From assembly GCA_019358975.1 (NCBI GenBank), contig JAHHIL010000019.1, positions 1,473-65,472 on the forward strand: 64,000 nucleotides of DNA, read 5' to 3'. The notes under the pieces were generated by a model. That model did no database searches, had not been told where the DNA came from, and was given only the letters and a program-made list of their open reading frames with translations. Origin of the DNA: Trichocoleus desertorum ATA4-8-CV12. Lineage in GTDB: Bacteria; Cyanobacteriota; Cyanobacteriia; FACHB-46. A program made the position numbers and the translations under genes. Shown here one piece after another: positions 1 through 64,000 of the stretch (positions are counted from its first letter, which is position 1; every line of letters starts with the position of its first letter).

Positions 1-1890
1 CGCCCACTTGTAACTGTAGTATCCAGCCGCATATCCCCCCGCAAAGATGTGACCGAAGGCGCAGAGGAAGTCATCTTCGGGGAGTGGGGGCATTACGGTT
101 GTAGTTTCAGCGAGACGTTGCCGCACATCCTGCACCGTTTCACTGCCACCCGGTTGATAGTGAGCGTGGAGGACAAGGTCGAGCAAGCTGAAGTGTAGTT
201 GCCGTAACATGCCGCTCCCACTCATGTAATTACGGGCTGCCACGAGTTTGTCGTAGTAGTGCTCTGGTAGGGTTTCCCCGGTTTCGTAGTGCTTCGCCAT
301 GCTGAAGAGAGTGGCGCGATCGTAGCACCAGTTCTCCATAAACTGGCTGGGCAGCTCCACAGCATCCCACTCAATGTTGCGAATCCCAGCGGCTCCAGAA
401 TAGTCAACTTTGGTCAGCATGTGCTGAAGACCATGACCGAACTCGTGGAACAGCGTTTCAACTTCCCGGAAGTTCATGAGGCTGGGCTTGCCATCGATCG
501 GTGGGGTTTGGTTGCACACCAGGTAAGCTACGGGCAGACGAGTGCTTGCTTTCCCTTCTACGGTGAGTTTGGCGCGATTGACGCAATCATCCATCCAGGC
601 TCCCCCACGCTTCTCAGCAGGGCGGCTGTAGGGATCGAGATAGAAGTAGGCGATCGCGTCCCCAGTTTCATCGGAGATTTGGAAGTAGCGCACATCTTCG
701 TGCCACACCGGAGCTTGACCATCGGTAGCGGTGATGGTGACTCCAAACAGCCGCTTGGCTAACCCGAATAAACCATCTAAGGCTTGGGGTAAGGGGAAGT
801 AGGGGCGTAGTTCTTCATCGTTGAAGGCAAATTTTTCTTCCCGCTGACGCTCAGCCCAGTAGCTAACATCCCAATGCTTCAGCTCGCCAGATTCCCCTTT
901 TGAGGCAGCATAAGCTTTCAGGTCAGCCAAATCTTTGACCGCTGCATCGTAACTGACGCGGCGGAGTTCTTCCATCAACTGCTCTACCGCTGCCACGTTG
1001 GGAGCCATTTTGCTCGCTAAGCTGAGTTCGGCATAGTTATCAAAGCCAAGCAGTTGAGCTTGTTCTTTCCGCAAAGTCAGAATGCGATCGATTAGCGGGC
1101 GGTTATCTAGATCACCACTGGAAGCACGACTGACAAAGGCTTTATAGAGTTTTTCTCGCAAATCGGAGCGAGTGCTGTACTGCATGAAGGGGCCGTAGCT
1201 GGGAAAGTCGAGGGTGATCCGCCAGGGGCCATTCTCAGCGGTGGCGTTTTCTTCTCCAGCGGCACGGGCAGCTTGAGCGGCAAGGCTCAACAAGCTAGGT
1301 GGCAACCCATTGACTTCTTCTGGAGTGGTCAAGGTCATGCTGAAAGCTTTGGTAGCATCCAACACATGATTAGAAAACTGAGTAGACAGCTCAGCCATTT
1401 CCATCTGGATGGCATTGAAGCGCTCTTTGGCTTCGCCTTCTAACCCCACACCCGACAACTCAGCTTCCCGAATGGCCGCCTCAACAATCCGTTTCTGGGC
1501 AGGCTCCAAACTGTTCCAGGCTTCGCTACTTCGCAGCGCTTTGAAGCCTTCATACACAGGTTTGCTTTGACCAAGTTTGGTCCAAAACTGCACCACATGG
1601 GGCTGCATTTGTTCATGAGCTTCCCGCATTTCTGGGCTGTTTTTTACCCCCATTAAGTGCCCCACAATTCCCCAACTCCAACCAATGCGATCGCTCAGAC
1701 GGTCGAGGGGTTCGACTAAGCTGCTCCAAGTTGGCTGCACATTTGCTTCTAAGGTTGCCAGTTCTTGCTCTAGCTCTTGCAGCAGTTGGGTAATTCCTGG
1801 AACCACATGCTCTGGCTTGATGGCATCAAAGGGGGGCAGTCCTTGGCCAATCAGCAAGGGGTTTTGGGTGAGGGTGGCACTTGCACTCAT
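1..1890 (-). CDS. prlC: Oligopeptidase A, M3-family zinc metallopeptidase (C-terminus cut by the window edge)
   Basis: Absent from the ORF track because it runs off the window. My minus-strand translation from ATG 1890-1888 is open to position 1 (MSASATLTQNPLLIGQGLPPFDAIKPEHV...GYYSYKWA). It contains the HEFGH zinc motif encoded near 430-447 and M3-type flanking sequence (FHEFGHGLQHMLT). Confidence 0.85.
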   Translation of the reverse strand, partial: MSASATLTQNPLLIGQGLPPFDAIKPEHVVPGITQLLQELEQELATLEANVQPTWSSLVEPLDRLSDRIGWSWGIVGHLMGVKNSPEMREAHEQMQPHVVQFWTKLGQSKPVYEGFKALRSSEAWNSLEPAQKRIVEAAIREAELSGVGLEGEAKERFNAIQMEMAELSTQFSNHVLDATKAFSMTLTTPEEVNGLPPSLLSLAAQAARAAGEENATAENGPWRITLDFPSYGPFMQYSTRSDLREKLYKAFVSRASSGDLDNRPLIDRILTLRKEQAQLLGFDNYAELSLASKMAPNVAAVEQLMEELRRVSYDAAVKDLADLKAYAASKGESGELKHWDVSYWAERQREEKFAFNDEELRPYFPLPQALDGLFGLAKRLFGVTITATDGQAPVWHEDVRYFQISDETGDAIAYFYLDPYSRPAEKRGGAWMDDCVNRAKLTVEGKASTRLPVAYLVCNQTPPIDGKPSLMNFREVETLFHEFGHGLQHMLTKVDYSGAAGIRNIEWDAVELPSQFMENWCYDRATLFSMAKHYETGETLPEHYYDKLVAARNYMSGSGMLRQLHFSLLDLVLHAHYQPGGSETVQDVRQRLAETTTVMPPLPEDDFLCAFGHIFAGGYAAGYYSYKWA

Positions 1891-2030
1891 AGGTTATCTT
1901 TTTTCTTCGGCATATCTATTACCCCTCACTGTAACGAATGCCTGACATAGACAACCAGTGCGGAAACCCCATCCGCGATCGCCCGCCCGTTCAATGACCT
2001 GTCGGCGTAAAGCTGCTGAGACATAAGTAC

Positions 2031-2438
2031 TCATGCTTGTGGCTTACGCTGCGTCATGGCATGGGTTTTAGCCAGACGTACCAAATGCTCCAGAGTCAGG
2101 TATCGCTCTAGTTCAGCTTCTCCTTTGGCAGCCAGTGTCCCAGCTTTGCTTTGTGCCAATAGATCACTTACTCGCATTTGAAACTCTGGGGAGGGGCGAA
2201 TTGCTAAAATCTGTTCTGAGCTGGGTTGGCTCGCAAGCAGGGTAATGATGTCTTGCTCATCTAAAAAGTTGGATTGATGGTGTTGAGATTCAAATTCTTG
2301 TAATCCAAGCTCTAACAATTGCGGTAGTTGGGCTTGAAACTGCTGAAGACGTTGGGCAAGGTCATCTAGGGATATTAATGGTAATTTGTGCCATAGCAAT
2401 TTAAAGGTAGGAAGATTGTTTTGATTATAGAAATTCAA
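2031..2438 (-). CDS. Hypothetical protein; the C-terminal half resembles a conserved cyanobacterial family
   Basis: 135-aa ORF with a TTG start. The tail (IRPSPEFQMRVSDLL...ELERYLTLEHLVRLAKTH) resembles a small protein family I recall as common in cyanobacteria. No catalytic motif is visible. Confidence 0.4.
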   Translation of the reverse strand: MNFYNQNNLPTFKLLWHKLPLISLDDLAQRLQQFQAQLPQLLELGLQEFESQHHQSNFLDEQDIITLLASQPSSEQILAIRPSPEFQMRVSDLLAQSKAGTLAAKGEAELERYLTLEHLVRLAKTHAMTQRKPQA

Positions 2439-2497
2439 TCATCAAGCCTCACTGAGTGAGCTGTGCGATCGCTCCTTTTCCAAGAGAGAATGGTTGT

Positions 2498-3130
2498 ATG
2501 GTTAGCCCCACCCTTCCGCAACTTGAACAAAAAGTTCAGCTCTCTGGCATTAGTTGGCAGACGTATCAAGCCTTGCTGAATGAGCTGAGCGATCGCCGTT
2601 TGCGCCTTACCTATAACCAAGGCAATCTCGAAATTATGGTTCCATCGCCTGAACATGAGTTCTACAAAACACTCATGGGTCGCTTTGTGGAAACCATAGC
2701 CGAGGAACTCAAAATCAAAATTCATCCCTTGGGTTCCACCACATTTGCTCGTGAAGATTTAGGCCGAGGTCTAGAACCCGACGAGTGTTTTTATATCCGC
2801 AATCAAGCTGCTGTCAAAGGCAAAAAGCGGTTAGACCCGACTCAAGATCCACCGCCGGATTTAGTGATTGAAATTGACATTACCAGTCGCTCTCGCGATC
2901 GCATGGCTTTCTATGCAGCCCTAGGCGTACCCGAAATCTGGCGCTACGATGGCAAAGTCTTCCAGGTTTATCAACTCCAAAATCAGGAATATCAACTCTC
3001 TGAACAGAGCCTCACTTTTCCTAACATTCCAATCACGGAAATCGCCCGCTTTCTAGAGCAATCTGCAACTACAGACTATTTAGATCTCGTGGCTGAATTT
3101 CGCGATTGGCTCAAAGCGCAGGTGACATGA
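2498..3130 (+). CDS. Uma2-family (DUF820) putative endonuclease
   Basis: Typical Uma2 layout: ISWQTYQALL...RLTYNQGNLEIMVPSPEHE...EPDECFYI...PPDLVIEIDITS...K...Y..LGVPEIWRYD. Start moved to ATG 2498, the internal Met of the 2456 ORF. Confidence 0.8.
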   Translation: MVSPTLPQLEQKVQLSGISWQTYQALLNELSDRRLRLTYNQGNLEIMVPSPEHEFYKTLMGRFVETIAEELKIKIHPLGSTTFAREDLGRGLEPDECFYIRNQAAVKGKKRLDPTQDPPPDLVIEIDITSRSRDRMAFYAALGVPEIWRYDGKVFQVYQLQNQEYQLSEQSLTFPNIPITEIARFLEQSATTDYLDLVAEFRDWLKAQVT

Positions 3131-3147
3131 GTTGCGATCGCCCTGTT

Positions 3148-4533
3148 TTATTCCCCGCTCACCAATTGTTCGATCGCATCTGCTTTTGTAGGAAGCGCTG
3201 CCGTCAGCACCTCAGAACTCGATTCTGTCACCAGCACATCATCTTCAATTCGGATGCCACGCACATCGGCAAACTGGGCCAGGCGATCCCAATTCACCAC
3301 GTCCTTGTAGCGCGATCGCCGTTCTGGGTCATTCAAAATTGCGGGCACTTGATAGAAACCGGGTTCAATCGTCACCAACATTCCTGGACGTAACGGGCGA
3401 TCGAGCCTTAAGTAACAGAGACCAAAGCGATCGCTGCGTTTTCTCCCTGCCTCATACCCTGCCAAGTCGCCCAAATCCTCCATATCATGCACATCCATAC
3501 CCAAGATGTGACCCACGCCATGCGGAAAGAACAGCGCGTGAGCATCCATTGCGACGAGGTCTTCTGGCTTGCCGCGCAGAATGCCTAAATCTAACAAACC
3601 TGCGGCAATAAGCAAGGCAGCGCTGAGGTGAAGGTCACGATACTCCACCCCTGGCTCAACTTTGGCAATGCAGATATCGTGGGCAGCTAGCACCACCTCA
3701 TACAGCACCCGTTGCGTAGGTGAAAACTTACCGGAAACAGGCCACGTCCGGGTGACATCTGCGGCCCAACCGCTGGCCGTTTCTGCCCCCACATCAGCCA
3801 AAAGCAAATCTCCAGACTTGAGGGCGTGGTGATACTGCTCATTGTGCAGCACCTCCCCCTGCACCGTGACGATGCTGTTGTAGGCAGAGGTCATATTCTG
3901 CGCTACAAACACGCTTTCCATAGAGGCTCGCACTGCCGCTTCGGTTTTGGCTCCAGGAGTTACTGCCATTCCGACACGATGGGCATTCACGGTGGCGACT
4001 GCTGCTTGTTTCAACTCTGCGATCGCCGCAGCATCATGAGTTAGCCGCAGAGTTACGATCGCCTCAGCTAGCGCTAAATCAATGCCTGTTAGTTGATGGG
4101 CAGGAGGGAGCGATCGCCCTAAAATCTGTGCCTGTTGCTGCTGAGTTGCGGTGTCTTGGACTGGAATTGTGGCCGCGCCAGCTGCTCGCATGCCTAAATC
4201 AGCTAGAGGAAAGGCAGCATCCGCACCGATCGCCGTAGCAATTTCATCACGAGTGGGGGTGGGCCCATGCCAGAGGGCGCTAGCAGGCGTGCCTTCATCT
4301 ATAAATAATTCCAGCTTGCCCGCTTCTAGCCGGACTGCTGCATTTTCTAGCGGTAAGCCCGCAAAGTAGAGAAAGTGGCTGCTGGCCCGAAACGGATACA
4401 CGTTAGCGGGAAAGTTGCGGGAACTGCGCCCGCCTGACCACAGCACCACGGGGCCATCAAATAAAGCCGCTAAACGCTGACGGCGATCGCGCAAAGCAGT
4501 GGCCAGCGCTTCAGGATTGCTAGGAATTTGCAT
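3148..4533 (-). CDS. pepP: Xaa-Pro aminopeptidase (M24B family)
   Basis: Contains HGVGHILGMDVHD, TIEPGFY and IRIEDDV metal-ligand motifs plus an N-terminal AMP_N-like region. Confidence 0.8.
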   Translation of the reverse strand: MQIPSNPEALATALRDRRQRLAALFDGPVVLWSGGRSSRNFPANVYPFRASSHFLYFAGLPLENAAVRLEAGKLELFIDEGTPASALWHGPTPTRDEIATAIGADAAFPLADLGMRAAGAATIPVQDTATQQQQAQILGRSLPPAHQLTGIDLALAEAIVTLRLTHDAAAIAELKQAAVATVNAHRVGMAVTPGAKTEAAVRASMESVFVAQNMTSAYNSIVTVQGEVLHNEQYHHALKSGDLLLADVGAETASGWAADVTRTWPVSGKFSPTQRVLYEVVLAAHDICIAKVEPGVEYRDLHLSAALLIAAGLLDLGILRGKPEDLVAMDAHALFFPHGVGHILGMDVHDMEDLGDLAGYEAGRKRSDRFGLCYLRLDRPLRPGMLVTIEPGFYQVPAILNDPERRSRYKDVVNWDRLAQFADVRGIRIEDDVLVTESSSEVLTAALPTKADAIEQLVSGE

Positions 4534-4551
4534 AACTAGACCGTAGCAGCT

Positions 4552-5166
4552 CTATTCTTTGACCAAAACCCCATTGAGGAAAATATCGGCTAAACCTTCG
4601 GCCATTTCTTGCATGGCTTTTGGTGAAGCCTTCTCACCCATCACCGTATCTTGGCTAAAACCTGCGATCGTAAACATGCCCAAGAAAATGCGCGCTACGA
4701 TTCTGGGGTTCATGGGGCGGTAAACGCCACGATCCATCGCAGTTTGAAAAAAGGCTTCGGCCACATCCGTCATCTTATCGACCACTTCTAGTTGGATGCG
4801 ATCGCGCAAATCGGGATGAAACTGCGCTTCCATAAAGCAAACGCGCAGCATGTCCATGTTTTGGTGGAGGTTCAGCATCCGTCGCCGCATCACCTGAGCT
4901 ACTGCTTTATAGCTGCCCATTTCGCTCAGCTCGGTCAGCAAATCCGTCAGGATCTCTATCCATCCTTGCGTGGCAACTTCAATCAAAATTGCCTTTTTAT
5001 TGGGGAAATGCCGAAATAATGTTCCCTCTGCGACCGCTGCTGCTTGAGCTAAATCTCGCGTGGTCGTCCCGTCGTAACCTTGTCGCGAGAACAATCTCTG
5101 GGCAGCTTGCAGAATCCGAGTTCGTGTTTCTGCTTCCGATTGGGGCGGTCGATTGCCAATTCGCAT
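4552..5166 (-). CDS. TetR/AcrR-family transcriptional regulator
   Basis: N-terminal HTH region (RILQAAQRLFSRQGYDGTTTRDLAQAAAVAEGTLFRHFPNK). It lies 18 nt upstream of pepP on the same strand. Confidence 0.85.
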   Translation of the reverse strand: MRIGNRPPQSEAETRTRILQAAQRLFSRQGYDGTTTRDLAQAAAVAEGTLFRHFPNKKAILIEVATQGWIEILTDLLTELSEMGSYKAVAQVMRRRMLNLHQNMDMLRVCFMEAQFHPDLRDRIQLEVVDKMTDVAEAFFQTAMDRGVYRPMNPRIVARIFLGMFTIAGFSQDTVMGEKASPKAMQEMAEGLADIFLNGVLVKE

Positions 5167-5565
5167 ATAGCTTAAAAAATGGGGGTCATGTTGTCAGACC
5201 AGATACCGTCATTTTCTATCAAGTGAGCAATCAATCCGTCAAAGTTTCACATAACCTTACATAAGTTGTAAGTTTGTGATTTACGGGCTAAATTTTGCGG
5301 CAGTTGTGCATTCTCTATAACAGCTACCTATCTTGAAAAAAATGGAATTCTTAGTAGAAATATTTCATGCGATTGAAAGTACGGTAATTGCGATCGCTCT
5401 TTAGAAAACAACCGAACCACCTCAATTTTTCACATGGCTATCTTAATACTTATAGAGAGTTGAACGAACTAGCTAAAACCTTTGCAGAGCCGAGTATGTC
5501 AAGGTTTTGTTGAGAAGCTAGTCACCATCAAGCTCCCCTTAAATCAAGTATTGGAGGTAACTACT

Positions 5566-6009
5566 ATGGCACTCGTACGTTGGGAACCCTTCCGAGAAGT
5601 TAACGGCCTACAACGAGAAATGAATCGGCTTTTCGATCGCTTAGCTAATGTAGACGAAGGCGGTTTAACGAATACCGGAGTACCTTTTATCCCAGCCGCA
5701 GAAATTCACGAAACAGGAGATACCATTCAGCTCAAAGTTGAAGTTTCTGGACTCGAAGCTCAAGATCTAGATGTACGGGCTTCTGCTGAGGCTGTTTCCA
5801 TCCGAGGCGAACGAAAATCTGAAACCAAAACTGAAGAAAAAGGTATGATTCGCTCGGAATTTCGCTATGGCCAATTCCAGCGCGTAATCCCGCTACCTAA
5901 CTGCATTAAGAACGACGAAGTAGCAGCGGAATTCAAGAATGGTGTCCTCACTTTGACTCTACCGAAAGTTGATGAAGAGAAGAACAAAGTTGTACAGCTT
6001 GTAACCTAG
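5566..6009 (+). CDS. hspA: Small heat-shock protein, Hsp20/alpha-crystallin family
   Basis: MALVRWEPFREVNGLQREMNRLFD..., then IPAAEIHETGDTIQLKVEVSGL, and the C-terminal GVLTLTLPK motif. ATG 5566 is preceded by GGAGGT at 5553-5558, so the longer track ORF start at 5482 is rejected. Confidence 0.9.
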   Translation: MALVRWEPFREVNGLQREMNRLFDRLANVDEGGLTNTGVPFIPAAEIHETGDTIQLKVEVSGLEAQDLDVRASAEAVSIRGERKSETKTEEKGMIRSEFRYGQFQRVIPLPNCIKNDEVAAEFKNGVLTLTLPKVDEEKNKVVQLVT

Positions 6010-6091
6010 ACGGGCTAAGCCTGGAAGCGGATGGCAATCGCTGAAAAATCTTTCACCATAGGAGCATAAGTTACAAACCTGCTCGCCTAGA

Positions 6092-6697
6092 TTGAGTACG
6101 ATAAGTATTATTAAGAAACATAAACAAACTTTGCCATATTTCGTAAGGGGACTGATTTCAGTGGCACCACTTCTACAGTTTGCAAAAACGACTGAGGAAT
6201 CTTTGATCGCTGAGTTTTTCCGCAAATCGGAAGGTCAGTGGCGATCGGAACGGCGCTATTACACGCTCCCCGCAGGAGACACGCAAGAAATGGTGAGCTT
6301 TATCACCATTCGGTTTTTAGAAGCAGGTTGTGACGAACTGGCACGCTTGGCAGCGTTGCACGAATTGAGCGATGCCGTCACTCTCACTTGCGGTGCCCAC
6401 GTCACTTGGGAAAGCCGAGAGTCTGTTTCGGGCCGCAAGAAATCTAAAGGCTCAACCTTGTTTGGAGCCGCAGGCAATATCTTGTATCGCGATCGCGGTT
6501 TCGCGACAGTCAAGCCTGTCAAAGCTGAGTATCACTTTTCAACTCCCCAAACTCTTTGCCTTAAGACTGAGTACGAGGGTTCCATGTTTGAGGAAGAACT
6601 AAAACTAGTGGGTGATCATTACCGCACCCGCCAAACCATTATTTCCCGGGCAGGTGAACAGCAGATGATCGGTCAGTATTTGGAAACCCGGATGTAA
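6092..6697 (+). CDS. CpcS/CpeS-family phycobiliprotein (bilin) lyase-like protein
   Basis: The FFRKSEGQWRSERRYY motif matches the FF..S.G.W.SQR signature of CpcS/CpeS lyases, and the length of about 180-200 aa fits. Start is uncertain: TTG 6092 or GTG 6161. Confidence 0.55.
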   Translation: MSTISIIKKHKQTLPYFVRGLISVAPLLQFAKTTEESLIAEFFRKSEGQWRSERRYYTLPAGDTQEMVSFITIRFLEAGCDELARLAALHELSDAVTLTCGAHVTWESRESVSGRKKSKGSTLFGAAGNILYRDRGFATVKPVKAEYHFSTPQTLCLKTEYEGSMFEEELKLVGDHYRTRQTIISRAGEQQMIGQYLETRM

Positions 6698-6786
6698 TGC
6701 AGGACTCCAGATTCATGAGATAGGGTGGGCTTAGGCTCACCTCCTTTAGGTTGGGTAGGTTCCACCTAACTCTGACGGAGAAACAG

Positions 6787-7029
6787 ATGGTTCAAGAAGT
6801 TAGGCCCAACGAAGAACCGCTTTACAGTTGCACGGTACTCGTCGAGGCGCTGACAGCCCACCCGGATGAAGAAGTTGTGTCTTTTGGCAACTCCCCAGAA
6901 ACTGCCCGTGAGCAAGCCCAGCAACTGTTGATCGCTCACTATGGTTGCTCTCTGGAACAGGCTCAGCAAATGATCGAGCAAGGCACTATAGAAGCGCTAT
7001 CACCGTGGTGTGTAGCTAGCGATCGCTAG
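6787..7029 (+). CDS. Small hypothetical protein
   Basis: ATG 6787 has a GGAG about 8 nt upstream. The sequence looks protein-like, but no family is recognised. Confidence 0.4.
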   Translation: MVQEVRPNEEPLYSCTVLVEALTAHPDEEVVSFGNSPETAREQAQQLLIAHYGCSLEQAQQMIEQGTIEALSPWCVASDR

Positions 7030-7213
7030 TTTTCATTTCTTTTGTGGAAGTCAGGCTAGCGATCGCTTAAATTCAACGTTTTTTGCTGTAAGGTGCGTGA
7101 GTCCCATACCCTACGTTTACTTGAAATTGATGGACACCCAAAGAGAACTGATTCTTGATTAACTACTAATTCTTGGGCAAACTACCCAATAACCAACCTA
7201 AGCAATCGTAGTT

Positions 7214-7600
7214 GTGCAGTCAAAATCCTCTCGCTCAATAAAATATGCTGCTTTTCTTGCCTTGTCAGCAGTCACCATTGCAGTAGCATACATAGACAGC
7301 CGAGAGCCACAGCTTGCATGGTGGCAAAGTATGCAAAGCTGGCTAAAAATTCACGTTGCCCAGTCAGATTCCGAAAATCCAAGCACAACTCCTATCACTT
7401 CAACACCCCAAGAAAAAACTGTTGAAAGCTCGGAGCAGCTTGACACTCCAGTTGGTCCTTTGAGCATTACCAAATACCGTGGGGACGAGTGCTTATATGC
7501 TAAGGCAACTACTGCTCATGCTAATCACTATGGCAGGCTAGAGCAACTAAAGAAACCATTGAAGGACCGTTATCAAGCAACTTGCGTATTGTGGCATTAG
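7214..7600 (+). CDS. Hypothetical protein with an N-terminal membrane anchor
   Basis: 128-aa ORF with a GTG start. It has a hydrophobic N-terminal segment (YAAFLALSAVTIAVAYI) followed by a Ser/Thr/Pro-rich linker. Confidence 0.4.
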   Translation: MQSKSSRSIKYAAFLALSAVTIAVAYIDSREPQLAWWQSMQSWLKIHVAQSDSENPSTTPITSTPQEKTVESSEQLDTPVGPLSITKYRGDECLYAKATTAHANHYGRLEQLKKPLKDRYQATCVLWH

Positions 7601-7604
7601 ATTC

Positions 7605-9317
7605 TTAATAATGGGTGCCAGTTTTGCGGTGGTGGACGGCGGTAAGGGCGTTAGATTCCAGGACTTTGCCGCTATCCGCGATCGCATACAGCAACCAGTG
7701 ATCGCCACACTCCATCCGGTTTTCCACACGACATTCTAGATAGGCCAGAGCATCTTTGAGGATCGGAGCGCCATCACTGGTGAGTTCTGTTTCTACGCCT
7801 TGAAAGCGATCTTCCGCAGGGCCGAACGGCTTCAGGAAGTGCTTCATGAGGCCGAGGTTGTTGCCTTCTGCCAAAATATTCAAGACAAATTGGCTACCGG
7901 GATACATCAAGGACTCGATCGCCCGCTCTTTCGCCACAGCTACGGTCAAACCAGGGGGGCTAAAGGTAGCTTGAGACACCCAGGAGGCCAGCATTGCACT
8001 CGCAACCTCTTCTTGCTTTGAGGTGACAATGCAAAGCGAACCGACAAGACGGCCCACGGCTTGCTCTAGCGAGGTGGCAGGTTGTCTCGGTTCCCGCACT
8101 TTCTTGGCTTTTTTCAAGGCTTGGGCAAAGTCGGTGCCTGCCTCTTCGCACATTTTGATCGTCACTTCCGTGGGCTTGAACTTGACCCGAATCGTCTCGA
8201 AGCCTAAGCTGTACCCTGCGTCCTTAAACTTACCTTCGATCAGGTCGATCGCTTCGCCACTCCAACCGAAGGAGCCAAACACTCCCGCTAACTTGTTTTT
8301 AGCTGCTGTGGAGAGGACAATTCCTAACGCGGTTTGGATCGGGGTGGGGGCATGGCCACCCAAGGTAGGAGACCCCATGATGAATCCGGCGCACTTCTCC
8401 ACCGCCGCTTGAATTTCACCGGGTTCAGCAATTTCGCAGTTGATCGATTCCACACCAACGCCTGCTTTGGTAATGCCTCGCGCGATCGCCTGGGCCAGAG
8501 TCGCGGTGTTGCCATAAGCCGAAGCGTACAACAGCGCTACCGAAAGTTCTTGGGATTTTTGCTGTTGGCTCCAATGCTGGTAAGCGTGGGTCAGCTCTGT
8601 GAGGCCATAGCGCACCAAAGGCCCATGTCCTGGCGCATAGAACTTGACGCTCAAGTCGGCTAGCTTATCCAGGGCCGTTTCCACTTGACGAGCGTGGGGA
8701 GCCATCAAACAGTCGTAATAATAGCGGCGATCGTCACTGAAAACTGTCCAGCCTTCATCAAATACTTGGTCGCCGCAGATGTGAGCGCCAAATAATTTAT
8801 CGGTGTAGAGAATCTGAGTTTTGGGGTCGTAGGTGCAGAGACTATCGGGCCAGCGAGGACTGGGGGTGGGGATGAATTGTAGATGGTGTCCTTGACCCAG
8901 ATCTAGGGTTTCTTCACCCCGCACGACCAGAATGTTGAGTTCTTGATTGCCGAGGGCATTGCGGAGGGCGATCGCCCCTGGATTGGAACAAACAAAGGTG
9001 ATCTGGGGTGCAATGTCGAGCAAGGTTTGTAGCGTGATGGCTCGGTTGGGGTTGACGTGCCCCAGAATCACATAATCCAGTTGCTTCAGATTCAGGCGTT
9101 TCTTTAACTCGGTGAGATAGGTTTCTGCAAATGACTCACCTGGCGGATCAATCAGGGCGGTTTGGTCACCGCGAATCAAGAAAGAGTTGGCTGTGGTGCC
9201 TCGTTGCCGTGCGTACTCAATCTCAAAGCGGAGACGAGTCCAACTGCGCGATCGCAATACGGTTGTATCAAGGGCGATCGGTAAAATTTGCACGTCTCTG
9301 GGTTTAGTTTCCACCAT
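7605..9317 (-). CDS. Flavodiiron protein, cluster-A type (Flv1/Flv2-like, non-canonical diiron ligands)
   Basis: Three-domain class-C FDP: metallo-beta-lactamase, flavodoxin and a flavin-reductase-like C-terminus. Its length is typical of cyanobacteria. The HxExDH position reads H-V-N-P-N-R (ILGHVNPNRAIT). Start set to the internal ATG 9317 (MVETKPRDVQILPIA). Confidence 0.85.
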   Translation of the reverse strand: MVETKPRDVQILPIALDTTVLRSRSWTRLRFEIEYARQRGTTANSFLIRGDQTALIDPPGESFAETYLTELKKRLNLKQLDYVILGHVNPNRAITLQTLLDIAPQITFVCSNPGAIALRNALGNQELNILVVRGEETLDLGQGHHLQFIPTPSPRWPDSLCTYDPKTQILYTDKLFGAHICGDQVFDEGWTVFSDDRRYYYDCLMAPHARQVETALDKLADLSVKFYAPGHGPLVRYGLTELTHAYQHWSQQQKSQELSVALLYASAYGNTATLAQAIARGITKAGVGVESINCEIAEPGEIQAAVEKCAGFIMGSPTLGGHAPTPIQTALGIVLSTAAKNKLAGVFGSFGWSGEAIDLIEGKFKDAGYSLGFETIRVKFKPTEVTIKMCEEAGTDFAQALKKAKKVREPRQPATSLEQAVGRLVGSLCIVTSKQEEVASAMLASWVSQATFSPPGLTVAVAKERAIESLMYPGSQFVLNILAEGNNLGLMKHFLKPFGPAEDRFQGVETELTSDGAPILKDALAYLECRVENRMECGDHWLLYAIADSGKVLESNALTAVHHRKTGTHY

Positions 9318-9993
9318 AGATTCTCGCCTTAGGAAAATATTGCTTGAGAAAATTGGGACTACAGCCAAAGCGCCGGAGCATATTTGGCAAATCTGCGCGT
9401 CTGACATCCATCAGCGATAGAATCGCTTCGGCTTGCTGAGCGCGGAAATCGTTCTTTAGAACCGCATTTAACTTTTCTTGGCGATTGGCCTTTTGTTCTG
9501 CCGTCAGCGAGACATCGTTTCTAAAGTAATTTTCTAAGAAATCAATCCCATCCGTAAGGTCCGGGCAAAGATTGAGTACTCGCTCCACGTCTGTCCAGAA
9601 AGCGGCAGTACGGCCTGTTTCTTTGGAGGCAATCAAGGCATAAGCAACGCGAATCAACCGAACGTAGATGATTTTAATGTCTAACGTAAAAAAGCCCGTG
9701 TCAGTCCGAGCATTCATCAACGTGACAAACCCCACCCCAAATCCTAACGCTTGGCTCACCAAGGCCCAGTCGATTGTGGGCCGCGTGGTCATCGAAGTGG
9801 TCATCCAAAACAGGAAGCAGGGAAATAAAAACTGAGCGGCTGCCCACACCCAAACTCCCCCAGTTTTGAAAGGCTCAAAAAAAGGGAGGAATTTACAGTC
9901 GTCTGCTAGCTGTTTAAAGGCCACTGCAATATTGATCACCCCTGGAATTGCTAAGACTAAAAGCCAGGGCAACCAATTGATCAATTCACTCAC
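9304..9993 (-). CDS. Membrane protein of unknown function inside the flv operon
   Basis: 229 aa with a GTG start. It has several hydrophobic helices (WLPWLLVLAIPGVINIAVAF; VWVWAAAQFLFPCFLFWM; LGFGVGFVTLM). It shares a GTGA overlap with the upstream ORF and overlaps the downstream flv start by 14 nt. Confidence 0.55.
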   Translation of the reverse strand: MSELINWLPWLLVLAIPGVINIAVAFKQLADDCKFLPFFEPFKTGGVWVWAAAQFLFPCFLFWMTTSMTTRPTIDWALVSQALGFGVGFVTLMNARTDTGFFTLDIKIIYVRLIRVAYALIASKETGRTAAFWTDVERVLNLCPDLTDGIDFLENYFRNDVSLTAEQKANRQEKLNAVLKNDFRAQQAEAILSLMDVRRADLPNMLRRFGCSPNFLKQYFPKARIYGGN

Positions 9994-10313
9994 GTTTCCT
10001 GATTCAAAGACAAAATAGGGTGTAAATGTAAATGTCCTTTCGAGGTCAGGATGAAGTAGGTTTTAGAGTTGGAGTGAATTGCCACTGGAGCCTGCGGGTG
10101 TCCCCAAGGCAGCAACTGACTCATGAGCCACTGACCATGACCGTGATGGTTTTCAGCGGTCGCTCGGCTGGTGTCAATGTAGCCCTTTTGCCAGAGCTGC
10201 TGCACAACTTCGTGCATTTCGCTGATCGGGCACCCCAAGGCATGAGCTAAGTTTTCTACGGTGAGCGGTCTCCGTTCTAGCGCGCTCAAAACCCGCATTT
10301 CATCGACGTTCAT
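9990..10313 (-). CDS. Small winged-helix (MarR/ArsR-like) protein inside the flv operon
   Basis: MRVLSALERRPLTVENLAHALGCPISEMHEVVQQLWQKGYID is a wHTH-like pattern. A His-rich stretch (ENHHGHGQW) follows. Confidence 0.5.
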   Translation of the reverse strand: MNVDEMRVLSALERRPLTVENLAHALGCPISEMHEVVQQLWQKGYIDTSRATAENHHGHGQWLMSQLLPWGHPQAPVAIHSNSKTYFILTSKGHLHLHPILSLNQET

Positions 10314-10414
10314 AGTCCACCTGTCCGAGTGCTCTTATCGTAGCATCACTGTCCCTGCCTCACTTTAATGTTTTTGTCAACCTGGCAAAACCACCTTTCG
10401 GGTCATCCGGACCG

Positions 10415-10530
10415 ACCTCTCCCCAACCCCTCTCCTACAGGAAAGGGGCTTTGAGTCCCCTACTAAGCAATAACAAGGGGCTTTAACTCTTGCTCCCCTT
10501 CCCTGGCAGGGAAGGGGCTGGGGGTTAGGT
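10415..10530. repeat. GC-rich nested palindromic (MITE-like) element abutting the flv stop codon
   Basis: Imperfect terminal inverted repeats: acctctccccaacccc ... ggggctgggggttaggt. Internal hairpins include ccccttccctGGCagggaagggg. It is related in style to the element at 48218-48315. Confidence 0.6.
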
Positions 10531-12258
10531 CTAGTAATGGTTGCCAACTTTGCGATGGTGTACAGCGGTGAGGGCATCGGGGTTAGAAACTCGTCCCTCT
10601 TGCACCGTGCTGTAGACGATCCAGTGATCGTTGCACTCCATGCGGCTGTTGACTTCACACTCTAGATAAGCCAAGGCTTCGGTGAGAATCGGGGAGCCAT
10701 TCTGGGCGGGTTGTGTTTTCACGCCAGCAAAGCGATCGGCCCCAGGGGGAAATCGCTTCAGGAAGTGCTTCATCAGGCCTAGGTGATTGCCTTCTTCTAA
10801 CACGTTGAGGACAAAGCGATCGCCCACTTGCATCAGAGATTCGATCGCGCGGTCTTTGGCAACTGCGATCGTGAAGCCCAAAGGAGTAAAGCTGGCTTGG
10901 GCTACCCAGGAGGCTAACATCGCCCCGCTGACATTACCTTTTTTCGCGGTGATGATGTAGAGGCCACCAGTAATCCGCCCCAAGGCTTTGTCAAGGTCGC
11001 TATTGAGCGATTTCATCTGCTGAATGGCGCGATCGCGGCTCAACCACTGGCCTAAGTCAGTCCCCGCTTCTTCACAGAGCTGATAGGTCGCTTCGTTGGG
11101 CGTGTCTTTAATCCGCACAGGTGGGAAGGCCACGGTCAGACCCGACTCTCTAAACCGCGTCACTAAGGGGTCAACGGGTTCATCCTCGCCCCCATAAGAT
11201 TCAAAAATCCCAATGGCTTGCTTGTCTTTTGCGGCTGCTAACACAGTGCCAAGGGCTGCTTGCGTCGTGGCTGCGGTTGAACCTGATACAGGGGGTGTGG
11301 CGATCGCTAAACCTGCGGACCGACCCACTAGTTCTTGGACTTCTTGGGGATCTGCCGATTTCAGATCCATCATCTCAACGGCGACACCCGTTTTGATAAT
11401 ACCGCGAGCGATCGCTTGCGAGAGGCGATCGCTGTGGCCGTAGTCAGACACGTAGAACACCGCTACAGTTTTCTCAGACTTGGCTTTGGCTTGGCTCCAG
11501 TTACGATAGCGATTGACCCACTCCGCCACGTTGTAGTAAAGCAACGGCCCGTGTCCAGTGGCAATCTGCTTCACTTCTGGTAGTTCACCCATGCGCTTCA
11601 GGGCAGACAGCACCGAGCGAGCATTGGGAGCCATCAAGCATTCGTAATAAAAACGGAAATCCGCTTCAATCTCACTCAGGTCTTCATCAAAGGTGCGATC
11701 GTCGCAGAAGTGCATCCCGAACGCATCGCAGGTAAAGAGAATCTGCGTCTTGGTGTCGTAACTAAAGATGGTGTCGGGCCAGTGCAGATTGGGGGCGATC
11801 ACAAACTCCAGTTCGTGACCATTGCCCAAGTCCAAGCGATCGCCATTTTTGACAATCTGCCGCTTAAACGGTTGATGCACCAAATCTTCGAGAAACTGAA
11901 TCGCTACCTTGGAGCCCACCACCGTCGCTTGGGGAGCCAAGGCCAAGACATCGCGAACTAAACCGCTGTGGTCTGGTTCCGTATGGCTAATTACCAAATA
12001 ATCGATCTTGGCTGGGTCTACGACTTGAGTCAGCGTCTCCAAGTACAGTTGGCGAAACTTCTCATGAGACGTATCGACCAGCGCAATCTTTTCGCCTTTA
12101 ATAACAAAGGAGTTGTAGGTCGTGCCATTCTTCAGACCAAACTCGATGTCAAAGCGATCGCGGTCCCAATCGAGTGAGCGAATCGTGGTGGTTTCCGCAG
12201 CAATTTCGCTCGTTTGTATTGTCAGTCTACGTTGAGCCCGGTCAGTCAGCACTACCAT
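10531..12258 (-). CDS. Flavodiiron protein, cluster-B type (Flv3/Flv4-like, canonical diiron ligands)
   Basis: Canonical H-x-E-x-D-H motif (VISHTEPDHSGLV), with flavodoxin and flavin-reductase domains. ATG 12258 is preceded by GAGGAG, so it is preferred over the TTG at 12276. Confidence 0.88.
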   Translation of the reverse strand: MVVLTDRAQRRLTIQTSEIAAETTTIRSLDWDRDRFDIEFGLKNGTTYNSFVIKGEKIALVDTSHEKFRQLYLETLTQVVDPAKIDYLVISHTEPDHSGLVRDVLALAPQATVVGSKVAIQFLEDLVHQPFKRQIVKNGDRLDLGNGHELEFVIAPNLHWPDTIFSYDTKTQILFTCDAFGMHFCDDRTFDEDLSEIEADFRFYYECLMAPNARSVLSALKRMGELPEVKQIATGHGPLLYYNVAEWVNRYRNWSQAKAKSEKTVAVFYVSDYGHSDRLSQAIARGIIKTGVAVEMMDLKSADPQEVQELVGRSAGLAIATPPVSGSTAATTQAALGTVLAAAKDKQAIGIFESYGGEDEPVDPLVTRFRESGLTVAFPPVRIKDTPNEATYQLCEEAGTDLGQWLSRDRAIQQMKSLNSDLDKALGRITGGLYIITAKKGNVSGAMLASWVAQASFTPLGFTIAVAKDRAIESLMQVGDRFVLNVLEEGNHLGLMKHFLKRFPPGADRFAGVKTQPAQNGSPILTEALAYLECEVNSRMECNDHWIVYSTVQEGRVSNPDALTAVHHRKVGNHY

Positions 12259-12389
12259 GTAAAATCTCCTCGTCAAACCTGGCTGAGGCGATCGCCTTTC
12301 CCTATTGTCACACGTTGATTTAAAAACCTGGGTTGAAAGACCTAATAGGTAAGTTAAGCAATTCTATATGTATTTATACTTAACCACCT

Positions 12390-13235
12390 GTGGATAAAAG
12401 CTGGTTCGCTTTGATGATTGGCAATTCTCGGCTGCATTGGGCTTGGTTTGTGGGAGAGCAGTTGCGATCGGCTTGGGATAGTGAGCATTTGACGAATTCT
12501 GGCCCCCCTAGCCCCCCAATACTGGGGGGAACCTGCTCAAAGTCCCCCAGTATTGGGGGATTAAAGCCCTTACGGGCATACCAGAAAAAGGGGCAGTGCA
12601 AGGAGTTTAACTACACTTCAAATCCCTTCTACGAACTACCCATCGTTTTAGCGTCTGTTGTTCCAGCCCAAACTGCTATTTGGCGGGACTATCCTCAGCT
12701 ACAAATTCTCACGCTCGAACAAATTCCTCTCCAACACAGCTACCCTACCCTTGGTATCGATCGCGCCTTGGCATTGTGGGGAGCGGGAGAAGTGTATGGT
12801 TGGCCTGCCTTGGTGATTGATGCAGGTACAGCGCTGACCTTCACAGGCGGCAATGCTGAGCGACAACTGGTGGGTGGGGCGATTCTGCCAGGGCTGAGTT
12901 TGCAAGTACGAGCTTTAGCTGACAAAACTGCTGCCTTACCTGCGATCGCTTTACCCGAAACCTTACCCAAACGGTGGGCCAATGACACGCAAGAAGCGAT
13001 CGCTAGTGGGGTTGTCTATACGGTTTTGGCGGGAGTTGTAGACTTTATCGAGGCTTGGTGGCAAGAGTTTCCTGGTAGCGCTGTGGTGATCACGGGGGGC
13101 GATCGCACCCTACTCTACCAACATTTGCAAAGCCAGCATCCTGGACTAGCCGCTCACATCCACACTGATCCCAACCTCATTTTTTGGGGTATGCGAACTT
13201 GTCGAACGGAGCCAGATTCAGCTAGAAGTGGATGA
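12390..13235 (+). CDS. coaX: Type III pantothenate kinase carrying an in-frame repeat-derived insertion
   Basis: Contains MIGNSRLHWAW, LASVVP, LGIDRALALWGA, VIDAGTALT and ITGGDR motifs of the CoaX/ASKHA fold. An extra segment of about 30-35 aa (SGPPSPPILGGTCSKSPSIGGLKPLRAYQKKG) is encoded by the palindromic element at 12501-12577. Confidence 0.8.
   Translation: MDKSWFALMIGNSRLHWAWFVGEQLRSAWDSEHLTNSGPPSPPILGGTCSKSPSIGGLKPLRAYQKKGQCKEFNYTSNPFYELPIVLASVVPAQTAIWRDYPQLQILTLEQIPLQHSYPTLGIDRALALWGAGEVYGWPALVIDAGTALTFTGGNAERQLVGGAILPGLSLQVRALADKTAALPAIALPETLPKRWANDTQEAIASGVVYTVLAGVVDFIEAWWQEFPGSAVVITGGDRTLLYQHLQSQHPGLAAHIHTDPNLIFWGMRTCRTEPDSARSG
12501..12577. repeat. Palindromic repeat element embedded in coaX
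   Basis: The inverted pair gccccccaatactgggggga (12511-12530) and tcccccagtattggggga (12543-12560) is separated by a 12-nt spacer. An extra hairpin gcccTTACgggc lies at 12566-12577. Confidence 0.7.
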
Positions 13236-14036
13236 GATGAACTCCCGAATTTCTTGGGCAACAGCTGTTGGGGCTGTGAGCGGTAGTTCTACGCCACCTT
13301 GCGGCACAATCCGCCAATTTGCGGTTGGTGTAAGTTCAGCGTAAGTTTGGCTCAGCAGCTTAGCTGCAAAGGCATCTTGTTCGCTTTGCAATACTATGAC
13401 CGGAACCTTGAGCCAATCAAGCCTTCCCTGCAATTGCTCTGCTTGGATCTCAGCCCGTCGGCGTTGAAATAGCAAGCGACAGGCCACAGGAGATTGCAGC
13501 AACTGTTTTCGCCATTGCAAAGTGCGCCCTACCCGCTTTTGAAGACCTAATAGAGGTGCAAAGGGCTGTAGCGATCGCAGTAACCAAAATAATAGCGGCG
13601 GTCGAGCTATCAACCACTTGGCCCCCCACCAACGCCGCCCCACTTTTTGCACCTGAATCCCTTCCGGAGCCAATAACACCAAGCCACGTACCTGATCTAA
13701 ATACTTCAGGGCATAGCTCGCTGCCACCCAGGCTCCCAGAGAATGACCAATCAAATACACCTGCCGCAATCGCAAGCTCTCTAAATATTCCGCCAGCGTC
13801 TCTACTTGCAACTCAATCGAGTAGTGTACATTAGGGCGTTCCGACTCCCCAACCCCCAGCAGATCAGGTGCAAAACAGTGGTACTCCGTTCCTAACTGTT
13901 CAATCACTGGCACCCATTGGCTGCTGTCACTCCAAGAACCATGCAGAAACACCAGTGCATCTCCCTGACCGATTTCACGCCAGAAAATTTGCCCTTGAGA
14001 CAGCTTCAATCGAGAATTACGCAGCGGTAGAGACAT
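13218..14036 (-). CDS. Alpha/beta-fold hydrolase
   Basis: Oxyanion-type HGSW motif, GHSLG nucleophile elbow, and a length of 272 aa. It converges on coaX and overlaps it by 18 nt. Confidence 0.75.
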   Translation of the reverse strand: MSLPLRNSRLKLSQGQIFWREIGQGDALVFLHGSWSDSSQWVPVIEQLGTEYHCFAPDLLGVGESERPNVHYSIELQVETLAEYLESLRLRQVYLIGHSLGAWVAASYALKYLDQVRGLVLLAPEGIQVQKVGRRWWGAKWLIARPPLLFWLLRSLQPFAPLLGLQKRVGRTLQWRKQLLQSPVACRLLFQRRRAEIQAEQLQGRLDWLKVPVIVLQSEQDAFAAKLLSQTYAELTPTANWRIVPQGGVELPLTAPTAVAQEIREFISSTSS

Positions 14037-14047
14037 CTTAAATCAAG

Positions 14048-14218
14048 GAGGAAGGATGAGATGGAAAAGCGGAAGGATGAAGGATGAGGGATGAAATGGG
14101 AAAGAGAGAAGGATGAGGGATGAAATGGTCTAACTTTCATCCTTCTAAAATTACGCCAGTGTGGTCAATCCCTTCAAATTCATCCTTCATCCCTCATCCT
14201 TCCTATTTCATCCTTCCT
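14048..14218. repeat. GGATGAAGGATGAGG-type short repeats arranged as inverted arms
   Basis: Left arm: gaaggatgaaggatgagggatgaaatggg. Right arm: ttcatccttcatccctcatccttcc. The same motif family occurs at 33252-33356 and 58251-58293. Confidence 0.75.
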
Positions 14219-14674
14219 TTACGCCAATGTCGTCAGGCCCTTCAAATAGTCTTTTAGTTGGCGATCGTGATCGTGGGATAACGCGCCTAAAGGTAGAGCG
14301 TCGGGGGCAAAAGCTTGCACTTCTATCACTTCTAGGGTGTCTTGTGCCTGCATTGTTCCTTGCACTTCAGCTTCTACTACGACGCAGACTGAATGAATTC
14401 TGGGATCGCGATCGGGTGCTGAATAAACTCCCACTAACCGTCGAATTTTGACTAGTTCTAGGCCCGTTTCTTCTGCTAGCTCTCGTTGTACTGTCTTGGG
14501 AATATCTTCTCCCCAGTCCACCATGCCACCGGGTAATCCCCATTTTCCATTGTCCTGCCGCCGAATCAGGACAATTCGACCATCGGGCAAGAGTGGGATG
14601 ATACTAGTGCCAATAATAGGGTGCCGGAAGATCAATCCCAGGACGGTTTGAATCAGATGCCAGGATCGACGCAT
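14219..14674 (-). CDS. NUDIX hydrolase
   Basis: Nudix box GGMVDWGEDIPKTVQRELAEETGL (GX5EX7REUXEEXGU). Confidence 0.85.
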   Translation of the reverse strand: MRRSWHLIQTVLGLIFRHPIIGTSIIPLLPDGRIVLIRRQDNGKWGLPGGMVDWGEDIPKTVQRELAEETGLELVKIRRLVGVYSAPDRDPRIHSVCVVVEAEVQGTMQAQDTLEVIEVQAFAPDALPLGALSHDHDRQLKDYLKGLTTLA

Positions 14675-14753
14675 AAAGTAAGGCTGTCATACGAATGGAA
14701 CGATGGAAGCCAAAAGTCAATGCAATTGAACTATGCACCCGTTCTTACAGTTT

Positions 14754-15215
14754 CTAACCAGGCAAATCAGCCAGAATTTCCGTTGCATGAGCTTCTGGTT
14801 TTACCTTGCGGTAAATTTTCTCAATCGTACCATCTGAGCCGATCACAAACGTCTGCCGATAAACACCCATGAATTCCTTACCCATAAACTTTTTCAGCCC
14901 ATAACTGCCATAGGCTTGGGCTACTGCTGCATCTTCGTCACATAGGAGGGGAAACGGCAGTTGATACTTCGTCGTGAATTTGGTGTGGGACTTGGCATCG
15001 TCGGTACTAATGCCCAAAACTATTACATCTTGGGCTTGGTATTCCGAGTAGGCATCCCGAAAACCACAAGCTTCCTTGGCGCAGCCAGGGGTGTTGTCTC
15101 GTGGGTAAAAGTACAACACGACTCGCTGGCCTCGCAAGTCTGACAAGCGAACTAGATTACCTTGCGTATCCAGCAAACTAAAGTCTGGCGCAAGATCGCC
15201 AAGTTGGAGGGACAT
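14754..15215 (-). CDS. bcp: Thioredoxin-dependent peroxiredoxin (BCP/PrxQ)
   Basis: LYFYPRDNTPGCAKEAC active-site motif, 153 aa. Confidence 0.88.
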   Translation of the reverse strand: MSLQLGDLAPDFSLLDTQGNLVRLSDLRGQRVVLYFYPRDNTPGCAKEACGFRDAYSEYQAQDVIVLGISTDDAKSHTKFTTKYQLPFPLLCDEDAAVAQAYGSYGLKKFMGKEFMGVYRQTFVIGSDGTIEKIYRKVKPEAHATEILADLPG

Positions 15216-15315
15216 AGACAGGATCTACGGGATGAAACTTTACAGGATGAACCGTGATGAGCACTCGGTTAGCAGTGAGTGGCAAGCTGTGGGCCAAGCG
15301 CCAATAGCTAAAAGT

Positions 15316-16764
15316 CTAATCTTGGTGCAGCCGTTGTTGTGCTACTTGCAAGGCTTTTCTCACTTGCTCGAAGCCAGTGCCACCATAGCTGTTGCGGGCT
15401 GCTACGACTTGACGGGGCGCGATCGCCTGATAAATATCCGCTTCAAAAGCAGGATGCAAGGTTTGCCACTCGTCTAAACTTAAGTCCTTCAGCAACTTGT
15501 TGGCCGCTAAGCAAGTCCGCACCACTTTTCCCACTAAGTTGTAGGCTTCGCGGAAGGGTACGCCTTTAGCTGCCAGATAATCGGCTACATCTGTAGCGTT
15601 AGAGAAATCTTCTGCCACTGCTTCTGCTAGGCGAGAGGTCCGAAACTCTATCCCTTCTTGGATCAGAATGGTCATGGCTTCCAGGCAAGCTCGGACGGTA
15701 TTCACTGCATCGAACAAAGCTTCCTTGTCTTCCTGCAAATCTTTGTTGTAGGCCAAGGGTAAGCCTTTCATCAGCACCAGCATGGCTTGTAAATGCCCAA
15801 ACACTCGCCCAGTTTTGCCCCGCACCAGTTCTGGTACATCGGGGTTCTTTTTCTGGGGCATAATGCTGGAACCCGTGGCACAGCTATCTTTCAGGGTGAC
15901 GAAGCTAAACTCTTGGGAGGCCCAAAGGATCACTTCTTCTGACAAACGGCTAAGGTGCATCATGATCAAGCTGGCAGCTGAGAGAAATTCGATCGCAAAG
16001 TCGCGATCGCTGACTCCATCCAAGCTATTGGCATAGATGCCATCGAAGTTCAGTAATTCAGCCGTGTAGTGGCGATCGATCGGGAAAGTCGTGCCTGCTA
16101 GCGCCCCGCACCCTAAAGGCGACACATTCACCCGACGATAAACTTCGCCAAGCCGCTCCCAATCCCGTTGCGCCATCTCGAAGTACGCCAGCAGATGATG
16201 GGCCAAACTAATCGGTTGAGCCCGCTGCAAGTGAGTGTAACCAGGAATCAAGGTTTCTACATGCTGCTCTGCTAGGTGAAACAAAGCTGTTTGAAACTCC
16301 CGCACCTGAGCGCGAATCTGCTCGATCTGCTCTCGGAGATATAGCCGGGTGTCAGTTCCAACTTGGTCGTTTCGCGATCGCGCGGTGTGCAGCTTCTTGC
16401 CCAAATCTCCCAAAATTTGCGTGAGGCGATGCTCCACTGCAAAATGCACATCTTCGGCATCAACGCCGGGATTAAAGAAACCTTGTCGGTACTCTTGCCG
16501 AATTTGATCCAGCCCTCTTACGAGTTGCTCACCTTCATCTGGGGTAATAATGCCTGTATGAGCCAGCATTTGGGCATGAGCCTGCGATCCGGTGAGGTCA
16601 TATTCCAATAACTCCATATCAAAGCCGATGCTGGCATTGAATTGAGCGATCGCTGGGTGCAACGCGGTTTCAAATCGCTGACTCCAAGCTTGTGAGCTAG
16701 CAGCAGGTTGGGGTGGCAGTTCCGTATCCAAGGTTATCTTCCTGAATTCAATCGACAGCGTCAA
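15316..16764 (-). CDS. argH: Argininosuccinate lyase
   Basis: WSQRFE near the N-terminus, the fumarate-lyase signature [12 protein letters not shown], and TARSRNDQV. The start codon is uncertain: TTG at 16764, with no ATG upstream of the conserved region. Confidence 0.9.
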
Positions 16765-16871
16765 AAACTCATCTTGACATGAGCGATGTCTCCTAAAATG
16801 CAGTCCGAGCTACCAGGCCAAAGGTCCACTTAGGAGACAAATTTAATGTAAGTCACGACTCAGGCTGGAGT

Positions 16872-17129
16872 TTAATAAGCGGTCATGCTGCGAATCATGT
16901 AGCCCAGAATCACACCAATGAGCAAGGCCCATACTTGGCCTGTTTTGACAAAGTTATTAAAACCCTTCTGCATATCTCCCAAGATGTCTTGGTTATATTG
17001 TTGAGCTAACACTGTCCAGTCATGGGGGACATGCCAAGCTAAGCCTTGCTGGAGCCAGTCACCCCAGTGTGTGGTGTGATTCAACCAAGTTGTCATGTCC
17101 TGCATTACATGGATCACCATTGCTACCAT
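16872..17129 (-). CDS. Small hypothetical protein with a C-terminal transmembrane helix
   Basis: 85 aa. Trp/His-rich N-terminal part, then VWALLIGVILGYMI. Confidence 0.35.
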   Translation of the reverse strand: MVAMVIHVMQDMTTWLNHTTHWGDWLQQGLAWHVPHDWTVLAQQYNQDILGDMQKGFNNFVKTGQVWALLIGVILGYMIRSMTAY

Positions 17130-17292
17130 CTCCTCATCAATTGTTAGGGCTACTCAAAGGTTCAAGATTTAAAGGCTAATTCGTAGCCAGCGATCGCGGA
17201 TTTTTGGCGCGTTTTAAGCAGCTTAACTACTGCAATTAGCACGTACCCTATAGAGTCGCAGATTTTTGGCAGTTGTAAAGTGGAAATGGGGA

Positions 17293-18717
17293 TTAATCTG
17301 GCGATTTGATCCGCATGACAATTAATGTCATATCATCACCGTTGCGATTACCTGCTCCAATAAACTGCTGCACTTGGGCAAACAAATGCTCCAGAATCTC
17401 TTGAGGACTTTCGCAATGACGGCAAGCCCAGTGAAAGGCACGAGTTAAATTGTCTTCCTCGAAGCGATCGCCACTGCGGTTGGCTGCGTCGGTAAAGCCA
17501 TCTGTGTAGTAAATCAGCGTGTCACCCGGATGCAACTGCACTTGACCATCTTGGTAGTGTGTATCTGCATCTAAGCCGATCAGCATTCCCAAAGTATCTA
17601 ACCGCTTAATCGCATCAGTCGAAGCTTGCCACAATAGCGGCGGGTTGTGCGCGGCATTGCTGTAAGACAGCATCTGTGTTTGCGGCTCGTACTCCGAGTA
17701 AAACAGAGTCACAAACCGATTGGAATTTTCTAAATCTGCATACATCACTTGGTTAAGGTGTTGCAGAATCCGAGCAGGAGAATGACCATTTAGTACTTCT
17801 GCCCGCAACATACCCCGCAGCATGGTCATGATCAGCCCAGCAGGTACGCCCTTGCCCATGACATCGCCAATAGAGACGCTCCAACGTCCCGCCTCATTGC
17901 TGCCTGTTTTGACCGAGCGGAGACGGGGGCGATGAACGGGGATGAAATCGTAATAGTCGCCTCCCACCCGATTAGCTGTTTGACAACGAGCAGCCAGTTC
18001 TGCGCCTGGAATTTTGGGACACTGGCGCGGCAAAAGCTGTAGTTGAATTTCGGCTCCAATTTCTAATTCGCGATCGAGCCTTTCTTTTTTGCGCAGTTCC
18101 ACCGTCAGCTCGTCGTTTTCAATGGCTACAGCCGTTTGGTCGGCCACCAAGCGCACCAACTTTTGCCGTGTTTCTGTCCAGGTATAATCTACCGCTCGAC
18201 TAAAAACGTAGAGTCTGCCTCGCTCGGCATTCTTGACCAAAATTGCGGTGCCAAACAACTGTACATCTGACCCCAAGTAATGACTGACTTGATGGTCGAG
18301 AGCCGCAGTCATTTTAGCAGGGGCGATCGCGCCTCCCGGAGTAGCAGCAGCAGCAGCTAACTGGCGTGTCGCGGTCTCTAAAGCCTTGCGAATATCGTGA
18401 CATTGGCGACTATCTTGACAGTGCAAGCGCTCTAGCCGCATTTGCCCATTTGGCTTAAACAGTACTAAGGCACCTCCATCCGCATCAGTCACCCGACTGG
18501 CCATCAGCGGAATCAGTTCTAGAAACTGGTTTAAGTTATTGAAGCTCCGCAAGGCAAAGCTGAGAGAGCTTAACAAGTCCTGAATTTTGTGCTGTTCCCG
18601 ATGCAGGCGCGCCACCAGTTCTTTCAGGGCGAAAACTGGCGTCATGTCTGGAGAAGTTCCGCCACTGGTGCAGTCGGAGGGTTGAGAGGGCTGTCGAGGA
18701 ACAGGCACAGCAGTCAT
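17293..18717 (-). CDS. GAF-domain PP2C/SpoIIE-family serine phosphatase (RsbU-like)
   Basis: The C-terminal PPM/SpoIIE motifs are GGDYYDF, IGDVMGKGVPAGLIMTMLRG, YYTDGFTDA and DDMTLIVM. The N-terminal region of about 200 aa is GAF-like. Confidence 0.8.
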   Translation of the reverse strand: MTAVPVPRQPSQPSDCTSGGTSPDMTPVFALKELVARLHREQHKIQDLLSSLSFALRSFNNLNQFLELIPLMASRVTDADGGALVLFKPNGQMRLERLHCQDSRQCHDIRKALETATRQLAAAAATPGGAIAPAKMTAALDHQVSHYLGSDVQLFGTAILVKNAERGRLYVFSRAVDYTWTETRQKLVRLVADQTAVAIENDELTVELRKKERLDRELEIGAEIQLQLLPRQCPKIPGAELAARCQTANRVGGDYYDFIPVHRPRLRSVKTGSNEAGRWSVSIGDVMGKGVPAGLIMTMLRGMLRAEVLNGHSPARILQHLNQVMYADLENSNRFVTLFYSEYEPQTQMLSYSNAAHNPPLLWQASTDAIKRLDTLGMLIGLDADTHYQDGQVQLHPGDTLIYYTDGFTDAANRSGDRFEEDNLTRAFHWACRHCESPQEILEHLFAQVQQFIGAGNRNGDDMTLIVMRIKSPD

Positions 18718-19130
18718 TAGAGCAAGGTTAAGTTGTCATCGAAAACCGGAAAATTGAAGATCACTAACAGGTGAAGAAAAATAAATTCTCTACCTGCAAT
18801 TTGAGCAAATTACTGGAGAGACAGCTTATCACTATTTGTAGAATTTACGCTCTAGTTTTGCTGATTTAAAATTCAGCGAACTAGTGAGAATTAGTAAAGC
18901 ATCTAACTCACTGAAAAGTGGTGTGATGGTTACCCTAAGACCAACCGCTTGGTACAAGAATCAACTCAATACCAGTAAGTTCCGCCAACGGTGTCAATGT
19001 TGGCATAAATTCTAACGAATTTGTTGATACTAGCAGAATTGTTCTGAACCGGACTCAATCCTTTGTAGACAATCTGCTGGGTGAACTCCATCGCCTCAAG
19101 CGAGCAGATCTATAACAATCTTTTTTGAAC

Positions 19131-19176
19131 GGGGTGCAGGGGTGGAACCCCTGTGTGGGGGCAACGCCTCCCCCTG
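19131..19176. repeat. GC-rich hairpin repeat
   Basis: Two hairpins, caggggTGGAAcccctg and gggggcAACGcctcccc, lie in the 600-nt AT-rich spacer between ftsY and the phosphatase gene. Confidence 0.5.
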
Positions 19177-19320
19177 TTAACAAACAATTTGTGAACGCTA
19201 TAGTTTTTGATTGTTAGCGTTAATCTGGGGCTCTGCCAATGAGTTGAGCAAGCGTTTCTTCAGCAGCGCCAAGAAAACAACTGCCATTAACTACCCTTAA
19301 TGGACTTAGCTTACGGTAAC

Positions 19321-21132
19321 TTAACCTGCTAGGAGAGCTTCCACAAACTCATAGCTAGAGAAGGGTCTGAGATCTTCAATCCCTTCACCTGCCCCAATAA
19401 AACGAATAGGTAGACCCAACTGTTGAACTACCGCCAGAGCAATCCCACCTTTAGCGGTGCCATCCAACTTGGTGAGAACAACGCCACTGAGTTGGGCGGC
19501 TTCTAGAAATACTTCGGCTTGCCGCAGTCCATTTTGGCCCAACGTAGCATCCAAGACCAACAAGGATTCAATTTTTGCATCACCTGCTTTCTTGTCGATA
19601 ATGCGTCGAACTTTGCTCAATTCGTCCATCAAGTTTTTCTTGTTTTGCAAGCGTCCCGCCGTATCGACTAACAGCAGCTCTGTCCCTCTTGATTGGGCAG
19701 AACCGATCGCATCAAAGACGACTGCGGCTGGGTCTGTATTTTGTCCAGGGTTGGAAATAACTTCGACCCCACTACGCTGTCCCCAAACCTTGACTTGCTC
19801 GACAGCGGCGGCCCGGAAAGTGTCGGCGGCAGCAATTAAACAGTTGTACTCCGATTTCTGGGCTAAGTGGGCTAGCTTCCCAATGGTGGTCGTCTTACCA
19901 GCGCCATTCACTCCTGTAATCAACCAAATATTTAAGGTGTCTTTTTCGGGTGCAAAAGTAGGGTTGTAGGACTTGCCCAACGGTCGATCCAGCATGTCAC
20001 GGAGGATCGACTTTAGGTAAGCGATCGCTTGGTCGGGAGGTAACGCTTCCTCCCGCAGTTTCTTCTGGAGGGATTCAATAATGCGGTCTGTGGCTGCTAC
20101 GCCCACATCGGCTTGCAGTAATAGCGCCTCAATTTCTTCGACGGCGTCTTGATTAAGTGGCCCTTGCCCCACGATCGCCTTGAGTTGGTTGACCAAGCTT
20201 CGACGAGTTTTGTCTAAGCCTTGGCGTAATCGCTTCAGCCAGGTGATTTCTTCAATCGAGATTTGGTCTGGACGGCGACCTTGGGCGGCGAGCACCTCTG
20301 CTGACCACAAGAAACCTTCATCAAAGACGATTTCAGGCAACGTTTCTTGAACTGTGGCAGTCGGCTGAGCCACTTCCGGTTTGGGTTCTTCAATGGCAGT
20401 GGCCTTAAGCCTTTCTAGCCTCGCTTGCCGATCTGCTTCTGCCTGTGCCCAGAAAGGTAGTGGAGCCACCTCAGCGGTGGAGCCTGGATCTTCCACAGGT
20501 GCTTCTAGGGATGTTTGTGGTGATACTTCTGGGGCGATCGCGGCGACTATTGGTTCTTCTGAAACTGTGGCGCCGACTGGCTCAGCAACTGGCTCAGCGA
20601 TCGCTTCCTCAATGGCTACAACGCTTTCAGGCTCAATTGGGGCAGGTACTTCAGTGGGTGCGGGTTCAGCGACTTCGGTGGTAACTTCGGCAGTGGTTGA
20701 AGCGATCCTAGGTTCCGCTATAGGCTCTTCTGGCTCTTCTATAGGATCTTCAGCCGTGGCTTCCTCTGCTGCCCCTGCTTCCTCTGCGGCCTCTGGTGCT
20801 TCAGCCACAGGCGCTTCAGTAGCGAGTTCCTCTGGTGCTTCTGCTACAGGCGCTTCGACTTCTTCTTCTACAGGCGCTTCAACCGCCACAGGCTCCTCGA
20901 CAGCAACTTCCTCCGGTGCTTCCTCTGGCTCGACCTGCTGCCGCTTTTGAATATTTTGGTAGGCTGCCTTCGCCCAGTTCAGGTAATCCTCCGCTACTTC
21001 TTCTGTAGCAGGTTCAGCTGCTTCTGGCTCAGTCAACTCCGCGTCAGATTCCTCCGACATTGTTTCTGTCTGATCAACCTGAGACTTTTCCGAGTTATCG
21101 TCAAATTGCCGACGGAACCAATTGAAAACCAT
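19321..21132 (-). CDS. ftsY: Signal-recognition-particle receptor FtsY with a long acidic low-complexity N-terminal domain
   Basis: NG-domain motifs GVNGAGKTTTIGKLA, DTAGRL and TKLDGTAKGG. The first 250 aa or so are E/A/P/V-rich repeats. Confidence 0.92.
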   Translation of the reverse strand: MVFNWFRRQFDDNSEKSQVDQTETMSEESDAELTEPEAAEPATEEVAEDYLNWAKAAYQNIQKRQQVEPEEAPEEVAVEEPVAVEAPVEEEVEAPVAEAPEELATEAPVAEAPEAAEEAGAAEEATAEDPIEEPEEPIAEPRIASTTAEVTTEVAEPAPTEVPAPIEPESVVAIEEAIAEPVAEPVGATVSEEPIVAAIAPEVSPQTSLEAPVEDPGSTAEVAPLPFWAQAEADRQARLERLKATAIEEPKPEVAQPTATVQETLPEIVFDEGFLWSAEVLAAQGRRPDQISIEEITWLKRLRQGLDKTRRSLVNQLKAIVGQGPLNQDAVEEIEALLLQADVGVAATDRIIESLQKKLREEALPPDQAIAYLKSILRDMLDRPLGKSYNPTFAPEKDTLNIWLITGVNGAGKTTTIGKLAHLAQKSEYNCLIAAADTFRAAAVEQVKVWGQRSGVEVISNPGQNTDPAAVVFDAIGSAQSRGTELLLVDTAGRLQNKKNLMDELSKVRRIIDKKAGDAKIESLLVLDATLGQNGLRQAEVFLEAAQLSGVVLTKLDGTAKGGIALAVVQQLGLPIRFIGAGEGIEDLRPFSSYEFVEALLAG

Positions 21133-21278
21133 TGCAATTTACCTAAAACTGCTATCTAAGGAAATATATAGATCTCGATAGATCTAACTGTAAAGAAAAA
21201 TGTTTGTACTTAGAACTAATCTGAACACTCAATTGAGCTTGCAGCAACTCAATCTGACTGGATTTTTTGCTTCAAAGT

Positions 21279-21902
21279 TTAGACAGATTGGGTTTTGATT
21301 TGATCCGTCACGCGCCGCAACACGCCATTGATGAAACGGTGTCCCTCACTCCCACTGTAGCGTTTGGCTAATTCTACAGCTTCGTTAATTGCGACTTTGT
21401 CTGGTACGCCCAAGTACATGATTTCGGTGACAGCAATGCGGAGAATATCGCGATCGATCCGAGCTAAGCGATTGAGTTGCCAATCTACTAAAGACTGGGT
21501 TAGCAATTCATCCACCGCTGCCGTATTGGCATTTAAGGTGCTGATCACTTGCAAAGTATAAGCTCGAACTTCTTTCTGATTTGTTAATTGAATCAGTTCT
21601 GGCAATTCAACTGCCATACCCATGCGATTAATTGCGGTTTGGGCTAGGTCCAGTGCTTCTTGAACCATCCCTCTAGCACTCTGAACATCACTGGCTCGCG
21701 TTTCGCTACTCAGCAAGCGATCGCTGCTTCGCTTAATTTCTGCTGCTGCGGTTTCTAGGATCTCCTGAACTTCAGTCGTTAGTGTGCGGACAGCGGCCAG
21801 CATGATGTTTTGTAGTTGCTGATCGTCCAGTCGGCCTTGGTTAGCAGGCAACTGGCTAATGCTGAGCAGGGAAAGTTCACGAGCGATTCGGCGAGCTTGC
21901 AT
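21279..21902 (-). CDS. nusB: Transcription antitermination factor NusB
   Basis: [12 protein letters not shown]..., [14 protein letters not shown], and [26 protein letters not shown]. It sits upstream of ftsY, as is common in cyanobacteria. Confidence 0.88.
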
Positions 21903-21954
21903 GGAGAGTTAATTGTCCAGGTTCAGGAGCAGCTTGACTATCTTAACTCTTTCT

Positions 21955-22731
21955 TCACTCCTCTTCGAGCGGCAGCGTTAAGGCTTGCCATTGGGGTTCT
22001 GGTAGAGGGGGATCTAGTTTGCGATCGCTGGTGGGTTTCAAGGCCATCGTCGCTTGGGAGGTGGGGCTGACAATACCACCTGACACAATCACCTTAAAGG
22101 CATCTTCCACAGACAGCGAGAGGTTAACGACTTCGTTCTCGGGCACCACTGCATACCAACCTGTGGTGGGGTTTGGTGTGGTGGGAATAAACACGCCTAG
22201 CATCGACCCAGGCAAGTGTGTCTGAATGTCGCCGCTGATTACCCCTGTCACGAAGGCGATCGCCCAAATACCCCGACGGGGATACTCCACCAACACCACC
22301 CGACGGAAGCGATTATTAGAATCTTTGAGCAGCGTTTCTAGCAGTTGCTTTAAGGTTTTATAAACCGCACCTGCTAACGGAATCGCTTGTAACAACCGCT
22401 CTCCAAAATCTAGCAACCATCGCCCTGCAATGTTTCGAGCCATTAAGCCAATCAGCAAAATCAAGAGCAATGGCACCGTTAGGCCCACAGCAAAGTTGAG
22501 GAAGTTGACTAGGATGGGGTGAAAGCCGTCAAAAGGGTTAAGTTGCTTTGGGATGCGTGTCAAAAAGTTGATCACCCAATTCGCAACGGTAATCGTCAAC
22601 CAGATGGTGGTTGCTAAGGGGATGACAACGAGAAGACCTGCGATCAGATCATTCTTTAAGTCCTGCTTTAGGCGTTGGAACACAGACAACCCACTCTCCT
22701 TCAATCGGCTGGAAAATTTGGCTGCTATCAC
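21955..22731 (-). CDS. DUF502-domain membrane protein
   Basis: Two N-terminal TM helices followed by the conserved P..G.VY...KQ..... and VLVEYPRRGIWAIAFVTG motif. Confidence 0.7.
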   Translation of the reverse strand: MIAAKFSSRLKESGLSVFQRLKQDLKNDLIAGLLVVIPLATTIWLTITVANWVINFLTRIPKQLNPFDGFHPILVNFLNFAVGLTVPLLLILLIGLMARNIAGRWLLDFGERLLQAIPLAGAVYKTLKQLLETLLKDSNNRFRRVVLVEYPRRGIWAIAFVTGVISGDIQTHLPGSMLGVFIPTTPNPTTGWYAVVPENEVVNLSLSVEDAFKVIVSGGIVSPTSQATMALKPTSDRKLDPPLPEPQWQALTLPLEEE

Positions 22732-23092
22732 TGAAGTTATGAATCAAACCGAACGGTAGGAGTTTAAAGACTGAGATAGTCTATTCAGCCCAAGTTTTCA
22801 GGCAGTATTACTTCCATTGTGCTCTGTCGATTGATAACTCTGGTTGGCTTCCTGCGGGAATAGTGACAACTCAGTGCCTTCCTCTATTTGTAAACCTTGT
22901 AAAGATTTGTTTCAAGGTTTAATGTCTACTCTAAGGTTCACGCTTGGAGCTTCACTTAGGCCAACCCAGGGGATATCTTAGAGCAATTATTACTCGTTGT
23001 GGCCTGCTTTGTATCCGCAGATACTGCTTTTATTAATTTGAATATGGATCTGAATATTGATTTGATATTAAGGCTGCCCTGTGATGCCATCG

Positions 23093-23980
23093 TCAATTGA
23101 CAGTCACAGAATCTACTTCCGGAGGCTCAGCGATCGCCAAAACAGAACTTTCTGACACCACGGGTGGCGGCAAGTGCTTGATTTCCCAGGCTTTGAGCAG
23201 AATTAGGTACTCATAAAAAGCTTGTAAAGTACACCAAGCAAACCCAGCTCGGCCATCTAGAATGCCGCCCAGCAAGAAATACATGTAGAAAAAGCGAATG
23301 AGCGGCCTAAAGGGCAACCGTAAAGATAAATCTTTGAGTGCCCGACGTCGTTCCACTTCGGACGAGCCGAAAACTAGATCCTGCCACTTCACGGTGCCCG
23401 TTTCTAGCTGCTTTAGAGTTTCTTGGGCTTCGTCGCTAGAGTAGCGGTTGTGCTTATCAATCCAGCGACTTAAGCCTTTACCGCAGGTGTAGTGCGGATA
23501 GGTTTCTTTGAGGAATCCAGTGGGGCCATTACACACCTCGCGCTCGGTGTGGCCGTAGTCATCAAACCAAACTTGCTCACGACGGAAGAGCCGCATTTGG
23601 TAGCGGGGATATTGCGTACTGCGTCGAATCCACTGCCCCATAAACATGACTCGCTCAGCCACGTAGTAGCCGATGTAGTCCTGACTTTGCATCGCTGTGA
23701 GGCATTCCTGAAACAGCTCTGGCGTCATCCGCTCATCTGCTTCTAGGATGTAAACCCACTCATGCTTGACCGGTATTGATTGGAGCATCCAGGTTCGTTG
23801 TCGTCCGTGGCTCTCGAACCGATGCTGCACCACTCGAACGGGATAACGCTGGGCCACCTCTACCGTGCGATCGCTGCTCAAGGAATCGACCACAACCACA
23901 TCATCTGAGAGCAAAGCTGACTCAATACAAGCAGCAATCTCAGTTTCTTCGTTGTAGGTCAGGATGTAAATCGAGAACAT
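23093..23980 (-). CDS. Family-2 glycosyltransferase
   Basis: The N-terminal region (SIYILTYNEETEIAACIES...VVVDSLSSDRT) and ILEADE (DxD-like) match the GT-A fold. Confidence 0.75.
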   Translation of the reverse strand: MFSIYILTYNEETEIAACIESALLSDDVVVVDSLSSDRTVEVAQRYPVRVVQHRFESHGRQRTWMLQSIPVKHEWVYILEADERMTPELFQECLTAMQSQDYIGYYVAERVMFMGQWIRRSTQYPRYQMRLFRREQVWFDDYGHTEREVCNGPTGFLKETYPHYTCGKGLSRWIDKHNRYSSDEAQETLKQLETGTVKWQDLVFGSSEVERRRALKDLSLRLPFRPLIRFFYMYFLLGGILDGRAGFAWCTLQAFYEYLILLKAWEIKHLPPPVVSESSVLAIAEPPEVDSVTVN

Positions 23981-24111
23981 AGCTCAGCTTTTTTGATGAG
24001 GGGAGGTATAGTGCAGCAGAAACATTGCGTCAGTAGAGAGGCACCCCCCGTTTTAGGCATAGTTTTAGGCTATCGGCGCGCCTAAATTCAGACGACTAAG
24101 GCTACAAATCC

Positions 24112-24900
24112 CTAGCGAGCCGCTTTACGAGGCCCTGCTCCTAGTTGCCGCAATCCAGTCCACCCAACCGTAATGTACCCAATTGCTAGGAGCAAACTGC
24201 TCAGTCCTACTCGCAATCCAGACTTGAGAAACTCAGCGTTCGCCCGTTTTTCTAGATCGAGCCGACGAGTCCGGATTTGAGTTTGGGCATCTTTGGCTTT
24301 TTTGTCTAGCGCTTGAGGATCAGATTGGAGTTGTTGCTGAACTTGGTTCTTGAGAGCTTGAACTTGCGCCAACTGTTCCCCTTTGAGCTGCCCACTCTCG
24401 ATCGCTTGATTCAACTGGGAGTCACTTTTGACCAAGCTGTTGATTTGTTGTAATTGCTGATTGAGTTGCCCTTCCGCTTGTCCTGCTTCTTGAGAAATCT
24501 GCGCCCGGGTTTGCTGGTTGGCTCGATAGGTATTGCTGAAGTGTAGAGGAGACAACACTAGGAAGACGAAACCTAGGAGGCTCGCTAGCAAGAGAGAAGC
24601 AAAGCTGATGTTTTGCCAAGCTTTTTGTCGTCCTGGAGCGGCACCTGAAACACTGTCAACCCAAACCCCAGTGAATAAGAGGACAAAACCCAGTAGGGGT
24701 ACAACGCCGCGATCGACAATTTGACTGAAGAGGGCGATTTGCCATCTTAGTCCTTCCAAGCTGCTGAGTTTAGCGGGTACATCGGAGGGAACTAGCATCA
24801 CGGCGTAGTCGATCAGAGCAGCCAGAATCAGAATGATTCCCACGTATTTGAGCGTTTGGGAGGCGATCGCAGAGAGTTGGCGGCTATCAGTTGCTTTCAT
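24112..24900 (-). CDS. Membrane protein with a Gln-rich coiled coil; resembles the HpsJ family
   Basis: TM helices (LKYVGIILILAALIDYAVMLVP; VDRGVVPLLGFVLLFTGVW), then a QLNQQLQQINSL...QVQALKNQVQQQLQ coiled coil and a C-terminal TM helix. The HpsJ resemblance is from memory only. Confidence 0.4.
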   Translation of the reverse strand: MKATDSRQLSAIASQTLKYVGIILILAALIDYAVMLVPSDVPAKLSSLEGLRWQIALFSQIVDRGVVPLLGFVLLFTGVWVDSVSGAAPGRQKAWQNISFASLLLASLLGFVFLVLSPLHFSNTYRANQQTRAQISQEAGQAEGQLNQQLQQINSLVKSDSQLNQAIESGQLKGEQLAQVQALKNQVQQQLQSDPQALDKKAKDAQTQIRTRRLDLEKRANAEFLKSGLRVGLSSLLLAIGYITVGWTGLRQLGAGPRKAAR

Positions 24901-25460
24901 TGGGCTTCAAAGTGAGTTTAGTGATGGTCTGCTTCAAGCTGAGCTAGATTCAGCATACTCGTTTGTTATCCCAGTTTACTTGTAGGCAAACAGGACGTTA
25001 CGTCAAGTACAACCGCTAGCAAATTATTTCAGTCTAGACAAGTTAAGGTTAGGCGCTTAGAGGAAAATCCAAATACGCAATAACCGAAGTTTAAAGATTA
25101 TTTATCTGTTTCAGGAAATTTTTAATTCTTCCTAAAGTTGCCTTTAAACAATCATTAATTATTCATGATTGGTTCTTGAATCGGATAAATCTGTAAAGAG
25201 CCGCTGCAACTTCCCTGAAGCTTTTATAAATCTATCCAGAAGATGGATAGCTATATTTTGTGACGGATAGCGATCGCTAATCTAGCTGATTCAACTGGCT
25301 AGTTTTAGCCTATCTCTGCCTCTTTTCCTAGACATGGTTCAATAAAACGATTTGGCAACAAATATTTTACAACTTTGAATTTCTTGTTAACTTTTTTACT
25401 CTAAAGATCTCATCAATTTTTCATAAAATTTTTATCAAAACTAGTTCCGTTCAACTTGAA

Positions 25461-25877
25461 TCAGCATTTTTTGCCTTCAGCCCGCTGAAGATAGTGAACC
25501 ACTACAGGATTATCAATTCCTTTAAGCATTAAATTCTCCTTCTGCCAGGTCCAGTCAGGGATGAAAAAAGATGGCTCTAAATCGGCAGCAATAGCATTTG
25601 TGACTGCAATATTATGGCCGCTACTGGTTGCTTGCACCCGTGCTGCGGTGTTGACTGTGATACCAAAGTAATCTAGGCGTTCATTCAATGTTTCTCGTTC
25701 AGACAGTTGCAGTCGCTGGGCAATGAGGGGTGGGGTGGCACGGTATAACTCTCGGCTATCTTTCGTTTGAAAGAAGGCAACCAAGCGAGATTGAATTAGA
25801 GTGTTGACTGCATGCTTGTCTAAAGCGGTAACAGATTGGGCGATCAATCGTCTACGGTTCTTGGCAAATCCCAGCAT
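25461..25877 (-). CDS. Degenerate or truncated class III nucleotidyl-cyclase-homology domain protein (possible gene remnant)
   Basis: DYFGITVNTAARVQATSSGHNIAVTNAI ... LKGIDNPVVVHYL matches the C-terminal half of the cyclase homology domain. The N-terminal F.D..GFT metal-binding motif is missing (only MLGFAK remains). It sits in an AT-rich region. Confidence 0.4.
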   Translation of the reverse strand: MLGFAKNRRRLIAQSVTALDKHAVNTLIQSRLVAFFQTKDSRELYRATPPLIAQRLQLSERETLNERLDYFGITVNTAARVQATSSGHNIAVTNAIAADLEPSFFIPDWTWQKENLMLKGIDNPVVVHYLQRAEGKKC

Positions 25878-26215
25878 AGTTGTGTCGTTCCTGCCAGGTT
25901 TCCCCAGCGATGTTTTTTCGTGCTTGTTAGCAGTTAGTTAGACCCAACTTAGACTTAACTGAGGCACCCTCGATAAGCAACTCGATAAGCAACTTGTTCG
26001 CGATCGCGAACCCCACTTTGCTAGCCCACAGGCTGAGTTGATTGTGGTTAATGCTTAATTATTTATGTACTAAGAAATATTTGAGAAATCCCTGATGTCA
26101 GCATAATAAAACTGCATGACCCGCTGAGAAGCACAGGGCACCGTGAGATTTGGTAGTTAGATGTAACTACGACTTGATTTTTTACCCTGTCCTAGACCTA
26201 CCTAATCAAAAACTG

Positions 26216-26935
26216 ATGAACAAAATTGTAGAAGTTCTGCCAGATACCACAGCTCTAATTCAGCGATCGCTGGAATTGGTTGCAGAAAAAATTCAAGCGG
26301 CGATCGCAGAGCGGGACCAATGCACCATTGCCCTGTCCGGTGGGAGTACGCCTAAGCCTCTCTACGAAGCCCTAGCCACTCAAGATTTACCTTGGGACAA
26401 AATCCATGTGTTTTGGGGCGATGAGCGCTACGTTCCTGCCGACCACCCAGACAGTAATCAGGGAATGGCTCGTAAAGCTTGGCTCGATCGCATCCAGATT
26501 CCTGCTGAGAATATTCACCCGATGCCAACCGAGGCTGCTGATCCTGCGATCGCCGCTCAAGCTTATGAATCTCATTTAAGGGAGGTGTTGCAGGCAAGCG
26601 ACCAGATTCCAGCCCTGGATGTGATTCTTCTAGGACTAGGGGATGATGGCCATACAGCATCTTTGTTTCCGCATACAGACGCTTTGCAGGTGCAAGATCG
26701 ACTGATTACAGTCGGGAATAAAGATGGCCAACCGCGTCTCACCTTCACGGCTCCCTTAATTAACGCTGCTAGATACGTTGTGTTTGTAGTCGCGGGTGCC
26801 AACAAGCAAGCTGCTCTGGAGGAAATTTTTGCTCCCACAGCCGATGCCATGACCTATCCAGCTCGCTTAGTTCAACCCCAAGGAGAACTTTGGTGGTTAT
26901 TTGATGCTGCCGCTGGACAGGCCATAAATAGTTAA
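26216..26935 (+). CDS. pgl: 6-phosphogluconolactonase
   Basis: ALSGGSTPKPLYEAL, WDKIHVFWGDERYVP and LGLGDDGHTASLFP. Start set to the internal ATG 26216. Confidence 0.88.
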   Translation: MNKIVEVLPDTTALIQRSLELVAEKIQAAIAERDQCTIALSGGSTPKPLYEALATQDLPWDKIHVFWGDERYVPADHPDSNQGMARKAWLDRIQIPAENIHPMPTEAADPAIAAQAYESHLREVLQASDQIPALDVILLGLGDDGHTASLFPHTDALQVQDRLITVGNKDGQPRLTFTAPLINAARYVVFVVAGANKQAALEEIFAPTADAMTYPARLVQPQGELWWLFDAAAGQAINS

Positions 26936-26994
26936 GATTGAGTACTAGCTGTCTGGCTATCCCCTGGCATGATTCCGGCAGAAGAGAAACTTTC

Positions 26995-27756
26995 ATGATT
27001 GTCTGTCCCAATTGCAACCATCAAAATCCTGAAGGCGCAGTGCAGTGCGAGGCTTGCTATACCCCGTTACCTGCCACTACCAACTGCGCTAACTGTGGTG
27101 CAACCGTACAGACAGACGCTAACTTCTGCGGTCAGTGCGGCTTTAACCTACGCACTAATACCCCGCTCCCTAGTGTTGATGAAACCTCTATGCCCTCCTT
27201 TGCGGGAGCGGCCATGCCGGGTAGTAGCTCATCCGTTCAGCCAGATCTGGAGCCAGATCTATTTACAACTAACTCTCAGGAACTAGGAGGCAATGAATTA
27301 GGCAACAGTTTTGCTGCTGCCCCTCTTCCTGCATCGCTAGGTAAGGAACTGCTACCGCCACCCGTTGCGAGTGACTTTCCGGTGCCCCCTCCGGTTGCCT
27401 CTAGCAACCCTAGCACTCGGCTGCAACAGCAGACCGCAAAGCTACTGCATTTACGCACCGATACCACTCTGGAATTGCCACCCCATTTGTCTCTCATTCA
27501 CATCGGCAAGGGGAACGATCGCATTCCTCCAGACATTGACTTATCTGGGTTTCCTGACTCGGAAATTGTTTCTCGCATTCACGCAGATATTCGGCTGGAG
27601 GGAGATGCTTTCTACATTGAGGATGTGGGTAGCTCCAATGGCACTTACATTAACAACCTGCTGCTGCCCTTAGGCAACCGCCATCGTTTGCGCTCAGGCG
27701 ATCGCATTTCATTGGGTAAGGGCGATCGCGTCACCTTTTTGTTTCAGATTTCTTAA
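26995..27756 (+). CDS. Double-zinc-ribbon, Pro-rich, FHA-domain protein (FraH-like architecture)
   Basis: The N-terminus (CPNCNHQNPEGAVQCEACYTPL...CANCGATVQTDANFCGQCG) is followed by a Pro-rich linker. The C-terminal FHA domain reads IHIGKGN...VSRIHADIRLEGDAFYIEDVGSSNGTYIN. Anabaena FraH is described with this architecture. Confidence 0.65.
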   Translation: MIVCPNCNHQNPEGAVQCEACYTPLPATTNCANCGATVQTDANFCGQCGFNLRTNTPLPSVDETSMPSFAGAAMPGSSSSVQPDLEPDLFTTNSQELGGNELGNSFAAAPLPASLGKELLPPPVASDFPVPPPVASSNPSTRLQQQTAKLLHLRTDTTLELPPHLSLIHIGKGNDRIPPDIDLSGFPDSEIVSRIHADIRLEGDAFYIEDVGSSNGTYINNLLLPLGNRHRLRSGDRISLGKGDRVTFLFQIS

Positions 27757-27961
27757 TGTCTTCTTAAGACTTTTGTAGAATTCAAATTATTAGGGAGCTA
27801 GCTAACCAACACCTAGAACACCTTAGTTTGGTTTGCAAACAATAAATAACTAATCTCTCATTTTACCGACCATGAATTACCATCGATGGGTGAGAAAATC
27901 GTCGAACAAAATCGAGTTAAGGCCACCATAGGATTAGGATTGTAGAAAAGCTTTTAAGTTA

Positions 27962-29434
27962 TTGCTGTTTCGGCTGCGATACTTCTGTTATTTCAGATCT
28001 AGCATCACCAGTGTGATTACTCTGACTCTCCTCCATCCTCTCCAGCATATTCCGGTTCAAACCTGGGTCTTCGATCAAGAGCCAGTAATTCGAATCGGGC
28101 GGTCAACGGACAATCATGTTGTGCTCTACAGTGCGGTGGTTTCTCGCCACCATGTTGAAGTGCGGCGTAATGGCTCTAGTTGGGAAATCGTTAGCATTGG
28201 AACCAATGGTACCTACTTAGAGGGCAAGCGCATTACACAAGCGCCTGTCATTGATGGGGTGATTATTCGTCTTGCCCGTTCTGGGCCGAATATTCAGATT
28301 CGTATTGGGGCCGAGGCAATGAAAGAACTGCCTAAAACGCTGTCTGGAGAGCGCACCTTGGCTCAACAAGCCCGCACCAAACTGGACGAAGACTCTAGCG
28401 ATGTTCTTGAGGAAACTAGCGCTCAAGCGAGTCCAATTCCTGTGCCACCGCATTTGCGTCTACCTGCTCCACTTGAGGAACGTCAGTCTACCCAAACTGC
28501 TCGTGAGAGAAAGGTTTTTACTCTTTATAGGGAGCAGCAACCTAAATCTACTAAAGTCTCGACAATTCCAGTGACCGAGGTGCGTTGTCAGCATCAGCGG
28601 GCTGGCCCGGAGCTACGTTTTTGCCTAGACTGTGGCGAACCGCTGCAAATTCAGCAGCTCCTGGGCAAGTACCAAGTATTGCAGACGCTGAATCACGGCG
28701 AAATGGGCATTACTTACTGGGCTTGGCGGGATGGGCAGAGTGTCGTTCTCAAAACCTTAAATTCCGAATGGTCGGATCATCCCCAAGCCAAAGATTTATT
28801 GGCGCAAGAAGTAAATCTGCTCAAGCAATTTGACCACCCTAGTTTCCCCCGGTTGATTAATACATTTGCGCTGTCAGGGCAACCCTATTTTGCAATGGAG
28901 CTGATCCACGGTCAGAGCTTAGCTCAGGATGTAGCGGTAAATGGCCCTGTCCCTCTGGCTCAAGCGATCGCTTGGATGACAGAAATTTGTGAAGCGCTCG
29001 ATTATCTCCACAACCTCACGCCTCCAGTTCTGCATCGAGACTTACAGCCCCAGAATTTGATTAGACGGACTGTTCCGGTGAATGGGCATGCACTTGCTTT
29101 AATTGGGTTTGGGTCAGTGAAAGTTGGGGCAGCTGAACCTGGCAAACCCATTGGCACACCGGGGTATATGGCTCCAGAACAGGAATCGGGGGAAACCTCG
29201 ATCGCGTCTGATTTATATGCTCTCGGTCCGCTCTTGATTTATTTACTCACAGGTGATCACCCTAGCTTGTTTTATGGCTATCGGGATCAGGGTGCTAGGC
29301 TCTACGCGGAGTATGTCCCTGACTTACCACCTGCTTTAATTCCCATCATTCGCACGCTTACCAATCCTCAGCCAGAAGAGCGCTACACAACTGCGCGTGA
29401 GGTGGCAACGGCGATCGCAGAAATTGCAGTCTAG
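27962..29434 (+). CDS. FHA-domain, zinc-ribbon Ser/Thr protein kinase
   Basis: FHA domain (IRIGRSTDNHVVLYSAVVSRHHVEVRRNG...GTNGTYLEG), a zinc ribbon (CQHQ...FCLDCGEPL), and kinase motifs VLKTL, HRDLQPQNL and GTPGYMAPE. The true start may be GTG 28013. Confidence 0.85.
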   Translation: MLFRLRYFCYFRSSITSVITLTLLHPLQHIPVQTWVFDQEPVIRIGRSTDNHVVLYSAVVSRHHVEVRRNGSSWEIVSIGTNGTYLEGKRITQAPVIDGVIIRLARSGPNIQIRIGAEAMKELPKTLSGERTLAQQARTKLDEDSSDVLEETSAQASPIPVPPHLRLPAPLEERQSTQTARERKVFTLYREQQPKSTKVSTIPVTEVRCQHQRAGPELRFCLDCGEPLQIQQLLGKYQVLQTLNHGEMGITYWAWRDGQSVVLKTLNSEWSDHPQAKDLLAQEVNLLKQFDHPSFPRLINTFALSGQPYFAMELIHGQSLAQDVAVNGPVPLAQAIAWMTEICEALDYLHNLTPPVLHRDLQPQNLIRRTVPVNGHALALIGFGSVKVGAAEPGKPIGTPGYMAPEQESGETSIASDLYALGPLLIYLLTGDHPSLFYGYRDQGARLYAEYVPDLPPALIPIIRTLTNPQPEERYTTAREVATAIAEIAV

Positions 29435-29474
29435 GATCGAAGTGACAACTCAACAGTTCTAGACAGGATTTGGC

Positions 29475-30176
29475 ATGGCACGAGGAGATCAGATCTACGT
29501 GATGCGTGAGTTCATGGGGTTGCCAGGTGTCTATGAGCATCACGGCATCGACTGTGGCGACGGCACAGTAATTCACTACCGCAAAACTGAAGTGGCCCGG
29601 ATTTCGCGTACCTCGATGGCAGAGTTTGCGATGGGGCAACCTGTTTATGTGAAGCGCTATTCCACTTCCTATCTTCCCGATGTGGTGGTGCAACGAGCCG
29701 AGAGTCGCATTGGGGAATCAGCCTACAATCTCACTACCAATAATTGTGAGCACTTTACTACTTGGTGCAAAACTGGAGTGAATGAAAGCGCTCAAATCCG
29801 CAACTTCGGCTTGGATGCTGTCAAAATTAGCTTGCCTGGGACTGACCAGTTGATCCACGAAGCGATCGACAATTCCTCTCCAGCTAAGTCTATGGAGCTA
29901 TACCGCCAAGCGCTAGACAACATTGCCTCGGCAGAGAGTACGCTCCGACCACAGTATCAACACGCGCAAAAGGAAGAGAATACTTGGCACCGTGTAGCTA
30001 TGGCAGCTCTGAAGCAAGGCCGAGAGGAGTTAGCCCGCGCTGCGCTCCACCGCAAAGTCCAATGGAAGAAAACTGCCGCCGATTTCAAATCCCAGATCGA
30101 CTATCTAGAAACCCTCAAAGCTCAACTCAAACAAGATAGTTTGCCGTTGCGACAAACGATTAGTACGAATATCTAA
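29475..30176 (+). CDS. LRAT/NlpC-P60-like domain protein with a PspA-like coiled-coil tail
   Basis: HHGI...VIHY and NNCEHFTTWCKTG match the LRAT H-box and NCEHF catalytic Cys motif. The C-terminus (AMAALKQGREELARAALHRKVQWKKTAADFKSQIDYLETLKAQLKQ) resembles PspA/IM30 helices. Confidence 0.7.
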   Translation: MARGDQIYVMREFMGLPGVYEHHGIDCGDGTVIHYRKTEVARISRTSMAEFAMGQPVYVKRYSTSYLPDVVVQRAESRIGESAYNLTTNNCEHFTTWCKTGVNESAQIRNFGLDAVKISLPGTDQLIHEAIDNSSPAKSMELYRQALDNIASAESTLRPQYQHAQKEENTWHRVAMAALKQGREELARAALHRKVQWKKTAADFKSQIDYLETLKAQLKQDSLPLRQTISTNI

Positions 30177-30191
30177 GGAGGGGCGATCGCT

Positions 30192-30527
30192 CTACTTGCA
30201 AACTTTTTTCATTACTTGGCGTTCAGCTTTTATCTGCATGAGTCGAGCTACAGCAGGCGAGGGATTGTGGCGTTGTTCCTCTCTTACCTGATGGCTCCAC
30301 TCCAGCCAATCTGCTAGATATTTGCTTACAGCTTCTTTGTTGTACAGGTAGTAAAGGATTGTGGCGTAAACCTGCTCCAAAGTCACAGAAGGGTAGTCTT
30401 GAGCAATCTCTTCAGGGGTACGACAACAGTGGATGAAGTCATACAAAACTGTTTCAATCCCCACCCTTGTTCCCTTAATGCGAATGTCATCAGGACGCAG
30501 AAATTCAAAATAGTGTTCTAGTTGCAT
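30192..30527 (-). CDS. DUF433-domain protein (antitoxin-like HTH)
   Basis: IRIKGTRVGIETVLYDFIHCCRTPEEIAQDYPSVTLEQVYATILYY is a typical DUF433 core. Start set to ATG 30527. Confidence 0.7.
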   Translation of the reverse strand: MQLEHYFEFLRPDDIRIKGTRVGIETVLYDFIHCCRTPEEIAQDYPSVTLEQVYATILYYLYNKEAVSKYLADWLEWSHQVREEQRHNPSPAVARLMQIKAERQVMKKVCK

Positions 30528-30731
30528 CGCGATCGCATCTCCCAATACAACGAGTATCTCGAACAGGCACTTCCCCAATAGCGGAAGTTGCTCATTACTG
30601 AAGAGTTGATCGATGTATACAAGCTTAACACTGGGTAAATAGGGTATTAAACCAAAACGCTAATTTTCGTGGCATTTAAAGGTATTAGTACGGTTATCCG
30701 CCTAGCCTAGGAATTACATGGAGAAGAATAT

Positions 30732-31073
30732 TTATTCATTATTAGAATCAAAAAGAGTTCCTGTGTTCTCTTCTATATAATCCAAAGCGTCGATAATCCT
30801 TTCTTGTGAAGTAGCTATATTTCTTGAATTTATTTCTATATGACTTAACAAGTCTATTATTGCTATAAATCCTTGAGTAGAAATATAAATAAAGAAACAA
30901 ATAACTATAGACAAAACAATAGAAAAAACAACTCCATACACAGGCTTGTCTGACTGAGAGCCAACAATAATACCTGCGGAGAGTACAGCGAGATAGCCTA
31001 GAAATTGAACTGTTTTTAATGTTGCGACAAATCCTATATAGAGCTTCCCTTCGCTGTATTTCGCTTCATGCAT
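30732..31073 (-). CDS. Small three-TM membrane protein in an AT-rich islet
   Basis: 113 aa with hydrophobic segments (FLGYLAVLSAGIIVG; VYGVVFSIVLSIVICFFIYI; GFIAIIDLL). Its nucleotide composition is strongly AT-rich relative to the neighbours. Confidence 0.45.
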   Translation of the reverse strand: MHEAKYSEGKLYIGFVATLKTVQFLGYLAVLSAGIIVGSQSDKPVYGVVFSIVLSIVICFFIYISTQGFIAIIDLLSHIEINSRNIATSQERIIDALDYIEENTGTLFDSNNE

Positions 31074-31131
31074 AAGTAGGTTCTTTCAAGCTATTTTTTC
31101 TAATCTCTTTAAATGGCACGAAGTGAAACCT

Positions 31132-31160
31132 AAAAAGTAGGGTGGTAATGCTCACCCTAC
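31132..31160 (-). terminator. Rho-independent terminator downstream of chlB
   Basis: The minus strand reads GTAGGGTG-AGCATTAC-CACCCTAC followed by TTTTT, about 38 nt after the chlB stop. Confidence 0.7.
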
Positions 31161-31197
31161 TTCTACTAAAGGCTAGTTGTTAACAGCCTATCCTTAA

Positions 31198-32724
31198 TTA
31201 CGCACCTACTGCTTCTTTGGCTGCGTAAAGTACTTCAGCGGTAATTTCGCCAATGCCGCGATCGCGGGCGAATTTTTCGGTGTTGCGTTTCACCTTGCCA
31301 CGGACGAAACCGGGGATTTTGTTGAGTTCGGCTAGACCATCACGGCTCCAACCCAGGTCAGAGTCAGCCGAGATACCCTTGGTGATTACTTCCTTGGTGT
31401 CGTGACCGCCGAAGATTTCTAGCAAGTGGTCTTCCATGCCGAGGGTGAAGGAGTTGTAGACCAAATCGACGACTTGGTTAGTGCCTTCGTAACCTAGGAA
31501 GGGCTTGTAGCCGATGGGGAAGTTTTGGATGTGGATCGGGGCGGCAATCACACCACAGGGAATGTCAAGGCGTTTGCCGACGTGGCGTTCCATTTGGGTG
31601 CCGAAGATGGCAGAAGGTTCTAATCGGGCGATCGCATCTCCAATTGCGCCATTATCATCGCTGATCAAGATTTCGTCGCAGTACTCGCTGACTTGCTCCC
31701 GGAACCAATCGGCATCGTACTTGCAATAGGTGCCCGCTAGGACTACGTGAATGCCCATTTCGCGAGCCAGAATCTTGGTCATGGCGGCGGCGTGGGTATT
31801 GTCGCCAAAGACTACGGCTTTTTTGCCAGTGAGGTTTTGGCAGTCGATGGAGCGAGAGAACCAGGCAGCTTGTGAGACGTGCAGGGTTTGCTCGTTGATA
31901 AAGTTTTCGTAGTCAACGTTGGCTCCTTGCGCGTTGATCACTTGTTGGATCTTGCGGATGCAACGGGCTGTTTCTACCACACCCATCGGCGTAATATCGA
32001 CATAAGGCGTGCCAAACTCTTGCTCTAGATAGCGGGCTGTCATCAAACCGAGTTCACGATAGGGCACCAAGTTAAACCAAGCTTTGGGCAGGTTCTTGAG
32101 GTTGAGAACGGATGCGCCTTCTGGGATGATTTCGTTGATCTCAATGCCCAAGTCAGCCATTAACCGCTTCAGCTCGGTACAGTCGTGGTGGCTATGAAAC
32201 GCCAGGGTGGAGATGCCAATGATGTTAACCGAGGGCTTGGCAGTTTTGCCTTCCGGGAGGTCGCCTTGTTTGCGGGCCTTCGCGATGTAGTACTGCACGA
32301 TTTGCTCTAGGGTGCGATCGGCAGCCTGCATTTCGTTGAAGCGATAATGATTCACGTCCGCTAGCAGAACATCCGCTACTGAAGCTTCTTGGGCGCGATC
32401 AACGAAGTTTTGCAGATCTTCTTGCAGAATGCTGGAGGTGCAGGTTGGGGTCAGCACAATCAGGTCAGGATGCTCTTCGGCGTCTTTGCGGGTGATGTTG
32501 TCCACCACTTTTTCTTGAGAGCCTCGCGCCAAGACGTTGCGGTCTACGATGCTGGCGGTGACTGGGGTAAAGTCTCGCTCTCGCTCTAGCATCGATCGCA
32601 TGACGTTAAAGTAGTCGTCTCCTAGGGGAGCATGCATGATGCCATGCACATTTTTGAAAGAACTGGCAATACGGAGAGTGCCAATGTGGGCGGGGCCTGC
32701 GTACATCCAGTAAGCCAATTTCAT
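31198..32724 (-). CDS. chlB: Light-independent protochlorophyllide reductase subunit B
   Basis: The N-terminus ([62 protein letters not shown]) is essentially the conserved ChlB N-terminus. Length is 508 aa. Confidence 0.95.
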
Positions 32725-33103
32725 ATTCGGTGCTCTCCCTTAATCTCGGTTGTTACCGACCACTCCGCTGAGGGAATTTGCAGAAGTCAAAACCTTTGGC
32801 AAAAAGTTTTTACACCTTCTGGCACTAAGGAAGTAACGGCTCAGCGATCGCAATCGTTGGGTGTGATGGGTTGTTAGTGTGAGTCGCTTTTGATTGTCTC
32901 AAAGATGGACGGAACGTGAGTGTGTGCACATTGGGGTTGGGGAGAGTGGGCGATCGCTGGAAACCCTTATCTGCCTTGAGATGGAGGGGCTATTTGTGTG
33001 GCTTAATTGGTGGGGGAACTGCAATGATTTTTAACTGTTTGTGATTTGGCTTAAAACGATTAGTCGTACGGGTTTCTGAGTTTGGCATTGTGAAATCCGA
33101 GCC

Positions 33104-33154
33104 TTGGGGGCACTCGCCCCCAAACCCCCGCTGAAGGACGGTTGCGTCCCTCAG
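33104..33154. repeat. GC-rich hairpin repeats
   Basis: ttgggggcACTCgcccccaa is a perfect 8-bp stem, and ctgaaggacGGTTGCgtccctcag is a second hairpin. Confidence 0.6.
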
Positions 33155-33211
33155 ACTCCCTCCAAACGAAGTTGAGTGTGAGTGTTTCGGGTCTTGGACG
33201 GGGTTAGCTAT

Positions 33212-33356
33212 TGGCTGCTGACTTCTGGCTGCTGACTTCTGGCTCCTTACTTTCACCCCTCACCCCTCATCCTTCATCCTTATTCACCCCTCACCCCTCA
33301 CCCCTCATCCTTCATCCTTATTCACCCCTCACTCCTCTCCCCTCACTCCTCACCCT
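33212..33356. repeat. Tandem 14-mer (x2) followed by a heptamer-periodic CAYCCYT (STRR-like) repeat tract
   Basis: tggctgctgacttc occurs twice (33212-33239). From about 33252 the tract reads cacccct cacccct catcctt catcctt att, repeated, and it runs into the rph stop codon. Confidence 0.8.
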
Positions 33357-34072
33357 TCTGCCAATGCTTTCCGCTGGGCTTCAAATAGTTCCTTAATGCC
33401 TTTTTCTGCTAGGTCCATCATCTGATTCAGGTGGGTGCGGCTAAAGGCTCCTTCTTCGGCAGTGCCCTGGACTTCGATCACGCCGAGTTGGTCGTTGAGG
33501 ACGACGTTGAGGTCTACTTTGGCGGCTACGTCTTCGACATAGTTAAGGTCGAGGATGGGTTGGTCTTCTAGCCAGCCGACTGAGACTGCGGCGATTTGGT
33601 GGCGGATGGGCGATCGCTCTAGGTCTCCTTTTTGGATCAATTGGGCGATCGCGTCTTGGAGGGCGACAAAGCCTCCGGTGATGGCAGTGGTGCGGGTACC
33701 AGCATCGGCTTGCAGCACGTCAGCATCGATCGTGATTGTGCGTTCGCCTAAAGCTTCCATATCGAGAGCAGCCCGTAAGCTCCGTCCAATTAAGCGCTGG
33801 ATTTCTTGGGTGCGCCCAGACAGCTTAAGAAATTCTCGTTCATGGCGTTGCGGAGTGGCACCGGGGAGCATGCGGTATTCTGCGGTCAGCCAACCTTGGC
33901 CTTTGCCTTCCAAAAATCTAGGTACTTTGGGTTGAATGGTGACAGTACAAAGGACTTGGGTATCACCGCAACGGGTCAGTACGGAGCCAGCGGCAAACCG
34001 TGTAAAGTGACGCTCAAAGCTGATGGGCCGCAGTTGATCGCTTTGGCGACCATCAGTTCGTTGGAAAGCCAT
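33350..34072 (-). CDS. rph: Ribonuclease PH
   Basis: [20 protein letters not shown]..., [14 protein letters not shown], and [19 protein letters not shown]. Start set to ATG 34072. Confidence 0.9.
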
Positions 34073-34160
34073 TTTTGTGAGAAGTGCTTCTGAATTCACG
34101 CCTTTGCCTCAAATGCCTCAGTTAGGATACTGCAATGGATGATTTGGAGTATCCTGCCGA

Positions 34161-34709
34161 TCATTGTAGGTGCTGCAAAATTTCCTGATGCACTTGTTCG
34201 ATGGGTTGGTTGCTGTTAATTTTCAGCAGGCGATCGCGGTGTTCGTAATAGTCCAGCATTGGCATGGTGTAGTCTCGAAACGACTCGATCCGGTGCTGAA
34301 TCACCTCTGGCGTATCGTCGCCGCGTTGTCGAGCGATTGAGCGGCTCATCAATACATCATCTGGAGCGTCTAGCCAAATCGCCCAGTTCAGATTCTGATT
34401 TAGATCTCCTAAGAGAAAATCTACTTCCTCGGCTTGGAAAGCAGTGCGTGGATGTCCTTCTAGTAACCATCCTTGCTGGGTGTCCGCCTGCAAGAGGCGC
34501 TGCCGTATTAGTTGGATCATGGTTTCGTCGGGAACCAGTTCGCCTTTTTCGACAAAAGACTGGACTTGTTGACCTAAAGGAGTTTGAGCTGCGATCGCTT
34601 GCCGTAATATCTCCCCCGTAGAAATTAAGGGAATCTCAAAATGGCGGCATAGGTGCTGAGCCTGAGTACCTTTCCCTGCTCCTGGCCCACCTAGAATTAC
34701 CAATCTCAC
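34161..34709 (-). CDS. adk: Adenylate kinase (short form)
   Basis: LGGPGAGKGTQA P-loop and ISTGEILR. At 182 aa it has no long LID insertion. Confidence 0.88.
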   Translation of the reverse strand: MRLVILGGPGAGKGTQAQHLCRHFEIPLISTGEILRQAIAAQTPLGQQVQSFVEKGELVPDETMIQLIRQRLLQADTQQGWLLEGHPRTAFQAEEVDFLLGDLNQNLNWAIWLDAPDDVLMSRSIARQRGDDTPEVIQHRIESFRDYTMPMLDYYEHRDRLLKINSNQPIEQVHQEILQHLQ

Positions 34710-34813
34710 TGCCCTGCGCTCCTATCTGCGTTGAGAATTAAATTCTTCTCATTATTAGCTGAAAAGCTGCTTACCCTTTAGGCCTGTCGTCATAATCTGT
34801 CGTTGCTTGCTTC

Positions 34814-35293
34814 TTGTTGTTAGCCCCCGACATCAGCAACACCGAAAGCGCCATTCCGATTCGGGCTGTGGCTCGTTGGTTGGATAAGCTCAAGTTAGGG
34901 GTACTGCCTACTCGCGAACAAACTCAATGCTATGTTGCGTCCAGCAGCCTGTTTAACTTGATGGCTCTAATTTCTTTTGAAAAAGATACGGTCGCAGGAA
35001 ATTTAGGAGATAAAGACAGAAGCGAAGAAATCCAGAAAAATAGTGATGTCCTGTGGTTCTTTCGGCAGCTCCAGAATCGCCAAGCGCCGCTACTATGCCA
35101 AGAATTACCTGGTAAGCATTTGGAGCCAGTAGGGGTGCAAGTTGGCCCATATGTAGTTGACCTCAATCCTTTAGACAAATTCATCGAACCGATCGCTCAA
35201 CGTTGGTTAGAGAGATTGACATCCTCTCCCAGCAACCCTAACGGGTATGCAAGGAGATTCCTTGGGTTGCCCCAAAGATTTCCTGCTTCATAG
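34814..35293 (+). CDS. Hypothetical protein whose 3' end runs into the TnpB element (probably disrupted)
   Basis: 159-aa ORF with a TTG start. The last 20-25 codons or so overlap the 3' end of tnpB on the opposite strand, so the native C-terminus is probably lost. Confidence 0.3.
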   Translation: MLLAPDISNTESAIPIRAVARWLDKLKLGVLPTREQTQCYVASSSLFNLMALISFEKDTVAGNLGDKDRSEEIQKNSDVLWFFRQLQNRQAPLLCQELPGKHLEPVGVQVGPYVVDLNPLDKFIEPIAQRWLERLTSSPSNPNGYARRFLGLPQRFPAS

Positions 35294-36545
35294 CCAGCCA
35301 GCTAGACTGAGTGACCTCAGCCCCCGCTGCATCGACTCCACAGGCATTTTCAACCACCCGTTGCCCACGGGCAGAGATGACTTGAGCTGCGGCAATATCC
35401 CTTGGCTTCACTGAGCGACATTCAGGACATTGATGCAGCCTCACACTCAGATCCTTGCGGACTTCGGCACCACAGTCAGGACACTCCTGAGACGTGCCAC
35501 GAGCATCCACCTTGGCGTAGTAAACATCTCGCTTCCAGCACACCCAAGGAAGGATTTGATTGGTGAACTGACCGAAGCCAGCATCCAACGTGTGCTTACC
35601 TAGCATCCCTTTCGCCATCATGCGGAAGTCCAAATCTTCCACAAACACCATCCCAGCGTGGTCACAAAGATGATGGGCTAATTTGAAATGCCAGTCCTTG
35701 CGAGTGTCGGCAATGCGCTGATGCACTCTCGCGATCTTCCGGTGCAGCTTGTGCCAGTTAGCGCTCCCCTTGCGCTTGGTTTCAAGTCTGCGTTGCAGCA
35801 ATTTCAGCTTGCGGTGCAGCTCATTAAAAAAGCGGGGACGCTTGACTTGTTCGCCGTCGGAAGTGGAGAGGAAATATTCAAGGCCCACATCAATCCCAAC
35901 GGCAAGGCCGTGAGCCATCGTCGCCGGAATCTCAACCTCCGCCTCTAAGCTCAACATGGCGAAATAGCCCGATGCTTTGCGAACGATTCGCGCCTGCTTC
36001 ACCTGGAACAACGACGGAATTTCCCGTGACCACCGCACTTTGACCAGTCCTAACTGAGGGAGCTTGATACCTTCGCTGGAGATGCAGTGTTTCAGCATCT
36101 GCGGGAAGACAAAACTCTTCATCCGATTCGGCTTTTTGAAGCGTGGCAATCCAGACCGCTTTAACCGCCATGACTCCCAAGCGGTTTCCAGTTTTCTGAG
36201 AACCTGCTGAAGGACTTGGGCATTGATGGTTTTCAGCCTGGGGAAATCGGCCTTAGCAGCCGTTAGTGCTTTGCACTGGCGAGCATAGGCAGGAAATGGT
36301 GCATCGGCTGGCAAGATGAACTCCTGCCGAATGGAGCAGGCATTCACCGAAGACTTCCGAGAATCCAGCCAGTCTTTGCGTTCCCGCAGGGCAAAATTCC
36401 AGACATTGCGGCACACATCTAAGATGTGCTCAATCTCTAAAACCTGCTCCGCAGTTGGCTCTAGCTTAAATTCCCACGTCATGATTAGCATGACTTCATT
36501 ATGCCCTACAAAACACAGTTTTACTTTGTAGGTTTACTAAATGGC
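35200..36545 (-). mobile_element. Solo-TnpB IS200/IS605-type (IS1341-like) element; ends are approximate
   Basis: The tnpB CDS plus short flanks. The exact left and right end hairpins could not be fixed by eye. No Y1 transposase gene is present. Confidence 0.6.
35238..36491 (-). CDS. tnpB: TnpB (IS200/IS605-family OrfB, RuvC-like RNA-guided nuclease family)
   Basis: The RuvC triad contexts are GIDVGLEYF, VFVEDL and PRDIAAAQVI. The zinc finger is CPDCGAEVRKDLSVRLHQCPECRS, and the N-terminus is the typical WEFKLEPTAEQ. No tnpA is adjacent. Confidence 0.9.
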   Translation of the reverse strand: MLIMTWEFKLEPTAEQVLEIEHILDVCRNVWNFALRERKDWLDSRKSSVNACSIRQEFILPADAPFPAYARQCKALTAAKADFPRLKTINAQVLQQVLRKLETAWESWRLKRSGLPRFKKPNRMKSFVFPQMLKHCISSEGIKLPQLGLVKVRWSREIPSLFQVKQARIVRKASGYFAMLSLEAEVEIPATMAHGLAVGIDVGLEYFLSTSDGEQVKRPRFFNELHRKLKLLQRRLETKRKGSANWHKLHRKIARVHQRIADTRKDWHFKLAHHLCDHAGMVFVEDLDFRMMAKGMLGKHTLDAGFGQFTNQILPWVCWKRDVYYAKVDARGTSQECPDCGAEVRKDLSVRLHQCPECRSVKPRDIAAAQVISARGQRVVENACGVDAAGAEVTQSSWLAMKQEIFGATQGISLHTR

Positions 36546-36936
36546 TCCCTGCGGTCGTGCATCGCCTCACCACCCCCTAACCGCTAACGCGGTATAGGCG
36601 GAGCACTACGATGGTCTTTGGTAGCAACTGAATTTCTCCGCAAGTTGCGCCGACGAGAGCAAAATTTGTCCTAGAACGGGTGCCAGTAAGCCTACGACTA
36701 CACAAGCCCCAATCGCTTGGGATCGCACTATTGAGCCGCAGAATCTAAGATGAAAATAATTCAATCTTTTGCGGCTATAACTCTAATAAATAGAAATAGG
36801 CGCGATCGGCGTGGAACATTAGCAAAGCTACCTCAGATTTAGTCACTCCTCGGAGATGGATGCAAGATTGACGAACTGAGAAGCTAGAACCTAAACAAGT
36901 TCCAAGGGTAGGCAGTAGAGGCAGAGGGCACAGTGA

Positions 36937-38091
36937 ATGGAATTGACGACAACCTTAAAAGGGCAAACGGTTCGGAATGCAGTGCGAGAAGTAGGGATTA
37001 ACCCAGACTACTGGTATGCCGTGGGTTGGGCTAACAAGCTGAAGTCGAACGAAGTAATGCCCGTCCAAATTTGGCAGCAGGCGATCGCGGTTTACCGAGA
37101 TGCGACAGGCCAGCTCCATGCCCTCGAAGATGCCTGCCCTCATAAAGGTGTGGCGCTACACAAAGGCAAAGTGCATGGCACCAACTTGGCTTGTCGCTAT
37201 CACGGCTGGGAGTTTGATGGCCAAGGCGACTGCGTCAAAATTCCTTATTTCCCGCCTGAGCAAAAATTGCCCTGTGCCCAAGCACGGAGCTACCCCATCC
37301 AAGAGAAGTACAATATTATTTGGATTTTTCCGGGCGATCCAGCGCTGGCTGAAACTTTTTCTCCCCCAGAGATTCCAGAGTTTGACCATCCTGACTTTTT
37401 CATGGTGCCCGTGACAGGACACTTTAAATCTCATTTCTCTATCTGCAACGAAAACTCAATGGATGTATTTCATGGGTTTTTGCACGAAAATTTGCAGGGT
37501 TGGTTCGATCCCATTCTGACCAGCTTGCGAGAAACTGAAAACAGCGTCTGTGCCGATTATCAGGTGTCTTATAAAGGAAAGCTGGCGAAATTTCTGGGTT
37601 TGGCTGAGGAAGCTGAGCAAGTGACGACCAAGACTGTTTCTGTAGAATATCGTTATCCGCACTATCAAAGTTCCTTGGAGGGCGTTTCTAGTCTCTACTT
37701 AATGCGATTGCCGATTGGCCCCACCCAAAGCGCTTCTTTTGCCATGTTCTTTTTGCGGGTGAAGTTGCCCAAGTGGTTTTTGCGATCGCTGGAGCCTGTG
37801 CTACAACCGTTGCTAGAGCAGCACGTGTTCATGAAATTTCTCAATCAAGATATTGAGATGATGGAAAGTGAGCAGCGCCGTTACCTAGACAACCCGCAGC
37901 GCCGCTATGTGGAAGTAAATCCAGCGATCATTGCAGTGCAGCGATTAATTGTCCGGCAGTATGAGCAATTTGTGCAAAAATCTAGTCAATCAGAAGATCC
38001 CGAAAGTGGGAACCCAGACAACTTTGTTTCTTTCTCTAAGGCTATGGCTTCTAGCCCAGCCGAACTAACTACAGAAAGCCCAGTCGGATGA
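36937..38091 (+). CDS. Rieske [2Fe-2S] non-heme-iron oxygenase (PAO/Tic55-like)
   Basis: Rieske motif CPHKG...(17 aa)...CRYHGW, and a mononuclear-iron motif in NENSMDVFHGFLHEN. Confidence 0.8.
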   Translation: MELTTTLKGQTVRNAVREVGINPDYWYAVGWANKLKSNEVMPVQIWQQAIAVYRDATGQLHALEDACPHKGVALHKGKVHGTNLACRYHGWEFDGQGDCVKIPYFPPEQKLPCAQARSYPIQEKYNIIWIFPGDPALAETFSPPEIPEFDHPDFFMVPVTGHFKSHFSICNENSMDVFHGFLHENLQGWFDPILTSLRETENSVCADYQVSYKGKLAKFLGLAEEAEQVTTKTVSVEYRYPHYQSSLEGVSSLYLMRLPIGPTQSASFAMFFLRVKLPKWFLRSLEPVLQPLLEQHVFMKFLNQDIEMMESEQRRYLDNPQRRYVEVNPAIIAVQRLIVRQYEQFVQKSSQSEDPESGNPDNFVSFSKAMASSPAELTTESPVG

Positions 38092-38320
38092 AGGCAACTA
38101 TACCAGCCGTTTCTCAAACAGATGTAGTCCGGAACCGTACTCTAGCCTCTACCCAGTACTTTGGGTCACAAACAAGTTGGTTGCATGAAGTAGTCCAGAC
38201 GCTCTGGATTGCTTGCATTTGGTGTTGTATTAGACCTGGATGATGGGTACTTTGCTAGGAAAATACACTGTTATGCCAGAGACGATAAACTATCTGGGAA
38301 TAAGGTGAGGGGAGTTTACT

Positions 38321-39601
38321 GTGCAAGTTATTAAAGAATATGTTCAGCGCTGGTATGAGAGCGAACTTGAACCGGATGAATACATCTGCCACGCCAAGCA
38401 AGGAAATTTAGTTGAGCTTGAGGATGTCAAAACAGGCGATCGCCGCACAGCTTTAACCTTCTGCACCAATGATGTCCTGGGACTGGTTCAAGCAGAGTCC
38501 GTTAAACAGGCGGCGATCGATAGCATTCTGCAATACGGCACTTCCAACAGTTCTTGCTCCGTCTTGAGTGGTCGCATTGATTTGCATCGGCAGCTCGAAG
38601 ATGAAATTTCGGCCTTCAAGCATTTGCCCCACACCCAACTATTTCTAAATGCTTGGATGGCAATGCAAGCTCTCATGGACGCTTTCTGTCATCTAGCCAT
38701 TCCTGTGCCCGGTTTTCAGCATACACGAGAAACATTAATTCTCACTGACGTACTGAACCACGGTTGCATTGTGTCCGCGATCTCGAATGCAGGGACTCGC
38801 TCTGGTAAGCTGTTTGGTCATAGCCCGCGTGTGCGAGTGCGTGCCTACCGCCACTGCGATGTCAACGATTTGGCCACCAAACTGCGCCGTTATGCTAGAC
38901 CCGAAGACCGCATCATGGTGGTTTCGGATGCAGTGTTCTCGATGGATGGCGATATTGCTCCTCTGCCCGACATTCTCAATGTGATGCAGAATTACGAAGG
39001 CAGCGTCTTAATGATGGATGAAGCTCATGCCAGCGGTGCGATCGGTGCCACTGGGAGAGGTATCTATGAGCACTTCAATCTCACCCCTCAGCAAGCGATC
39101 GAGCGGGGCGTGGTGCCGCTGATCATGACGACTTTCTCTAAGTTTGCGGCGTCGGCTGGAGCAGCGATTAGTAGTCACGTTGCTGAACTAAAGCCATTGT
39201 TAAATGTGTCACCCACCTCAATTGGCACCATTTCTCTTCCCCCACCGCTCACCGCTGCGGCTTTAGAGAGCATCAAAATAGTGCGACGGGAGCCAGAACG
39301 GGTGCGCCAGTTGCAGGAAAATACAGCTTACTTGCGATCGCGCTTGGCTGAGCAAGACTTTCTGGCGATTGGCGAAACCAACGTCGTTCCCGTCATTTTG
39401 CCGTCCGAAATCAACCCGAAGCTATTTGGTCGGTTGTTGCTAGAAAACTACGGCATTTGGGTGTCTCCCATTTGGTTCATTGCTAAGCCTCGTCTCCGGG
39501 TAACTGTCAACGCCCTCCATACCAAAGAGGAAATGGATCGATTGGTGGCAGGGTTAGTAGCAACTCGAAATGTGTTGTATAAACCAACAATCAGTGCTTA
39601 G
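38321..39601 (+). CDS. Alpha-oxoamine synthase family PLP enzyme (serine-palmitoyltransferase/AONS-like)
   Basis: Fold-type I motifs: SDAVFSMDGDIAPL, MDEAHASGAIG, and the PLP lysine in TTFSKFAASAGA. As far as I recall, a TFSK context is typical of SPT-like members. GTG start. Confidence 0.75.
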   Translation: MQVIKEYVQRWYESELEPDEYICHAKQGNLVELEDVKTGDRRTALTFCTNDVLGLVQAESVKQAAIDSILQYGTSNSSCSVLSGRIDLHRQLEDEISAFKHLPHTQLFLNAWMAMQALMDAFCHLAIPVPGFQHTRETLILTDVLNHGCIVSAISNAGTRSGKLFGHSPRVRVRAYRHCDVNDLATKLRRYARPEDRIMVVSDAVFSMDGDIAPLPDILNVMQNYEGSVLMMDEAHASGAIGATGRGIYEHFNLTPQQAIERGVVPLIMTTFSKFAASAGAAISSHVAELKPLLNVSPTSIGTISLPPPLTAAALESIKIVRREPERVRQLQENTAYLRSRLAEQDFLAIGETNVVPVILPSEINPKLFGRLLLENYGIWVSPIWFIAKPRLRVTVNALHTKEEMDRLVAGLVATRNVLYKPTISA

Positions 39602-39676
39602 TTCGATAAAATACTGCAAGGGTAGAAAAAACACTCTACTCTTGCCATAAAATCTTTAGTTTCAAAAGTTAAAAAA

Positions 39677-40828
39677 ATGGTGGCTACTCAGGCTTCGGCG
39701 TATCAAGTTCGAGCGGTTACGACACCAGCAGATCAAGACCTGTTTCTGGATGTGCCAGCGCGAGTTTATGCCAATGATCCGAACTGGGTGCCATCTTTAC
39801 GTAGCAGTGTTGCCAAGCAATTCGCATCTAGTAACCCGTTCTTGCAGTACGGCAAGTTTCAGCAGTTTGTGGTGGTGACTGAGGGAGCCAAAGGACCAGA
39901 GGCGGTAGGGCGTGTGGTAGCAGCAGTGAATCAGCGCCTGATTGAGCGGGAAGGGCAGCAGATTGGCCTGTTCGGCTTTTTTGAGTGCATTGCTGATTTT
40001 GCGATCGCTCAAGCATTGCTCGATGCTGCCTCTGACTGGTTGCGTCAACAAGGCATGACAGCAGTGCGGGGACCGATTGATCTCTCGACCCACAACAGTT
40101 GCCTGTGGTTAGTCGATGGCTTTGACTCACCGCCAATGGTGATGATGCCCTACAACCCTGCTTACTATCCAGAATTTATCGAGCGATTGGGATGGCAGAA
40201 GGCTAAAGATGCCTACGCTTACGACTTCCCTCTAGACGAGCCTTTACCGACTGAATTTGAGAAAGCCTATCGCATTGCCTGTAAGTCAGGCGTAACATTC
40301 CGACCGCTACGAACGAAAGGTGAGGGTTTTGAGCAAGACTGCCTTAGTCTCTACCGCTTGTTCAGCACCGCCTTTGCAGGTAACTGGAGTTCTACGCCCC
40401 GCACCCAGGAAGAATTCCTAGAAGAAGCCAAAGACCTGCAAAGCTTAGTTGATCCAGATGTTTTTCCGATCGCGGAATATAACGGCGAAATGATTGGTTT
40501 CTTCATGGGCTTGCCCGACTACAACATTCCCCTTAAGCAGGTGGGCGGCAAGCTCAATTGGCTGGGCATTCTCAAGTTTCTTTGGTATCGGCGGCAAATC
40601 AACCAAGGCCGAGTCATTGCTATCTGCTCCTTGCCAGAATATCGTCGCAAAATGGTACCTTTAGCTTTGATTTACCTGGGTATGAGCGGTGGTATCCAAA
40701 AAGGTAAACCCTATCAGCGAGCTGAACTGTCCTGGGTTTACGAAGATAACTTCCCATCGCGCAAGCTGATTGAAGCATCCGGTGGCAAGATTTATAAAAC
40801 GTACCGCATCTACGAAAAAGCAATATGA
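39677..40828 (+). CDS. Large GNAT-like acyltransferase-fold protein
   Basis: 383 aa. The MPYNPAYYPEFIE motif and the C-terminal region (RVIAICSLPEYRRKMVPLALIYLG...AELSWVYEDN) look like an acyl-CoA N-acyltransferase core. It shares an ATGA overlap with the next gene. Confidence 0.5.
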   Translation: MVATQASAYQVRAVTTPADQDLFLDVPARVYANDPNWVPSLRSSVAKQFASSNPFLQYGKFQQFVVVTEGAKGPEAVGRVVAAVNQRLIEREGQQIGLFGFFECIADFAIAQALLDAASDWLRQQGMTAVRGPIDLSTHNSCLWLVDGFDSPPMVMMPYNPAYYPEFIERLGWQKAKDAYAYDFPLDEPLPTEFEKAYRIACKSGVTFRPLRTKGEGFEQDCLSLYRLFSTAFAGNWSSTPRTQEEFLEEAKDLQSLVDPDVFPIAEYNGEMIGFFMGLPDYNIPLKQVGGKLNWLGILKFLWYRRQINQGRVIAICSLPEYRRKMVPLALIYLGMSGGIQKGKPYQRAELSWVYEDNFPSRKLIEASGGKIYKTYRIYEKAI

Positions 40829-41796
40829 AGGCGCTAGTCACCGGAGCAAACGGCTTTACCGGATCTCACCTGGTTCGCTTGCTAGAACAGCGAGGCGATA
40901 CGGTAGTTGGGCTGGTTCGCAAATCGAGCAATCTATCGCGGTTGGCTGACGCTCAAGTGCAACTGGTTTACGGCGACCTCAGCGATCGCGCAGCCTTACG
41001 CACCGCCATGCAAGGGGTAGACAGGGTATTCCATACGGCTGCCTATGTAGAGTTAGGTTTAGTGAATGCGGCTGAAATGGAGCGAGTAAACGTGGCAGGA
41101 ACTCGCGCTGTCATGGAAGTTGCTAAAGAAATGAGCGTGGCCAAAATCGTTTATTGCAGCACGATCGGCGTATTTGGCGACACCCAAGGGCAAGTGGTGG
41201 ATGAAACCTTTCAGCGCACCCAAAAAGACTTTTCTTCCGCCTACGATCGCACCAAGTATGACGCGCAAGTATTTGTGGATCAGATGGCGCAGCAAGGATT
41301 ACCAGTCGTGAGTGTCATGCCCTCTGGAATTTTTGGCGCGGATGATCCGCACTTTATTCCGGTATTGCGGCAGTTTCTCAAAGGTGGACTGAAACTCTGG
41401 GCAGGGGGCGATCGCGTCACCGGAGTTGTCCATGTTGATGATTTGGCGATGGCCATGATCTTGGCAGCAGAAAAAGCTCCAACTGGGGAGCACTACATTA
41501 TCTCGGCAGGAGATCTAACCACGCGGGAAATGTTCCAAATTGTCGGCCAACAGGCTGGCGTTCCTGCTCCAGCAGAGGCTCCCAAAGCCCTCGTAAGACT
41601 GGTAGGAAATATTTTGGACCCCATCGGACGACTGTTCTCCTGGCAACCCCCCCTCAGTCGAGAACGGGTGCATTACGTCTACGATCGCTGTGTACGAGTT
41701 GATGCTGCTAAAGCCCGACGCGAGTTAAACTGGCAACCCCGCTCAGTCGCAGACACCTTGACTGAAATCGCTCAAGCAGTGCAGAAGACGCTTTAG
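40825..41796 (+). CDS. NAD(P)-dependent epimerase/dehydratase-family (extended SDR) reductase
   Basis: VTGANGFTGSHLV Rossmann motif and a YxxxK motif (SAYDRTKYDAQ). 323 aa. Confidence 0.8.
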   Translation: MKALVTGANGFTGSHLVRLLEQRGDTVVGLVRKSSNLSRLADAQVQLVYGDLSDRAALRTAMQGVDRVFHTAAYVELGLVNAAEMERVNVAGTRAVMEVAKEMSVAKIVYCSTIGVFGDTQGQVVDETFQRTQKDFSSAYDRTKYDAQVFVDQMAQQGLPVVSVMPSGIFGADDPHFIPVLRQFLKGGLKLWAGGDRVTGVVHVDDLAMAMILAAEKAPTGEHYIISAGDLTTREMFQIVGQQAGVPAPAEAPKALVRLVGNILDPIGRLFSWQPPLSRERVHYVYDRCVRVDAAKARRELNWQPRSVADTLTEIAQAVQKTL

Positions 41797-42088
41797 CTTC
41801 TAGTAATGCTTTCGTTTTGGAACCACCACTGGTTTCTGTGAAATTTCTATGAAATGCCGACTATTGGGGATGATCCCTATGGGGAGTGGGTAGATTGCCG
41901 CTATGCGATCGCCTATCTTACCAGTGAGAATACAGATATAACAAAGCAGCCAATTGGCATTTAACACACCAAGCCTCGCCTAATATAGAGGCTGACAGGA
42001 GTTATAACGAGGCCGATTTGCTCCTCCGTCAACCGGAGTGACAACAAGCAACAGGTTCTCGACAAACTGTATGGAATAAATCACGGGT

Positions 42089-42122
42089 AGGGGCGCAGCA
42101 TTCTGTGCCCCTATCTAGTTTT
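42089..42122. terminator. Hairpin between the convergent SDR and ABC-ATPase genes (possible bidirectional terminator)
   Basis: AGGGGCGCA-GCATTC-TGTGCCCCT is a 9-bp stem including one G-T pair. It is followed by ATCTAGTTTT on the plus strand, and the minus-strand T tract is weaker. Confidence 0.45.
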
Positions 42123-42159
42123 AAGCCGTATGTAAAGTTGCATCAGCTGAAATGAGGGA

Positions 42160-42933
42160 CTAAGCGGCGTATTGCTGATTAAGCATGCCGTCTTCCAGGT
42201 TCACCACTTGATCTGCTACATCCATGATGCGCGGGTCATGAGTCACCATCAGCACTGTACGACCGCCCTCTTTGGCAAGATTTCGCAGCAACTCAATCAC
42301 CGCATGGCCGCTACGAGAGTCTAGAGCCGCAGTGGGTTCATCTGCCATAATCAGAGGTGGATCGCCTGCCAAAGCCCGCGCGATCGCCACTCGTTGTTGC
42401 TGCCCACCCGATAGCTCACGAGGTAGTAGCCTCACCTTGTCTTGCAGACCCACCTGTTCTAGTAAGTTTTGAGCCTGATGGCGGCGGTTATTGCGTCCCC
42501 GGAGACCTTTGACCTTGAGTGCCAATTCCACATTCTCAAGAGCAGTCAGGGCAGGAAACAGATTAAATCCTTGAAAAATAAAACCAATATTCTCCAAGCG
42601 GAACTGGGCCAGTTGGGTACGAGACATTTTCGTGATTTCTTGTCCCAACAGGTGAACACTGCCACGGCTAGGTGTTAAAATCCCCGCTAGGATAGAGAGC
42701 AGTGTGGTTTTTCCAGAGCCGGAAGGACCCATCAACAGGTAGATATCCCCTCTCTGAATATCCAGATCAATATCTTTGAGGGCGTAAAAGCGTTCAGCAC
42801 CAGACTGGAAGACCATTTCCACCCCACGGGCAGTGATGGCATTCGTTTTAACATGGGTAGAGCCTAGTGCGGTAGAAGCAACCTGACTCTGAACCTGGGC
42901 ATATTCAGGGATACGAATTTGAGAAGCAGTCAT
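42160..42933 (-). CDS. ABC transporter ATP-binding protein (DevA/MacB-LolD type)
   Basis: Walker A GPSGSGKTT, signature LSGGQQQRVAIARAL, and Walker B IMADEPT. Confidence 0.88.
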   Translation of the reverse strand: MTASQIRIPEYAQVQSQVASTALGSTHVKTNAITARGVEMVFQSGAERFYALKDIDLDIQRGDIYLLMGPSGSGKTTLLSILAGILTPSRGSVHLLGQEITKMSRTQLAQFRLENIGFIFQGFNLFPALTALENVELALKVKGLRGRNNRRHQAQNLLEQVGLQDKVRLLPRELSGGQQQRVAIARALAGDPPLIMADEPTAALDSRSGHAVIELLRNLAKEGGRTVLMVTHDPRIMDVADQVVNLEDGMLNQQYAA

Positions 42934-43110
42934 CCGCTTAGGTTTTTAATCAACATTGGTTAAATGAAAAGGAGTGCGAACTTTTGGCAGCGATGCATCG
43001 GTAGATTCAGATGCTTAGATGCCGAATCGAGATTTCATCGCTGTAAAGTCATACTATCTAGTGTATCCAGGTTCTTTAAGTTCTCCGTATTCCTATCGTG
43101 AAGTTTAAGG

Positions 43111-44385
43111 TTATGCCTTGAACACGATGGCAGGGTCAACTCGTGTCACTTTCTGAATGGCAAACAGTGCGGAGCTAACGCACATCACAATTGTGATGCC
43201 AAAAACTCCAAAGGCTGTCGCGGGTGTAATTAAAATCAGGATTCCTTGGGTTGCCGATGTCCACGTACTCACTCCAAAGCACAGGACTAAGCTAGGAAGG
43301 TAGCCTAAAACGGCCATCCATAAGGCTTGTTCAACAATCACGCTGTATATTACCCAATCTGACGCTCCCATCGCTTTGAGAGTTCCGAACTCTCGTAAGT
43401 GATCTGAGACAGAGGAGTAGAGAATTTGGCCCACAATCACGACCCCAACAATGATGCCAACGGCGGCTCCTAGACCAAGAACAAAGCCAATGCCAGTGCG
43501 TTTTTGCCAATAGTTACGGGTTTTTGCAGCCATTTCGGCTCGGGTATAGGCATGGGTATTTGGCAGTGTAGTTTCCAGCCGTTTTTTAAGAACTGCTAGA
43601 TCCTGGTTGGGTTGAGCGCGAATCAAGATATAGGTGATGGGGTCGCCGAGGTTTAGGCGTCGGGGTGTCGTAGGAGAAGCATTGAGCGGGCCAGAGCCAG
43701 CAGGGGCGGTTTCATAGGTGTTGGTGCATTGCACTTCATCAGAGCCAGTCTGCGATCGGCATTGCAAGTTAGAACTAACGGGAGCATTCACATAGGCATT
43801 GGCATTTTCTAGGGAGGTAAATAGGAAGCTACTAGACACCATTGACTGGGTGCCACGAGTGAGGCCAATGAGTCGAGCCGGAAGTGATCCGATCGCGCCT
43901 TGAGCATTCGGGGCTTTCAGATTCAGAGAGTCTGCATTGGTTTCATCCACCATGACCGAAAAAGGCTGTTTGAGGGCGCTGAGGTTGCCTTGGGTGATGT
44001 TTTGCGGCGCAAACAACTGTCCCTGGGGATCAAATCCGACGACTCGCACTGGAGCAATCTCGTCTTGAGAGTTGCGCCAAAGAGCTGGTCTAAAGATCAA
44101 GGCTTCCGCTCGCCCTACCCCGGTTACTTGCTGCGCGACCCTCAGCTGATCGACGGCAAGAGGCAACGTTAGCTCAACCTGCACCATATCTTTGGAAGCA
44201 ACCCAAAGATCAGCCTGGGACTGGTCAATTAAGAGGGTGGTAGAACGAGTAAACCCTCTGAGAATCCCAGTTTGAATGGTGACTAGGCTGACCGCAAACA
44301 TGATGCCAGCTTGCGCGACCAGGAATCGAGGAATATCCTCAAACAAATTTTTGCGGGCGATGGAAGCCATGAAGGGGAGTAACAA
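43111..44385 (-). CDS. ABC exporter permease (DevC/FtsX-like)
   Basis: An N-terminal TM helix, a large periplasmic loop, and a C-terminal FtsX-like cluster of three TM helices (GTLKAMGASDWVIYSVIVEQALWMAVLGYLP). Confidence 0.8.
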   Translation of the reverse strand: MLLPFMASIARKNLFEDIPRFLVAQAGIMFAVSLVTIQTGILRGFTRSTTLLIDQSQADLWVASKDMVQVELTLPLAVDQLRVAQQVTGVGRAEALIFRPALWRNSQDEIAPVRVVGFDPQGQLFAPQNITQGNLSALKQPFSVMVDETNADSLNLKAPNAQGAIGSLPARLIGLTRGTQSMVSSSFLFTSLENANAYVNAPVSSNLQCRSQTGSDEVQCTNTYETAPAGSGPLNASPTTPRRLNLGDPITYILIRAQPNQDLAVLKKRLETTLPNTHAYTRAEMAAKTRNYWQKRTGIGFVLGLGAAVGIIVGVVIVGQILYSSVSDHLREFGTLKAMGASDWVIYSVIVEQALWMAVLGYLPSLVLCFGVSTWTSATQGILILITPATAFGVFGITIVMCVSSALFAIQKVTRVDPAIVFKA

Positions 44386-44444
44386 TTGAGTGCCTTATTA
44401 TCAGCCTAAGAGATGGCAAGGCAAACTTCTGCCAAACAAACCAC

Positions 44445-46355
44445 TTACTCGACCGTCACAGATTTGGCGAGGTTTCTCGGCTGGTCTACGTCTAAGCCAC
44501 GACGGGCCGCGATGTGATAGGCCAGCAACTGTAGCGGAATCACGGCCAAAATGGGCGAGAGTAACTCTTCCACAACTGGCACAGGCAATAAGTCATCGAA
44601 GATCTCGGCAGATTCGCTGGCCTCTAAAGGAGTTACCCCAATCAGACGGGCATCTCTGGCTTTGGCTTCTTGAGCGTTGGAGAGCACTTTTTCGTAAACC
44701 AAACCGGGTGTGGCGATCGCAACGACAGGCACCTTAGCATCTAGTAGCGCGATCGGCCCGTGCTTCATTTCCCCCGCAGGATAACCTTCGGCATGGATGT
44801 AGCTGATTTCTTTGAGTTTCAAGGCTCCCTCTAGGGCGATCGGGAAGTTGATCCCTCGCCCTAAGAAAATAAAGTCCTGAGTTTCTGCGAAGTCGTGAGC
44901 GAGTTCTTCGATATAGCGCTCTTGGCTTTCCAGAATTAGCTCGATTTGTGCTGGAAGCTGCCGTAGCCCTAGCAAGATTTTTTCTAAACGAGCGGCTGAT
45001 AGCGTTTGTTGGTGGTAAGCCAAATCTAAAGCTAGGGCATAGAACGCCATCAACTGCGCCACAAAAGTTTTAGTCGCAGCCACTCCAATCTCGATCCCTG
45101 CGTGGGTATCAATCACTTGAGGCACCATATGACCTAAGGAGCTTTCGGGACGGTTGGTGATCCCTAGCAAGCGTGCCTCAAACCGGGGGGATTGCCCAGT
45201 ACGACGCTGCTTTTCCATCTCCAGTGCGGCTAGTGTATCTGCGGTTTCACCGGACTGAGTTACGCCAATGGTGAGCGTGTTGGGGGTCAGAGGCGAAGGA
45301 GCATAGCGAAACTCGGAGGCATACTGCACCATCGTTGGGATGCCAGCCAACTGCTCAATGAGGTACTTGCCTACTAAACTGGCGTGCCAACTGGTGCCAC
45401 AAGCGACAATTTGCACCTGTTTCAAATCGCTGTACAACTCAGGTGACAAGTTGAGTTTGATCGGTGAGGTAGAAGATTCAGTCCCCCAACTGCTGTCTAA
45501 ATAAGCTTCTAGGCAAGCCCGCACTACCCCAGGCTGCTCGTAGATTTCCTTGAGCATGAAGTGTTTGAAACCTTGCTTCTCCACCATGACTGGGTTCCAG
45601 TTGAGGGTACGGGGAGTTTTTCGCAAGCGATCGCCCGCAAAGCTATAGACTTCCACACCCAAGGGAGTTAGACGAGCCAGTTCGCCATTTTCCAAGGTTA
45701 AGACGGCGCGGGTATGGGGCACTAAAGCGGGGGTATCGGAAGCGCAGAAGAATTCCCCTTGACCGAAACCGATCGATAACGGCGCTTGCTGTCGCGCCAC
45801 AATCAGTTCGTCCGGGAAGTCAGCGCTAATTACCGCGATCGCAAAGGCTCCTTGTAATTGGTTGACCGCTTGGCGCACCGCTTCTAGTAAAGGTGAGTGT
45901 TGGGCCAAGGTCGGCATCGAACTAAGATCAGCCTTTAATTTTTCTAGCAGTTCAGCAATCAGATGCGGGATTACTTCCGTATCAGTGTCAGAGCGGAAGG
46001 TGTGGCCTCTAGCAATTAATCCTTCTCGCAATTCTCGATAATTCTCGATAATGCCGTTCTGTACCACAGCCAAACGGCGGGCTGTGTCCATGTGGGGGTG
46101 GGCATTATATTCTTCTGGTTTGCCGTGAGTCGCCCAACGAGTGTGACCGATGCCAAGCTGAGCTGGGTTCTCAATGCCTTCTAGTTTTTCTTGGAGATTG
46201 TGCAGCTTGCCCTTGGCGCGGACGCAGTGGATCTCGCCTTCCAAAACGGTTGCGATCCCCGCAGAATCGTAGCCGCGATACTCCAGTTTCTGTAACCCTG
46301 CCAACAAAATGTCACTTGCTGCTTGGGTACCGATATAGCCAACAATTCCGCACAT
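44445..46355 (-). CDS. glmS: Glutamine--fructose-6-phosphate aminotransferase
   Basis: MCGIVGYIG N-terminal nucleophile, two SIS domains, and the C-terminus NLAKSVTVE. Confidence 0.95.
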   Translation of the reverse strand: MCGIVGYIGTQAASDILLAGLQKLEYRGYDSAGIATVLEGEIHCVRAKGKLHNLQEKLEGIENPAQLGIGHTRWATHGKPEEYNAHPHMDTARRLAVVQNGIIENYRELREGLIARGHTFRSDTDTEVIPHLIAELLEKLKADLSSMPTLAQHSPLLEAVRQAVNQLQGAFAIAVISADFPDELIVARQQAPLSIGFGQGEFFCASDTPALVPHTRAVLTLENGELARLTPLGVEVYSFAGDRLRKTPRTLNWNPVMVEKQGFKHFMLKEIYEQPGVVRACLEAYLDSSWGTESSTSPIKLNLSPELYSDLKQVQIVACGTSWHASLVGKYLIEQLAGIPTMVQYASEFRYAPSPLTPNTLTIGVTQSGETADTLAALEMEKQRRTGQSPRFEARLLGITNRPESSLGHMVPQVIDTHAGIEIGVAATKTFVAQLMAFYALALDLAYHQQTLSAARLEKILLGLRQLPAQIELILESQERYIEELAHDFAETQDFIFLGRGINFPIALEGALKLKEISYIHAEGYPAGEMKHGPIALLDAKVPVVAIATPGLVYEKVLSNAQEAKARDARLIGVTPLEASESAEIFDDLLPVPVVEELLSPILAVIPLQLLAYHIAARRGLDVDQPRNLAKSVTVE

Positions 46356-46580
46356 TTAACCCACAACTCCTGCCAAGCGATTACGGTTTAGGTGCCATCT
46401 GCCTTTCAGCGTCTTGGCTGTAGTGCGATCGCGCGATCGCCTTTTGAAGCAGATAAAACGCGAATATAACAGTCTTTAACGATCAACAGTGATTCATCAA
46501 GTACGGAAACCAGAAAGTGATCTACGCCTTAGTTGCGTGGCAAACGGGATAGATAGCTGCCCTAGGCACGTGAAATTACC

Positions 46581-46609
46581 AAAAAAATAGGGAGGTGTTT
46601 AGCCTCCCC
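46581..46609 (-). terminator. Rho-independent terminator downstream of psaC
   Basis: The minus strand reads GGGAGG-CTAAACA-CCTCCC followed by TATTTTTTT, about 65 nt after the psaC stop. Confidence 0.7.
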
Positions 46610-46674
46610 GATTTTTTGAACCCAAGTATATCGATAAACGCAGGATAAAAAAATGATGCGTTTAATGTCAGTTT

Positions 46675-46980
<306 letters not shown>

Positions 46981-47227
46981 CTAGCAAGTCTTAGAACTAA
47001 GACTCTAGAATCAACGCCAAGTTTACCGCAGTGCCAGAGATCGCTTCTGAGAAAGGTGGCAAAAATTTAAAGAATTTAATACAGACCGCAATAGTGGCTA
47101 GCTTTTTTGATAAAGCCTAGCGAAACTTGCCCTTGTCATTGTCTAGCCAGCTATTTTTGGCTTAGTAATGCCAGTTTTTGTAAACTGATCGTTACAAAAC
47201 GTAGGAAACAAGCTGGAGATTTTTGAC

Positions 47228-48133
47228 CTATACACCGAGCTTTTCCAAAACTGAGCGAGTAGAAACGATGTGATGGCTTAATCCCAACTTTTCTGGGGTA
47301 ATTCCTAAAGCTAGAGCCACGAGTTGAGGTAGGTGTAAAACTGGCAAGCCCAGTTTTTGACCGATGACTTGCTCTACTTCGGGTTGGCGAGAATCCAGAT
47401 TGAGGTGGCACAGGGGGCAAGGGGTGACCAAACAATCGGCCCCAGCCGCGATCGCCTCCTGAATATGATTGCCTGCCATTTGAAACGCCTGATTGGTAGC
47501 GTAACTAGAGAGCGGCCAGCCACAGCATTGAGTGCGTCCCCGATAGTAAATCGGTGTAGCCCCAATCGCCCGAAACACGTTCTCCATCGATTCTGGTTGG
47601 AAGGGGTCATCAAACGGAATGGAGGTTTGGGCGCGGAGTAGGTAGCAGCCATAAAATGCAGCGCAATTCAGCCCAGCCAGCTTACGGGTTACTTTGGCTT
47701 GCAGCGCCTCTAAGCCGTAGTCGCCCACCAACGCCCACAGCAAATGCTTCACCTCAGTACTGCCCTTGTAGGGTGAGCAGCCTTCTTGCTTCAATAAGCC
47801 ATTGATTTGATCAATATAGTCAGGATTGGTCTGTTGAGATTTTTTTAACCGTTCATCCACATGACCGATTACTCCTTGGCAAGTGCTGCAATGAGTAAGT
47901 AGGGGTAAATTTAATTCTTCTGCTAGGGCAATATTACGAGCATTGACGCTGTCTTCTAAGAGAGCGGACTCTTCCTTAAACGTACCGGAGCCGCAACAGG
48001 AAGCTTTTTTTAGTTCGACTAGCTCAATGCCTAAGGCTGTAGTTAGGGCTGCGGTTGAGAGATAAAGTTCCCGGCAGGCTCCTTGAGCCACACAGCCAGG
48101 GAAATAAGCGTACTTCAAAGACGGAGATGGCAT
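47228..48133 (-). CDS. CCG-domain protein (HdrB / SdhE-like heterodisulfide-reductase subunit B family)
   Basis: YFPGCVAQG...ASCCGSG and AAFYGCYLLR...TQCCGWP are two cysteine-rich CCG motifs. Confidence 0.7.
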   Translation of the reverse strand: MPSPSLKYAYFPGCVAQGACRELYLSTAALTTALGIELVELKKASCCGSGTFKEESALLEDSVNARNIALAEELNLPLLTHCSTCQGVIGHVDERLKKSQQTNPDYIDQINGLLKQEGCSPYKGSTEVKHLLWALVGDYGLEALQAKVTRKLAGLNCAAFYGCYLLRAQTSIPFDDPFQPESMENVFRAIGATPIYYRGRTQCCGWPLSSYATNQAFQMAGNHIQEAIAAGADCLVTPCPLCHLNLDSRQPEVEQVIGQKLGLPVLHLPQLVALALGITPEKLGLSHHIVSTRSVLEKLGV

Positions 48134-48217
48134 AGCTAAGCATGACTGAATAAACGTTCAGCTCCAGCAAAATTTGATCTAGGTTCAACTTGCTAAAGAA
48201 CGTGAACCGCACTGTAC

Positions 48218-48315
48218 GCCCTCATCCCCTAACCCCTTCTCCCAATTCTGAGAGAAGGGGAACCGGACTCTTACTCCCCTCTCCCAACTTTGGGAGAGGG
48301 GTCGGGGGTGAGGGC
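48218..48315. repeat. GC-rich nested palindromic (MITE-like) element
   Basis: Outer arms: gccctcatcccc ... gggggtgagggc. Inner hairpins: ccttctcCCAATTCTgagaagg and cccctctcccAACTTTgggagagggg. Confidence 0.7.
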
Positions 48316-48662
48316 CGCAAAGTGGATAAATTCACTGTCTTTCGAGCCTACCTAGTTGAGGAGCTAACTCGTGACTGACCCCTCTATCATCGCTTTTTCA
48401 ACTCAGGACTGTGGCGATCGCAGTTAACTTTTCGTTGAGTTTTAGCTCGCAATGTGTCAGTTAGGGAAAGCGCCTATCCAACGCGATCGCCGTCACGCTT
48501 TCAGATAAGATAAGAAATGCTTAGAGCTGATGTCTGTCTGGGATCAAATCTCAGCGAATTCATCTGTAATTTGGCAGCCCTTCTAGAGTAAGTTTTTCTA
48601 GAGCGCACCGACAAAGGCTCAAAACACTGAGTAAGTCCTAAAATAAGAAGCTAGGGGTTGTC

Positions 48663-48908
48663 ATGAATCAGGAAGAAATTTTTGCTAAAGTTCAAAAAAT
48701 TGTTTCCGAGCAATTAGGGGTTGAAGCGAGTGAAGTTAAGCCAGCAGCTAGCTTTGCTAACGATCTCGGTGCTGACTCTCTCGACACTGTAGAACTCGTA
48801 ATGGCTTTAGAAGAAGAATTCGACATCGAAATTCCTGATGAAGCGGCAGAAGAAATTGCCACTGTGCAAAATGCCGTTGATTACATCAGCAACAAAGCAG
48901 CAGCTTAG
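48663..48908 (+). CDS. acpP: Acyl carrier protein
   Basis: The [26 protein letters not shown] motif includes the phosphopantetheine-attachment Ser. 81 aa. Confidence 0.95.
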
Positions 48909-49021
48909 ACTCTATCTAAACGATTGGCAACTGGACACCGTACCGAGTCTGGGGGTGGGAAGATGTCAACTCAAAACCTGTATTCTGCGTTCTGGGCTAG
49001 AAAGCCCTTGAATTTTACATC

Positions 49022-50275
49022 ATGACAAATTCTGACCGTAAGCGCGTTGTTGTAACGGGTCTCGGCGCGGTTACACCCATTGGCAACACCTTGTCAGAGT
49101 ATTGGGAAGGGTTGGTGAGTGGACGCAATGGAATTGGCCCAATCACTCTGTTTGATGCATCTCGGCACGACTGCCGAATTGCTGGAGAAGTTAAAGCATT
49201 TGATCCCTTCCAGTACCTAGACCGTAAGGATGCGAAGCGGATGGATCGGTTTGCTCAGTTTGCTGTGGCAGCGAGTAAACAAGCGATCGCTGATGCTCAA
49301 TTTGTCATCAACGACCTGAACGCAGAACAGGTGGGTGTGATCATCGGTTCCGGGGTCGGTGGCATTAAGGTTCTGGAAGACCAGCAGGAAGTTTATCTGA
49401 CCAAAGGCCCAGATCGCTGTAGCCCCTTCATGGTGCCAATGATGATTGCCAATATGGCAGCGGGTCTGACCGCAATTCATATTGGCGCAAAAGGTCCGAA
49501 CTCTTGCCCGGTGACTGCCTGTGCCTCTGGTTCCAATGGGATCGGGGATGCTTTCCGTTTGATTCAAGGCGGCTATGCCCAAGCCATGATCTGCGGTGGG
49601 GCAGAGGCTGCAATTACTCCCCTCTCGGTAGCAGGTTTCGCCTCCGCTCGGACGCTATCCACTCGGAATGATGACCCCGCTCATGCCAGCCGTCCTTTTG
49701 ATCGCGATCGCAACGGTTTTGTCATGGGTGAAGGGGCAGGCATTCTGTTGCTAGAGGAATTAGAGCATGCCCTCAGTCGGGGAGCACGCATCTACGCCGA
49801 GATGATTGGCTATGGCATGACCTGTGATGCCTACCACATGACTTCCCCTGTTCCCGGTGGCGAAGGTGCGGCACGAGCGATTCAACTAGCCATGAAAGAT
49901 GCTGGGATTACGCCAGAGCAGGTGAGTTACATCAATGCTCATGGCACTAGCACCCCAATGAACGACCCTAATGAGACAGCAGCAATTAAGACGGCTTTGG
50001 GTGAACATGCTTACAAAGTGGCAGTTAGCTCTACCAAGTCGATGACGGGACACTTACTGGGTGGTTCGGGTGGTATTGAAGGCGTGGCTACCGCTCTGGC
50101 TGTAGCTCACGACCAACTGCCGGCAACCATTAACTTAGAAAATCCCGATCCCGCTTGTGACCTAGACTATGTGCCAAATCACAGCCGATCCCATAAAGTT
50201 GATGTAGCTTTATCCAACTCCTTTGGGTTTGGTGGTCACAACGTTACGGTAGCATTTAGAAAGTACGTTGGCTGA
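49022..50275 (+). CDS. fabF: Beta-ketoacyl-ACP synthase II
   Basis: Active-site Cys (TACASGSNGIGDA), HGTSTP, and GHLLGGSGGIE. It follows acpP. Confidence 0.93.
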   Translation: MTNSDRKRVVVTGLGAVTPIGNTLSEYWEGLVSGRNGIGPITLFDASRHDCRIAGEVKAFDPFQYLDRKDAKRMDRFAQFAVAASKQAIADAQFVINDLNAEQVGVIIGSGVGGIKVLEDQQEVYLTKGPDRCSPFMVPMMIANMAAGLTAIHIGAKGPNSCPVTACASGSNGIGDAFRLIQGGYAQAMICGGAEAAITPLSVAGFASARTLSTRNDDPAHASRPFDRDRNGFVMGEGAGILLLEELEHALSRGARIYAEMIGYGMTCDAYHMTSPVPGGEGAARAIQLAMKDAGITPEQVSYINAHGTSTPMNDPNETAAIKTALGEHAYKVAVSSTKSMTGHLLGGSGGIEGVATALAVAHDQLPATINLENPDPACDLDYVPNHSRSHKVDVALSNSFGFGGHNVTVAFRKYVG

Positions 50276-50495
50276 GCTTGTAAAATTTAACCCAGTCTTT
50301 GGGATCGCAGGGAAACTCAGGTCTATCAGGGCTATAAATACCTGGGCTTCCCTGTTAGGAGTTATTACCTGTTCGTTGCTATTATCAGCTACCATAATTG
50401 GTAATTGATAGGTATATAAGCTTAGGGTGACCCGGAGCAACGTCACGATCGCTCACCCAGTCCAGTGCTAACCGTAGTTCAATACCAAGAGATTT

Positions 50496-52505
50496 ATGGC
50501 TGTCGCAATCCAACAATCACTCGACGAGCTTTGTATTAATTCCATCCGCTTTCTGGCGATTGACGCTGTAGAAAAGGCAAAATCTGGTCACCCAGGGTTG
50601 CCGATGGGCGCTGCTCCGATGGCATATGTGCTTTGGGATCGCTTTATGCGGTGCAATCCCAAAAATCCTTTCTGGTTCAATCGGGATCGCTTCGTGTTGT
50701 CGGCAGGTCACGGTTCCATGCTGCAATACGCCTTGCTCTACTTGGCTGGGTACGACAGCGTCACGATGGATGACATCAAGCAATTCCGCCAGTTGGACTC
50801 CAAGACGCCAGGTCACCCCGAAAACTTCATGACGCCTGGCGTTGAAGTCACCACGGGTCCTCTAGGTCAGGGGATTTGTAACGGTGTGGGCTTAGCAATG
50901 GCAGAAGCACACCTCGCAGGCAAGTTCAACAAGCCTGATGCCAAACTGGTTGACCACTACACCTACGTCATTCTGGGCGATGGCTGCAACATGGAAGGGG
51001 TGTCTGGGGAAGCTTGCTCTTTGGCAGGTCACTTGGGCCTCGGCAAGTTGATTGCCCTCTACGACGACAACCATATCTCGATCGACGGTTCTACGGACGT
51101 TTCCTTTACTGAAGATGTCTCGAAGCGCTTTGAGGCTTACGGTTGGCATGTTCTACACGTAGCAGATGGCAACCATGACCTCGATGGCATTGCTAAAGCG
51201 ATTGAAGCAGCGAAGCAAGTCACCGATAAGCCTTCCTTCATCAAAGTCACCACCACCATCGGTTATGGCTCTCCCAACAAAGCTAACACTGCTGGGGTTC
51301 ACGGGGCGGCACTGGGCGGCGATGAAATCAAGCTGACTCGCGAGAAGTTGGGTTGGAACTACGAACCCTTTGAAGTGCCTCAAGATGCGCTAAACCACTG
51401 GCGCAAAGCAGTTGAGCGGGGTGCTCAGCTAGAAGATGAGTGGAATCAAGTTTTGGCTCAATACAGAACCAAGTACGCTGGCGAAGCGGCAGAATTTGAG
51501 CGCTTTGTCAGCAACAAGCTGCCCGACGGTTGGGAGAAGTCTCTACCTGTCTATACCCCCGAAGACAAAGCGATCGCGACTCGCCAAACTTCTGAGAAGA
51601 CCCTGAATGCGATCGCCCCTGCTGTGCCTGAGTTGATCGGCGGTTCTGCTGACCTCACCCACTCCAACCTCACCTATATCAAGGTGTCTGGTGACTTCCA
51701 GAAAGGCGCTTACGAAAACCGTAACCTCCGCTTTGGGGTCCGTGAGCATGGCATGGGTGCAATCTGTAACGGGATTGCTCTGCACAACTCTGGTTTGATT
51801 CCTTACTGCGCCACCTTCTTGGTCTTCGCAGACTACATGCGGGCGGCAATCCGTCTCTCTGCTTTGTCTCAAGCGGGTGTCATCTATGTCATGACCCACG
51901 ACTCGATCGCCTTGGGTGAAGACGGTCCTACCCACCAACCCATTGAAACGATCGCATCTCTACGGGCGATTCCTAACTTGCTAGTCATGCGCCCAGCAGA
52001 TGGTAACGAAACCTCTGGCGCTTACAAAGTTGCGGTAGAAGAGCGCAAGCGTCCAACTCTGATGGCTTTGTCACGCCAAGCACTGCCCCAACTAAATGGT
52101 TCTTCAATTGAAGCCGTGGCTAAGGGTGCATACATCTTGTCTGACAGCGAAGGTACCCCTGACCTGATCTTGATGGCTACCGGTAGTGAAGTGCAACTTT
52201 GCGTCAAGGCGGCTGATCAACTCCGCGCAGAAGGCAAGAACGTCCGCGTGGTTTCTATGCCTTGCTGGGAACTGTTTGATGAGCAAGATGCAGCATATCG
52301 TGAGTCAGTGCTTCCCAAAGCCGTGACCAAGCGTTTGGCAGTAGAAGCAGCCTCCAGCTTTGGTTGGTGCCGCTACATCGGTACCGAAGGCGACATGATC
52401 AGCGTTGAGCGCTTTGGTGTGTCGGCTCCCGGTAACGTAGCACTGGAAAAGTTTGGTTACACCGTAGACAACGTAGTCACCAGAGCGAAAGCGCTGTTGG
52501 GTTAA
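50496..52505 (+). CDS. tkt: Transketolase
   Basis: [12 protein letters not shown], the GDGCNMEG ThDP motif, and [16 protein letters not shown]. 669 aa. Confidence 0.95.
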
Positions 52506-52543
52506 CTACCTAAGCCATACGCTCCATAAACTGAACTTGTTGG

Positions 52544-52570
52544 CCCCTTAGAAATAAGGGGTCATTTTTC
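52544..52570 (+). terminator. Rho-independent terminator after tkt
   Basis: CCCCTTA-GAAA-TAAGGGG followed by TCATTTTTC. Confidence 0.65.
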
Positions 52571-52615
52571 TGTCAACTCCAAGAGATTATATGAAGCTGT
52601 AGTAGCGTGTTTAGC

Positions 52616-52867
52616 TCAATCTGCTTGAGCCGCTTTTGCTTCGTCTTCTAGCGCTTGGATGGCTAGTAGCAACTCTTCTTCTTGCACTTCAAAGTCTGCT
52701 TCAGACACGTCGCCCATATCAAACGCTAATTGCAGAGCCAGTAACCGCTTACTGAGATTCTCTTTATCGTCCCACTCAGCATTCACCCGTTCTTGAATTT
52801 GTGAACCTAGCCAGGTTATGCCTGCCAGGGGACCAGTAATGGGTGCTAATAGTAAGTCAAAAAACAT
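52616..52867 (-). CDS. gvpG: Gas vesicle protein GvpG
   Basis: LLLAPITGPLAGITWLGSQIQERV... followed by the acidic tail ...EADFEVQEEELLLAIQALEDE, typical of GvpG. 83 aa. Confidence 0.8.
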   Translation of the reverse strand: MFFDLLLAPITGPLAGITWLGSQIQERVNAEWDDKENLSKRLLALQLAFDMGDVSEADFEVQEEELLLAIQALEDEAKAAQAD

Positions 52868-52878
52868 AGCAAGTTAGC

Positions 52879-53622
52879 CTAATTTGATGAGTCAAGTTGA
52901 GCGAAGTTGTAGGGAGCGGTGAAGTTGTTGTAGCGAATCCGCAAACGGCCCTCAAATTGCAAATCCAAGGCTTCTACTTTTTCACTAAATGTGGGCTCGT
53001 CATCCCAAGCGATCAGATAAGCCGCGTTGTAGATCATGGCTTCTGTCAGCGGATCATTTTCTGATGTGGTGTTTGCGAGAGGATCTAAGGTGGCTCGAAA
53101 TACTTGAATGATGCTTTGCTTGCGAGCTTCTACTGCTTGTTCGATCGCCTGACCAATCCGAATTACCTCATCCATGCTGAGAGATTTACCCTCTAAGCGA
53201 TCGCGCTCGGTGCGTAGCTGCTCATCTTGAGCTAACAGGGCTTGTACCTCAGCCTCAGCGTCCCAAAATATTTTTACGCCAACTTCTCTTCTGCCATCTA
53301 GTTTATGAAAGAGCTGTTCTAATTTGGGTCCCTGAGTTGCAGTGAGTTGTTCTGTGACGGTGCGCCAATCCTCCACAATTAGACCAAACTGTAGGGGTAA
53401 CAGGGTTCGGTGGCCTGCATGCATGGCTTGTTCTAGCACCTTCTCATGGTCTAGCAAGTTGCGACGACTGGCTAAATAACGTTCTTGCTGGGCTTCAGAA
53501 TAGAGAAATGTAAACCCATCTAGAACATGGGTATGAACAGGTTGTTTATCTAAACCCTGAGTTTCTAGATGTTGGGGGCCAGGGGTAGGGAAGATGCCAT
53601 ACAAATACAATCCGGTTCCCAT
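52879..53622 (-). CDS. gvpF: Gas vesicle protein GvpF (GvpF/GvpL family)
   Basis: LYLYGIFP..., LLPLQFGLIV and REVGVKIFWD motifs. Start set to ATG 53622. Confidence 0.85.
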   Translation of the reverse strand: MGTGLYLYGIFPTPGPQHLETQGLDKQPVHTHVLDGFTFLYSEAQQERYLASRRNLLDHEKVLEQAMHAGHRTLLPLQFGLIVEDWRTVTEQLTATQGPKLEQLFHKLDGRREVGVKIFWDAEAEVQALLAQDEQLRTERDRLEGKSLSMDEVIRIGQAIEQAVEARKQSIIQVFRATLDPLANTTSENDPLTEAMIYNAAYLIAWDDEPTFSEKVEALDLQFEGRLRIRYNNFTAPYNFAQLDSSN

Positions 53623-53752
53623 CGACTTTTCTTTTCCTACTGCAATGTTTGAGTACTGAGTGAAATTAATTGCGTTTTTTATATAGCAATCCTTTTTGAT
53701 TCTTGAACGGGTGTGGGGGCTGCGCCCCTTGTTCACAAACCAGTTGCGATCG

Positions 53753-54214
53753 CTATAGGGGTTGCGAAGTCAAAACTAGCTTCAGTTTTGCTTGGATTAA
53801 ATTGAGTTGAGCTAGTCCCAAATCCACGCTGCCTTCGACTACTACACCCGTATTTAACAGGCGATCCAATAACTCCAAAATGGAGGGATTCGTGGAAGTT
53901 TCACCGGGGTAGTAACCTCCAGCTTTAGGCAGCAGATTGCCAATTTCTCCTAAGTCAATATTTAAGTCTGCGGGATCGACTTCAAAGATTTCGCAGAGAT
54001 GCACGACTTGTTCTTCTAACTTACGGAGGCTAGTAGCAGCTCGGTCTAAATCTTCGTCACTTAAGCGTCCTGCTTCCATCCGCCGAATCACCTGCGCTTC
54101 CATCAGTTGTCGCACTAACTCAACCACAGTCAGCAGTAATGGTGCTAAACCAGAATCTTTACTCGATCGCTGAGGTTCTAGTAATACGGGGGGTGGGGGG
54201 TCTGATAATGGCAT
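53753..54214 (-). CDS. gvpK: Gas vesicle protein GvpK
   Basis: GLAPLLLTVVELVRQLMEAQVIRRMEAGRLSDEDLDRAATSL is the conserved GvpK core. Confidence 0.85.
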   Translation of the reverse strand: MPLSDPPPPVLLEPQRSSKDSGLAPLLLTVVELVRQLMEAQVIRRMEAGRLSDEDLDRAATSLRKLEEQVVHLCEIFEVDPADLNIDLGEIGNLLPKAGGYYPGETSTNPSILELLDRLLNTGVVVEGSVDLGLAQLNLIQAKLKLVLTSQPL

Positions 54215-54294
54215 GGCTTGACCCTAGGGCTACGAGTTCAGTATGCCCAGCGCGATCGCCATCCTCCCATTTCACCGTTATCCATAAAACCCTT

Positions 54295-54323
54295 GCCCAC
54301 AAAAAAGTGGGCATAAAGCCCAC
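54295..54323 (-). terminator. Hairpin plus U-tract between gvpJ and gvpK (possible attenuator with an alternative pairing)
   Basis: The minus strand reads GTGGGC-TTTAT-GCCCAC-TTTTTT-GTGGGC. The central GCCCAC can pair with either flanking GTGGGC. Confidence 0.45.
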
Positions 54324-54363
54324 TCGGAGAGGGAGAGTCTATGGCAAAGCGAAAGCTATATTT

Positions 54364-54735
54364 CTAAGCAGGAGCTGTGGGTAAGGAGGCGGGAGCGGTG
54401 CGTAAGGCTCGCAATTCTGTTTCTAGACCCTCAATCCGCTGGAGGAGCTGTTGATTGGCCTCCATCAAGCTGTGGGTTTGGCTACTGAGATGAGGATCAC
54501 TTTCCCACCAGTTGATGCCAATTTCCTTCGCCTTATCTACCGAGGAAATCAGCAAGCGAATCCGAATGCTCAGCAGTTCGGTGGAGCCAACTGAGACGGA
54601 GATATCTCCCGCGATCACAATGCCTTTATCTAAAACTCGTTCTAGAACATCGGCTAAGGTTGAGCCTTGAGTAGCGGTGGCGATCGCACCACGGTTAGAA
54701 CTGCTAGGGGCGGGCATTTGGGGGAAAGTAGTCAC
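54364..54735 (-). CDS. gvpJ: Gas vesicle protein GvpJ (GvpA/J/M family)
   Basis: TLADVLERVLDKGIVIAGDISVSVGSTELLSIRIRLLISSVDKAKEIGINWW is the GvpA-family core, here with N- and C-terminal extensions. Confidence 0.88.
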   Translation of the reverse strand: MTTFPQMPAPSSSNRGAIATATQGSTLADVLERVLDKGIVIAGDISVSVGSTELLSIRIRLLISSVDKAKEIGINWWESDPHLSSQTHSLMEANQQLLQRIEGLETELRALRTAPASLPTAPA

Positions 54736-54747
54736 AGTGGGGCATCC

Positions 54748-56031
54748 TTAGGAAGTGACGTAGAGGCGATTGTGGCGTTGAGCTAGGATTCCCTTTTGAG
54801 CTAGGGAACGTAACGCATTCACTGCCTGAAATCGATTCATGCTTAAAGCTGCTTCAATTTCTGAGACTCGTGCTCCCTCAGCCTGACGCAGATAGGTATA
54901 TACTTCTGCCTCATCTAGCCCTAGTTGGTCTTGGTCGTTAATTTCGGTTGCGGCAATTTCGGCGATCGCTGTGGCAACAGGCTCAGCCGCCGCTTGAGGT
55001 TCAGCCACCTTCTCCACAATCTTTTCGGCGACCTTAATAGTGGCTGGCTCGGCTACAACTGAGGTGGTTGTGATAGTCACGGTGCGATCGGCATACTCTG
55101 CTCGGGGTGGTGCAGTTGTAGGTGTGGGTGCGATCGCCTTAGGTTCGCGGCAAACGAGTTCGTTTAGGAGTTCCCAAAGCAGGGTAGTAGATTCCTGGAG
55201 GGGCAAGCTAGTGCGGGAGAGCAACACATCCATGCAAATATCGCGAAAGTCAGCATCTTCCGCCATGACAGGAATATTATGCTCTTGGCAAACTTTGGCG
55301 ATCGTGATGCCAGAGCGTAAACCAGAAGATTTCTCAGCCCCTGATTTGAGCCGAAAGGCTTTGACTAACTGAGTGATTAAAATGGCACTTTCGCGCTCGA
55401 TCTCGGTTTTCTGCACCAAAATCTCTTGCTGAGTCAGCTCATCTGGCTCTGGCATGTTGATCGTGACCAGACGATCCATCAAGGCATCTTGGGTGGAATG
55501 CACCCCACAGTATTCTTCTGGATTGGAGGTGAAGATGGCCCGGAACTGAGGATTGACTCGCACATATTCGGGACGATTGCCGCTGGGTGGCAAAGCCAAA
55601 ATCTTTTCTTCTAAGGCGGAAAGTAAAACGTTGTTGACTTCGGGACGAGAGCGGTTGAACTCGTCGTAGACCAAGGTGAAGCCTTCGCGGCAAGCCAAAG
55701 TGAGGCGGGAATCTACCCAGTTTTGCTTGAGTTCATCCTCGACTTTAACCACGCTGTGAATGAAGTTATCTACTACTTTTTTGCGGGTATAACCCAATTG
55801 GTTACCAATTAGGTCTGAAGTTTTGAACTCATCATCCCCAAATACCAACATAATGGGCCGAGTCAAAAGATCAGCCAAGTGTAAAGCGAGGGTGGTTTTA
55901 CCTGTGCCAGCAGGGCCGCGCAGATGTACTGAGAAACCAGATTGTAGGTAGCGCAAAGCTCTAGCAGCCACACGCTCAACGGAGGGAGTGCTGACAAATC
56001 GACGGGGGCGGGCTTGTAGAACGGTACTCAC
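54748..56031 (-). CDS. gvpN: Gas vesicle AAA+ ATPase GvpN with an unusual linker and C-terminal winged-helix-like extension
   Basis: Walker [16 protein letters not shown] and Walker [10 protein letters not shown] (CbbQ/NirQ/GvpN-type AAA). A Pro/Ala/Thr/Glu linker follows, then the tail [55 protein letters not shown] start, sharing a GTGA overlap with gvpC. Confidence 0.88.
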
Positions 56032-57149
56032 AGGTTAAATTCCTCTTGAGTGTAATAGACGCGATCGCGCTGCGTAATTAAACCTTTGGTGATTAAGGAG
56101 CGGAGCACATCAACGGCTTGAATGCGATTGATTGCTAAAGCGGTTTCCAGCTCTACCAGACGGGCTCCTTGGACTTGGTGTAGATAGTTGTAAACTTCTT
56201 TTTCGATTTCCACTGCCGCAGGTTGAATAGCGGAAATTGGAGCGCTAGTAGGCTCTGGATTTGACCTCTCCTCCATCCCCGTTCCCACGGGAGAGGGGTG
56301 CCGCAGGTGGGGCGAGGTTTGGTTGGAATAGATTGAATTTGATTGATGATTTACATCTAGATCTACGCCCCAAACAGAAGCTCGCAGATTGGTGCAATAC
56401 TGCTGTAGCTCAGCGCGGAACGTGGCGAAGCGTTGGAATAGAGCTACGACATTGGCTTGGCGATCGCTTCTACTTTGGCTGAGCGTTTGTTGCAGTTGTT
56501 GGGCTCGATCTTCTCGTAGTAGCTCTAACTCCCACAAATAGCTCTGCACATCAGCACTGAGTTTCTCGACAAAGGTAGTGAGTTCTTTTGCTTGCTGGGT
56601 TCGCATTAGAACCCGTTCATGCTGATTAGTCGATAAAAGCGCTTGAGTTTCTTGTTGAAGCGTAGAAACTTGCGTTTGGATCTCTTGGCGCAGCAGGGTG
56701 ACGCTGATATTTAGTTCGGAGTGGAATTGGCGTAGTTCTTGGGCTAACTGCTCAGCCATCAGCGATCGCTCAATTGCGGTCAGTGATAGGAACTCAGCCG
56801 TCTGCTGTTGGAGCTGCTGTACGAAAGTATCTAGTTGCTCAGCTAGCTCCTCGGCTTGGAGTTGACGCTCTAAGCGACTATAGGCTAAAAAATTCTGGGT
56901 TTCTTGTTGCAACACCTGGACTGATTGTTGCAATTGCAGGCGGAACAAATGTTGATTGGCTTGCCAAAGCTCGCTCTCCTCAGCCAAATCAGCGCGGAAT
57001 GTAGCGAGGTTGTGGTGCAGCTGATCTGCTTTTACTTGGCGTTGCTGCCGCGTTACCGCTAAAGCCGCTTGGACTTGTTGCTGGCGCTGAGCTAGTTGCT
57101 GCTGACGCTGCCGCCGCTGTTCTTGCCATAAATGTCTCAGAGCAACCAT
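56028..57149 (-). CDS. gvpC: GvpC-like gas vesicle outer-surface protein with a C-terminal winged-helix-like extension
   Basis: It sits directly downstream of gvpA. Two clean 33-aa repeats are [33 protein letters not shown] and [33 protein letters not shown], with more degenerate units around them. The repeat region ends in LRASVWG, compared with DLFVSIFG at the end of Anabaena GvpC as I recall it. Confidence 0.75.
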
Positions 57150-57199
57150 CGCGAGTTTCCTTCTACAAGCCGAGAGATCAACTGAAGTACAAAGTGGGT

Positions 57200-57233
57200 G
57201 AAATCAAAGAATGGGGAGTCAGCAAGACCCCCC
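57200..57233 (-). terminator. Imperfect hairpin and T-rich tail between gvpA and gvpC (possible partial terminator)
   Basis: The minus strand reads GGGGGGTC-TTGCT-GACTCCCC (one mismatch), followed by ATTCTTTGATTT. Confidence 0.35.
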
Positions 57234-57243
57234 AAGCTAGCTA

Positions 57244-57462
57244 CTAAGAAGCAGGAACAGCAGCCTGAGTGGTCAAACCCACTGCTTCGGCGTACTTTAG
57301 GTAGGTTTCAACCGAAGCAATGACTACCCGTGCTTCGATTGCCAATAGTTCAATTCCTACGAGAGAAACGCGAACCCAAGCATCAATTACAATGCCTTTG
57401 TCGAGGATGCGGTCAATTACTTCAGCCAAGCTAGAGGAGGAGTTTACTTTTTCAACAGCCAT
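57244..57462 (-). CDS. gvpA: Major gas vesicle structural protein GvpA
   Basis: [63 protein letters not shown] is a near-canonical cyanobacterial GvpA. 72 aa. Confidence 0.97.
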
Positions 57463-57985
57463 GATGATTTCCTAGGTGTATTAATTGATAATTTTCTGGG
57501 GCCTGAAACACCACAGCCTTCTCATAGCAAGGGTTTGGTGAGGCTGTGGGTACAAGGCTAGAATAAGTATTTAAGGTATTAAAAAGGCCAGCATAAACAC
57601 GGAAAATCTGCCTCAGCAATTTTTGCTGTTGAGAGAACTACGGAGGACAGTACGTGAAGCCTAGAAAAGTTTTTGCAATGGGTTGATTCAGCGCCGCGAT
57701 CGCTCTCTTGCAGGCAAATCAATCCATTTCAGTCTTTTAAGCCAGGTGATTTAACTCCACGAATACGTATTGATCCCTAGAGGAAAATATGAAGTTTGTC
57801 GTGTTTTTATTCATAGAAGTTGATAGTCAGTAGCAAATTACCGGAAAAGTCTTCACTTCTTCGGCGATCGATAAACAATTTCGTATTGAGTTTTTGAATT
57901 AACGATTAGCGATCGTTCTACATCAAAAATAGGCAGCTTCTTATCACTAAAATGCTGCCTGACATAACCCAGTTTCTGAGTAGCG

Positions 57986-58249
57986 TTATGCTTTCACTCG
58001 CTGCTCAAAATCTTCGCGAGTTTTTTCCAGCAGCGTCAAAGCTTCTTGATACACCTCTGGATGCTCTTGCTTTAACCACGCTAACAGCCGCGCCACTTGA
58101 ATATTTTTTAGTTCCAAATCAGCTTGAAAAATGGCTGCTGTTGCCATGTGAGGTGCATATTCTGTTGGATGTCCCTGCATGATAAACGTAGCGGTTAGCA
58201 GCCTCAATGCCTGTCGCCGTACTGGATCGTCTGTTTGTCCTGAAAGCAT
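57986..58249 (-). CDS. Small hypothetical protein between the AAA+ ATPase gene and gvpA
   Basis: 87-aa ORF on the same strand as the gvp genes, 45 nt downstream of the AAA+ gene. Its composition looks helical. No family is recognised. Confidence 0.4.
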   Translation of the reverse strand: MLSGQTDDPVRRQALRLLTATFIMQGHPTEYAPHMATAAIFQADLELKNIQVARLLAWLKQEHPEVYQEALTLLEKTREDFEQRVKA

Positions 58250-58250
58250 A

Positions 58251-58293
58251 AGGGGAAAGGATGAAGGAGGAGAGATGAGGGATGAAGGAGGAG
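58251..58293. repeat. GGATGAAGGAGG-type short repeats
   Basis: aggggaaaggatgaaggaggagagatgagggatgaaggaggag belongs to the same motif family as 14048-14218 and 33252-33356. Confidence 0.65.
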
Positions 58294-60123
58294 TTAGGAG
58301 GTTTGTCGTTGGGCTGCTAAAGCTTGATAGGCGGTAACGAAATCATCATTGCGAATGCGAACTTGGGTGGGATCTGCCAAACCTTGGGCTCGGTACTGTC
58401 GAATCGCTTCTAAAGCGGCTTGATTACTGAGTAAGGCTAAATCTGCACCATTCCAGCCTTCTGTTTGTGCAGCCCAAGTTGCTAGGTCTACGCCTTGTAG
58501 AGGTCGATCTTGGTTATGAACTTGCAGAATGGCGAGGCGACTGGCTTGATCGGGTAAATCTACTTTGAGTTGCAAATCTAAGCGTCCCGCTCGCAGGAGG
58601 GCAGGATCGAGAGCATCGGGGCGGTTGGTCGCTCCAATCAGCAAAACGTTGGGACAACCCTGTAAGCCGTCGAGTTCTGTTAACAGTTGACCGACGACGC
58701 GATCGCTCACCCCTGAGTCCCCATTGAAACGGCCTCGTGCTGGGGCTAATGTGTCAATCTCATCGACGAATACAACACAAGGAGCGGCTTGGCGAGCTTT
58801 GCCAAATAATTCCCGTACAGATTGCTCGGCAGCACCCACCCAACGGCTCAGCAATTCTGGGCCATTAACGGCGATGAAGTTGGCTCTGGCTTGAGAGGCC
58901 ACAGCTTTAGCAAGTAGCGTTTTACCTGTGCCTGGGGGTCCCCAGAGCAGAATGCCGCGTGGCGCTTTGGCTCCTGTTTGTTGATAGAGTTCTGGGTAGA
59001 GAAGTGCGCCTTCTACCGATTCTTGCAATGTTTGCTTGAGGTCATCCAGGCCACCGATGTCATGCCAAGCCACATCCGGCGACTCAATCTCTACAGAGCG
59101 CAGAACGGCGGGTTTTACTTCTTTGATGGCTTGCAAAAAGTCTGGTTGGGTCAGGGTCATTTCTTCTGGCAGGGGTTCATCTAAAGAAGGAACTAAGCGG
59201 CGCAAGGCACTATAAGCAGCTTTTTGGCAAAGGGCTTTTAGGTCTGCACCGACTAAACCCACTGCCAAGTCAGCGATCGCGCTTAAATTAACCGACTCCT
59301 CCAAGGGCATGGACTGGGTGAGGATTTGCAAAATCTCTAATCTGCCATCGCGATCGGGCACCCGGAACTGGACTTCGCGATCGAAACGACCAGGACGACG
59401 CAACGCTGGGTCAAGATAATCAGGGCGGTTGGTGGCAGCGAGAACAATCACACCCTCGGTTTTGGCAAAGCCATCCATCAAACCCAACAGTTGGGCGACC
59501 AGACGCTTTTCGACTTCCCCTTCGACTTTGCTGCGATCGGGAGCGAGGCTATCAATTTCGTCAATAAACACCAGGCAAGGAGCTGATTTGGCGGCTTTTT
59601 CAAAAATGGCCCGCAACCGACTTTCAGCTTCTCCGTAGTATTTGCCCATCACCTCTGGGCCAACGATCGCAATGTAGTTAACTCCCAAATCTTCGGCTAA
59701 GGCGCGGGCAGTTAAAGTTTTACCCGTTCCTGGTGGCCCGACTAGCAACACGCCTTTCGTTGGTTCCAAGCCCAACCGTTGCAGCAACTCTGGACGCTTG
59801 AGGGGAATTTCTACCAGTTCTCGCAGTTCTTTTAAGACAGGTGCCAATCCACCCACAGTTTTCAGCGGTGGGGCTTTGGAGTCGTGGGTCGGTGGCGTTA
59901 CGGTGACTTCGGGGGTTGAGGCTGGTGTTGTATCAGCACCGGGAGAAGTGACAGGCCCACGACGCACGCCCATACCTGAGGGGATGTTTCCTTGTCGGGG
60001 AATACTACTTAAACTGCGGGAGCGAAACTGAATATCTGTCTTGATTTCTCCCTGTTCTGCCTTTTCTTCCAGGGCTTTAGCGAGTTCCAGCAGTTGCTCA
60101 AACCCTTTGAATAAGTTGTCCAT
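58294..60123 (-). CDS. CDC48/VCP-like ATPase with two AAA+ domains and no recognisable Cdc48 N-domain
   Basis: D1 has GPPGTGKTLTARALA, VFIDEIDSL and ATNRPDYLDPALRRPGRFD. D2 has GPPGTGKTLLAKAVA, VFVDEIDTL and ATNRPDALDPALLRAGRLD. The N-terminal 100 aa or so are low-complexity. Confidence 0.88.
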   Translation of the reverse strand: MDNLFKGFEQLLELAKALEEKAEQGEIKTDIQFRSRSLSSIPRQGNIPSGMGVRRGPVTSPGADTTPASTPEVTVTPPTHDSKAPPLKTVGGLAPVLKELRELVEIPLKRPELLQRLGLEPTKGVLLVGPPGTGKTLTARALAEDLGVNYIAIVGPEVMGKYYGEAESRLRAIFEKAAKSAPCLVFIDEIDSLAPDRSKVEGEVEKRLVAQLLGLMDGFAKTEGVIVLAATNRPDYLDPALRRPGRFDREVQFRVPDRDGRLEILQILTQSMPLEESVNLSAIADLAVGLVGADLKALCQKAAYSALRRLVPSLDEPLPEEMTLTQPDFLQAIKEVKPAVLRSVEIESPDVAWHDIGGLDDLKQTLQESVEGALLYPELYQQTGAKAPRGILLWGPPGTGKTLLAKAVASQARANFIAVNGPELLSRWVGAAEQSVRELFGKARQAAPCVVFVDEIDTLAPARGRFNGDSGVSDRVVGQLLTELDGLQGCPNVLLIGATNRPDALDPALLRAGRLDLQLKVDLPDQASRLAILQVHNQDRPLQGVDLATWAAQTEGWNGADLALLSNQAALEAIRQYRAQGLADPTQVRIRNDDFVTAYQALAAQRQTS

Positions 60124-60141
60124 GCTTGTGCCGCCAGTGGG

Positions 60142-60177
60142 GTGATGCCTGTTGAGTGATGCCCGTTGAGTGATACC
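60142..60177. promoter_or_regulatory. Tandem 14-bp direct repeats in the divergent AAA+/ArsA intergenic region
   Basis: gtgatgcctgttga (60142-60155), gtgatgcccgttga (60156-60169), and a partial gtgatacc (60170-60177). The intergenic region is 110 nt. Confidence 0.35.
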
Positions 60178-60233
60178 AGTAGAACGATCGGTTCTAGGCC
60201 CATTGATTCAGGTGTAACAATCTTTACGAGCCT

Positions 60234-62114
60234 ATGCATCAGTATGATTCCCTGCAACTCGCTCTCTTTAGCGGCAAAGGGGGTGTCGGTAAAACTACCC
60301 TTTCCTGTAGCTTCGCTCGCCGCTGGGCTAGACAGTTTCCTGACCAACAAATTCTTTTAGTTTCTACTGATCCAGCTCACTCCTTAGGCGATGTGCTGCA
60401 AGTAGAAACCAGTAATGCGCCCCATGCCTTAGCGGATTTACCCAACTTACAAGTGCGATCGCTGGATGCGGCTGCCCTCCTCCAAGACTTTAAAACTCGG
60501 TACGGTCAAGTTTTGGAGCTTTTGGTAGAGCGGGGTAGTTTTGTCCAGGGAGAAGATTTATCTCCCGTTTGGAACTTAAGTTGGCCTGGGTTGGATGAAT
60601 TGATGGGCATTCTGGAAATCCAACGCCTCTTGCGAGAGGGAGAAGCCGATCGCGTCGTGGTCGATATGGCACCCAGCGGCCACACTTTGAACTTGTTTAA
60701 GTTAATGGACTTCTTGGATGAGTTGCTGGCAGCTCTAGAACTGTTTCAAGAAAAACATCGAGTTTTGAGCCAAAGCTTTACCGGACGCTACACAGCCGAT
60801 GATGCGGATGCTTTTCTCCACGAGATGAAGGCAGAGCTACTAACTGGGCGACAGCTTTTGCAAAACCCTGACTGCACAGCTTGTTTGGTAGTGGCGATCG
60901 CTGAACCAATGAGCTTTCTAGAAACTCAGCGATTTTTAGAGGCACTAAACCAACTGCAAATTCCCTGCGGTGGATTGCTGGTGAATCACATTCTCACACC
61001 ACTTGAGGATGGCGATCGCTACAGTGAGCAGCAGGAGATGTTAGGCAAGTTCCAAACCCTCAGCACCCTCAGTACTGACAAGCCGATTTTTACGGTGCCC
61101 CAACAACTTGAGGAACCTGTAGGCTCAGCTGCTTTGGATCAAGTCGTGGCTCAGATCGCTCCTTTGGGAATCGTGGCTCTCCCTTCGCCCGTGGTGGTGC
61201 AATGGCCTACTAAGATTCTGCCGAGTTTCGAGGATTTTGTGGCCGTAGGTCGTCAGCTCTTACTCGTTGGAGGGAAAGGGGGAGTGGGTAAAACCACAGT
61301 CGCAGCCGCGATCGCTTGGGGTATGGCTCAAAAATATCCAGAGCGCAAAGTTCGGGTGATTTCCATCGATCCAGCTCACTCTTTGGGCGATGCTTTTGGG
61401 CAACCATTAGGACACCAACCGACGGCGTTAACCCACAACTTAACGGGGCAGGAAATTGATGCTGGACAAGTCTTAGAGCAGTTCCGAGAAGAGTACCTGT
61501 GGGAATTGGCGGAGATGATGAGTGGAGATAGCACCGAGGGCGATCGCTCGCTGAGCATTGCCTACGGCCCCGAAGCATGGCGACGGATTGCAGCTCAGGC
61601 TCTACCTGGAATTGATGAGATGTTGTCGCTGCTTACGGTAATCGATTTGCTGGAGCGACAGGAGCAAGATTTGATTATTTTGGATACCGCTCCTACCGGG
61701 CACTTGCTCCGCTTCTTAGAAATGCCTACAGCTCTCGGAGATTGGCTAGCCTGGATTTTTAAGCTGTGGATCAAGTATCAAGACGTGTTGGGTCGTACCG
61801 AATTTATGGGTCGTCTGCGATCGCTGCGGCAACGGGTGATGCAAGCGCAAAAACGGCTCCAAGACCCGAAATATACCGAGTTTATTTTGGTGTTACAAGC
61901 GCAATCTGCCATTGTGGCGGAGGGTCAGCGTTTAGCTCAGTCCTTAGCAGAGATGGGGGTGCCTCAACGCTACGTGGTGCACAATCGCTTTGAACCAGAA
62001 CTTCCACTGCCTGCTGATGCCTTGCCTCAACACACCACCATTCATCTGCCAGTCTTGCCTCGCTCAGTTACTCCTCTCGCTCGGATTCAAGGTGCAGCGA
62101 AGTTATTGTTCTAA
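60234..62114 (+). CDS. Tandem (two-domain) ArsA/Get3/TRC40-family ATPase
   Basis: The first half has GKGGVGKTTLSCSFA, STDPAHSLGD and DMAPSGHTL. The second half has GKGGVGKTTVAAAIA, SIDPAHSLGDAFG and LDTAPTGHLLRFLEMP. Confidence 0.88.
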   Translation: MHQYDSLQLALFSGKGGVGKTTLSCSFARRWARQFPDQQILLVSTDPAHSLGDVLQVETSNAPHALADLPNLQVRSLDAAALLQDFKTRYGQVLELLVERGSFVQGEDLSPVWNLSWPGLDELMGILEIQRLLREGEADRVVVDMAPSGHTLNLFKLMDFLDELLAALELFQEKHRVLSQSFTGRYTADDADAFLHEMKAELLTGRQLLQNPDCTACLVVAIAEPMSFLETQRFLEALNQLQIPCGGLLVNHILTPLEDGDRYSEQQEMLGKFQTLSTLSTDKPIFTVPQQLEEPVGSAALDQVVAQIAPLGIVALPSPVVVQWPTKILPSFEDFVAVGRQLLLVGGKGGVGKTTVAAAIAWGMAQKYPERKVRVISIDPAHSLGDAFGQPLGHQPTALTHNLTGQEIDAGQVLEQFREEYLWELAEMMSGDSTEGDRSLSIAYGPEAWRRIAAQALPGIDEMLSLLTVIDLLERQEQDLIILDTAPTGHLLRFLEMPTALGDWLAWIFKLWIKYQDVLGRTEFMGRLRSLRQRVMQAQKRLQDPKYTEFILVLQAQSAIVAEGQRLAQSLAEMGVPQRYVVHNRFEPELPLPADALPQHTTIHLPVLPRSVTPLARIQGAAKLLF

Positions 62115-62122
62115 AGCCCAAG

Positions 62123-62800
62123 CTAAACAAAGTGATAAGGAGGGAGCGCTTCACTCAAAGTTAGCTCCCAGTGGGGACAGTGAATTTGCCAGGTTTGCAA
62201 GTGTTTGTACAGTTGGGATGATTCCTGGGCACTCACCAACAGATAAACTCGTTGGCTACCATCTTGAGCTTCACCCAAGACTGGACCCGGATAGATTTGG
62301 GCGATCGCTTGCACCAAGGTTTGCCACTCAGCCGTTTGTTGCTGTTGCTGCTCATACTGACTTTGGAAACGGCGTTTTTTGGCTAAAAAATATTCTCGCC
62401 CCTGAGCTTCTGTGGGCAAGGTTGCTTCGATTTCTAAGACTAAGGGGGTTAATTTCAGGGTGTATTCAGCTTTGCCACTCACCCGTGCTAACTTCTCTAG
62501 ATACTCCTGGGTGTGGGTTTGCAGATGGGCTAGTAACCCTTCAGTAGACAAAAACCGAGTGCCAAACCGCAGCGGCAATAGAGCGGTGTGCTCAAACAAT
62601 TCTCGAATTACGCGATCGTGTGTCAACACTGCTTGGACTAACTGAGCGTCATGATCTTGTAGCGTTTCAAAAGACAGCTCAGGTTCGACCAGGGCAGAGA
62701 GGCGATCGCAAGTGACTAGCTCCAAAGCACTCACAATTCCAGACGGCAGTTTGATGGCACTTGGGGGCGTATTGAGAAAAGCATAGGTGTACATCGGCAT
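62123..62800 (-). CDS. Second GvpF/GvpL-family gas vesicle protein
   Basis: MYTYAFL..., LLPLRFGTRF and AEYTLKL parallel the motifs of the gvpF at 52879-53622. Confidence 0.75.
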   Translation of the reverse strand: MPMYTYAFLNTPPSAIKLPSGIVSALELVTCDRLSALVEPELSFETLQDHDAQLVQAVLTHDRVIRELFEHTALLPLRFGTRFLSTEGLLAHLQTHTQEYLEKLARVSGKAEYTLKLTPLVLEIEATLPTEAQGREYFLAKKRRFQSQYEQQQQQTAEWQTLVQAIAQIYPGPVLGEAQDGSQRVYLLVSAQESSQLYKHLQTWQIHCPHWELTLSEALPPYHFV

Positions 62801-62889
62801 CTAGGCGAGCTTGAAGCAGCCAGGTTACTTCAGGCAGGACGCGGTGAACAAAGGCGGCATTTTCCTGCTTTAATATCCACTTTAAGCCC

Positions 62890-63999
62890 CTAAGTGACGG
62901 AATCTGGCATCAGCTCAAGACCAATTTTGAGTTGCAGGTGTCCAGTAGACCAATCATCACTCACCGGGGGTTGTAGGGCGATGGGAGTACCTTGAAGTAG
63001 CTGTTGTAAGAGCGGTGTGCTGGTCGCGATCGGCTCAAGTAGTTGGGCGAGGAATGTAGCTGCGGGTTGCAAGTTCCCACCTACGCCGGAACCACCCCGA
63101 ATTAAGGTTTGAGCCACTAAAGCATTGTGCATGGCTTTGAGCGCTTGTCCAGTTGACAGATCGAATAGCCAGTTCAGGTGGGGAGAGCTGATCTCAAGCA
63201 CAGCAAATAACCGGAGAGTCCCTGCCAGCCAAGGCTCATTGGGTTGCAGTACCTCCGCTGGTATGCCGCCTACCAAGTGCATAGTCTGATAAGCGCTGCT
63301 GGTAAGCTGCCAAAGCAACTGAGGGAGCCAGTTATCGACACAAACTTCTGGCTGAAGCGGCCCATCTGGTGCTAGCTCAGTAGCATTGGGTATCTCCTTC
63401 GCGATCGCCTCAGCCGTTGCTACAACGCTGGGTAGCAATACAGCAGAGAGATCAGTAGACGCTGAATCGGTTTCAGGTGTAGCAGTTGCGTGAGCGATCG
63501 CCACACTAAGGGGTTGTAGTTGAGTTTGGAAATAGGCTTGCGCGATTGTTGGCTCGGTTAGCTTAACTTTTAAGGCGGTCCCAAACGCTGATATTCCGTT
63601 GGGAGCGGTGAGATCCGTCAGGGTTGTTCCTGCGGTAAATTCAAACGCAAACTGCAACTGTAAGGTGCCCGCCTGCCAAGCTTGTCCGGGTTGGAGACAA
63701 TCCACTGCGGTTGGGGTGGTAAACCATTGCATTTCTGGCGTCACGGTCTGCATTTGCTGGAGCAACTGCTGGGTAAAACGCTGTGCCCAAGTGGGTTGAT
63801 TGCAGAAATTTTCGCCCTCAGTCTGAATCAGCGCTTGATGTGTCAGATTGTTGGTAGGCGGCTGATTGGTGGCTAAATCTAACGCCCATTCTGCTTGGGG
63901 CAACTTCAGCGTTAGCAGGGCTACGAGACGTAAAGCTCCTGTTTGCCAACCTTGCCCAGGCTGAAACACTTTTGCCTCTACGCCACAAAGCAAGCGCAT
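62890..63999 (-). CDS. Repeat protein with four degenerate KGK-like modules (possibly 5'-incomplete at the window edge)
   Basis: The recurring unit is (V/C)LQPGQ.WQ.G.L.L...(L/F)E. It appears as VFQPGQGWQTGALRLVALLTLKL, CLQPGQAWQAGTLQLQFAFEF, VLQPNEPWLAGTLRLFAVLEI and LQPPVSDDWSTGHLQLKIGLELMPD. It resembles the cyanobacterial KGK domain as I remember it. Confidence 0.5.
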   Translation of the reverse strand: MRLLCGVEAKVFQPGQGWQTGALRLVALLTLKLPQAEWALDLATNQPPTNNLTHQALIQTEGENFCNQPTWAQRFTQQLLQQMQTVTPEMQWFTTPTAVDCLQPGQAWQAGTLQLQFAFEFTAGTTLTDLTAPNGISAFGTALKVKLTEPTIAQAYFQTQLQPLSVAIAHATATPETDSASTDLSAVLLPSVVATAEAIAKEIPNATELAPDGPLQPEVCVDNWLPQLLWQLTSSAYQTMHLVGGIPAEVLQPNEPWLAGTLRLFAVLEISSPHLNWLFDLSTGQALKAMHNALVAQTLIRGGSGVGGNLQPAATFLAQLLEPIATSTPLLQQLLQGTPIALQPPVSDDWSTGHLQLKIGLELMPDSVT

Positions 64000-64000
64000 T

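Follow-up and report, generated by a model that had tools for sequence, protein, structure and literature searches.

Cyanobacterial membranes are generally taught to consist of four glycerolipids and LPS and, to our knowledge, sphingolipids are not an accepted, established lipid class in these organisms. A 64,000-nucleotide stretch of DNA from Trichocoleus desertorum ATA4-8-CV12 (referred to as the window from here on) raises the question whether members of this phylum might possess a biosynthetic route for lipids of this type. It carries genes for an alpha-oxoamine synthase (AONS), a GNAT-like acyltransferase and an extended SDR reductase, preceded by a gene for a Rieske oxygenase (Table 1). 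We put the probability at roughly 60% that these four genes form a cyanobacterial module for the synthesis of an N-acylated long-chain amino-alcohol, a ceramide-like amide lipid, with an arrangement that follows the order Spt, bCerS, CerR.

Table 1. Genes and intergenic signals of the cluster and of the adjoining transporter genes, in positions of the window.
Feature	Position	Strand	Remarks
Rieske [2Fe-2S] non-heme-iron monooxygenase	36937-38091	+	384 aa; VanA/DdmC/SxtT/KshA type; matches in Pfam, NCBIfam and PDB
Rieske/AONS spacer	38092-38320	+	229 nt; AAGGTGAGGGGAG (Shine-Dalgarno-like) ahead of the GTG start
Divergent alpha-oxoamine synthase (AONS)	38321-39601	+	426 aa; GTG start; PLP Lys274 in TFSK
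Tandem-GNAT N-acyltransferase, bCerS/YghO family	39677-40828	+	383 aa; YghO homology and predicted fold
Extended SDR, putative lipid 3-ketoreductase	40825-41796	+	323 aa; GxxGxxG, YxxxK
DevA-family ABC exporter ATPase	42160-42933	-	NCBIfam DevA 257.5 bits (cutoff 295.8); tentatively tied to the module
DevC/MacB-type FtsX permease, partner of the ATPase	43111-44385	-	NCBIfam DevC 160 bits (cutoff 290); Pfam FtsX and MacB_PCD; tentatively tied to the module

The four open reading frames lie where a preliminary description of this DNA had placed them, the motifs quoted there are all present, and each of its statements at the sequence level holds. The last three genes form the co-directional group that it had reported (38321-41796), the ATGA at positions 40825-40828 joins the stop codon of the GNAT gene to the start codon of the SDR gene, and the gap between the Rieske and AONS genes, given as 230 nt, measures 229 nt. 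An Rfam scan of this spacer yielded no family at the gathering score, and a search of the same region for promoter and terminator consensus sites found none. The GC content of the cluster (0.49-0.51) is the same as that of the surrounding DNA. Around the cluster, we annotated the open reading frames located within positions 29475-48133. A dedicated ACP or acyl-ACP synthetase gene is not found in the cluster, and this counts against a ceramide-like product.

Is this gene arrangement a peculiarity of a single genome? A relative is encoded in 388 species representatives, 80 of which we inspected, almost all of them cyanobacteria. Among the loci with enough flanking DNA, 42 of 69 have an AONS gene directly before the GNAT gene, 36 of 72 have an SDR gene directly after it (19 of them with the same 4-nt overlap as in the window), and 37 of 47 have a Rieske gene directly upstream of the AONS gene. 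The oxygenase noticed upstream in the preliminary description indeed belongs to the conserved module. The adjacent pairs Rieske-AONS and GNAT-SDR are conserved at 62-96% identity; where the AONS gene lies away from the GNAT gene, it is still found on the same contig or in the same genome. The four genes thus constitute a conserved module whose linkage exceeds chance. Other cyanobacterial clusters contain accessory genes for FA_hydroxylase, Mpo1-like, FA_desaturase, GH3 amide-lipid-synthetase-like and B12 radical SAM proteins and for an MFS transporter, all of which are of lipid-modifying or export families. Genes of the DevA-like ATPase family and of the DevC-like permease family occur in 12 and 9 of the 80 loci, respectively, mostly just 3' of the SDR gene, and this ABC pair may, tentatively, export the product.

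The GNAT protein has a weak match to the Pfam family Acetyltransf_1 (22.6 bits), and it aligns with the E. coli YghO protein over 378 of its 383 residues (98% of its length; 28.6% identity; E 4e-52 with blastp and E 1e-43 with tblastn). In E. coli, the yghO gene is located in the lptF-lptG-spt-acpR-epi-aasR locus, and YghO ("aca") has been equated, as a homolog, with CC_1154 (bCerS) of Caulobacter, the N-acyltransferase required for making dihydroceramide (PMC9386255). The direct alignment partner in our analysis was YghO, and the Caulobacter enzyme is reached through this published equation; that CC_1154 corresponds to CCNA_01212 rests on the same five Caulobacter genes appearing in two papers and on a constant locus-tag offset of +58, which is our own arithmetic. 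An AlphaFold2 model of the GNAT protein (pLDDT 93.1; pTM 0.90) retrieved tandem-GNAT proteins as its top Foldseek matches (7q3a, 2wpw, and MshD 2c27; E 5e-16 to 1e-13). Full-length homology and a predicted tandem-GNAT fold hence support the kinship to bCerS that had been proposed for this protein, and N-acylation of 3-ketosphinganine or sphinganine is a predicted activity. With 6422 clusters at the 50% identity level, the YghO family is very large, and some of its members are found in unrelated settings, such as fusions to PilZ domains or beside nucleotidyltransferases; given this size and these varied contexts, family membership alone leaves the substrate unfixed.

The AONS gene product matches the Pfam family Aminotran_1_2 (107 bits) and has, as had been noticed before, its PLP-binding lysine in a TFSK context. 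When it was aligned to the serine palmitoyltransferase 3a2b (SmSPT), the catalytic His, the Asp..His pair, the lysine of TFSK and the C-terminal Arg were all found to be kept; these residues occur throughout the AONS enzymes and do not distinguish SPT. Its scores on the NCBIfam SPT equivalogs stay below the respective cutoffs (SPT-CFB, 175 versus 640 bits; BetaP, 156 versus 500; AlphaP, 103 versus 670), whereas the E. coli Spt, an enzyme of verified type, reaches 600 bits on the BetaP model. The best NCBIfam match is instead bioF (TIGR00858; 238 bits), and JGI names the orthologs glycine C-acetyltransferase, as would be expected if the enzyme were a housekeeping BioF (or Kbl) with functionally unrelated neighbors. 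We regard this as extremely improbable: the score is below the bioF cutoff of 426 bits, a verified SPT obtains a higher score from this model (334 bits), PGAP gives the orthologs a generic name only, and no bio genes were found among the open reading frames at 29475-48133. The AONS-GNAT linkage in 42 of 69 loci, and the fusion of the two proteins in other phyla, likewise argue against it. In addition, the BioF-type AOS of N. punctiforme comprises 394 amino acids with its lysine at position 249 and is 38.75% identical to SmSPT (PMC8895605); with 426 amino acids, Lys274 and 29% identity to SmSPT, the window AONS is a different protein.

The window AONS is about 25-33% identical to SPT, BioF and Kbl references alike. 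Among the SPT-like enzymes linked to bCerS, and between these and SmSPT, identities amount to 50-58%, whereas the window AONS is only 25-33% identical to them. In a small neighbor-joining tree (18 sequences; 200 bootstraps) computed without ALAS, CqsA, CFAT and canonical cyanobacterial BioF sequences, the cyanobacterial AONS clade (100% support) falls outside both the bacterial SPT group (62%) and the BioF/Kbl enzymes, so that the clustering with BioF or Kbl that had been named as evidence against a ceramide pathway was not seen. The cyanobacterial orthologs are proteins of 426 amino acids with 79-96% identity. As judged from these sequence comparisons, the enzyme belongs to a divergent, cyanobacteria-specific clade and is not demonstrably an Spt.

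The SDR protein is, as described previously, a reductase of the NAD(P)-dependent epimerase/dehydratase family; it carries the motifs GANGFTG (residues 7-13) and YDRTK and matches the Pfam families Epimerase (141 bits) and 3Beta_HSD (117 bits). Its kinship to CerR is tentative: the protein shares 22.5% identity (55 bits) with the E. coli CerR ortholog and scores 62-103 bits against the SDRs of the Streptomyces and Rubrobacter operons described below and of the metagenome loci L081 and L088, whereas those CerR-type proteins score 98-150 bits among each other. It would thus seem to be a weak relative or outlier of the CerR-type reductases and is not demonstrably a CerR. Its best NCBIfam families are HpnA (209 bits; cutoff 368), SdmB (148 bits; cutoff 600) and OleD (117 bits). 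The characterized SDR families closest to it, OleD and SdmB/3beta-HSD, have the 3-keto or 3-hydroxy groups of lipids as their targets, and the protein shares both its top family and its set of best families with the E. coli CerR ortholog; both points speak for the proposed ceramide-like product.

The Rieske protein matches the Pfam families Rieske (82 bits) and VanA_C (34 bits), contains the motifs CPH...CRYH and E-x3-D-x2-H-x3-H, and scores about 82 bits against the PDB entries of DdmC and SxtT. Among the curated families it scores highest on SdmA, with 233 bits in a full-length match against a cutoff of 600. Taken together with the HpnA and SdmB scores of the SDR, this could mean that Rieske protein and SDR form an SdmA/SdmB- or HpnA-like pair acting on a triterpenoid (hopanoid- or sterol-like), to which AONS and GNAT add an amino-acyl decoration; the B12 radical SAM protein of some clusters also has weak matches to HpnR/HpnJ (57-59 bits). 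Such a pathway is very improbable. All scores are far under their cutoffs, the Rieske gene is never found beside the SDR gene, their partners being the AONS and GNAT genes, respectively, and neither cyclase nor hpn genes were seen among the open reading frames at 29475-48133. Moreover, this family profile recurs among CerR-type SDRs: for the E. coli CerR ortholog, HpnA likewise comes first and the best families are again HpnA, OleD and SdmB, and for the others HpnA leads the NCBIfam matches, with OleD and SdmB ranking high as well. Such a ranking is therefore a generic trait of this SDR neighborhood.

The AONS-GNAT-SDR gene order is also present outside of the cyanobacteria, in Streptomyces (sp. 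NBC_01001) and Rubrobacter (radiotolerans). One metagenome contig carries an SDR gene followed by an AONS::GNAT fusion and a PAP2_3 protein gene, and a second one has the order AONS-GNAT-glycosyltransferase-SDR, with a GNAT that is 41.6% identical to that of the window; overall, the window GNAT is 33-42% identical to GNATs from AONS-GNAT-SDR operons elsewhere. AONS::GNAT fusions (P0179, P0201, P0222) and a fusion of a GNAT to a fatty-acyl-AMP-ligase were also found.

Might the same set of enzymes make something other than a membrane sphingolipid? It could yield a small acylated alpha-amino- or alpha-hydroxy-ketone signal resembling CqsA/CAI-1, a RedL/RedK/RedG-like alkyl-pyrrole or alkaloid, or another amino lipid, with the GNAT acylating a different amine. 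The AONS is equidistant from the characterized AONS families, belongs to an orphan clade and matches the CqsA-type model, if weakly (95 bits); SDR and Rieske protein resemble tailoring enzymes, including SxtT (81 bits); tandem GNATs are known from secondary metabolism, for instance that of clavulanic acid (2wpw); and the sole curated relative of the GH3 protein of the extended clusters is OlsH (83 bits), a lyso-ornithine-lipid synthetase (PMC12493201). We nevertheless judge such a product to be rather unlikely. An identity of about 80% across orders and 388 species is atypical of a specialized metabolite, the window lacks genes for a PKS, an NRPS or a methyltransferase (open reading frames annotated within 29475-48133), and the closest non-cyanobacterial relatives of the GNAT reside in operons with an SPT-like AONS and head-group enzymes (PAP2_3, MGDG_synth).

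For a module producing a ceramide-like amide lipid, the following sequence of events can be envisioned. The AONS would condense an amino acid (serine being one option) with a fatty-acyl thioester, probably an acyl-ACP, to an alpha-amino ketone whose amine would then be acylated by the tandem-GNAT bCerS homolog; the SDR, translationally coupled to the GNAT, would reduce the 3-keto group. The Rieske monooxygenase paired with the AONS might hydroxylate or desaturate the chain or the base, and the neighboring DevA/DevC-like ABC pair might export the product, which is probably a modified ceramide-like amide lipid. In the published bacterial pathway, acylation precedes reduction (PMC11087976), and the coupling of GNAT and SDR is consistent with this order. 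What the analysis demonstrates is the anatomy of the genes, their catalytic motifs, the conserved linkage of all four and, by homology and fold, the bCerS kinship of the GNAT; inferred are all substrates, the sequence of reactions, what the Rieske enzyme does, the export, and that the lipid exists at all.

More broadly, and with somewhat less than even odds, we propose that many filamentous cyanobacteria, mostly terrestrial or mat-forming, make an unrecognized sphingolipid-like class of membrane lipids by combining an ancient bCerS-type acyltransferase with a lineage-specific AONS (whose amino-acid and acyl specificity may differ from that of SPT), a Rieske lipid oxygenase and an HpnA/SdmB-like ketoreductase, and that some lineages elaborate the product with GH3, FA-hydroxylase, Mpo1-like and B12 radical SAM enzymes. 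If true, bacterial sphingolipid-type lipids would reach an ecologically dominant phototroph phylum, the cyanobacterial envelope would gain a new lipid class, and sphingolipid chemistry a new Rieske-dependent modification. Should the product be found, new enzymology would come with it, in the form of an orphan clade of AONS enzymes and a Rieske oxygenase that works on a sphingoid-type lipid, and crust- and mat-forming cyanobacteria could be traced with this lipid as a biomarker. The only systematic survey of sphingolipids in a cyanobacterium, conducted with N. punctiforme, was negative, and the enzyme examined there was the different, BioF-type one (PMC8895605); N. punctiforme appears to be without a module of the window type. 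Homology screens keyed to Spt would miss the carriers of the module; the threshold of E ≤ 1e-70 used in one of them (PMC11334938) would exclude the window AONS. In at least 388 species representatives, the conserved four-gene module with its bCerS-family enzyme offers a concrete and easily testable genetic handle.

How does the cluster compare with known systems? As in the Spt-bCerS-CerR pathway (Caulobacter CCNA_01220/01212/01222; E. coli B spt-acpR-epi-aasR plus yghO), an AONS, a tandem-GNAT of the same family and an extended SDR are encoded together, and an ABC exporter is located close by, its proteobacterial equivalent being a pair of LptF/G paralogs. The ceramide-type logic of the cluster is supported, and the claim that it contains the same enzyme triad as Caulobacter holds for the bCerS member, by way of its homology to YghO; Spt and CerR have only analogous counterparts, the window AONS and SDR not being orthologs by the tests run. 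Unlike the E. coli ceramide locus, the cluster is without AcpR and AasR; unlike the Spt-bCerS-CerR pathway as a whole, its AONS is partnered by a Rieske monooxygenase. The GH3, FA_hydroxylase, Mpo1-like and B12 radical SAM genes of other cyanobacteria are absent from the proteobacterial ceramide loci examined.

With the capnine/sulfonolipid pathway of the Bacteroidota, the cluster may share, by analogy, the logic of AONS condensation, ketone reduction and N-acylation. However, the solved chains of cysteate-C-fatty-acyltransferase score 88 bits to the window AONS, weaker than SPT or BioF/Kbl chains, and nothing in the cluster points to a supply of cysteate. The SdmA/SdmB sterol C-4 demethylase pair and HpnA, the best curated families for Rieske protein and SDR, act on hydrophobic lipid substrates; the window proteins differ from them in scoring between roughly a third and half of the cutoffs and in the non-adjacency of their genes. 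The operons of Actinomycetota and uncultured bacteria (Streptomyces sp. NBC_01001, Rubrobacter radiotolerans, L081, L088) have an identical gene order and often stop/start overlaps as well. In contrast to the window, they combine an SmSPT-like AONS (50-58%) with a CerR-like SDR that shares 28-34% identity with the CerR ortholog of E. coli; compared with these proteins, the window AONS (about 30% identity) and SDR (about 22-32%) are outliers. These operons possess head-group enzymes (PAP2_3, glycosyltransferase, LTA-synthase-family) that are absent from the window and are without the Rieske gene that the window has.

All four open reading frames of the preliminary description were recovered at the positions given there, each on the plus strand. 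Two finer details that it had reported, an ATGA overlap of the GNAT and SDR genes and a TFSK context for the PLP lysine of the α-oxoamine synthase (AONS), were likewise present, the lysine being residue 274. The AONS gene begins with a GTG codon and is preceded by the Shine-Dalgarno-like AAGGTGAGGGGAG. The cluster has the GC content of its surroundings; no Rfam family matched across 34000-45000, and a promoter and terminator scan returned sites no more numerous than in shuffled sequence. Profiling of composition in 2-kb segments shows a strongly negative AT skew at 20001-22000 (-0.19) and 32001-34000 (-0.16).

Features of the four-gene module and its flanks (window positions)
Feature	Position	Strand	Remarks
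TnpB / IS605 OrfB-type gene	35238-36491	-	OrfB_IS605, Cas12f1-like TNB and HTH_OrfB_IS605 domains; directly upstream of Rieske gene
Rieske protein gene	36937-38091	+	ORF; Pfam Rieske and VanA_C
AONS gene	38321-39601	+	ORF; Pfam Aminotran_1_2
GNAT-like protein gene	39677-40828	+	ORF; weak Pfam Acetyltransf_1 match
SDR gene	40825-41796	+	ORF; Pfam Epimerase/3Beta_HSD
DevA-family ATPase and DevC/FtsX permease	42160-44385	-	downstream of module, convergent
glmS	44445-46355		follows DevA/DevC-like pair

The GNAT-like protein had been proposed as a relative of the bacterial ceramide synthase bCerS, and sequence comparison assigns it firmly to this family. It aligns with E. coli YghO at 28.6% identity over 378 residues (blastp, E 4e-52), and YghO is equated with a Caulobacter protein in an entry reading 'aca: CC_1154, yghO ECD_02850 ...', the N-acyltransferase required for dihydroceramide; the reductase is entered as 'epi: CC_1164, ECD_02852' (PMC9386255). 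The Caulobacter genes are elsewhere designated bcerS (CCNA_01212) and cerR (CCNA_01222) (PMC9393093), and we infer that the CC_ and CCNA_ tags denote the same genes because the gene lists match and the numbering differs by a constant offset of +58. In our comparisons, the E. coli orthologs stood in for both Caulobacter proteins. YghO was recovered by tblastn of plasmid records, and in the E. coli record yghO adjoins lptF-lptG-spt-acpR-epimerase-fatty-acyl-AMP ligase. The E. coli PN43 record (NZ_MG591698.1), in which glcABCDEFG and lptF/lptG-like genes accompany the sphingolipid locus spt-acpR-epi-aasR-yghO, is labelled a plasmid and looks like chromosomal DNA filed under that heading.

This family of approximately 375-residue proteins is large: an exhaustive HMMER search yielded 6422 clusters with the limit set at E <= 1e-3, and 940 with the limit at E <= 1e-30. 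Some members are fused to an N-terminal AONS (P0179, P0201, P0222) and one to a C-terminal fatty-acyl-AMP ligase (P0226). NCBIfam holds no bCerS model, YghO itself matches none of its families, and no PDB entry was significantly similar in sequence to the GNAT protein. Its AlphaFold2 model (pLDDT 93, pTM 0.90) matches tandem-GNAT proteins, among them MAB_4324, mycothiol synthase and the clavulanate tandem GNAT. Two further family members (P0157, P0198) carry an N-terminal PilZ domain, a c-di-GMP-binding module, and a third (P0254) shares their length and N-terminal extension; the PilZ fusions hint that c-di-GMP may control the acyltransferase family in some bacteria. Another member (P0122) is fused to a second GNAT-like copy.

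The AONS is a divergent enzyme. Alignment to the serine palmitoyltransferase (SPT) of Sphingobacterium (SmSPT) shows all general AONS catalytic residues to be kept, and the protein shares 29% identity with SmSPT, 25% with the Sphingomonas SPT and 28% with E. coli Spt; for the E. coli enzymes BioF and Kbl, the values are 30% and 26%. The AONS reaches none of the curated NCBIfam cutoffs, scoring 238 on bioF (cutoff 426), 184 on Kbl (460) and 175 on SPT (640), and its orthologs bear only generic names in PGAP. In a small neighbor-joining tree of 18 sequences, the cyanobacterial AONS proteins form a long branch of their own with 100% support. This branch lies outside BioF and Kbl, as had been anticipated, but also outside the bacterial SPT group, so that the SPT identity suggested earlier is not supported. 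That the enzyme is simply a housekeeping BioF with unrelated neighbors is very unlikely: the tree sets it apart from BioF, and its bioF score stays below the cutoff. Canonical cyanobacterial BioF was likewise rejected, indirectly, from the values in Table 1 of PMC8895605; there the BioF-type Npun_R3567 has 394 residues, its lysine at position 249 and 38.75% identity to SmSPT, while the window AONS has 426 residues. A canonical cyanobacterial BioF was not retrieved from the plasmid records, and neither the window nor 1.1 Mb of related loci contains a second AONS paralog.

The SDR resembles its proposed counterpart, the ceramide reductase CerR, only distantly. Identity to the E. coli CerR ortholog is 22% (55 bits), while comparisons among the CerR-type SDRs themselves give 98-150 bits. 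Its best NCBIfam families are HpnA (209 bits), SdmB (148) and OleD (117), all below cutoffs; HpnA likewise ranks first for the E. coli ortholog and for the SDRs of the other operons, and OleD and SdmB are again near the top. Since this ranking is shared, the SDR belongs to the same neighborhood of lipid-acting extended SDRs as the CerR types. The Rieske protein, whose Rieske and mononuclear-iron motifs are intact, falls into the VanA/DdmC/SxtT/KshA group, and its best family is the sterol methyl oxidase SdmA (full length, 233 bits vs a cutoff of 600). Although the SdmA and SdmB matches might suggest triterpenoid modification by the module, these scores lie far below the cutoffs and the E. coli CerR ortholog shares the SDR family ranking, so that we regard this possibility as very unlikely.

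Relatives of the window GNAT are encoded by 388 species representatives in a scan of one genome per species. The best 80 of these are 74-92% identical to it and nearly all are labelled cyanobacteria or unclassified MAGs; its closest matches are Trichocoleus proteins (94-95%), which marks the host as a Trichocoleus-like cyanobacterium. The AONS, SDR and Rieske proteins of the 80 loci share 57-96% identity with those of the window. Among loci with enough flanking sequence, the AONS gene lies directly upstream of the GNAT gene in 42 of 69, the SDR gene directly downstream in 36 of 72 (with the identical 4-nt overlap in 19), and the Rieske gene directly upstream of AONS in 37 of 47. Where the gene order is interrupted, the insertions are mobile elements (TnpB or Uma2-type genes); in locus L032, for instance, a TnpB gene separates the Rieske gene from the AONS gene. 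In a number of Scytonema and Heteroscytonema loci no AONS gene adjoins the GNAT gene, but the 426-residue ortholog is kept in the same genome or on the same contig. Most carriers are filamentous cyanobacteria that are terrestrial or form crusts or mats (Trichocoleus, Microcoleus, Coleofasciculus, Chroococcidiopsis, Scytonema, Phormidesmis, Symploca). A few contigs at 82-86% identity are labelled Sericytochromatia or Ca. Obscuribacter, which probably reflects mis-binning.

In other cyanobacteria, the module is accompanied by genes for MFS, GH3, FA_hydroxylase, Mpo1-like, FA_desaturase, Amidohydro_2 and B12 radical SAM proteins, none of which is present in the window; the GH3 protein has a single curated relative, the lyso-ornithine-lipid synthetase OlsH. 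The position taken by TnpB in the window, where this gene has no second copy, holds MFS, GH3 and FA_hydroxylase genes in many of these organisms. A larger lipid super-cluster, with the gene content given next for H. crispum, is the Nostocales/Scytonema form of the module (L090 with L067, Heteroscytonema crispum; L042; L048), its radical SAM protein being given as B12 radical SAM/DUF4070. In H. crispum, the whole gene set forms one super-cluster, with SDR, GNAT, B12 radical SAM, Amidohydro_2, Mpo1-like and FA_hydroxylase genes on one side; GH3, Rieske and AONS genes followed by an MFS gene lie on the divergent side. L090 also has an insertion, a group II intron reverse transcriptase. Of the 80 related loci, 9-12 contain the DevA and DevC families, in most cases shortly downstream of SDR, and because of this recurrence the DevA/DevC-like pair may export the product; no DevB membrane-fusion gene accompanies the pair in the window.

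Collectively, a ceramide-type pathway is the best-supported reading of the four-gene module, its substrates and product being predicted from the enzymes. The AONS would carry out the condensation step, the GNAT a bCerS-type N-acylation, the SDR a ketoreduction and the Rieske enzyme an oxygenation. The Rieske-AONS and GNAT-SDR pairing fits the order of steps published for bacteria, with acylation first and reduction second (PMC11087976). The preliminary description had seen here the very Spt/bCerS/CerR triad of Caulobacter; this stands for the bCerS-family acyltransferase, while the AONS and SDR are both outliers. We have therefore not filed them as Spt and CerR, and a product other than canonical dihydroceramide is expected. 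These outliers leave some room for a non-sphingolipid acylated amino-ketone metabolite or another amino lipid, an alternative that we consider unlikely, though worth keeping in mind.

Saxitoxin biosynthesis uses a similar set of enzymes, with GNAT and AONS domains in SxtA, the Rieske proteins SxtT/H and the SDR SxtU. A saxitoxin-like cluster was rejected, since the GNAT is of the tandem bCerS type and not a loading domain, and the four genes are separate and kept as a module across orders. Prodiginine-type RedL/RedK/RedG logic was rejected for lack of a PKS.

A full-text literature search found no account of the four-gene module, nor of any cyanobacterial Spt/bCerS/CerR set; an earlier listing may exist in the supplement to Stankeviciute et al. 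(2022). The supplements of PMC11334938 do not mention cyanobacteria and contain no sequences. The only dedicated cyanobacterial sphingolipid study, which had a negative outcome, dealt with the BioF-type enzyme of N. punctiforme (PMC8895605), a strain not among the top matches for the GNAT family. According to the same study, sphingolipids have been reported from just two cyanobacterial genera, Scytonema and Moorea; Scytonema is also among the module carriers.

The same core operon occurs outside the cyanobacteria. AONS-GNAT-SDR is followed by a condensation-domain protein in Streptomyces sp. NBC_01001 and by an LTA-synthase-family protein in Rubrobacter radiotolerans; a metagenome locus (L081) has the SDR, then an AONS::GNAT fusion and a PAP2_3 protein, and in a fourth locus (L088) the order is AONS-GNAT-MGDG_synth-type glycosyltransferase-SDR. 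The Rieske gene is absent from the non-cyanobacterial operons examined, and is hence a cyanobacterial addition tied to the AONS. The GNATs of these four loci are 33-42% identical to the window GNAT and 33-37% to YghO. Their AONS enzymes, in contrast, share 50-58% identity among themselves and with the Sphingobacterium SPT, but 26-33% with the cyanobacterial AONS.

Follow-up and report, generated by a model that had tools for sequence, protein, structure and literature searches.

In the haloarchaeon Halobacterium salinarum, GvpC's C-terminal domain binds GvpN, GvpO and GvpC itself (PMC9372576), and this domain of haloarchaeal GvpC is compact, with an extended linker attaching it (PMC10903477). 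Cyanobacterial GvpC, according to AlphaFold surveys, is a bare repeat rod (PMC10903477). Our analysis of a gas vesicle locus of the cyanobacterium Trichocoleus desertorum confirmed that the same small winged-helix domain ends both GvpC and GvpN, in each protein on a flexible linker.

The window, by which we mean the whole stretch of 64,000 nucleotides that was analysed, contains the GvpC-like ORF at 56028-57149 (minus strand, 373 aa) and the GvpN ORF at 54748-56031 (minus strand, 427 aa), in agreement with the positions given by an earlier sequence-only reading of this DNA. The window and related loci share the gene order gvpA-gvpC-gvpN-gvpJ-gvpK-gvpF-gvpG. The start codon of gvpN and the stop codon of gvpC share a GTGA overlap at 56028-56031, as seen in the minus-strand sequence AACCTGTGAGTACC and the ORF coordinates, and from these four nucleotides we infer that the two genes are probably translationally coupled.

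Assignment of the first ORF to GvpC is supported by tandem 33-residue repeats, a long helix and the position of the gene between gvpA and gvpN; a protein identical to it is named GvpC in the source record. Residues 3-258 (56376-57143, minus strand) form an alpha-helical repeat rod, which AF2 predicts as one continuous helix. The rod is matched by TIGR02641 (gvpC_cyan_rpt; residues 110-142, 28.8 bits, cut-off 18.8), and the score of Pfam PF01304 (18.5 bits) falls short of the family cut-off, 21. Four repeat units are clear (77-109, 110-142, 161-193 and 194-226), a weaker one lies at 23-51, and the repeats show a super-period of 84 residues. There follows a disordered S/P/N-rich linker (residues 259-310, 56220-56375, minus strand) with no secondary structure in the full-length AF2 model, where residues 255-309 mostly have a pLDDT below 50. 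The winged-helix module, supported by AF2 and a match to TrmB (PF01978) just under the gathering score, occupies residues 311-367 (56049-56219, minus strand); in the full-length model it has a pLDDT of 90-96 and the same elements as in a model of the tail alone. By direct reading it contains no Cys and a single His, and behind it come an acidic six-residue tail and the stop codon at 56028-56030.

GvpN begins with an AAA+ core (residues 12-273, 55213-55998, minus strand), over which the equivalog model TIGR02640 (gas_vesic_GvpN) reaches 400.6 bits (cut-off 266.8); AAA_5 (PF07728) matches with E = 6e-20, and the translation contains the Walker A motif GPAGTGKT. After the lid motif lies an A/P/T/E/V-rich linker (residues 297-372, 54916-55143, minus strand), of low complexity by direct reading, and then the module (residues 373-427, 54751-54915, minus strand), which is 57% identical to that of GvpC and likewise matches PF01978 just under the gathering score. 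The linkers vary strongly among homologues: they measure 29-151 residues across genomes and are P/A/S/V/T-rich in GvpC, and the GvpN equivalent spans 18-276 residues (median 64, 71 genomes) and is A/E/S/P/T/D-rich. A low-complexity linker ahead of both modules and behind each recognised part, as the sequence-only reading had described, is present at the level of sequence and, for GvpC, also of predicted disorder.

When the C-terminal ~100 residues of each protein were compared by BLASTP, a single local alignment was returned, with 30/53 identities, 40/53 positives and one single-residue gap (E = 2e-19). Smith-Waterman scores of 2000 shuffles were 23.4 +/- 4.6 and at best 48, whereas the two tails reach 146 (Z = 26.7). 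Both results substantiate the homology that had been proposed from a hand alignment, and mutual similarity is significant by the shuffled-sequence check for which that reading had asked; its similarity and single gap stand, and its count of 29 identities over 52 positions gives way to the BLASTP figure.

The AF2 model of the tail, computed from an alignment of 94 tails in which the GvpN tail of the window is one row, contains helices at residues 2-18, 23-30 and 34-46, a bridge at residue 21, and strands at 50-53 and 56-59 (mean pLDDT 89, pTM 0.75). The resulting topology of helix 1, strand 1, helix 2, helix 3 and a strand 2-strand 3 hairpin (the wing) is that of a winged helix. Foldseek retrieved Zalpha, MepR, OhrR, IclR, CadC and MarR structures at TMq 0.65-0.87 and rmsd 1.0-2.1 A, with TM-scores of 0.75-0.87 to MepR, OhrR, MarR and IclR; all probabilities were 1.00 and every E-value exceeded 1e-3, as expected for a query of only 65 residues. 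By sequence, TrmB (PF01978) scores 22.4-22.6 bits against the GvpC tail of the window and 25.4 bits against the GvpN tail, both slightly short of the gathering score (25.6), and it matches 77 of the 94 homologous tails at E <= 0.01, followed by HTH_27, MarR_2, MarR and IclR. A sequence-profile search against PDB chains gave nothing significant, the best match being the PapI-like protein 2htj (E = 0.017). The fold guessed earlier from the pattern of residues is thus well supported by model confidence and structural similarity, and the module is shown, by prediction, to be a winged helix-turn-helix domain of ~57 residues, nearest to the TrmB/MarR type.

The sequence-only reading had expected such a module on neither protein, and this did not hold. 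Among the 80 species genomes with the GvpN closest to that of the window, the module is found on 71 of 80 GvpN and on 59 of 80 GvpC-like proteins. Counted per genome, both proteins carry it in 52, GvpC only in 7, GvpN only in 14 and neither in 2; GvpN is without the module in 9 of the 80 loci. The short GvpCs of Nostocales and Planktothrix loci (stop-to-stop ORFs of ~140-250 residues) are without it, and Dolichospermum circinale is among the genomes that have it on neither GvpC nor GvpN. The premise of the sequence-only reading that GvpC ends after its repeats and GvpN is a bare AAA+ protein is accordingly correct for some GvpCs, namely those of Nostocales and Planktothrix, and describes a minority of GvpN among the relatives examined. 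Among the matches listed in database searches, 118 of 119 GvpC-like and 120 of 120 GvpN homologues have the module. Taken together, most filamentous cyanobacterial GvpN and most GvpC of the Leptolyngbya, Oculatella and Oscillatoria types are shown to carry it.

No other ORF with the module was present in the window or in the 80 loci (up to ~20 kb), and a profile search that spanned 1.84 billion representative proteins yielded only 291 matches at E <= 1e-3; for the best 150 of these 291, the matched stretch nearly always lies at or near the C-terminus. The 120 newly returned matches comprise 98 GvpC-like proteins, 7 GvpN and 15 short linker-plus-module fragments. A word-indexed search with a two-tail profile, which is insensitive, covered 5.8 billion proteins and gave three candidates and one match, a 78-aa fragment. 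As all of those 120 matches that could be classified are C-termini of GvpC-like proteins or GvpN, the module appears, as far as sequence searches reach, to be a winged-helix subfamily specific to cyanobacterial gas-vesicle proteins. Some database homologues already have automatic PF01978 (TrmB) or PF12802 assignments, in a patchy manner, one Planktothrix serta entry is titled 'GvpC (modular protein)', and we found no paper describing the module in the searchable GvpC/GvpN literature, including GvpN papers since 2024. The sequence-only reading would have given up its claim had the tail proved a standard, already annotated feature: since the module is widespread on GvpN and GvpC of relatives and database homologues, it is largely standard, and annotation is confined to those patchy, automatic assignments.

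The two copies have had separate histories. For 128 of 130 tails, the nearest neighbour belongs to the same class (GvpC or GvpN), and the two copies are 35% identical at third codon positions, which is near random. Identity between GvpC and GvpN tails is the same within a genome (0.42) as across genomes (0.42), and we therefore rejected concerted evolution or gene conversion between the copies. Sequence comparison thus shows two orthologous groups, inherited vertically since a duplication that must be old, given that the groups formed without gene conversion.

Both copies are under constraint. Within GvpC, the module has a mean pairwise identity of 63%, the rod one of 46% and the linker one of 26%, making the module the best-conserved part of the protein. 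In genomes with both copies, the GvpN copy retains the GvpC signature (G-A-R, E-I-E, R-F-Q-x-V-D, A-L-R-S-L); in GvpN-only lineages, the constraint on the module relative to the AAA+ core is equal and the signature is different. This contrast is confounded with phylogeny, as the genomes with a GvpN copy alone come from Nostocales and a few Oscillatoriales. We rejected the idea that the GvpN copy is less constrained when GvpC is without the module, since module identities at equal AAA+ core divergence were 0.41 versus 0.41 and 0.65 versus 0.62. By predicted secondary structure, the most conserved surface residues of the GvpC type (R330, N341, R342, Q344, D347, R350, Q360, R361, D362 and R363, each 86-100%) belong to strand 1, helix 3 and the wing. 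Judged from secondary structure rather than coordinates, this face would correspond to the one that binds DNA in TrmB/MarR-type proteins.

In the reading that we prefer, with a probability of about 0.45, the module would serve for docking on a tether, and both copies would bind one highly conserved ligand at the vesicle surface or in the assembly machinery. Candidate ligands would be the shell of GvpA, a further conserved Gvp protein or the module itself in a second copy. As the GvpC rod would run along the GvpA ribs, many modules would surround the vesicle on flexible leashes and could there contribute avidity or cross-links, or serve to recruit factors; on GvpN, which is of low abundance, the module would keep the ATPase at that same site during the work of its AAA+ ring on the shell. 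The tethered architecture argues for docking, with a helix up to residue 258, a linker of low pLDDT and variable length, and a confidently modelled module at its end, as do the strong conservation of the module and its restriction to gas-vesicle proteins. Docking also has a precedent in the partners of the haloarchaeal GvpC domain. The position of the most conserved GvpC surface, on the face that TrmB/MarR-type proteins use for DNA, argues against it.

That surface leads to an alternative that we regard as possible, although less probable than docking, namely that the module binds nucleic acid. It might anchor vesicles by way of GvpC, and the assembly ATPase by way of GvpN, on the nucleoid or an RNA, with a part in positioning, partitioning or co-translational assembly, or it might be a sequence-specific gvp regulator. 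The nearest sequence families, headed by TrmB, are DNA-binding winged helices, and the top Foldseek matches bind nucleic acid (Zalpha, a Sulfolobus DNA-binding protein, MepR, OhrR, IclR and SelB). The third helix and the wing bear arginines and polar residues that are conserved, and one fragment was named 'predicted DNA-binding transcriptional regulator' by the automatic annotation of JGI. A C-terminal helix-turn-helix behind an AAA+ core is moreover a recurring arrangement in DNA-acting ATPases. The charge of the module depends on the copy: GvpN copies have a median pI of 8.1 and a median net charge of +1, which fits nucleic acid, whereas those of the GvpC type, with a median pI of 5.8 and a median net charge of -1, are slightly acidic and have an acidic tail behind them, which makes them poorly suited to non-specific DNA binding. 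A lone winged helix on a floppy tether, without a dimerisation element, also speaks against this alternative, and so does the finding that neither in the 80 loci nor among the examined matches from the 1.84 billion representatives is the subfamily ever a stand-alone regulator or part of a non-Gvp protein. In the 400 bp upstream of gvpA in 71 and 55 loci, k-mers and inverted repeats were no more frequent than in shuffles, with the exception of the GCGATCGC palindrome, which is ubiquitous, and of some clade-specific words; no other k-mer was conserved and no inverted repeat was shared. The role of an operator-binding regulator would be implausible for an abundant shell-coating protein whose module is free after assembly. 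Finally, the equivalents of the Z-DNA contacts on helix 3 of ADAR1 Zalpha, which we take to be Asn173 and Tyr177, are unconserved. The specific version in which GvpC displays many copies of a nucleic-acid-binding module, GvpN carries it too, and vesicles of many filamentous cyanobacteria are thereby tethered to nucleoid or RNA seems rather doubtful; if true, a gas-filled organelle would be positioned or partitioned by hitch-hiking on DNA, with its assembly ATPase at the same spot.

A GvpC-GvpN heterodimerisation tag that recruits the ATPase to GvpC-coated vesicles, which the sequence-only reading had suggested next to a common docking partner and nucleic-acid binding, is still less probable as the sole function of the module. 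The domains are paralogous and encoded by adjacent genes with a 4-nt start/stop overlap, both proteins carry the module in 52 of the 80 genomes, the GvpC-type signature is found on the GvpN copy only where GvpC has the module too, and the haloarchaeal domain binds GvpN (PMC9372576). A strict tag is nevertheless weakened by the 14 genomes with a constrained GvpN module and none on GvpC, and by the 7 with a highly conserved GvpC module and none on GvpN. In addition, the rank of the own-genome partner is evenly spread from 1 to 48 of 51, which counts weakly because similarity is not the same as co-evolution of an interface. An obligate GvpC-GvpN heterodimer is thus unlikely, and the same one-sided genomes are the reason why, within docking, we favour a shared third ligand or self-association. 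The origin of the window from a metagenome-assembled genome and the adjacency of the two genes might lend some colour to the idea that the similarity is accidental, an artefact of assembly or annotation, or the outcome of a recent neutral event within this genome, be it local duplication or gene conversion. This idea has next to no probability left and is already refuted by the strength of the similarity, by 50 other, independent species genomes with the same two-module arrangement, by the orthologous groups with their near-random third codon positions, and by a conservation exceeding that of the rest of GvpC.

The module pair of GvpC and GvpN is genuine and old, and filamentous cyanobacteria commonly have it. 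It bears on how GvpN is delivered to the growing shell and on how gas vesicles are positioned and bundled in cyanobacterial cells, and natural GvpC-only, GvpN-only and module-free clusters are available for comparison. The model system Anabaena (Dolichospermum) flos-aquae is very probably without the module, because its relative D. circinale is, and this would explain why AlphaFold surveys describe GvpC as a bare rod (PMC10903477). For engineering, the GvpC C-terminus is the standard site of cargo fusion, where a naturally tethered putative binding domain could be a ready-made handle.

Of the systems described so far, haloarchaeal GvpC shares with GvpC of the window the order of helical repeats, extended linker and compact C-terminal domain. 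Its domain, however, has a zinc-finger motif (PMC9372576), whereas the GvpC module of the window is without Cys and is predicted to be a winged helix, and PMC9372576 contains no report of a copy of that domain on haloarchaeal GvpN. The two are analogues, not homologues, and alike only in architecture and proposed role. The classical short cyanobacterial GvpC of Anabaena flos-aquae, Calothrix and Nostoc has a homologous rod of 33-residue repeats and a gene between gvpA and gvpN; GvpC of the window differs in combining a 256-residue rod with a linker and a winged helix. TrmB- and MarR-type domains (PF01978, PF12802, PF01047) have the same topology and are the best sequence match to the module. 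TrmB proteins, however, have the DNA-binding domain at the N-terminus together with dimerisation and effector domains, whereas the module is C-terminal, behind a rod or AAA+ core and a linker; it is isolated on its tether, without dimerisation helix or ligand-binding domain, and belongs to a structural protein and an ATPase, not to a transcription factor. Zalpha domains (ADAR1, PKZ, ORF112) have the same minimal size and topology, and 4wcg, 4kmf and 1qbj are among the top Foldseek matches (TMq 0.77-0.84). Membership in this family was rejected, since hhalign gave 6.7% probability for ADAR1 Zalpha and the module has Val and Arg at the positions taken to be Asn173 and Tyr177. Lastly, some AAA+ ATPases have a small terminal targeting domain, such as the N-terminal zinc-binding domain of ClpX and the C-terminal winged helix of Orc1/Cdc6. 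GvpN, which is AAA_5/MoxR-like, shares with them the combination of AAA+ core and small terminal domain, but its winged helix is not packed on the lid and is instead held off it by a long disordered linker.

The C-terminal tails of the GvpC-like protein (56028-57149, minus strand) and GvpN (54748-56031, minus strand) are homologous, as the sequence-only reading had proposed for this position. When the final ~100 residues of each were compared by BLASTP, a single alignment resulted, with 30 identities and 40 positives over 53 positions and one single-residue gap (E = 2e-19). The similarity is significant against shuffled sequences, the Smith-Waterman score of the two tails being 146 compared with 23.4 ± 4.6 for the shuffles (n = 2,000; Z = 26.7). 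The DNA of the two module copies is 60% identical, with only 35% identity at third codon positions, which points to an old duplication.

The winged-helix fold suspected for this module was borne out by modelling. AlphaFold2, applied to an alignment of 94 non-redundant tails from database homologues of both proteins (A2, with the GvpC tail of the window as first row), returned a mean pLDDT of 89 and a pTM of 0.75. The predicted topology, a helix at positions 2-18, a bridge at 21, helices at 23-30 and 34-46 and a hairpin at 50-53/56-59, is that of a minimal winged helix. All structures matched by Foldseek in the PDB were winged helices (TMq 0.65-0.87): Zalpha domains, a Sulfolobus DNA-binding protein and the MepR, OhrR, MarR, IclR and CadC regulators, and further SelB and the O-methyltransferase dimerisation domain. 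Among Pfam families TrmB (PF01978) led, matching 77 of the 94 tails at E <= 0.01, with HTH_27 and the MarR families next; the copies of the window score slightly under the TrmB gathering score of 25.6 (GvpC 22.4-22.6 bits, GvpN 25.4 bits). A profile search of PDB sequences with the tails gave no significant match. Zalpha was considered and rejected, as the Z-DNA-contacting residues appear not to be kept in an alignment to ADAR1 Zalpha.

In both proteins the module sits behind a linker. In a full-length AlphaFold2 model of the GvpC-like protein built with 72 homologues, residues 3-258 form a single unbroken helix (pLDDT up to 96), residues 259-310 are without secondary structure (pLDDT <50 over most of 255-309) and residues 311-367 form the winged helix (pLDDT 90-96); the overall pTM of 0.32 is expected because these parts are independent. 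The rod (56376-57143, minus strand) is not a plain 33-residue tandem. Its strongest self-similarity has an 84-residue period, consisting of two 33-residue units and an 18-residue spacer, with clear units at residues 77, 110, 161 and 194, one of which passes the NCBIfam GvpC repeat model. GvpN matches the GvpN equivalog at full score (residues 12-273), followed by a 76-residue A/P/T/E/V-rich linker and the module. Linker lengths vary widely across genomes (29-151 residues in GvpC, 18-276 in GvpN).

To survey its distribution, we collected GvpN relatives from one genome per species and took the best 80 of 154, all from cyanobacteria or uncultured bins, classifying every ORF in these loci with an HMM built from the tails. 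By hand tally of the per-locus table, the module is a common feature, present on GvpN in 71 of the 80 loci and on the GvpC-like ORF directly upstream in 59 (four of them divergent or truncated). Both proteins carry it in 52 loci, GvpC only in seven, GvpN only in 14 and neither in two, and five were undecidable owing to truncated contigs. The GvpN-only loci belong to Nostoc, Anabaena azotica, Sphaerospermopsis, Richelia, Planktothrix, Floridaenema, Aerosakkonema and a Phormidium; the module is on neither protein in Aliinostoc and Dolichospermum circinale. The GvpC-only loci form a clade, including Egbenema and Drouetiella, in which GvpN has lost the winged helix and has a disordered, acidic C-terminus. 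Six of these seven GvpN tails (loci L039, L040, L045, L047, L048 and L051) carry [FHY][AV]P[QH][SA]R[IV]I soon after the AAA+ lid, a short motif absent from all other GvpN (6/82 overall); it may be a linear motif specific to the clade, possibly a peptide ligand, or just a result of common ancestry. On the 4854-bp contig of locus L073, the same GvpN fragment occurs on both strands (1-1185 plus, 3670-4854 minus), an inverted repeat that looks like an assembly artefact.

No other ORF in the 80 loci or the window has the module according to the tail HMM. Among the database matches listed, 118 of 119 GvpC-like and 120 of 120 GvpN homologues contain it. An exhaustive profile search over 1.84 billion representative proteins yielded only 291 matches at E <= 1e-3 (194 at E <= 1e-10); almost all of the best 150 are matched at, or close to, their C-terminus. 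The 120 newly returned matches comprise 98 GvpC-like proteins, seven GvpN and 15 short linker-plus-module fragments. This winged-helix subfamily therefore appears specific to gas-vesicle proteins. One module-bearing GvpC-like entry (P0084) is labelled as an 'Actinomycetota bacterium' MAG; it probably stems from a mis-binned contig, since every other organism-named match is cyanobacterial.

Of 130 aligned tails, 128 are closest to a tail of their own class (GvpC or GvpN). Mean identity is 0.59 among GvpC tails and 0.42 among GvpN tails, and these comparisons show the copies to be ancient paralogues, each passed on as an orthologous group of its own. Gene conversion between them was rejected, as GvpC and GvpN tails are no more alike within a genome (0.42) than between genomes (0.42). 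Within GvpC, conservation is highest in the module (63% identity; rod 46%, linker 26%), where L331, R342, L352, Q360, R363 and Y365 are invariant and G328, A329, R330, Q344, V346, D347, L349, R350, G356, R361 and D362 are each conserved to at least 93%. Relative to the AAA+ core, the GvpN module diverges no faster in GvpN-only lineages than in two-copy genomes. Its consensus differs between the two, with the GvpC signature present on the GvpN copy in two-copy genomes. The GvpN tails in A2 and in loci L004, L005, L008, L016 and others fall into two sub-types: one has a GvpC-like wing (...QRDRLYV...), and in the other A-R-P replaces G-A-R-L and the wing is replaced by a longer Gly/Ser/Lys-rich stretch (...KGLLTNQSSDGKAVAY).

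The cluster further comprises, all on the minus strand, gvpA (57244-57462), gvpJ (54364-54735), gvpK (53753-54214), gvpF (52879-53736) and gvpG (52616-52867). The gvpC stop and gvpN start codons overlap in GTGA. Database entry P0002, annotated as gas vesicle protein GvpC in the metagenome-assembled genome Trichocoleus desertorum ATA4-8-CV12, has a sequence 100% identical to that of the GvpC-like protein. GvpK is a fusion in which a GvpK domain (residues 13-95) precedes a GvpA-like Gas_vesicle domain (PF00741, residues 111-149); a 2024 review (PMC10903477) names this type of fusion as a candidate nucleator. The mechanically called GTG start of gvpF (285 aa) is probably too early, because family models first match at residue 42 (Pfam) or residue 55 (NCBIfam), with a Met (MGTGLYLYG) available at residue 38. 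Upstream of gvpA (57986-62800), four genes recur near gvp clusters of other cyanobacteria: an 87-aa ORF without Pfam match (minus strand, 57986-58249; in 23 of the 80 loci), a double AAA+ ATPase resembling CDC48 (minus, 58294-60123; in 35), a tandem ATPase of ArsA/Get3 type (plus, 60234-62114; in 33) and a second member of the GvpF/L family that is probably GvpW (minus, 62123-62800; in 19). In the Nostocales these genes sit downstream of gvpG instead. That a Get3-like chaperone and a Cdc48-like unfoldase adjoin a cluster handling the very hydrophobic GvpA is worth attention.

The module is a conserved, folded and tethered domain, limited to two gas-vesicle proteins and more strongly constrained than the rod of GvpC, and each copy is able to persist without the other. 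Because of these properties we favour, with a probability of about 0.45, a docking domain whose GvpC and GvpN copies would both address one highly conserved ligand. Candidates for this ligand would be the extremely conserved GvpA shell or a different core Gvp protein; all four distribution patterns would be compatible with self-association or with a third partner common to both copies. The main rival, binding of nucleic acid, draws on the closest families of the module, which are DNA binders, and on conserved arginines on helix 3 and the wing. We consider it less probable: the copies on GvpC are mildly acidic (median pI 5.8), the module is without a dimerisation element, a stand-alone regulator with this subfamily was never found and no conserved motif lies upstream of gvpA. 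A pure GvpC-GvpN heterodimer tag is more improbable still; since either copy can stand alone, obligate heterodimerisation is unlikely to be the only role. Whether docking or otherwise, the function of the module is directly testable.

PF01978 or PF12802 is precomputed for about a quarter of the GvpN entries listed and a few GvpC entries, one module fragment is auto-named a predicted DNA-binding transcriptional regulator, and a Planktothrix serta protein is named 'GvpC (modular protein)'. Our literature search found no paper connecting GvpC or GvpN with a winged helix, helix-turn-helix or DNA-binding domain. The sequence-only reading had expected the module on neither protein, which is only partly right: the module is a standard, if undescribed, feature of many cyanobacterial GvpN and long GvpC proteins, and is probably missing from the Dolichospermum lineage, source of the field's model cluster. 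The 2024 structural review presents cyanobacterial GvpC as uniform 33-residue repeats and notes a linker-tethered compact C-terminal domain for haloarchaeal GvpC only (PMC10903477); the haloarchaeal domain includes a zinc-finger motif, and its binding partners are GvpN, GvpO and GvpC itself (PMC9372576). Module-bearing GvpC and GvpN are variants of familiar proteins, not a separate kind of system.

Follow-up and report, generated by a model that had tools for sequence, protein, structure and literature searches.

We analyzed a window of 64,000 nucleotides, the whole stretch of DNA taken from Trichocoleus desertorum ATA4-8-CV12, in which a gas vesicle operon, apart from its gvpA gene, occupies positions 52616 to 57149. 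This part consists of gvpG (52616-52867), gvpF (52879-53736), gvpK with an additional GvpA-type domain (53753-54214), gvpJ (54364-54735), gvpN (54748-56031), and a gvpC-like gene (56028-57149), all on the minus strand and in the order found in Trichocoleus sp. FACHB-591. Translation of gvpF probably starts near residue 39 of the ORF, and C-terminal wHTH-like domains are present in both GvpN and the GvpC-like protein (Pfam). The gene for the major shell protein, gvpA (57244-57462, minus strand; PF00741), has a strong terminator-like hairpin downstream of it (57212-57234).

The next four ORFs, of 87, 609, 626, and 225 amino acids, were all found where the first-pass annotation had placed them. 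They encode a three-helix protein (57986-58249, minus strand), recognized from its ORF, its homologs, and an AlphaFold2 (AF2) model; a VAT/Cdc48-type AAA+ ATPase (58294-60123, minus strand) with two PF00004 AAA domains plus lid domains (Pfam, E 9e-90); a tandem Get3/ArsA-fold ATPase (60234-62114, plus strand) with two PF02374 ArsA_ATPase domains (Pfam, E 4e-103); and a GvpW-type GvpF/L paralog (62123-62800, minus strand; PF06386 GvpL_GvpF, E 2e-31). The two ATPase genes diverge from a 110-nt spacer (60124-60233), and the ArsA gene converges with that of the GvpF/L paralog, their stops being 8 nt apart, both as described in that annotation. The gene next after the AAA+ gene in Nostoc shares 44 to 48% identity with the paralog, and GvpW (228 amino acids) has been described as a distant relative of GvpL/F (Castillo & Saier 2010, PMC2963123). 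Upstream of gvpW lies a gene for a KGK-domain protein (62890-63999, minus strand; PF08872), which has an equal position in the Trichocoleus locus L085 and in locus L028 and may form one conserved block with gvpW. The spacer contains three tandem copies of a repeat of about 14 nt and yielded no consensus promoter; its sequence is kept in the closest relative only, other lineages having unrelated short tandem repeats there.

The AAA+ protein

The identification of the 609-amino-acid protein as a CDC48-type double AAA+ ATPase held, with a Walker A/B pair in each ring. D1 contains Walker A at residues 129-136, the pore loop K161-Y-Y-G164, and Walker B at 186-191, while D2 contains Walker A at 395-402, the pore loop R427-W-V-G430, and Walker B at 452-457. 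Its closest PDB match was VAT, the archaeal Cdc48 of Thermoplasma acidophilum (E 1e-172), and especially the N-domain-deleted structures 5vc7 and 5g4f; the tandem of classic AAA domains aligned end to end (query residues 88-576), with intact Walker A and B motifs in both rings and with pore loops of shared types (KYYG in D1 and (K/R)WVG in D2). The protein is thus built like a processive unfoldase of the VAT type: both rings are competent for hydrolysis, and both bear aromatic pore loops. It scored 663 bits against the CDC48 model TIGR01243, under the cutoff of 802, and only model positions 179-675 were aligned.

Unlike VAT, the protein has no double-psi-barrel N domain; this regulatory domain of Cdc48 is replaced by a conserved helix of about 25 residues and a low-confidence linker of about 60. 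Among 80 orthologs, the N-terminal helix (residues 1 to about 25) is conserved, with conservation reaching residue ~48, whereas residues ~50 to 88 are variable. The AF2 model likewise places a helix at residues 2-23 and has pLDDT values below 50 at residues 27-91, so the linker is probably disordered or flexible. A further difference from VAT, besides the gvp linkage of the gene, is the absence of a C-terminal HbYX motif; no other docking motif was present at the C terminus, which is poorly conserved in the 80 orthologs. To our knowledge, cyanobacteria have no 20S proteasome. The combination of the N-terminal helix with D1 and D2 was found in only two 50%-identity clusters among 1.84 billion representatives, one including the window protein and the other, divergent one having a representative that lies in a gvp operon. 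The protein also differs from GvpN, the canonical gas vesicle AAA+ ATPase, which likewise comes from gvp clusters and has a separate gene in the window but belongs to another clade (MoxR/AAA_5 type) and has a single module and no threading pore loops. It has been suggested that mature vesicles may require GvpN (PMC7204071).

The ArsA-like protein

The 626-amino-acid protein proved to be a tandem ArsA/Get3-type ATPase, as the first-pass annotation had it, with GKGGVGKT at residues 14 and 347, DPAHS at 46 and 379, DMAPSGH at 144, and DTAPTGH at 484. Each half has its P-loop and both switch regions (I and II) intact. It passed TIGR00345 (353 bits), and the highest-ranking PDB match was Chlamydomonas ARSA1 (5zme; E 5e-47), followed by Get3 and E. 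coli ArsA. The tandem pseudodimer is common to this protein and ARSA1, a chloroplast tail-anchor factor, and the nucleotide-binding motifs are common to it, ARSA1, and Get3/TRC40; however, the alignable identity is only about 30%, the CXXC zinc motif is missing, and a Get1/2-like receptor is not evident. Conserved helical segments rich in Trp, Phe, Met, and Leu correspond to the positions of the Get3 client groove.

The protein differs from the arsenical pump ATPase of E. coli. It has the A1-A2 architecture and the DTAPTGH signature of E. coli ArsA, but alignment to 1f48 placed A/G, V, and G at C113, C172, and C422, so that all three cysteines that bind As(III)/Sb(III) are replaced. The score against the arsenical pump equivalog TIGR04291 was 198 bits versus a cutoff of 650, and neither arsB, arsD, arsR, nor any other ars gene was found at 50 to 64 kb of the window (ORF list, Pfam, and NCBIfam), in line with the earlier observation that no ars genes are nearby. 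On these sequence features, the protein is best described as a pseudodimeric Get3/ARSA1-like ATPase with two intact nucleotide sites and no arsenite site. It is another member of the "Cluster 4"/"Cluster 6" gas vesicle ArsA homologs (Castillo & Saier 2010), from which it shows no substantive difference: these are internally duplicated, about 600 to 640 amino acids long, devoid of ars partners, and in cyanobacteria located in gvp clusters with gvpW, a context like that of the window. Its homologs in Nostoc and Anabaena are 64 to 66% identical to it.

Linkage to gas vesicle genes

The gene neighborhood survey that had been proposed was carried out on loci retrieved from 80 genomes through the AAA+ protein alone. 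Of the 48 loci whose two flanks each extended for 8 kb or more, 35 carried gvp genes (at least three families) and 40 carried the ArsA gene. In Nostocales, gvpF upstream and/or gvpW downstream accompanied the AAA+ gene on one strand and with short gaps at 43 of 43 loci, two of which are on contigs that end early on one side. The gene order of the window recurs in ten Leptolyngbya-like loci and in Trichocoleus FACHB-591, and in at least three distinct orders both ATPase genes remain within or next to gvp. The most distant case was a non-cyanobacterial-looking MAG (AAA+ 46%, ArsA 30%, and GvpN 43% identical; no HIP1 sites) with the tightly packed, codirectional array gvpA-x-gvpN-x-AAA-gvpF-gvpG-ArsA-gvpJ-gvpK-gvpJ-gvpL. 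Protease genes were found neither in this cluster nor in that of the window. In Dolichospermum flos-aquae, HGD76_01370 (AAA, 617 amino acids) and 01375 (ArsA, 615 amino acids) adjoin gvp genes 01385 and 01395, and separate single-domain ArsA/Get3 proteins of 366 and 396 amino acids are also encoded.

The linkage is not universal. The module is unlinked in Stenomitos, Tildeniella, Kovacikia, Pantanalinema, and four MAGs, but these genomes do encode GvpF at another place, which favors a connection with gvp; in the Stenomitos/Tildeniella group the module lies beside conserved membrane protein genes. The AAA+ gene of Leptolyngbya sp. FACHB-261 is solitary, and searches anchored on gvp genes found the module within 10 kb in only one of six Leptolyngbya-like gvp loci.

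Published observations on the two ATPases

The first-pass annotation had assigned no described gvp role to these genes. This stands for the AAA+ gene, for whose link to gvp we found no published mention; it does not stand for the ArsA gene, since four phyla were reported to have two-domain ArsA homologs in gvp operons, with a proposed role in energizing biogenesis (Castillo & Saier 2010, PMC2963123, where the neighboring AAA+ gene goes unmentioned), and a 2017 study grouped ArsA with eight Gvp proteins by phylogenetic profile, with ArsA in 24.7% of genomes versus 30.1% for gvpA, gvpN, and gvpK (PMC5464585).

Expression data come from two organisms. The block F2147-F2164 of Nostoc punctiforme is coregulated, with hormogonium-upregulated TSS regions at Npun_F2147, F2153, and F2159; in Nostoc loci, these regions are found immediately before the ArsA, gvpN, and gvpA genes. 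Gene counting then identifies F2157 as the AAA+ gene, for which a separate TSS is not listed. In D. flos-aquae, the AAA and ArsA proteins were both recovered on vesicle-coated beads, the AAA ratio between collapsed and intact vesicles being 2.4 and not significant (p 0.46), and vesicle collapse induced ClpB, DnaK, and HtpG but neither ATPase transcript.

Crude vesicles form in E. coli without the ATPase pair: gvpABC+NJKFG+VW of PCC 7120, which includes neither gene, renders the cells buoyant, albeit with irregular vesicles. Acoustic reporter genes have been built on an A. flos-aquae gvp set that is likewise not known to include either ATPase. Dedicated chaperone-type genes occur in non-cyanobacterial gvp clusters in the form of Hsp20-type small heat shock proteins (GvpH in some), but these are ATP independent and of unrelated fold, and the analogy is functional only. 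ArsA-carrying cyanobacterial gvp clusters lack hsp20 (Castillo & Saier 2010).

Possible function of the ATPase pair

Because both genes sit within gvp clusters here and in many other cyanobacteria, the two ATPases are probably overlooked helpers of gas vesicle assembly or turnover. More specifically, we infer a chaperone and unfoldase mechanism for shell proteins, and we are about evenly divided on whether the two are conserved accessory members of the cluster that act as a holdase and unfoldase pair on hydrophobic shell proteins and are dispensable for basic formation. The ArsA-like protein would be an ATP-gated holdase or delivery factor for newly made GvpA-family proteins, shielding the hydrophobic parts of GvpA, of GvpJ, and of GvpK at its GvpA-type domain. 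Shell subunits that are misassembled, aggregated, or obsolete, for instance during hormogonium reversion or after vesicle collapse, would be extracted by threading through the AAA+ ring and then handed back to the holdase or on to proteases. In the native host, the pair could then raise vesicle yield, fidelity, or turnover, and basic formation would be possible without it.

The first-pass annotation had held it equally possible that housekeeping genes split the cluster by chance. The module does lie away from gvp in some lineages, but linkage in several gene orders, the adjacency in D. flos-aquae, and the hormogonium-induced promoters of N. punctiforme, which together support a functional link, effectively exclude chance placement. 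Adjacency at 35/48 loci, and at all those of Nostocales, compares with a rough chance expectation of about 0.3% (a window of ~10 kb in a genome of 6 to 7 Mb), and the distant lineage and the published ArsA co-occurrence make coincidence very improbable. We also regard it as unlikely that the pair combines general Get3-like targeting of hydrophobic or tail-anchored proteins with Cdc48-like membrane extraction and is coinherited with gvp without acting on it. Such a role fits the relationship to ARSA1, the membrane protein genes beside the Stenomitos/Tildeniella module, the solitary copy in FACHB-261, and the conservation of the AAA+ protein (78% between orders), roughly that of GvpJ and GvpK. 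However, D. flos-aquae has its separate single-domain ArsA/Get3 proteins, the tandem ArsA has a phyletic profile that follows gvp, the linkage has outlasted several rearrangements and is present in a distant lineage, and expression in Nostoc is hormogonium specific.

This specificity could instead reflect service to hormogonium development or motility generally (pilus, phototaxis apparatus, or proteome remodeling), connected with gvp through a common regulon only. In Nostoc, the gvp cluster directly adjoins the ptx chemotaxis-like locus and is part of the SigJ/SigC cascade, and gvpA deletion has been reported to affect motility. We find this role quite doubtful, as the pair adjoins gvp in planktonic D. 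flos-aquae too, the gvp operon that contains it in the distant MAG has no taxis genes, and no motility genes were found at 50 to 64 kb of the window. Finally, the AAA+ protein might be an unfoldase with a regulatory task, which removes GvpC or gvp regulators, feeds FtsH or Clp, and in this way adjusts buoyancy, and not one that acts on the GvpA shell. VAT-type unfoldases usually feed proteases, the wHTH-like domains of GvpN and the GvpC-like protein could be handles, and the gene is coexpressed with gvp and not induced by collapse. With no docking motif on a poorly conserved C terminus, no protease gene in the cluster, and a partnered Get3-like ATPase left unexplained, we consider this improbable.

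The 87-amino-acid protein

The 87-amino-acid ORF is a real gene, because it has 57 homologs (55 to 94% identity), all annotated as hypothetical and found in Leptolyngbya-like cyanobacteria. A PDB fold search with the protein gave nothing at E<1; its AF2 model (pLDDT 92) consists of helices at residues 9-24, 32-62, and 64-86. A gap of 44 nt separates the gene from the AAA+ gene upstream of it; it follows the AAA+ gene in about 24 loci, but in two divergent lineages it stands without an AAA+ neighbor. Thus, its tie to the ATPase module is loose rather than firm, and the helical protein might conceivably act together with the AAA+ protein in particular lineages.

Locus organization

The three additional ORFs and the gvpF/L paralogue that the first-pass annotation had described beside gvpA were all found at the positions claimed for them: an 87-aa ORF (57986-58249, minus strand), a 609-aa AAA+ ORF (58294-60123, minus strand), a 626-aa ArsA-like ORF (60234-62114, plus strand), and a 225-aa GvpL/GvpF-family ORF, gvpW (62123-62800, minus strand). 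The same was true of the finer layout, with the two ATPase genes (together, the module) diverging from a 110-nt spacer (60124-60233) and the stops of the ArsA-like gene and gvpW lying 8 nt apart. As had been claimed, no ars genes are nearby; we found no arsB/acr3, arsD, or arsR among the ORFs at 49 to 64 kb.

Trichocoleus sp. FACHB-591 has the identical gene order, including the KGK-domain gene 5' of gvpW, and its GvpF is 94% identical, which assigns the window to a Trichocoleus-like filamentous cyanobacterium. A KGK-domain protein is encoded directly upstream of gvpW in the window (62890-63999, minus strand), in FACHB-591 (locus L085, 1-1138), and in a Leptolyngbyaceae MAG (locus L028, ~7079), and the gene may be part of the conserved block. 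Just 3' of gvpA lies a strong terminator-like hairpin (57212-57234, minus strand; 9 pairs, 6 of them G-C), which could attenuate read-through into gvpC-gvpN. The spacer between the ATPase genes carries three tandem copies of a unit of ~14 nt (…GGTGATGCC / GAGTGATGCC / GAGTGATACC…), of which the closest relative has one copy, while two loci from other lineages (L038 and L078) have unrelated short tandem repeats in the same place. A conserved regulatory site in this spacer was rejected, since the spacer can be aligned with that of the closest relative only. Rfam gave zero matches across the window, and a search of the window for the Nostoc SigJ J-box returned only two matches with three mismatches, both distant from the cluster and at chance level.

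Anatomy of the two ATPases

The AAA+ protein consists of two tandem classic-clade AAA modules, D1 and D2, with their lids (two matches each to PF00004 and PF17862). Its closest solved relative is the Cdc48 homologue VAT of Thermoplasma (E value of 1e-172, residues 88-576), followed by p97/Cdc48, and D1-D2 align in full to both VAT and p97. Walker A and Walker B are kept in both rings, each with a DEID Walker B, and the aromatic pore loops, KYYG for D1 and RWVG for D2, match the VAT type; the pore loops and DEID are invariant across 80 orthologues. The N-terminal double-psi barrel/beta-clam domain, which in this family serves substrates and adaptors, is absent: PDB matches start at query residue 88, and the alignment to TIGR01243 (CDC48), which scores 663 against a cutoff of 802.65, begins at model position 179. 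In its place, residues 1-48 form a conserved segment, with residues 2-23 predicted to be helical in a moderately confident AF2 model (pLDDT of 66), and a variable Pro/Thr/Ser-rich linker of low AF2 confidence follows up to residue 88. The orthogroup is marked by the N-terminal motif F-K-G-x-x-Q-L-L-E-x-A-K-x-L-E-E, followed by D1D2, in a protein of about 610 aa. The poorly conserved C terminus (...AAQRQTS) lacks the HbYX proteasome-docking motif of archaeal family members. In VAT, deletion of the N domain activates unfolding. Thus, this anatomy and the VAT precedent suggest a constitutively competent threading motor whose targeting would depend on the N-terminal helix.

The ArsA-like protein is an internally duplicated ATPase of the Get3/ArsA fold with intact P-loop, switch I, and switch II in both halves. 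The motifs listed in the first-pass annotation (the deviant Walker A GKGGVGKT, switch I DPAHS, and switch II of the DTAPTGH type) are present in each half, with DMAPSGH in A1. The protein passes TIGR00345 (TRC40/GET3/ArsA; 353 bits against a cutoff of 135), and its closest solved relative is the tandem tail-anchor factor ARSA1 of the Chlamydomonas chloroplast, followed by yeast Get3 and E. coli ArsA. It is not an arsenite pump subunit, because the three As(III)/Sb(III)-binding cysteines are replaced relative to E. coli ArsA (PDB entry 1f48), with G at C422, V at C172, and no Cys near C113, and because the arsenical-pump equivalog TIGR04291 scores only 198.5 against a cutoff of 650. Cysteines occur only at positions 25, 214, 217, and 245; in the alignment, the sole CxxC (C214/C217) falls opposite a beta-strand region of Get3 and not opposite the CXXC zinc site at the Get3 homodimer interface. 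The ArsA-like protein is a fused pseudo-dimer. Conserved helical segments rich in Trp, Phe, Met, and Leu flank its switch II, and we identified no membrane receptor of the kind that serves Get3/TRC40 factors.

Linkage of the ATPase genes with gvp genes

We examined the neighborhoods of the 80 most similar AAA+ loci, with one genome per species. Among the 48 loci having at least 8 kb on both sides, at least three gvp families were present in 35 and an ArsA gene in 40. All 43 Nostocales loci share the order gvpN-gvpJ-gvpK-gvpF-AAA-gvpW-gvpA-gvpC on a single strand (two of the contigs end on one side of the AAA+ gene), with the ArsA gene ~5.5 kb upstream of the AAA+ gene, and ten Leptolyngbya-like loci have the gene order of the window. 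In about twenty other loci the ArsA and AAA+ genes are still divergently paired, mostly together with the 87-aa gene, and no gvp gene lies within 10 kb. A GvpF search showed that eight named genomes with an unlinked module still encode GvpF elsewhere; genomes of this kind include Stenomitos rutilans, S. frigidus, Tildeniella nuda, Kovacikia minuta, Pantanalinema rosaneae, and several MAGs, and in S. frigidus the gvp operon lies at a locus separate from the module. A survey anchored on gvp genes instead found the module within 10 kb of only one of six Leptolyngbya-like gvp loci, so that linkage in this group is frequent and not obligatory. In the Stenomitos group the module adjoins membrane-protein genes.

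In Stenomitos (loci L014, 12701-14248 and the following ORFs, and L017), the 87-aa homologue is closely followed by a 515-aa ORF in two copies, with a weak match to tubulin/FtsZ GTPases (31.9 bits, just under the Pfam cutoff). Leptolyngbya sp. FACHB-261 (locus L089, 10001-11905) has a solitary AAA+ orthologue, 66% identical and with the same N-terminal motif; neither ArsA nor gvp genes lie within 10 kb of it, and it is a possible counterexample to the gvp link.

An exhaustive search of representative proteins found the combination of N-terminal helix and D1D2 in only two clusters at 50% identity; one holds all of the cyanobacterial orthologues, and the other is represented by a protein from MAG GCA_028285285.1 that is 46% identical to that of the window. 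In the MAG locus, which has no HIP1 sites, a compact codirectional gvp operon includes the AAA+ gene together with one for a 665-aa tandem ArsA, in the order gvpA-x-gvpN-x-AAA-gvpF-gvpG-ArsA-gvpJ-gvpK-gvpJ-gvpL. The AAA+/ArsA/gvp association therefore exists well outside the lineage of the window and in another gene order. Overall, the neighborhood survey proposed in the first-pass annotation shows the ATPase orthologues to be physically linked with gvpA, gvpN, gvpF, gvpJ, and gvpK in different lineages and gene arrangements.

Directly 5' of this MAG operon (locus L088, 7709-16662), the stretch 1097-7435 encodes a photoactive-yellow-protein-like PAS protein with an APCT motif, an aromatic ammonia-lyase, an AMP-dependent ligase, and a histidine kinase, a set that hints that buoyancy may be controlled by light. 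When metagenomes were scanned with the divergent AAA+ protein P0310, the one match was an irrelevant high-GC locus with a single AAA domain.

Published associations and expression

The first-pass annotation had taken both ATPases to have no described gvp role, which does not hold for the ArsA-like protein. Two-domain ArsA homologues were reported in gvp operons of four phyla, including those of Nostoc PCC 7120 and A. variabilis, and were proposed to energize gas-vesicle biogenesis (Castillo & Saier 2010, PMC2963123); a 2017 phylogenetic-profile study placed this ArsA and eight Gvp proteins in one coevolving cluster (PMC5464585), and in Nodularia the ArsA gene immediately follows gvpW. Of the AAA+ gene we found no published mention in the literature on gas vesicles with Cdc48, Get3, AAA ATPases, or hormogonia. 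The ArsA-gvp link has been on record since 2010 and has not been followed up. The AAA+ link is apparently unreported, and the VAT-like AAA+ gene appears to be new as a conserved member of gvp clusters. Both the enzyme family and the cluster are known, and the gene adds a member to known kinds.

In D. flos-aquae CCAP 1403/13F, a 617-aa AAA ATPase (HGD76_01370) and a 615-aa Get3/ArsA protein (HGD76_01375), whose locus tags adjoin gvp genes, were detected in the supplementary proteomics of a 2026 preprint, and both were recovered on vesicle-coated beads, on which the authors did not comment. The gvp-linked 617-aa protein did not differ significantly between collapsed and intact vesicles. The AAA+ ATPase described there as enriched on collapsed vesicles was considered as a possible orthologue and rejected, since the proteins in question are 407 and 440 aa long. 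Vesicle collapse in this species induced neither ATPase gene and instead induced ClpB, DnaK, and HtpG.

Coexpression with the gvp genes was borne out by published data for N. punctiforme. The promoters of ArsA (Npun_F2147), gvpN (F2153), and gvpA (F2159) are all upregulated in hormogonia and, by sequence match to close Nostoc loci, map directly 5' of these genes; the first two were assigned to the SigC regulon and that of gvpA to SigJ, and F2147-F2164 form a coregulated, hormogonium-specific block. From gene order and count we infer that the AAA+ gene is Npun_F2157, and because that data set has no separate upregulated start site for F2157, cotranscription with gvpNJKF is suggested.

Function of the ATPase pair

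The anatomy of the two sequences, their conserved linkage, and the coexpression of the block are established. Comparative and expression evidence lends good support to a functional link between the ATPases and gas vesicles, and the hypothesis raised in the first-pass annotation is to this extent, and thus in part, upheld. The alternative that it had called equally possible, a chance insertion of unrelated housekeeping genes, is effectively excluded and highly improbable, since the linkage holds across lineages and gene orders.

A chaperone/unfoldase mechanism for the pair is plausible. The Get3-like ATPase would use an ATP-gated groove to cover hydrophobic stretches of GvpA-family proteins, and misassembled, aggregated, or obsolete shell subunits would be extracted or unfolded by the VAT-like ring. 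The full form of this proposal, in which native gas-vesicle producers carry a dedicated two-ATPase client-handling machine with a Get3-like holdase for GvpA-family subunits and N-domain-less VAT-like extraction from faulty, collapsed, or obsolete shells, is a reading that we consider less likely than not. Caution is called for because E. coli carrying PCC 7120 gvp genes in constructs that omit both ATPase genes forms vesicles, which are irregular (PMC7204071), and because neither gene is collapse induced. The often unlinked module in Leptolyngbya-like genomes, the membrane-protein neighbors in Stenomitos, and the solitary FACHB-261 copy call for the same caution. Those neighbors and the kinship to ARSA1 would suit a general tail-anchor or membrane-protein system, a reading that we consider unlikely beside the recurrent gvp linkage. 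The hormogonium-specific block would be expected also of a general hormogonium function, which we hold to be less likely again, the pair adjoining gvp genes also in D. flos-aquae and in the distant MAG. Finally, the AAA+ protein may act as a regulatory unfoldase; its pairing with an ArsA gene in most loci would then need another explanation, and we rate this lower still.

Gas vesicles pose two puzzles: how GvpA, among the most hydrophobic and aggregation-prone proteins known, is kept soluble and fed into the growing shell, and what becomes of shell material after collapse or hormogonium reversion. Both ATPases are conserved candidates for these two steps and, as Npun_F2147 and, by inference, Npun_F2157, can be tested genetically in the tractable Nostoc punctiforme. 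Should the dedicated two-ATPase machine prove real, it would be the first system known to be devoted to assembling, quality-controlling, or taking apart an organelle whose wall is purely protein. Gas vesicles also serve as acoustic reporter genes, and in that case the pair could be a missing ingredient in heterologous gas-vesicle engineering. Cyanobacterial gvp clusters in foreign hosts gave poor expression, irregular vesicles, or proteotoxic stress (PMC7204071; PMC12848028).

Small ORFs and Gvp proteins with unexpected domains

The 87-aa ORF is a real gene with 57 homologues, every one annotated as hypothetical. Its product gives a confident three-helix model, with no structural match and no Pfam or NCBIfam match. 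Two highly divergent homologues stand alone, with no AAA+ neighbor, and membership of the gene in the AAA+/ArsA module is uncertain. A correspondence to the 94-aa coiled-coil ORF located after ArsA in Nostoc was considered and rejected, as the 87-aa ORF resembles neither that ORF nor other small Nostoc ORFs. The Nostoc ORF itself (~94 aa, basic and coiled coil) is always found 3' of ArsA (locus L035, 4403-4687, and equivalents in about 30 loci), and in the distant MAG an ORF of 113 aa that resembles it lies before the AAA+ gene (L088, 9642-9983); these may be GvpV. In the window, no homologue of it could be detected.

GvpN and the GvpC-like protein carry similar TrmB-like winged-helix C-terminal segments of ~50 residues (54769-54915 and 56061-56210, minus strand), an unexpected DNA-binding-type domain on two gas-vesicle proteins, and the faint TrmB matches recur on both in Phormidesmis (locus L087). 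GvpK (53753-54214, minus strand) carries a GvpA/J-type domain fused to its C terminus (PF05121 and PF00741), an arrangement shared by Stenomitos (L081), Trichocoleus (L085), Phormidesmis (L087), and Leptolyngbya BL-A-14 (L093).
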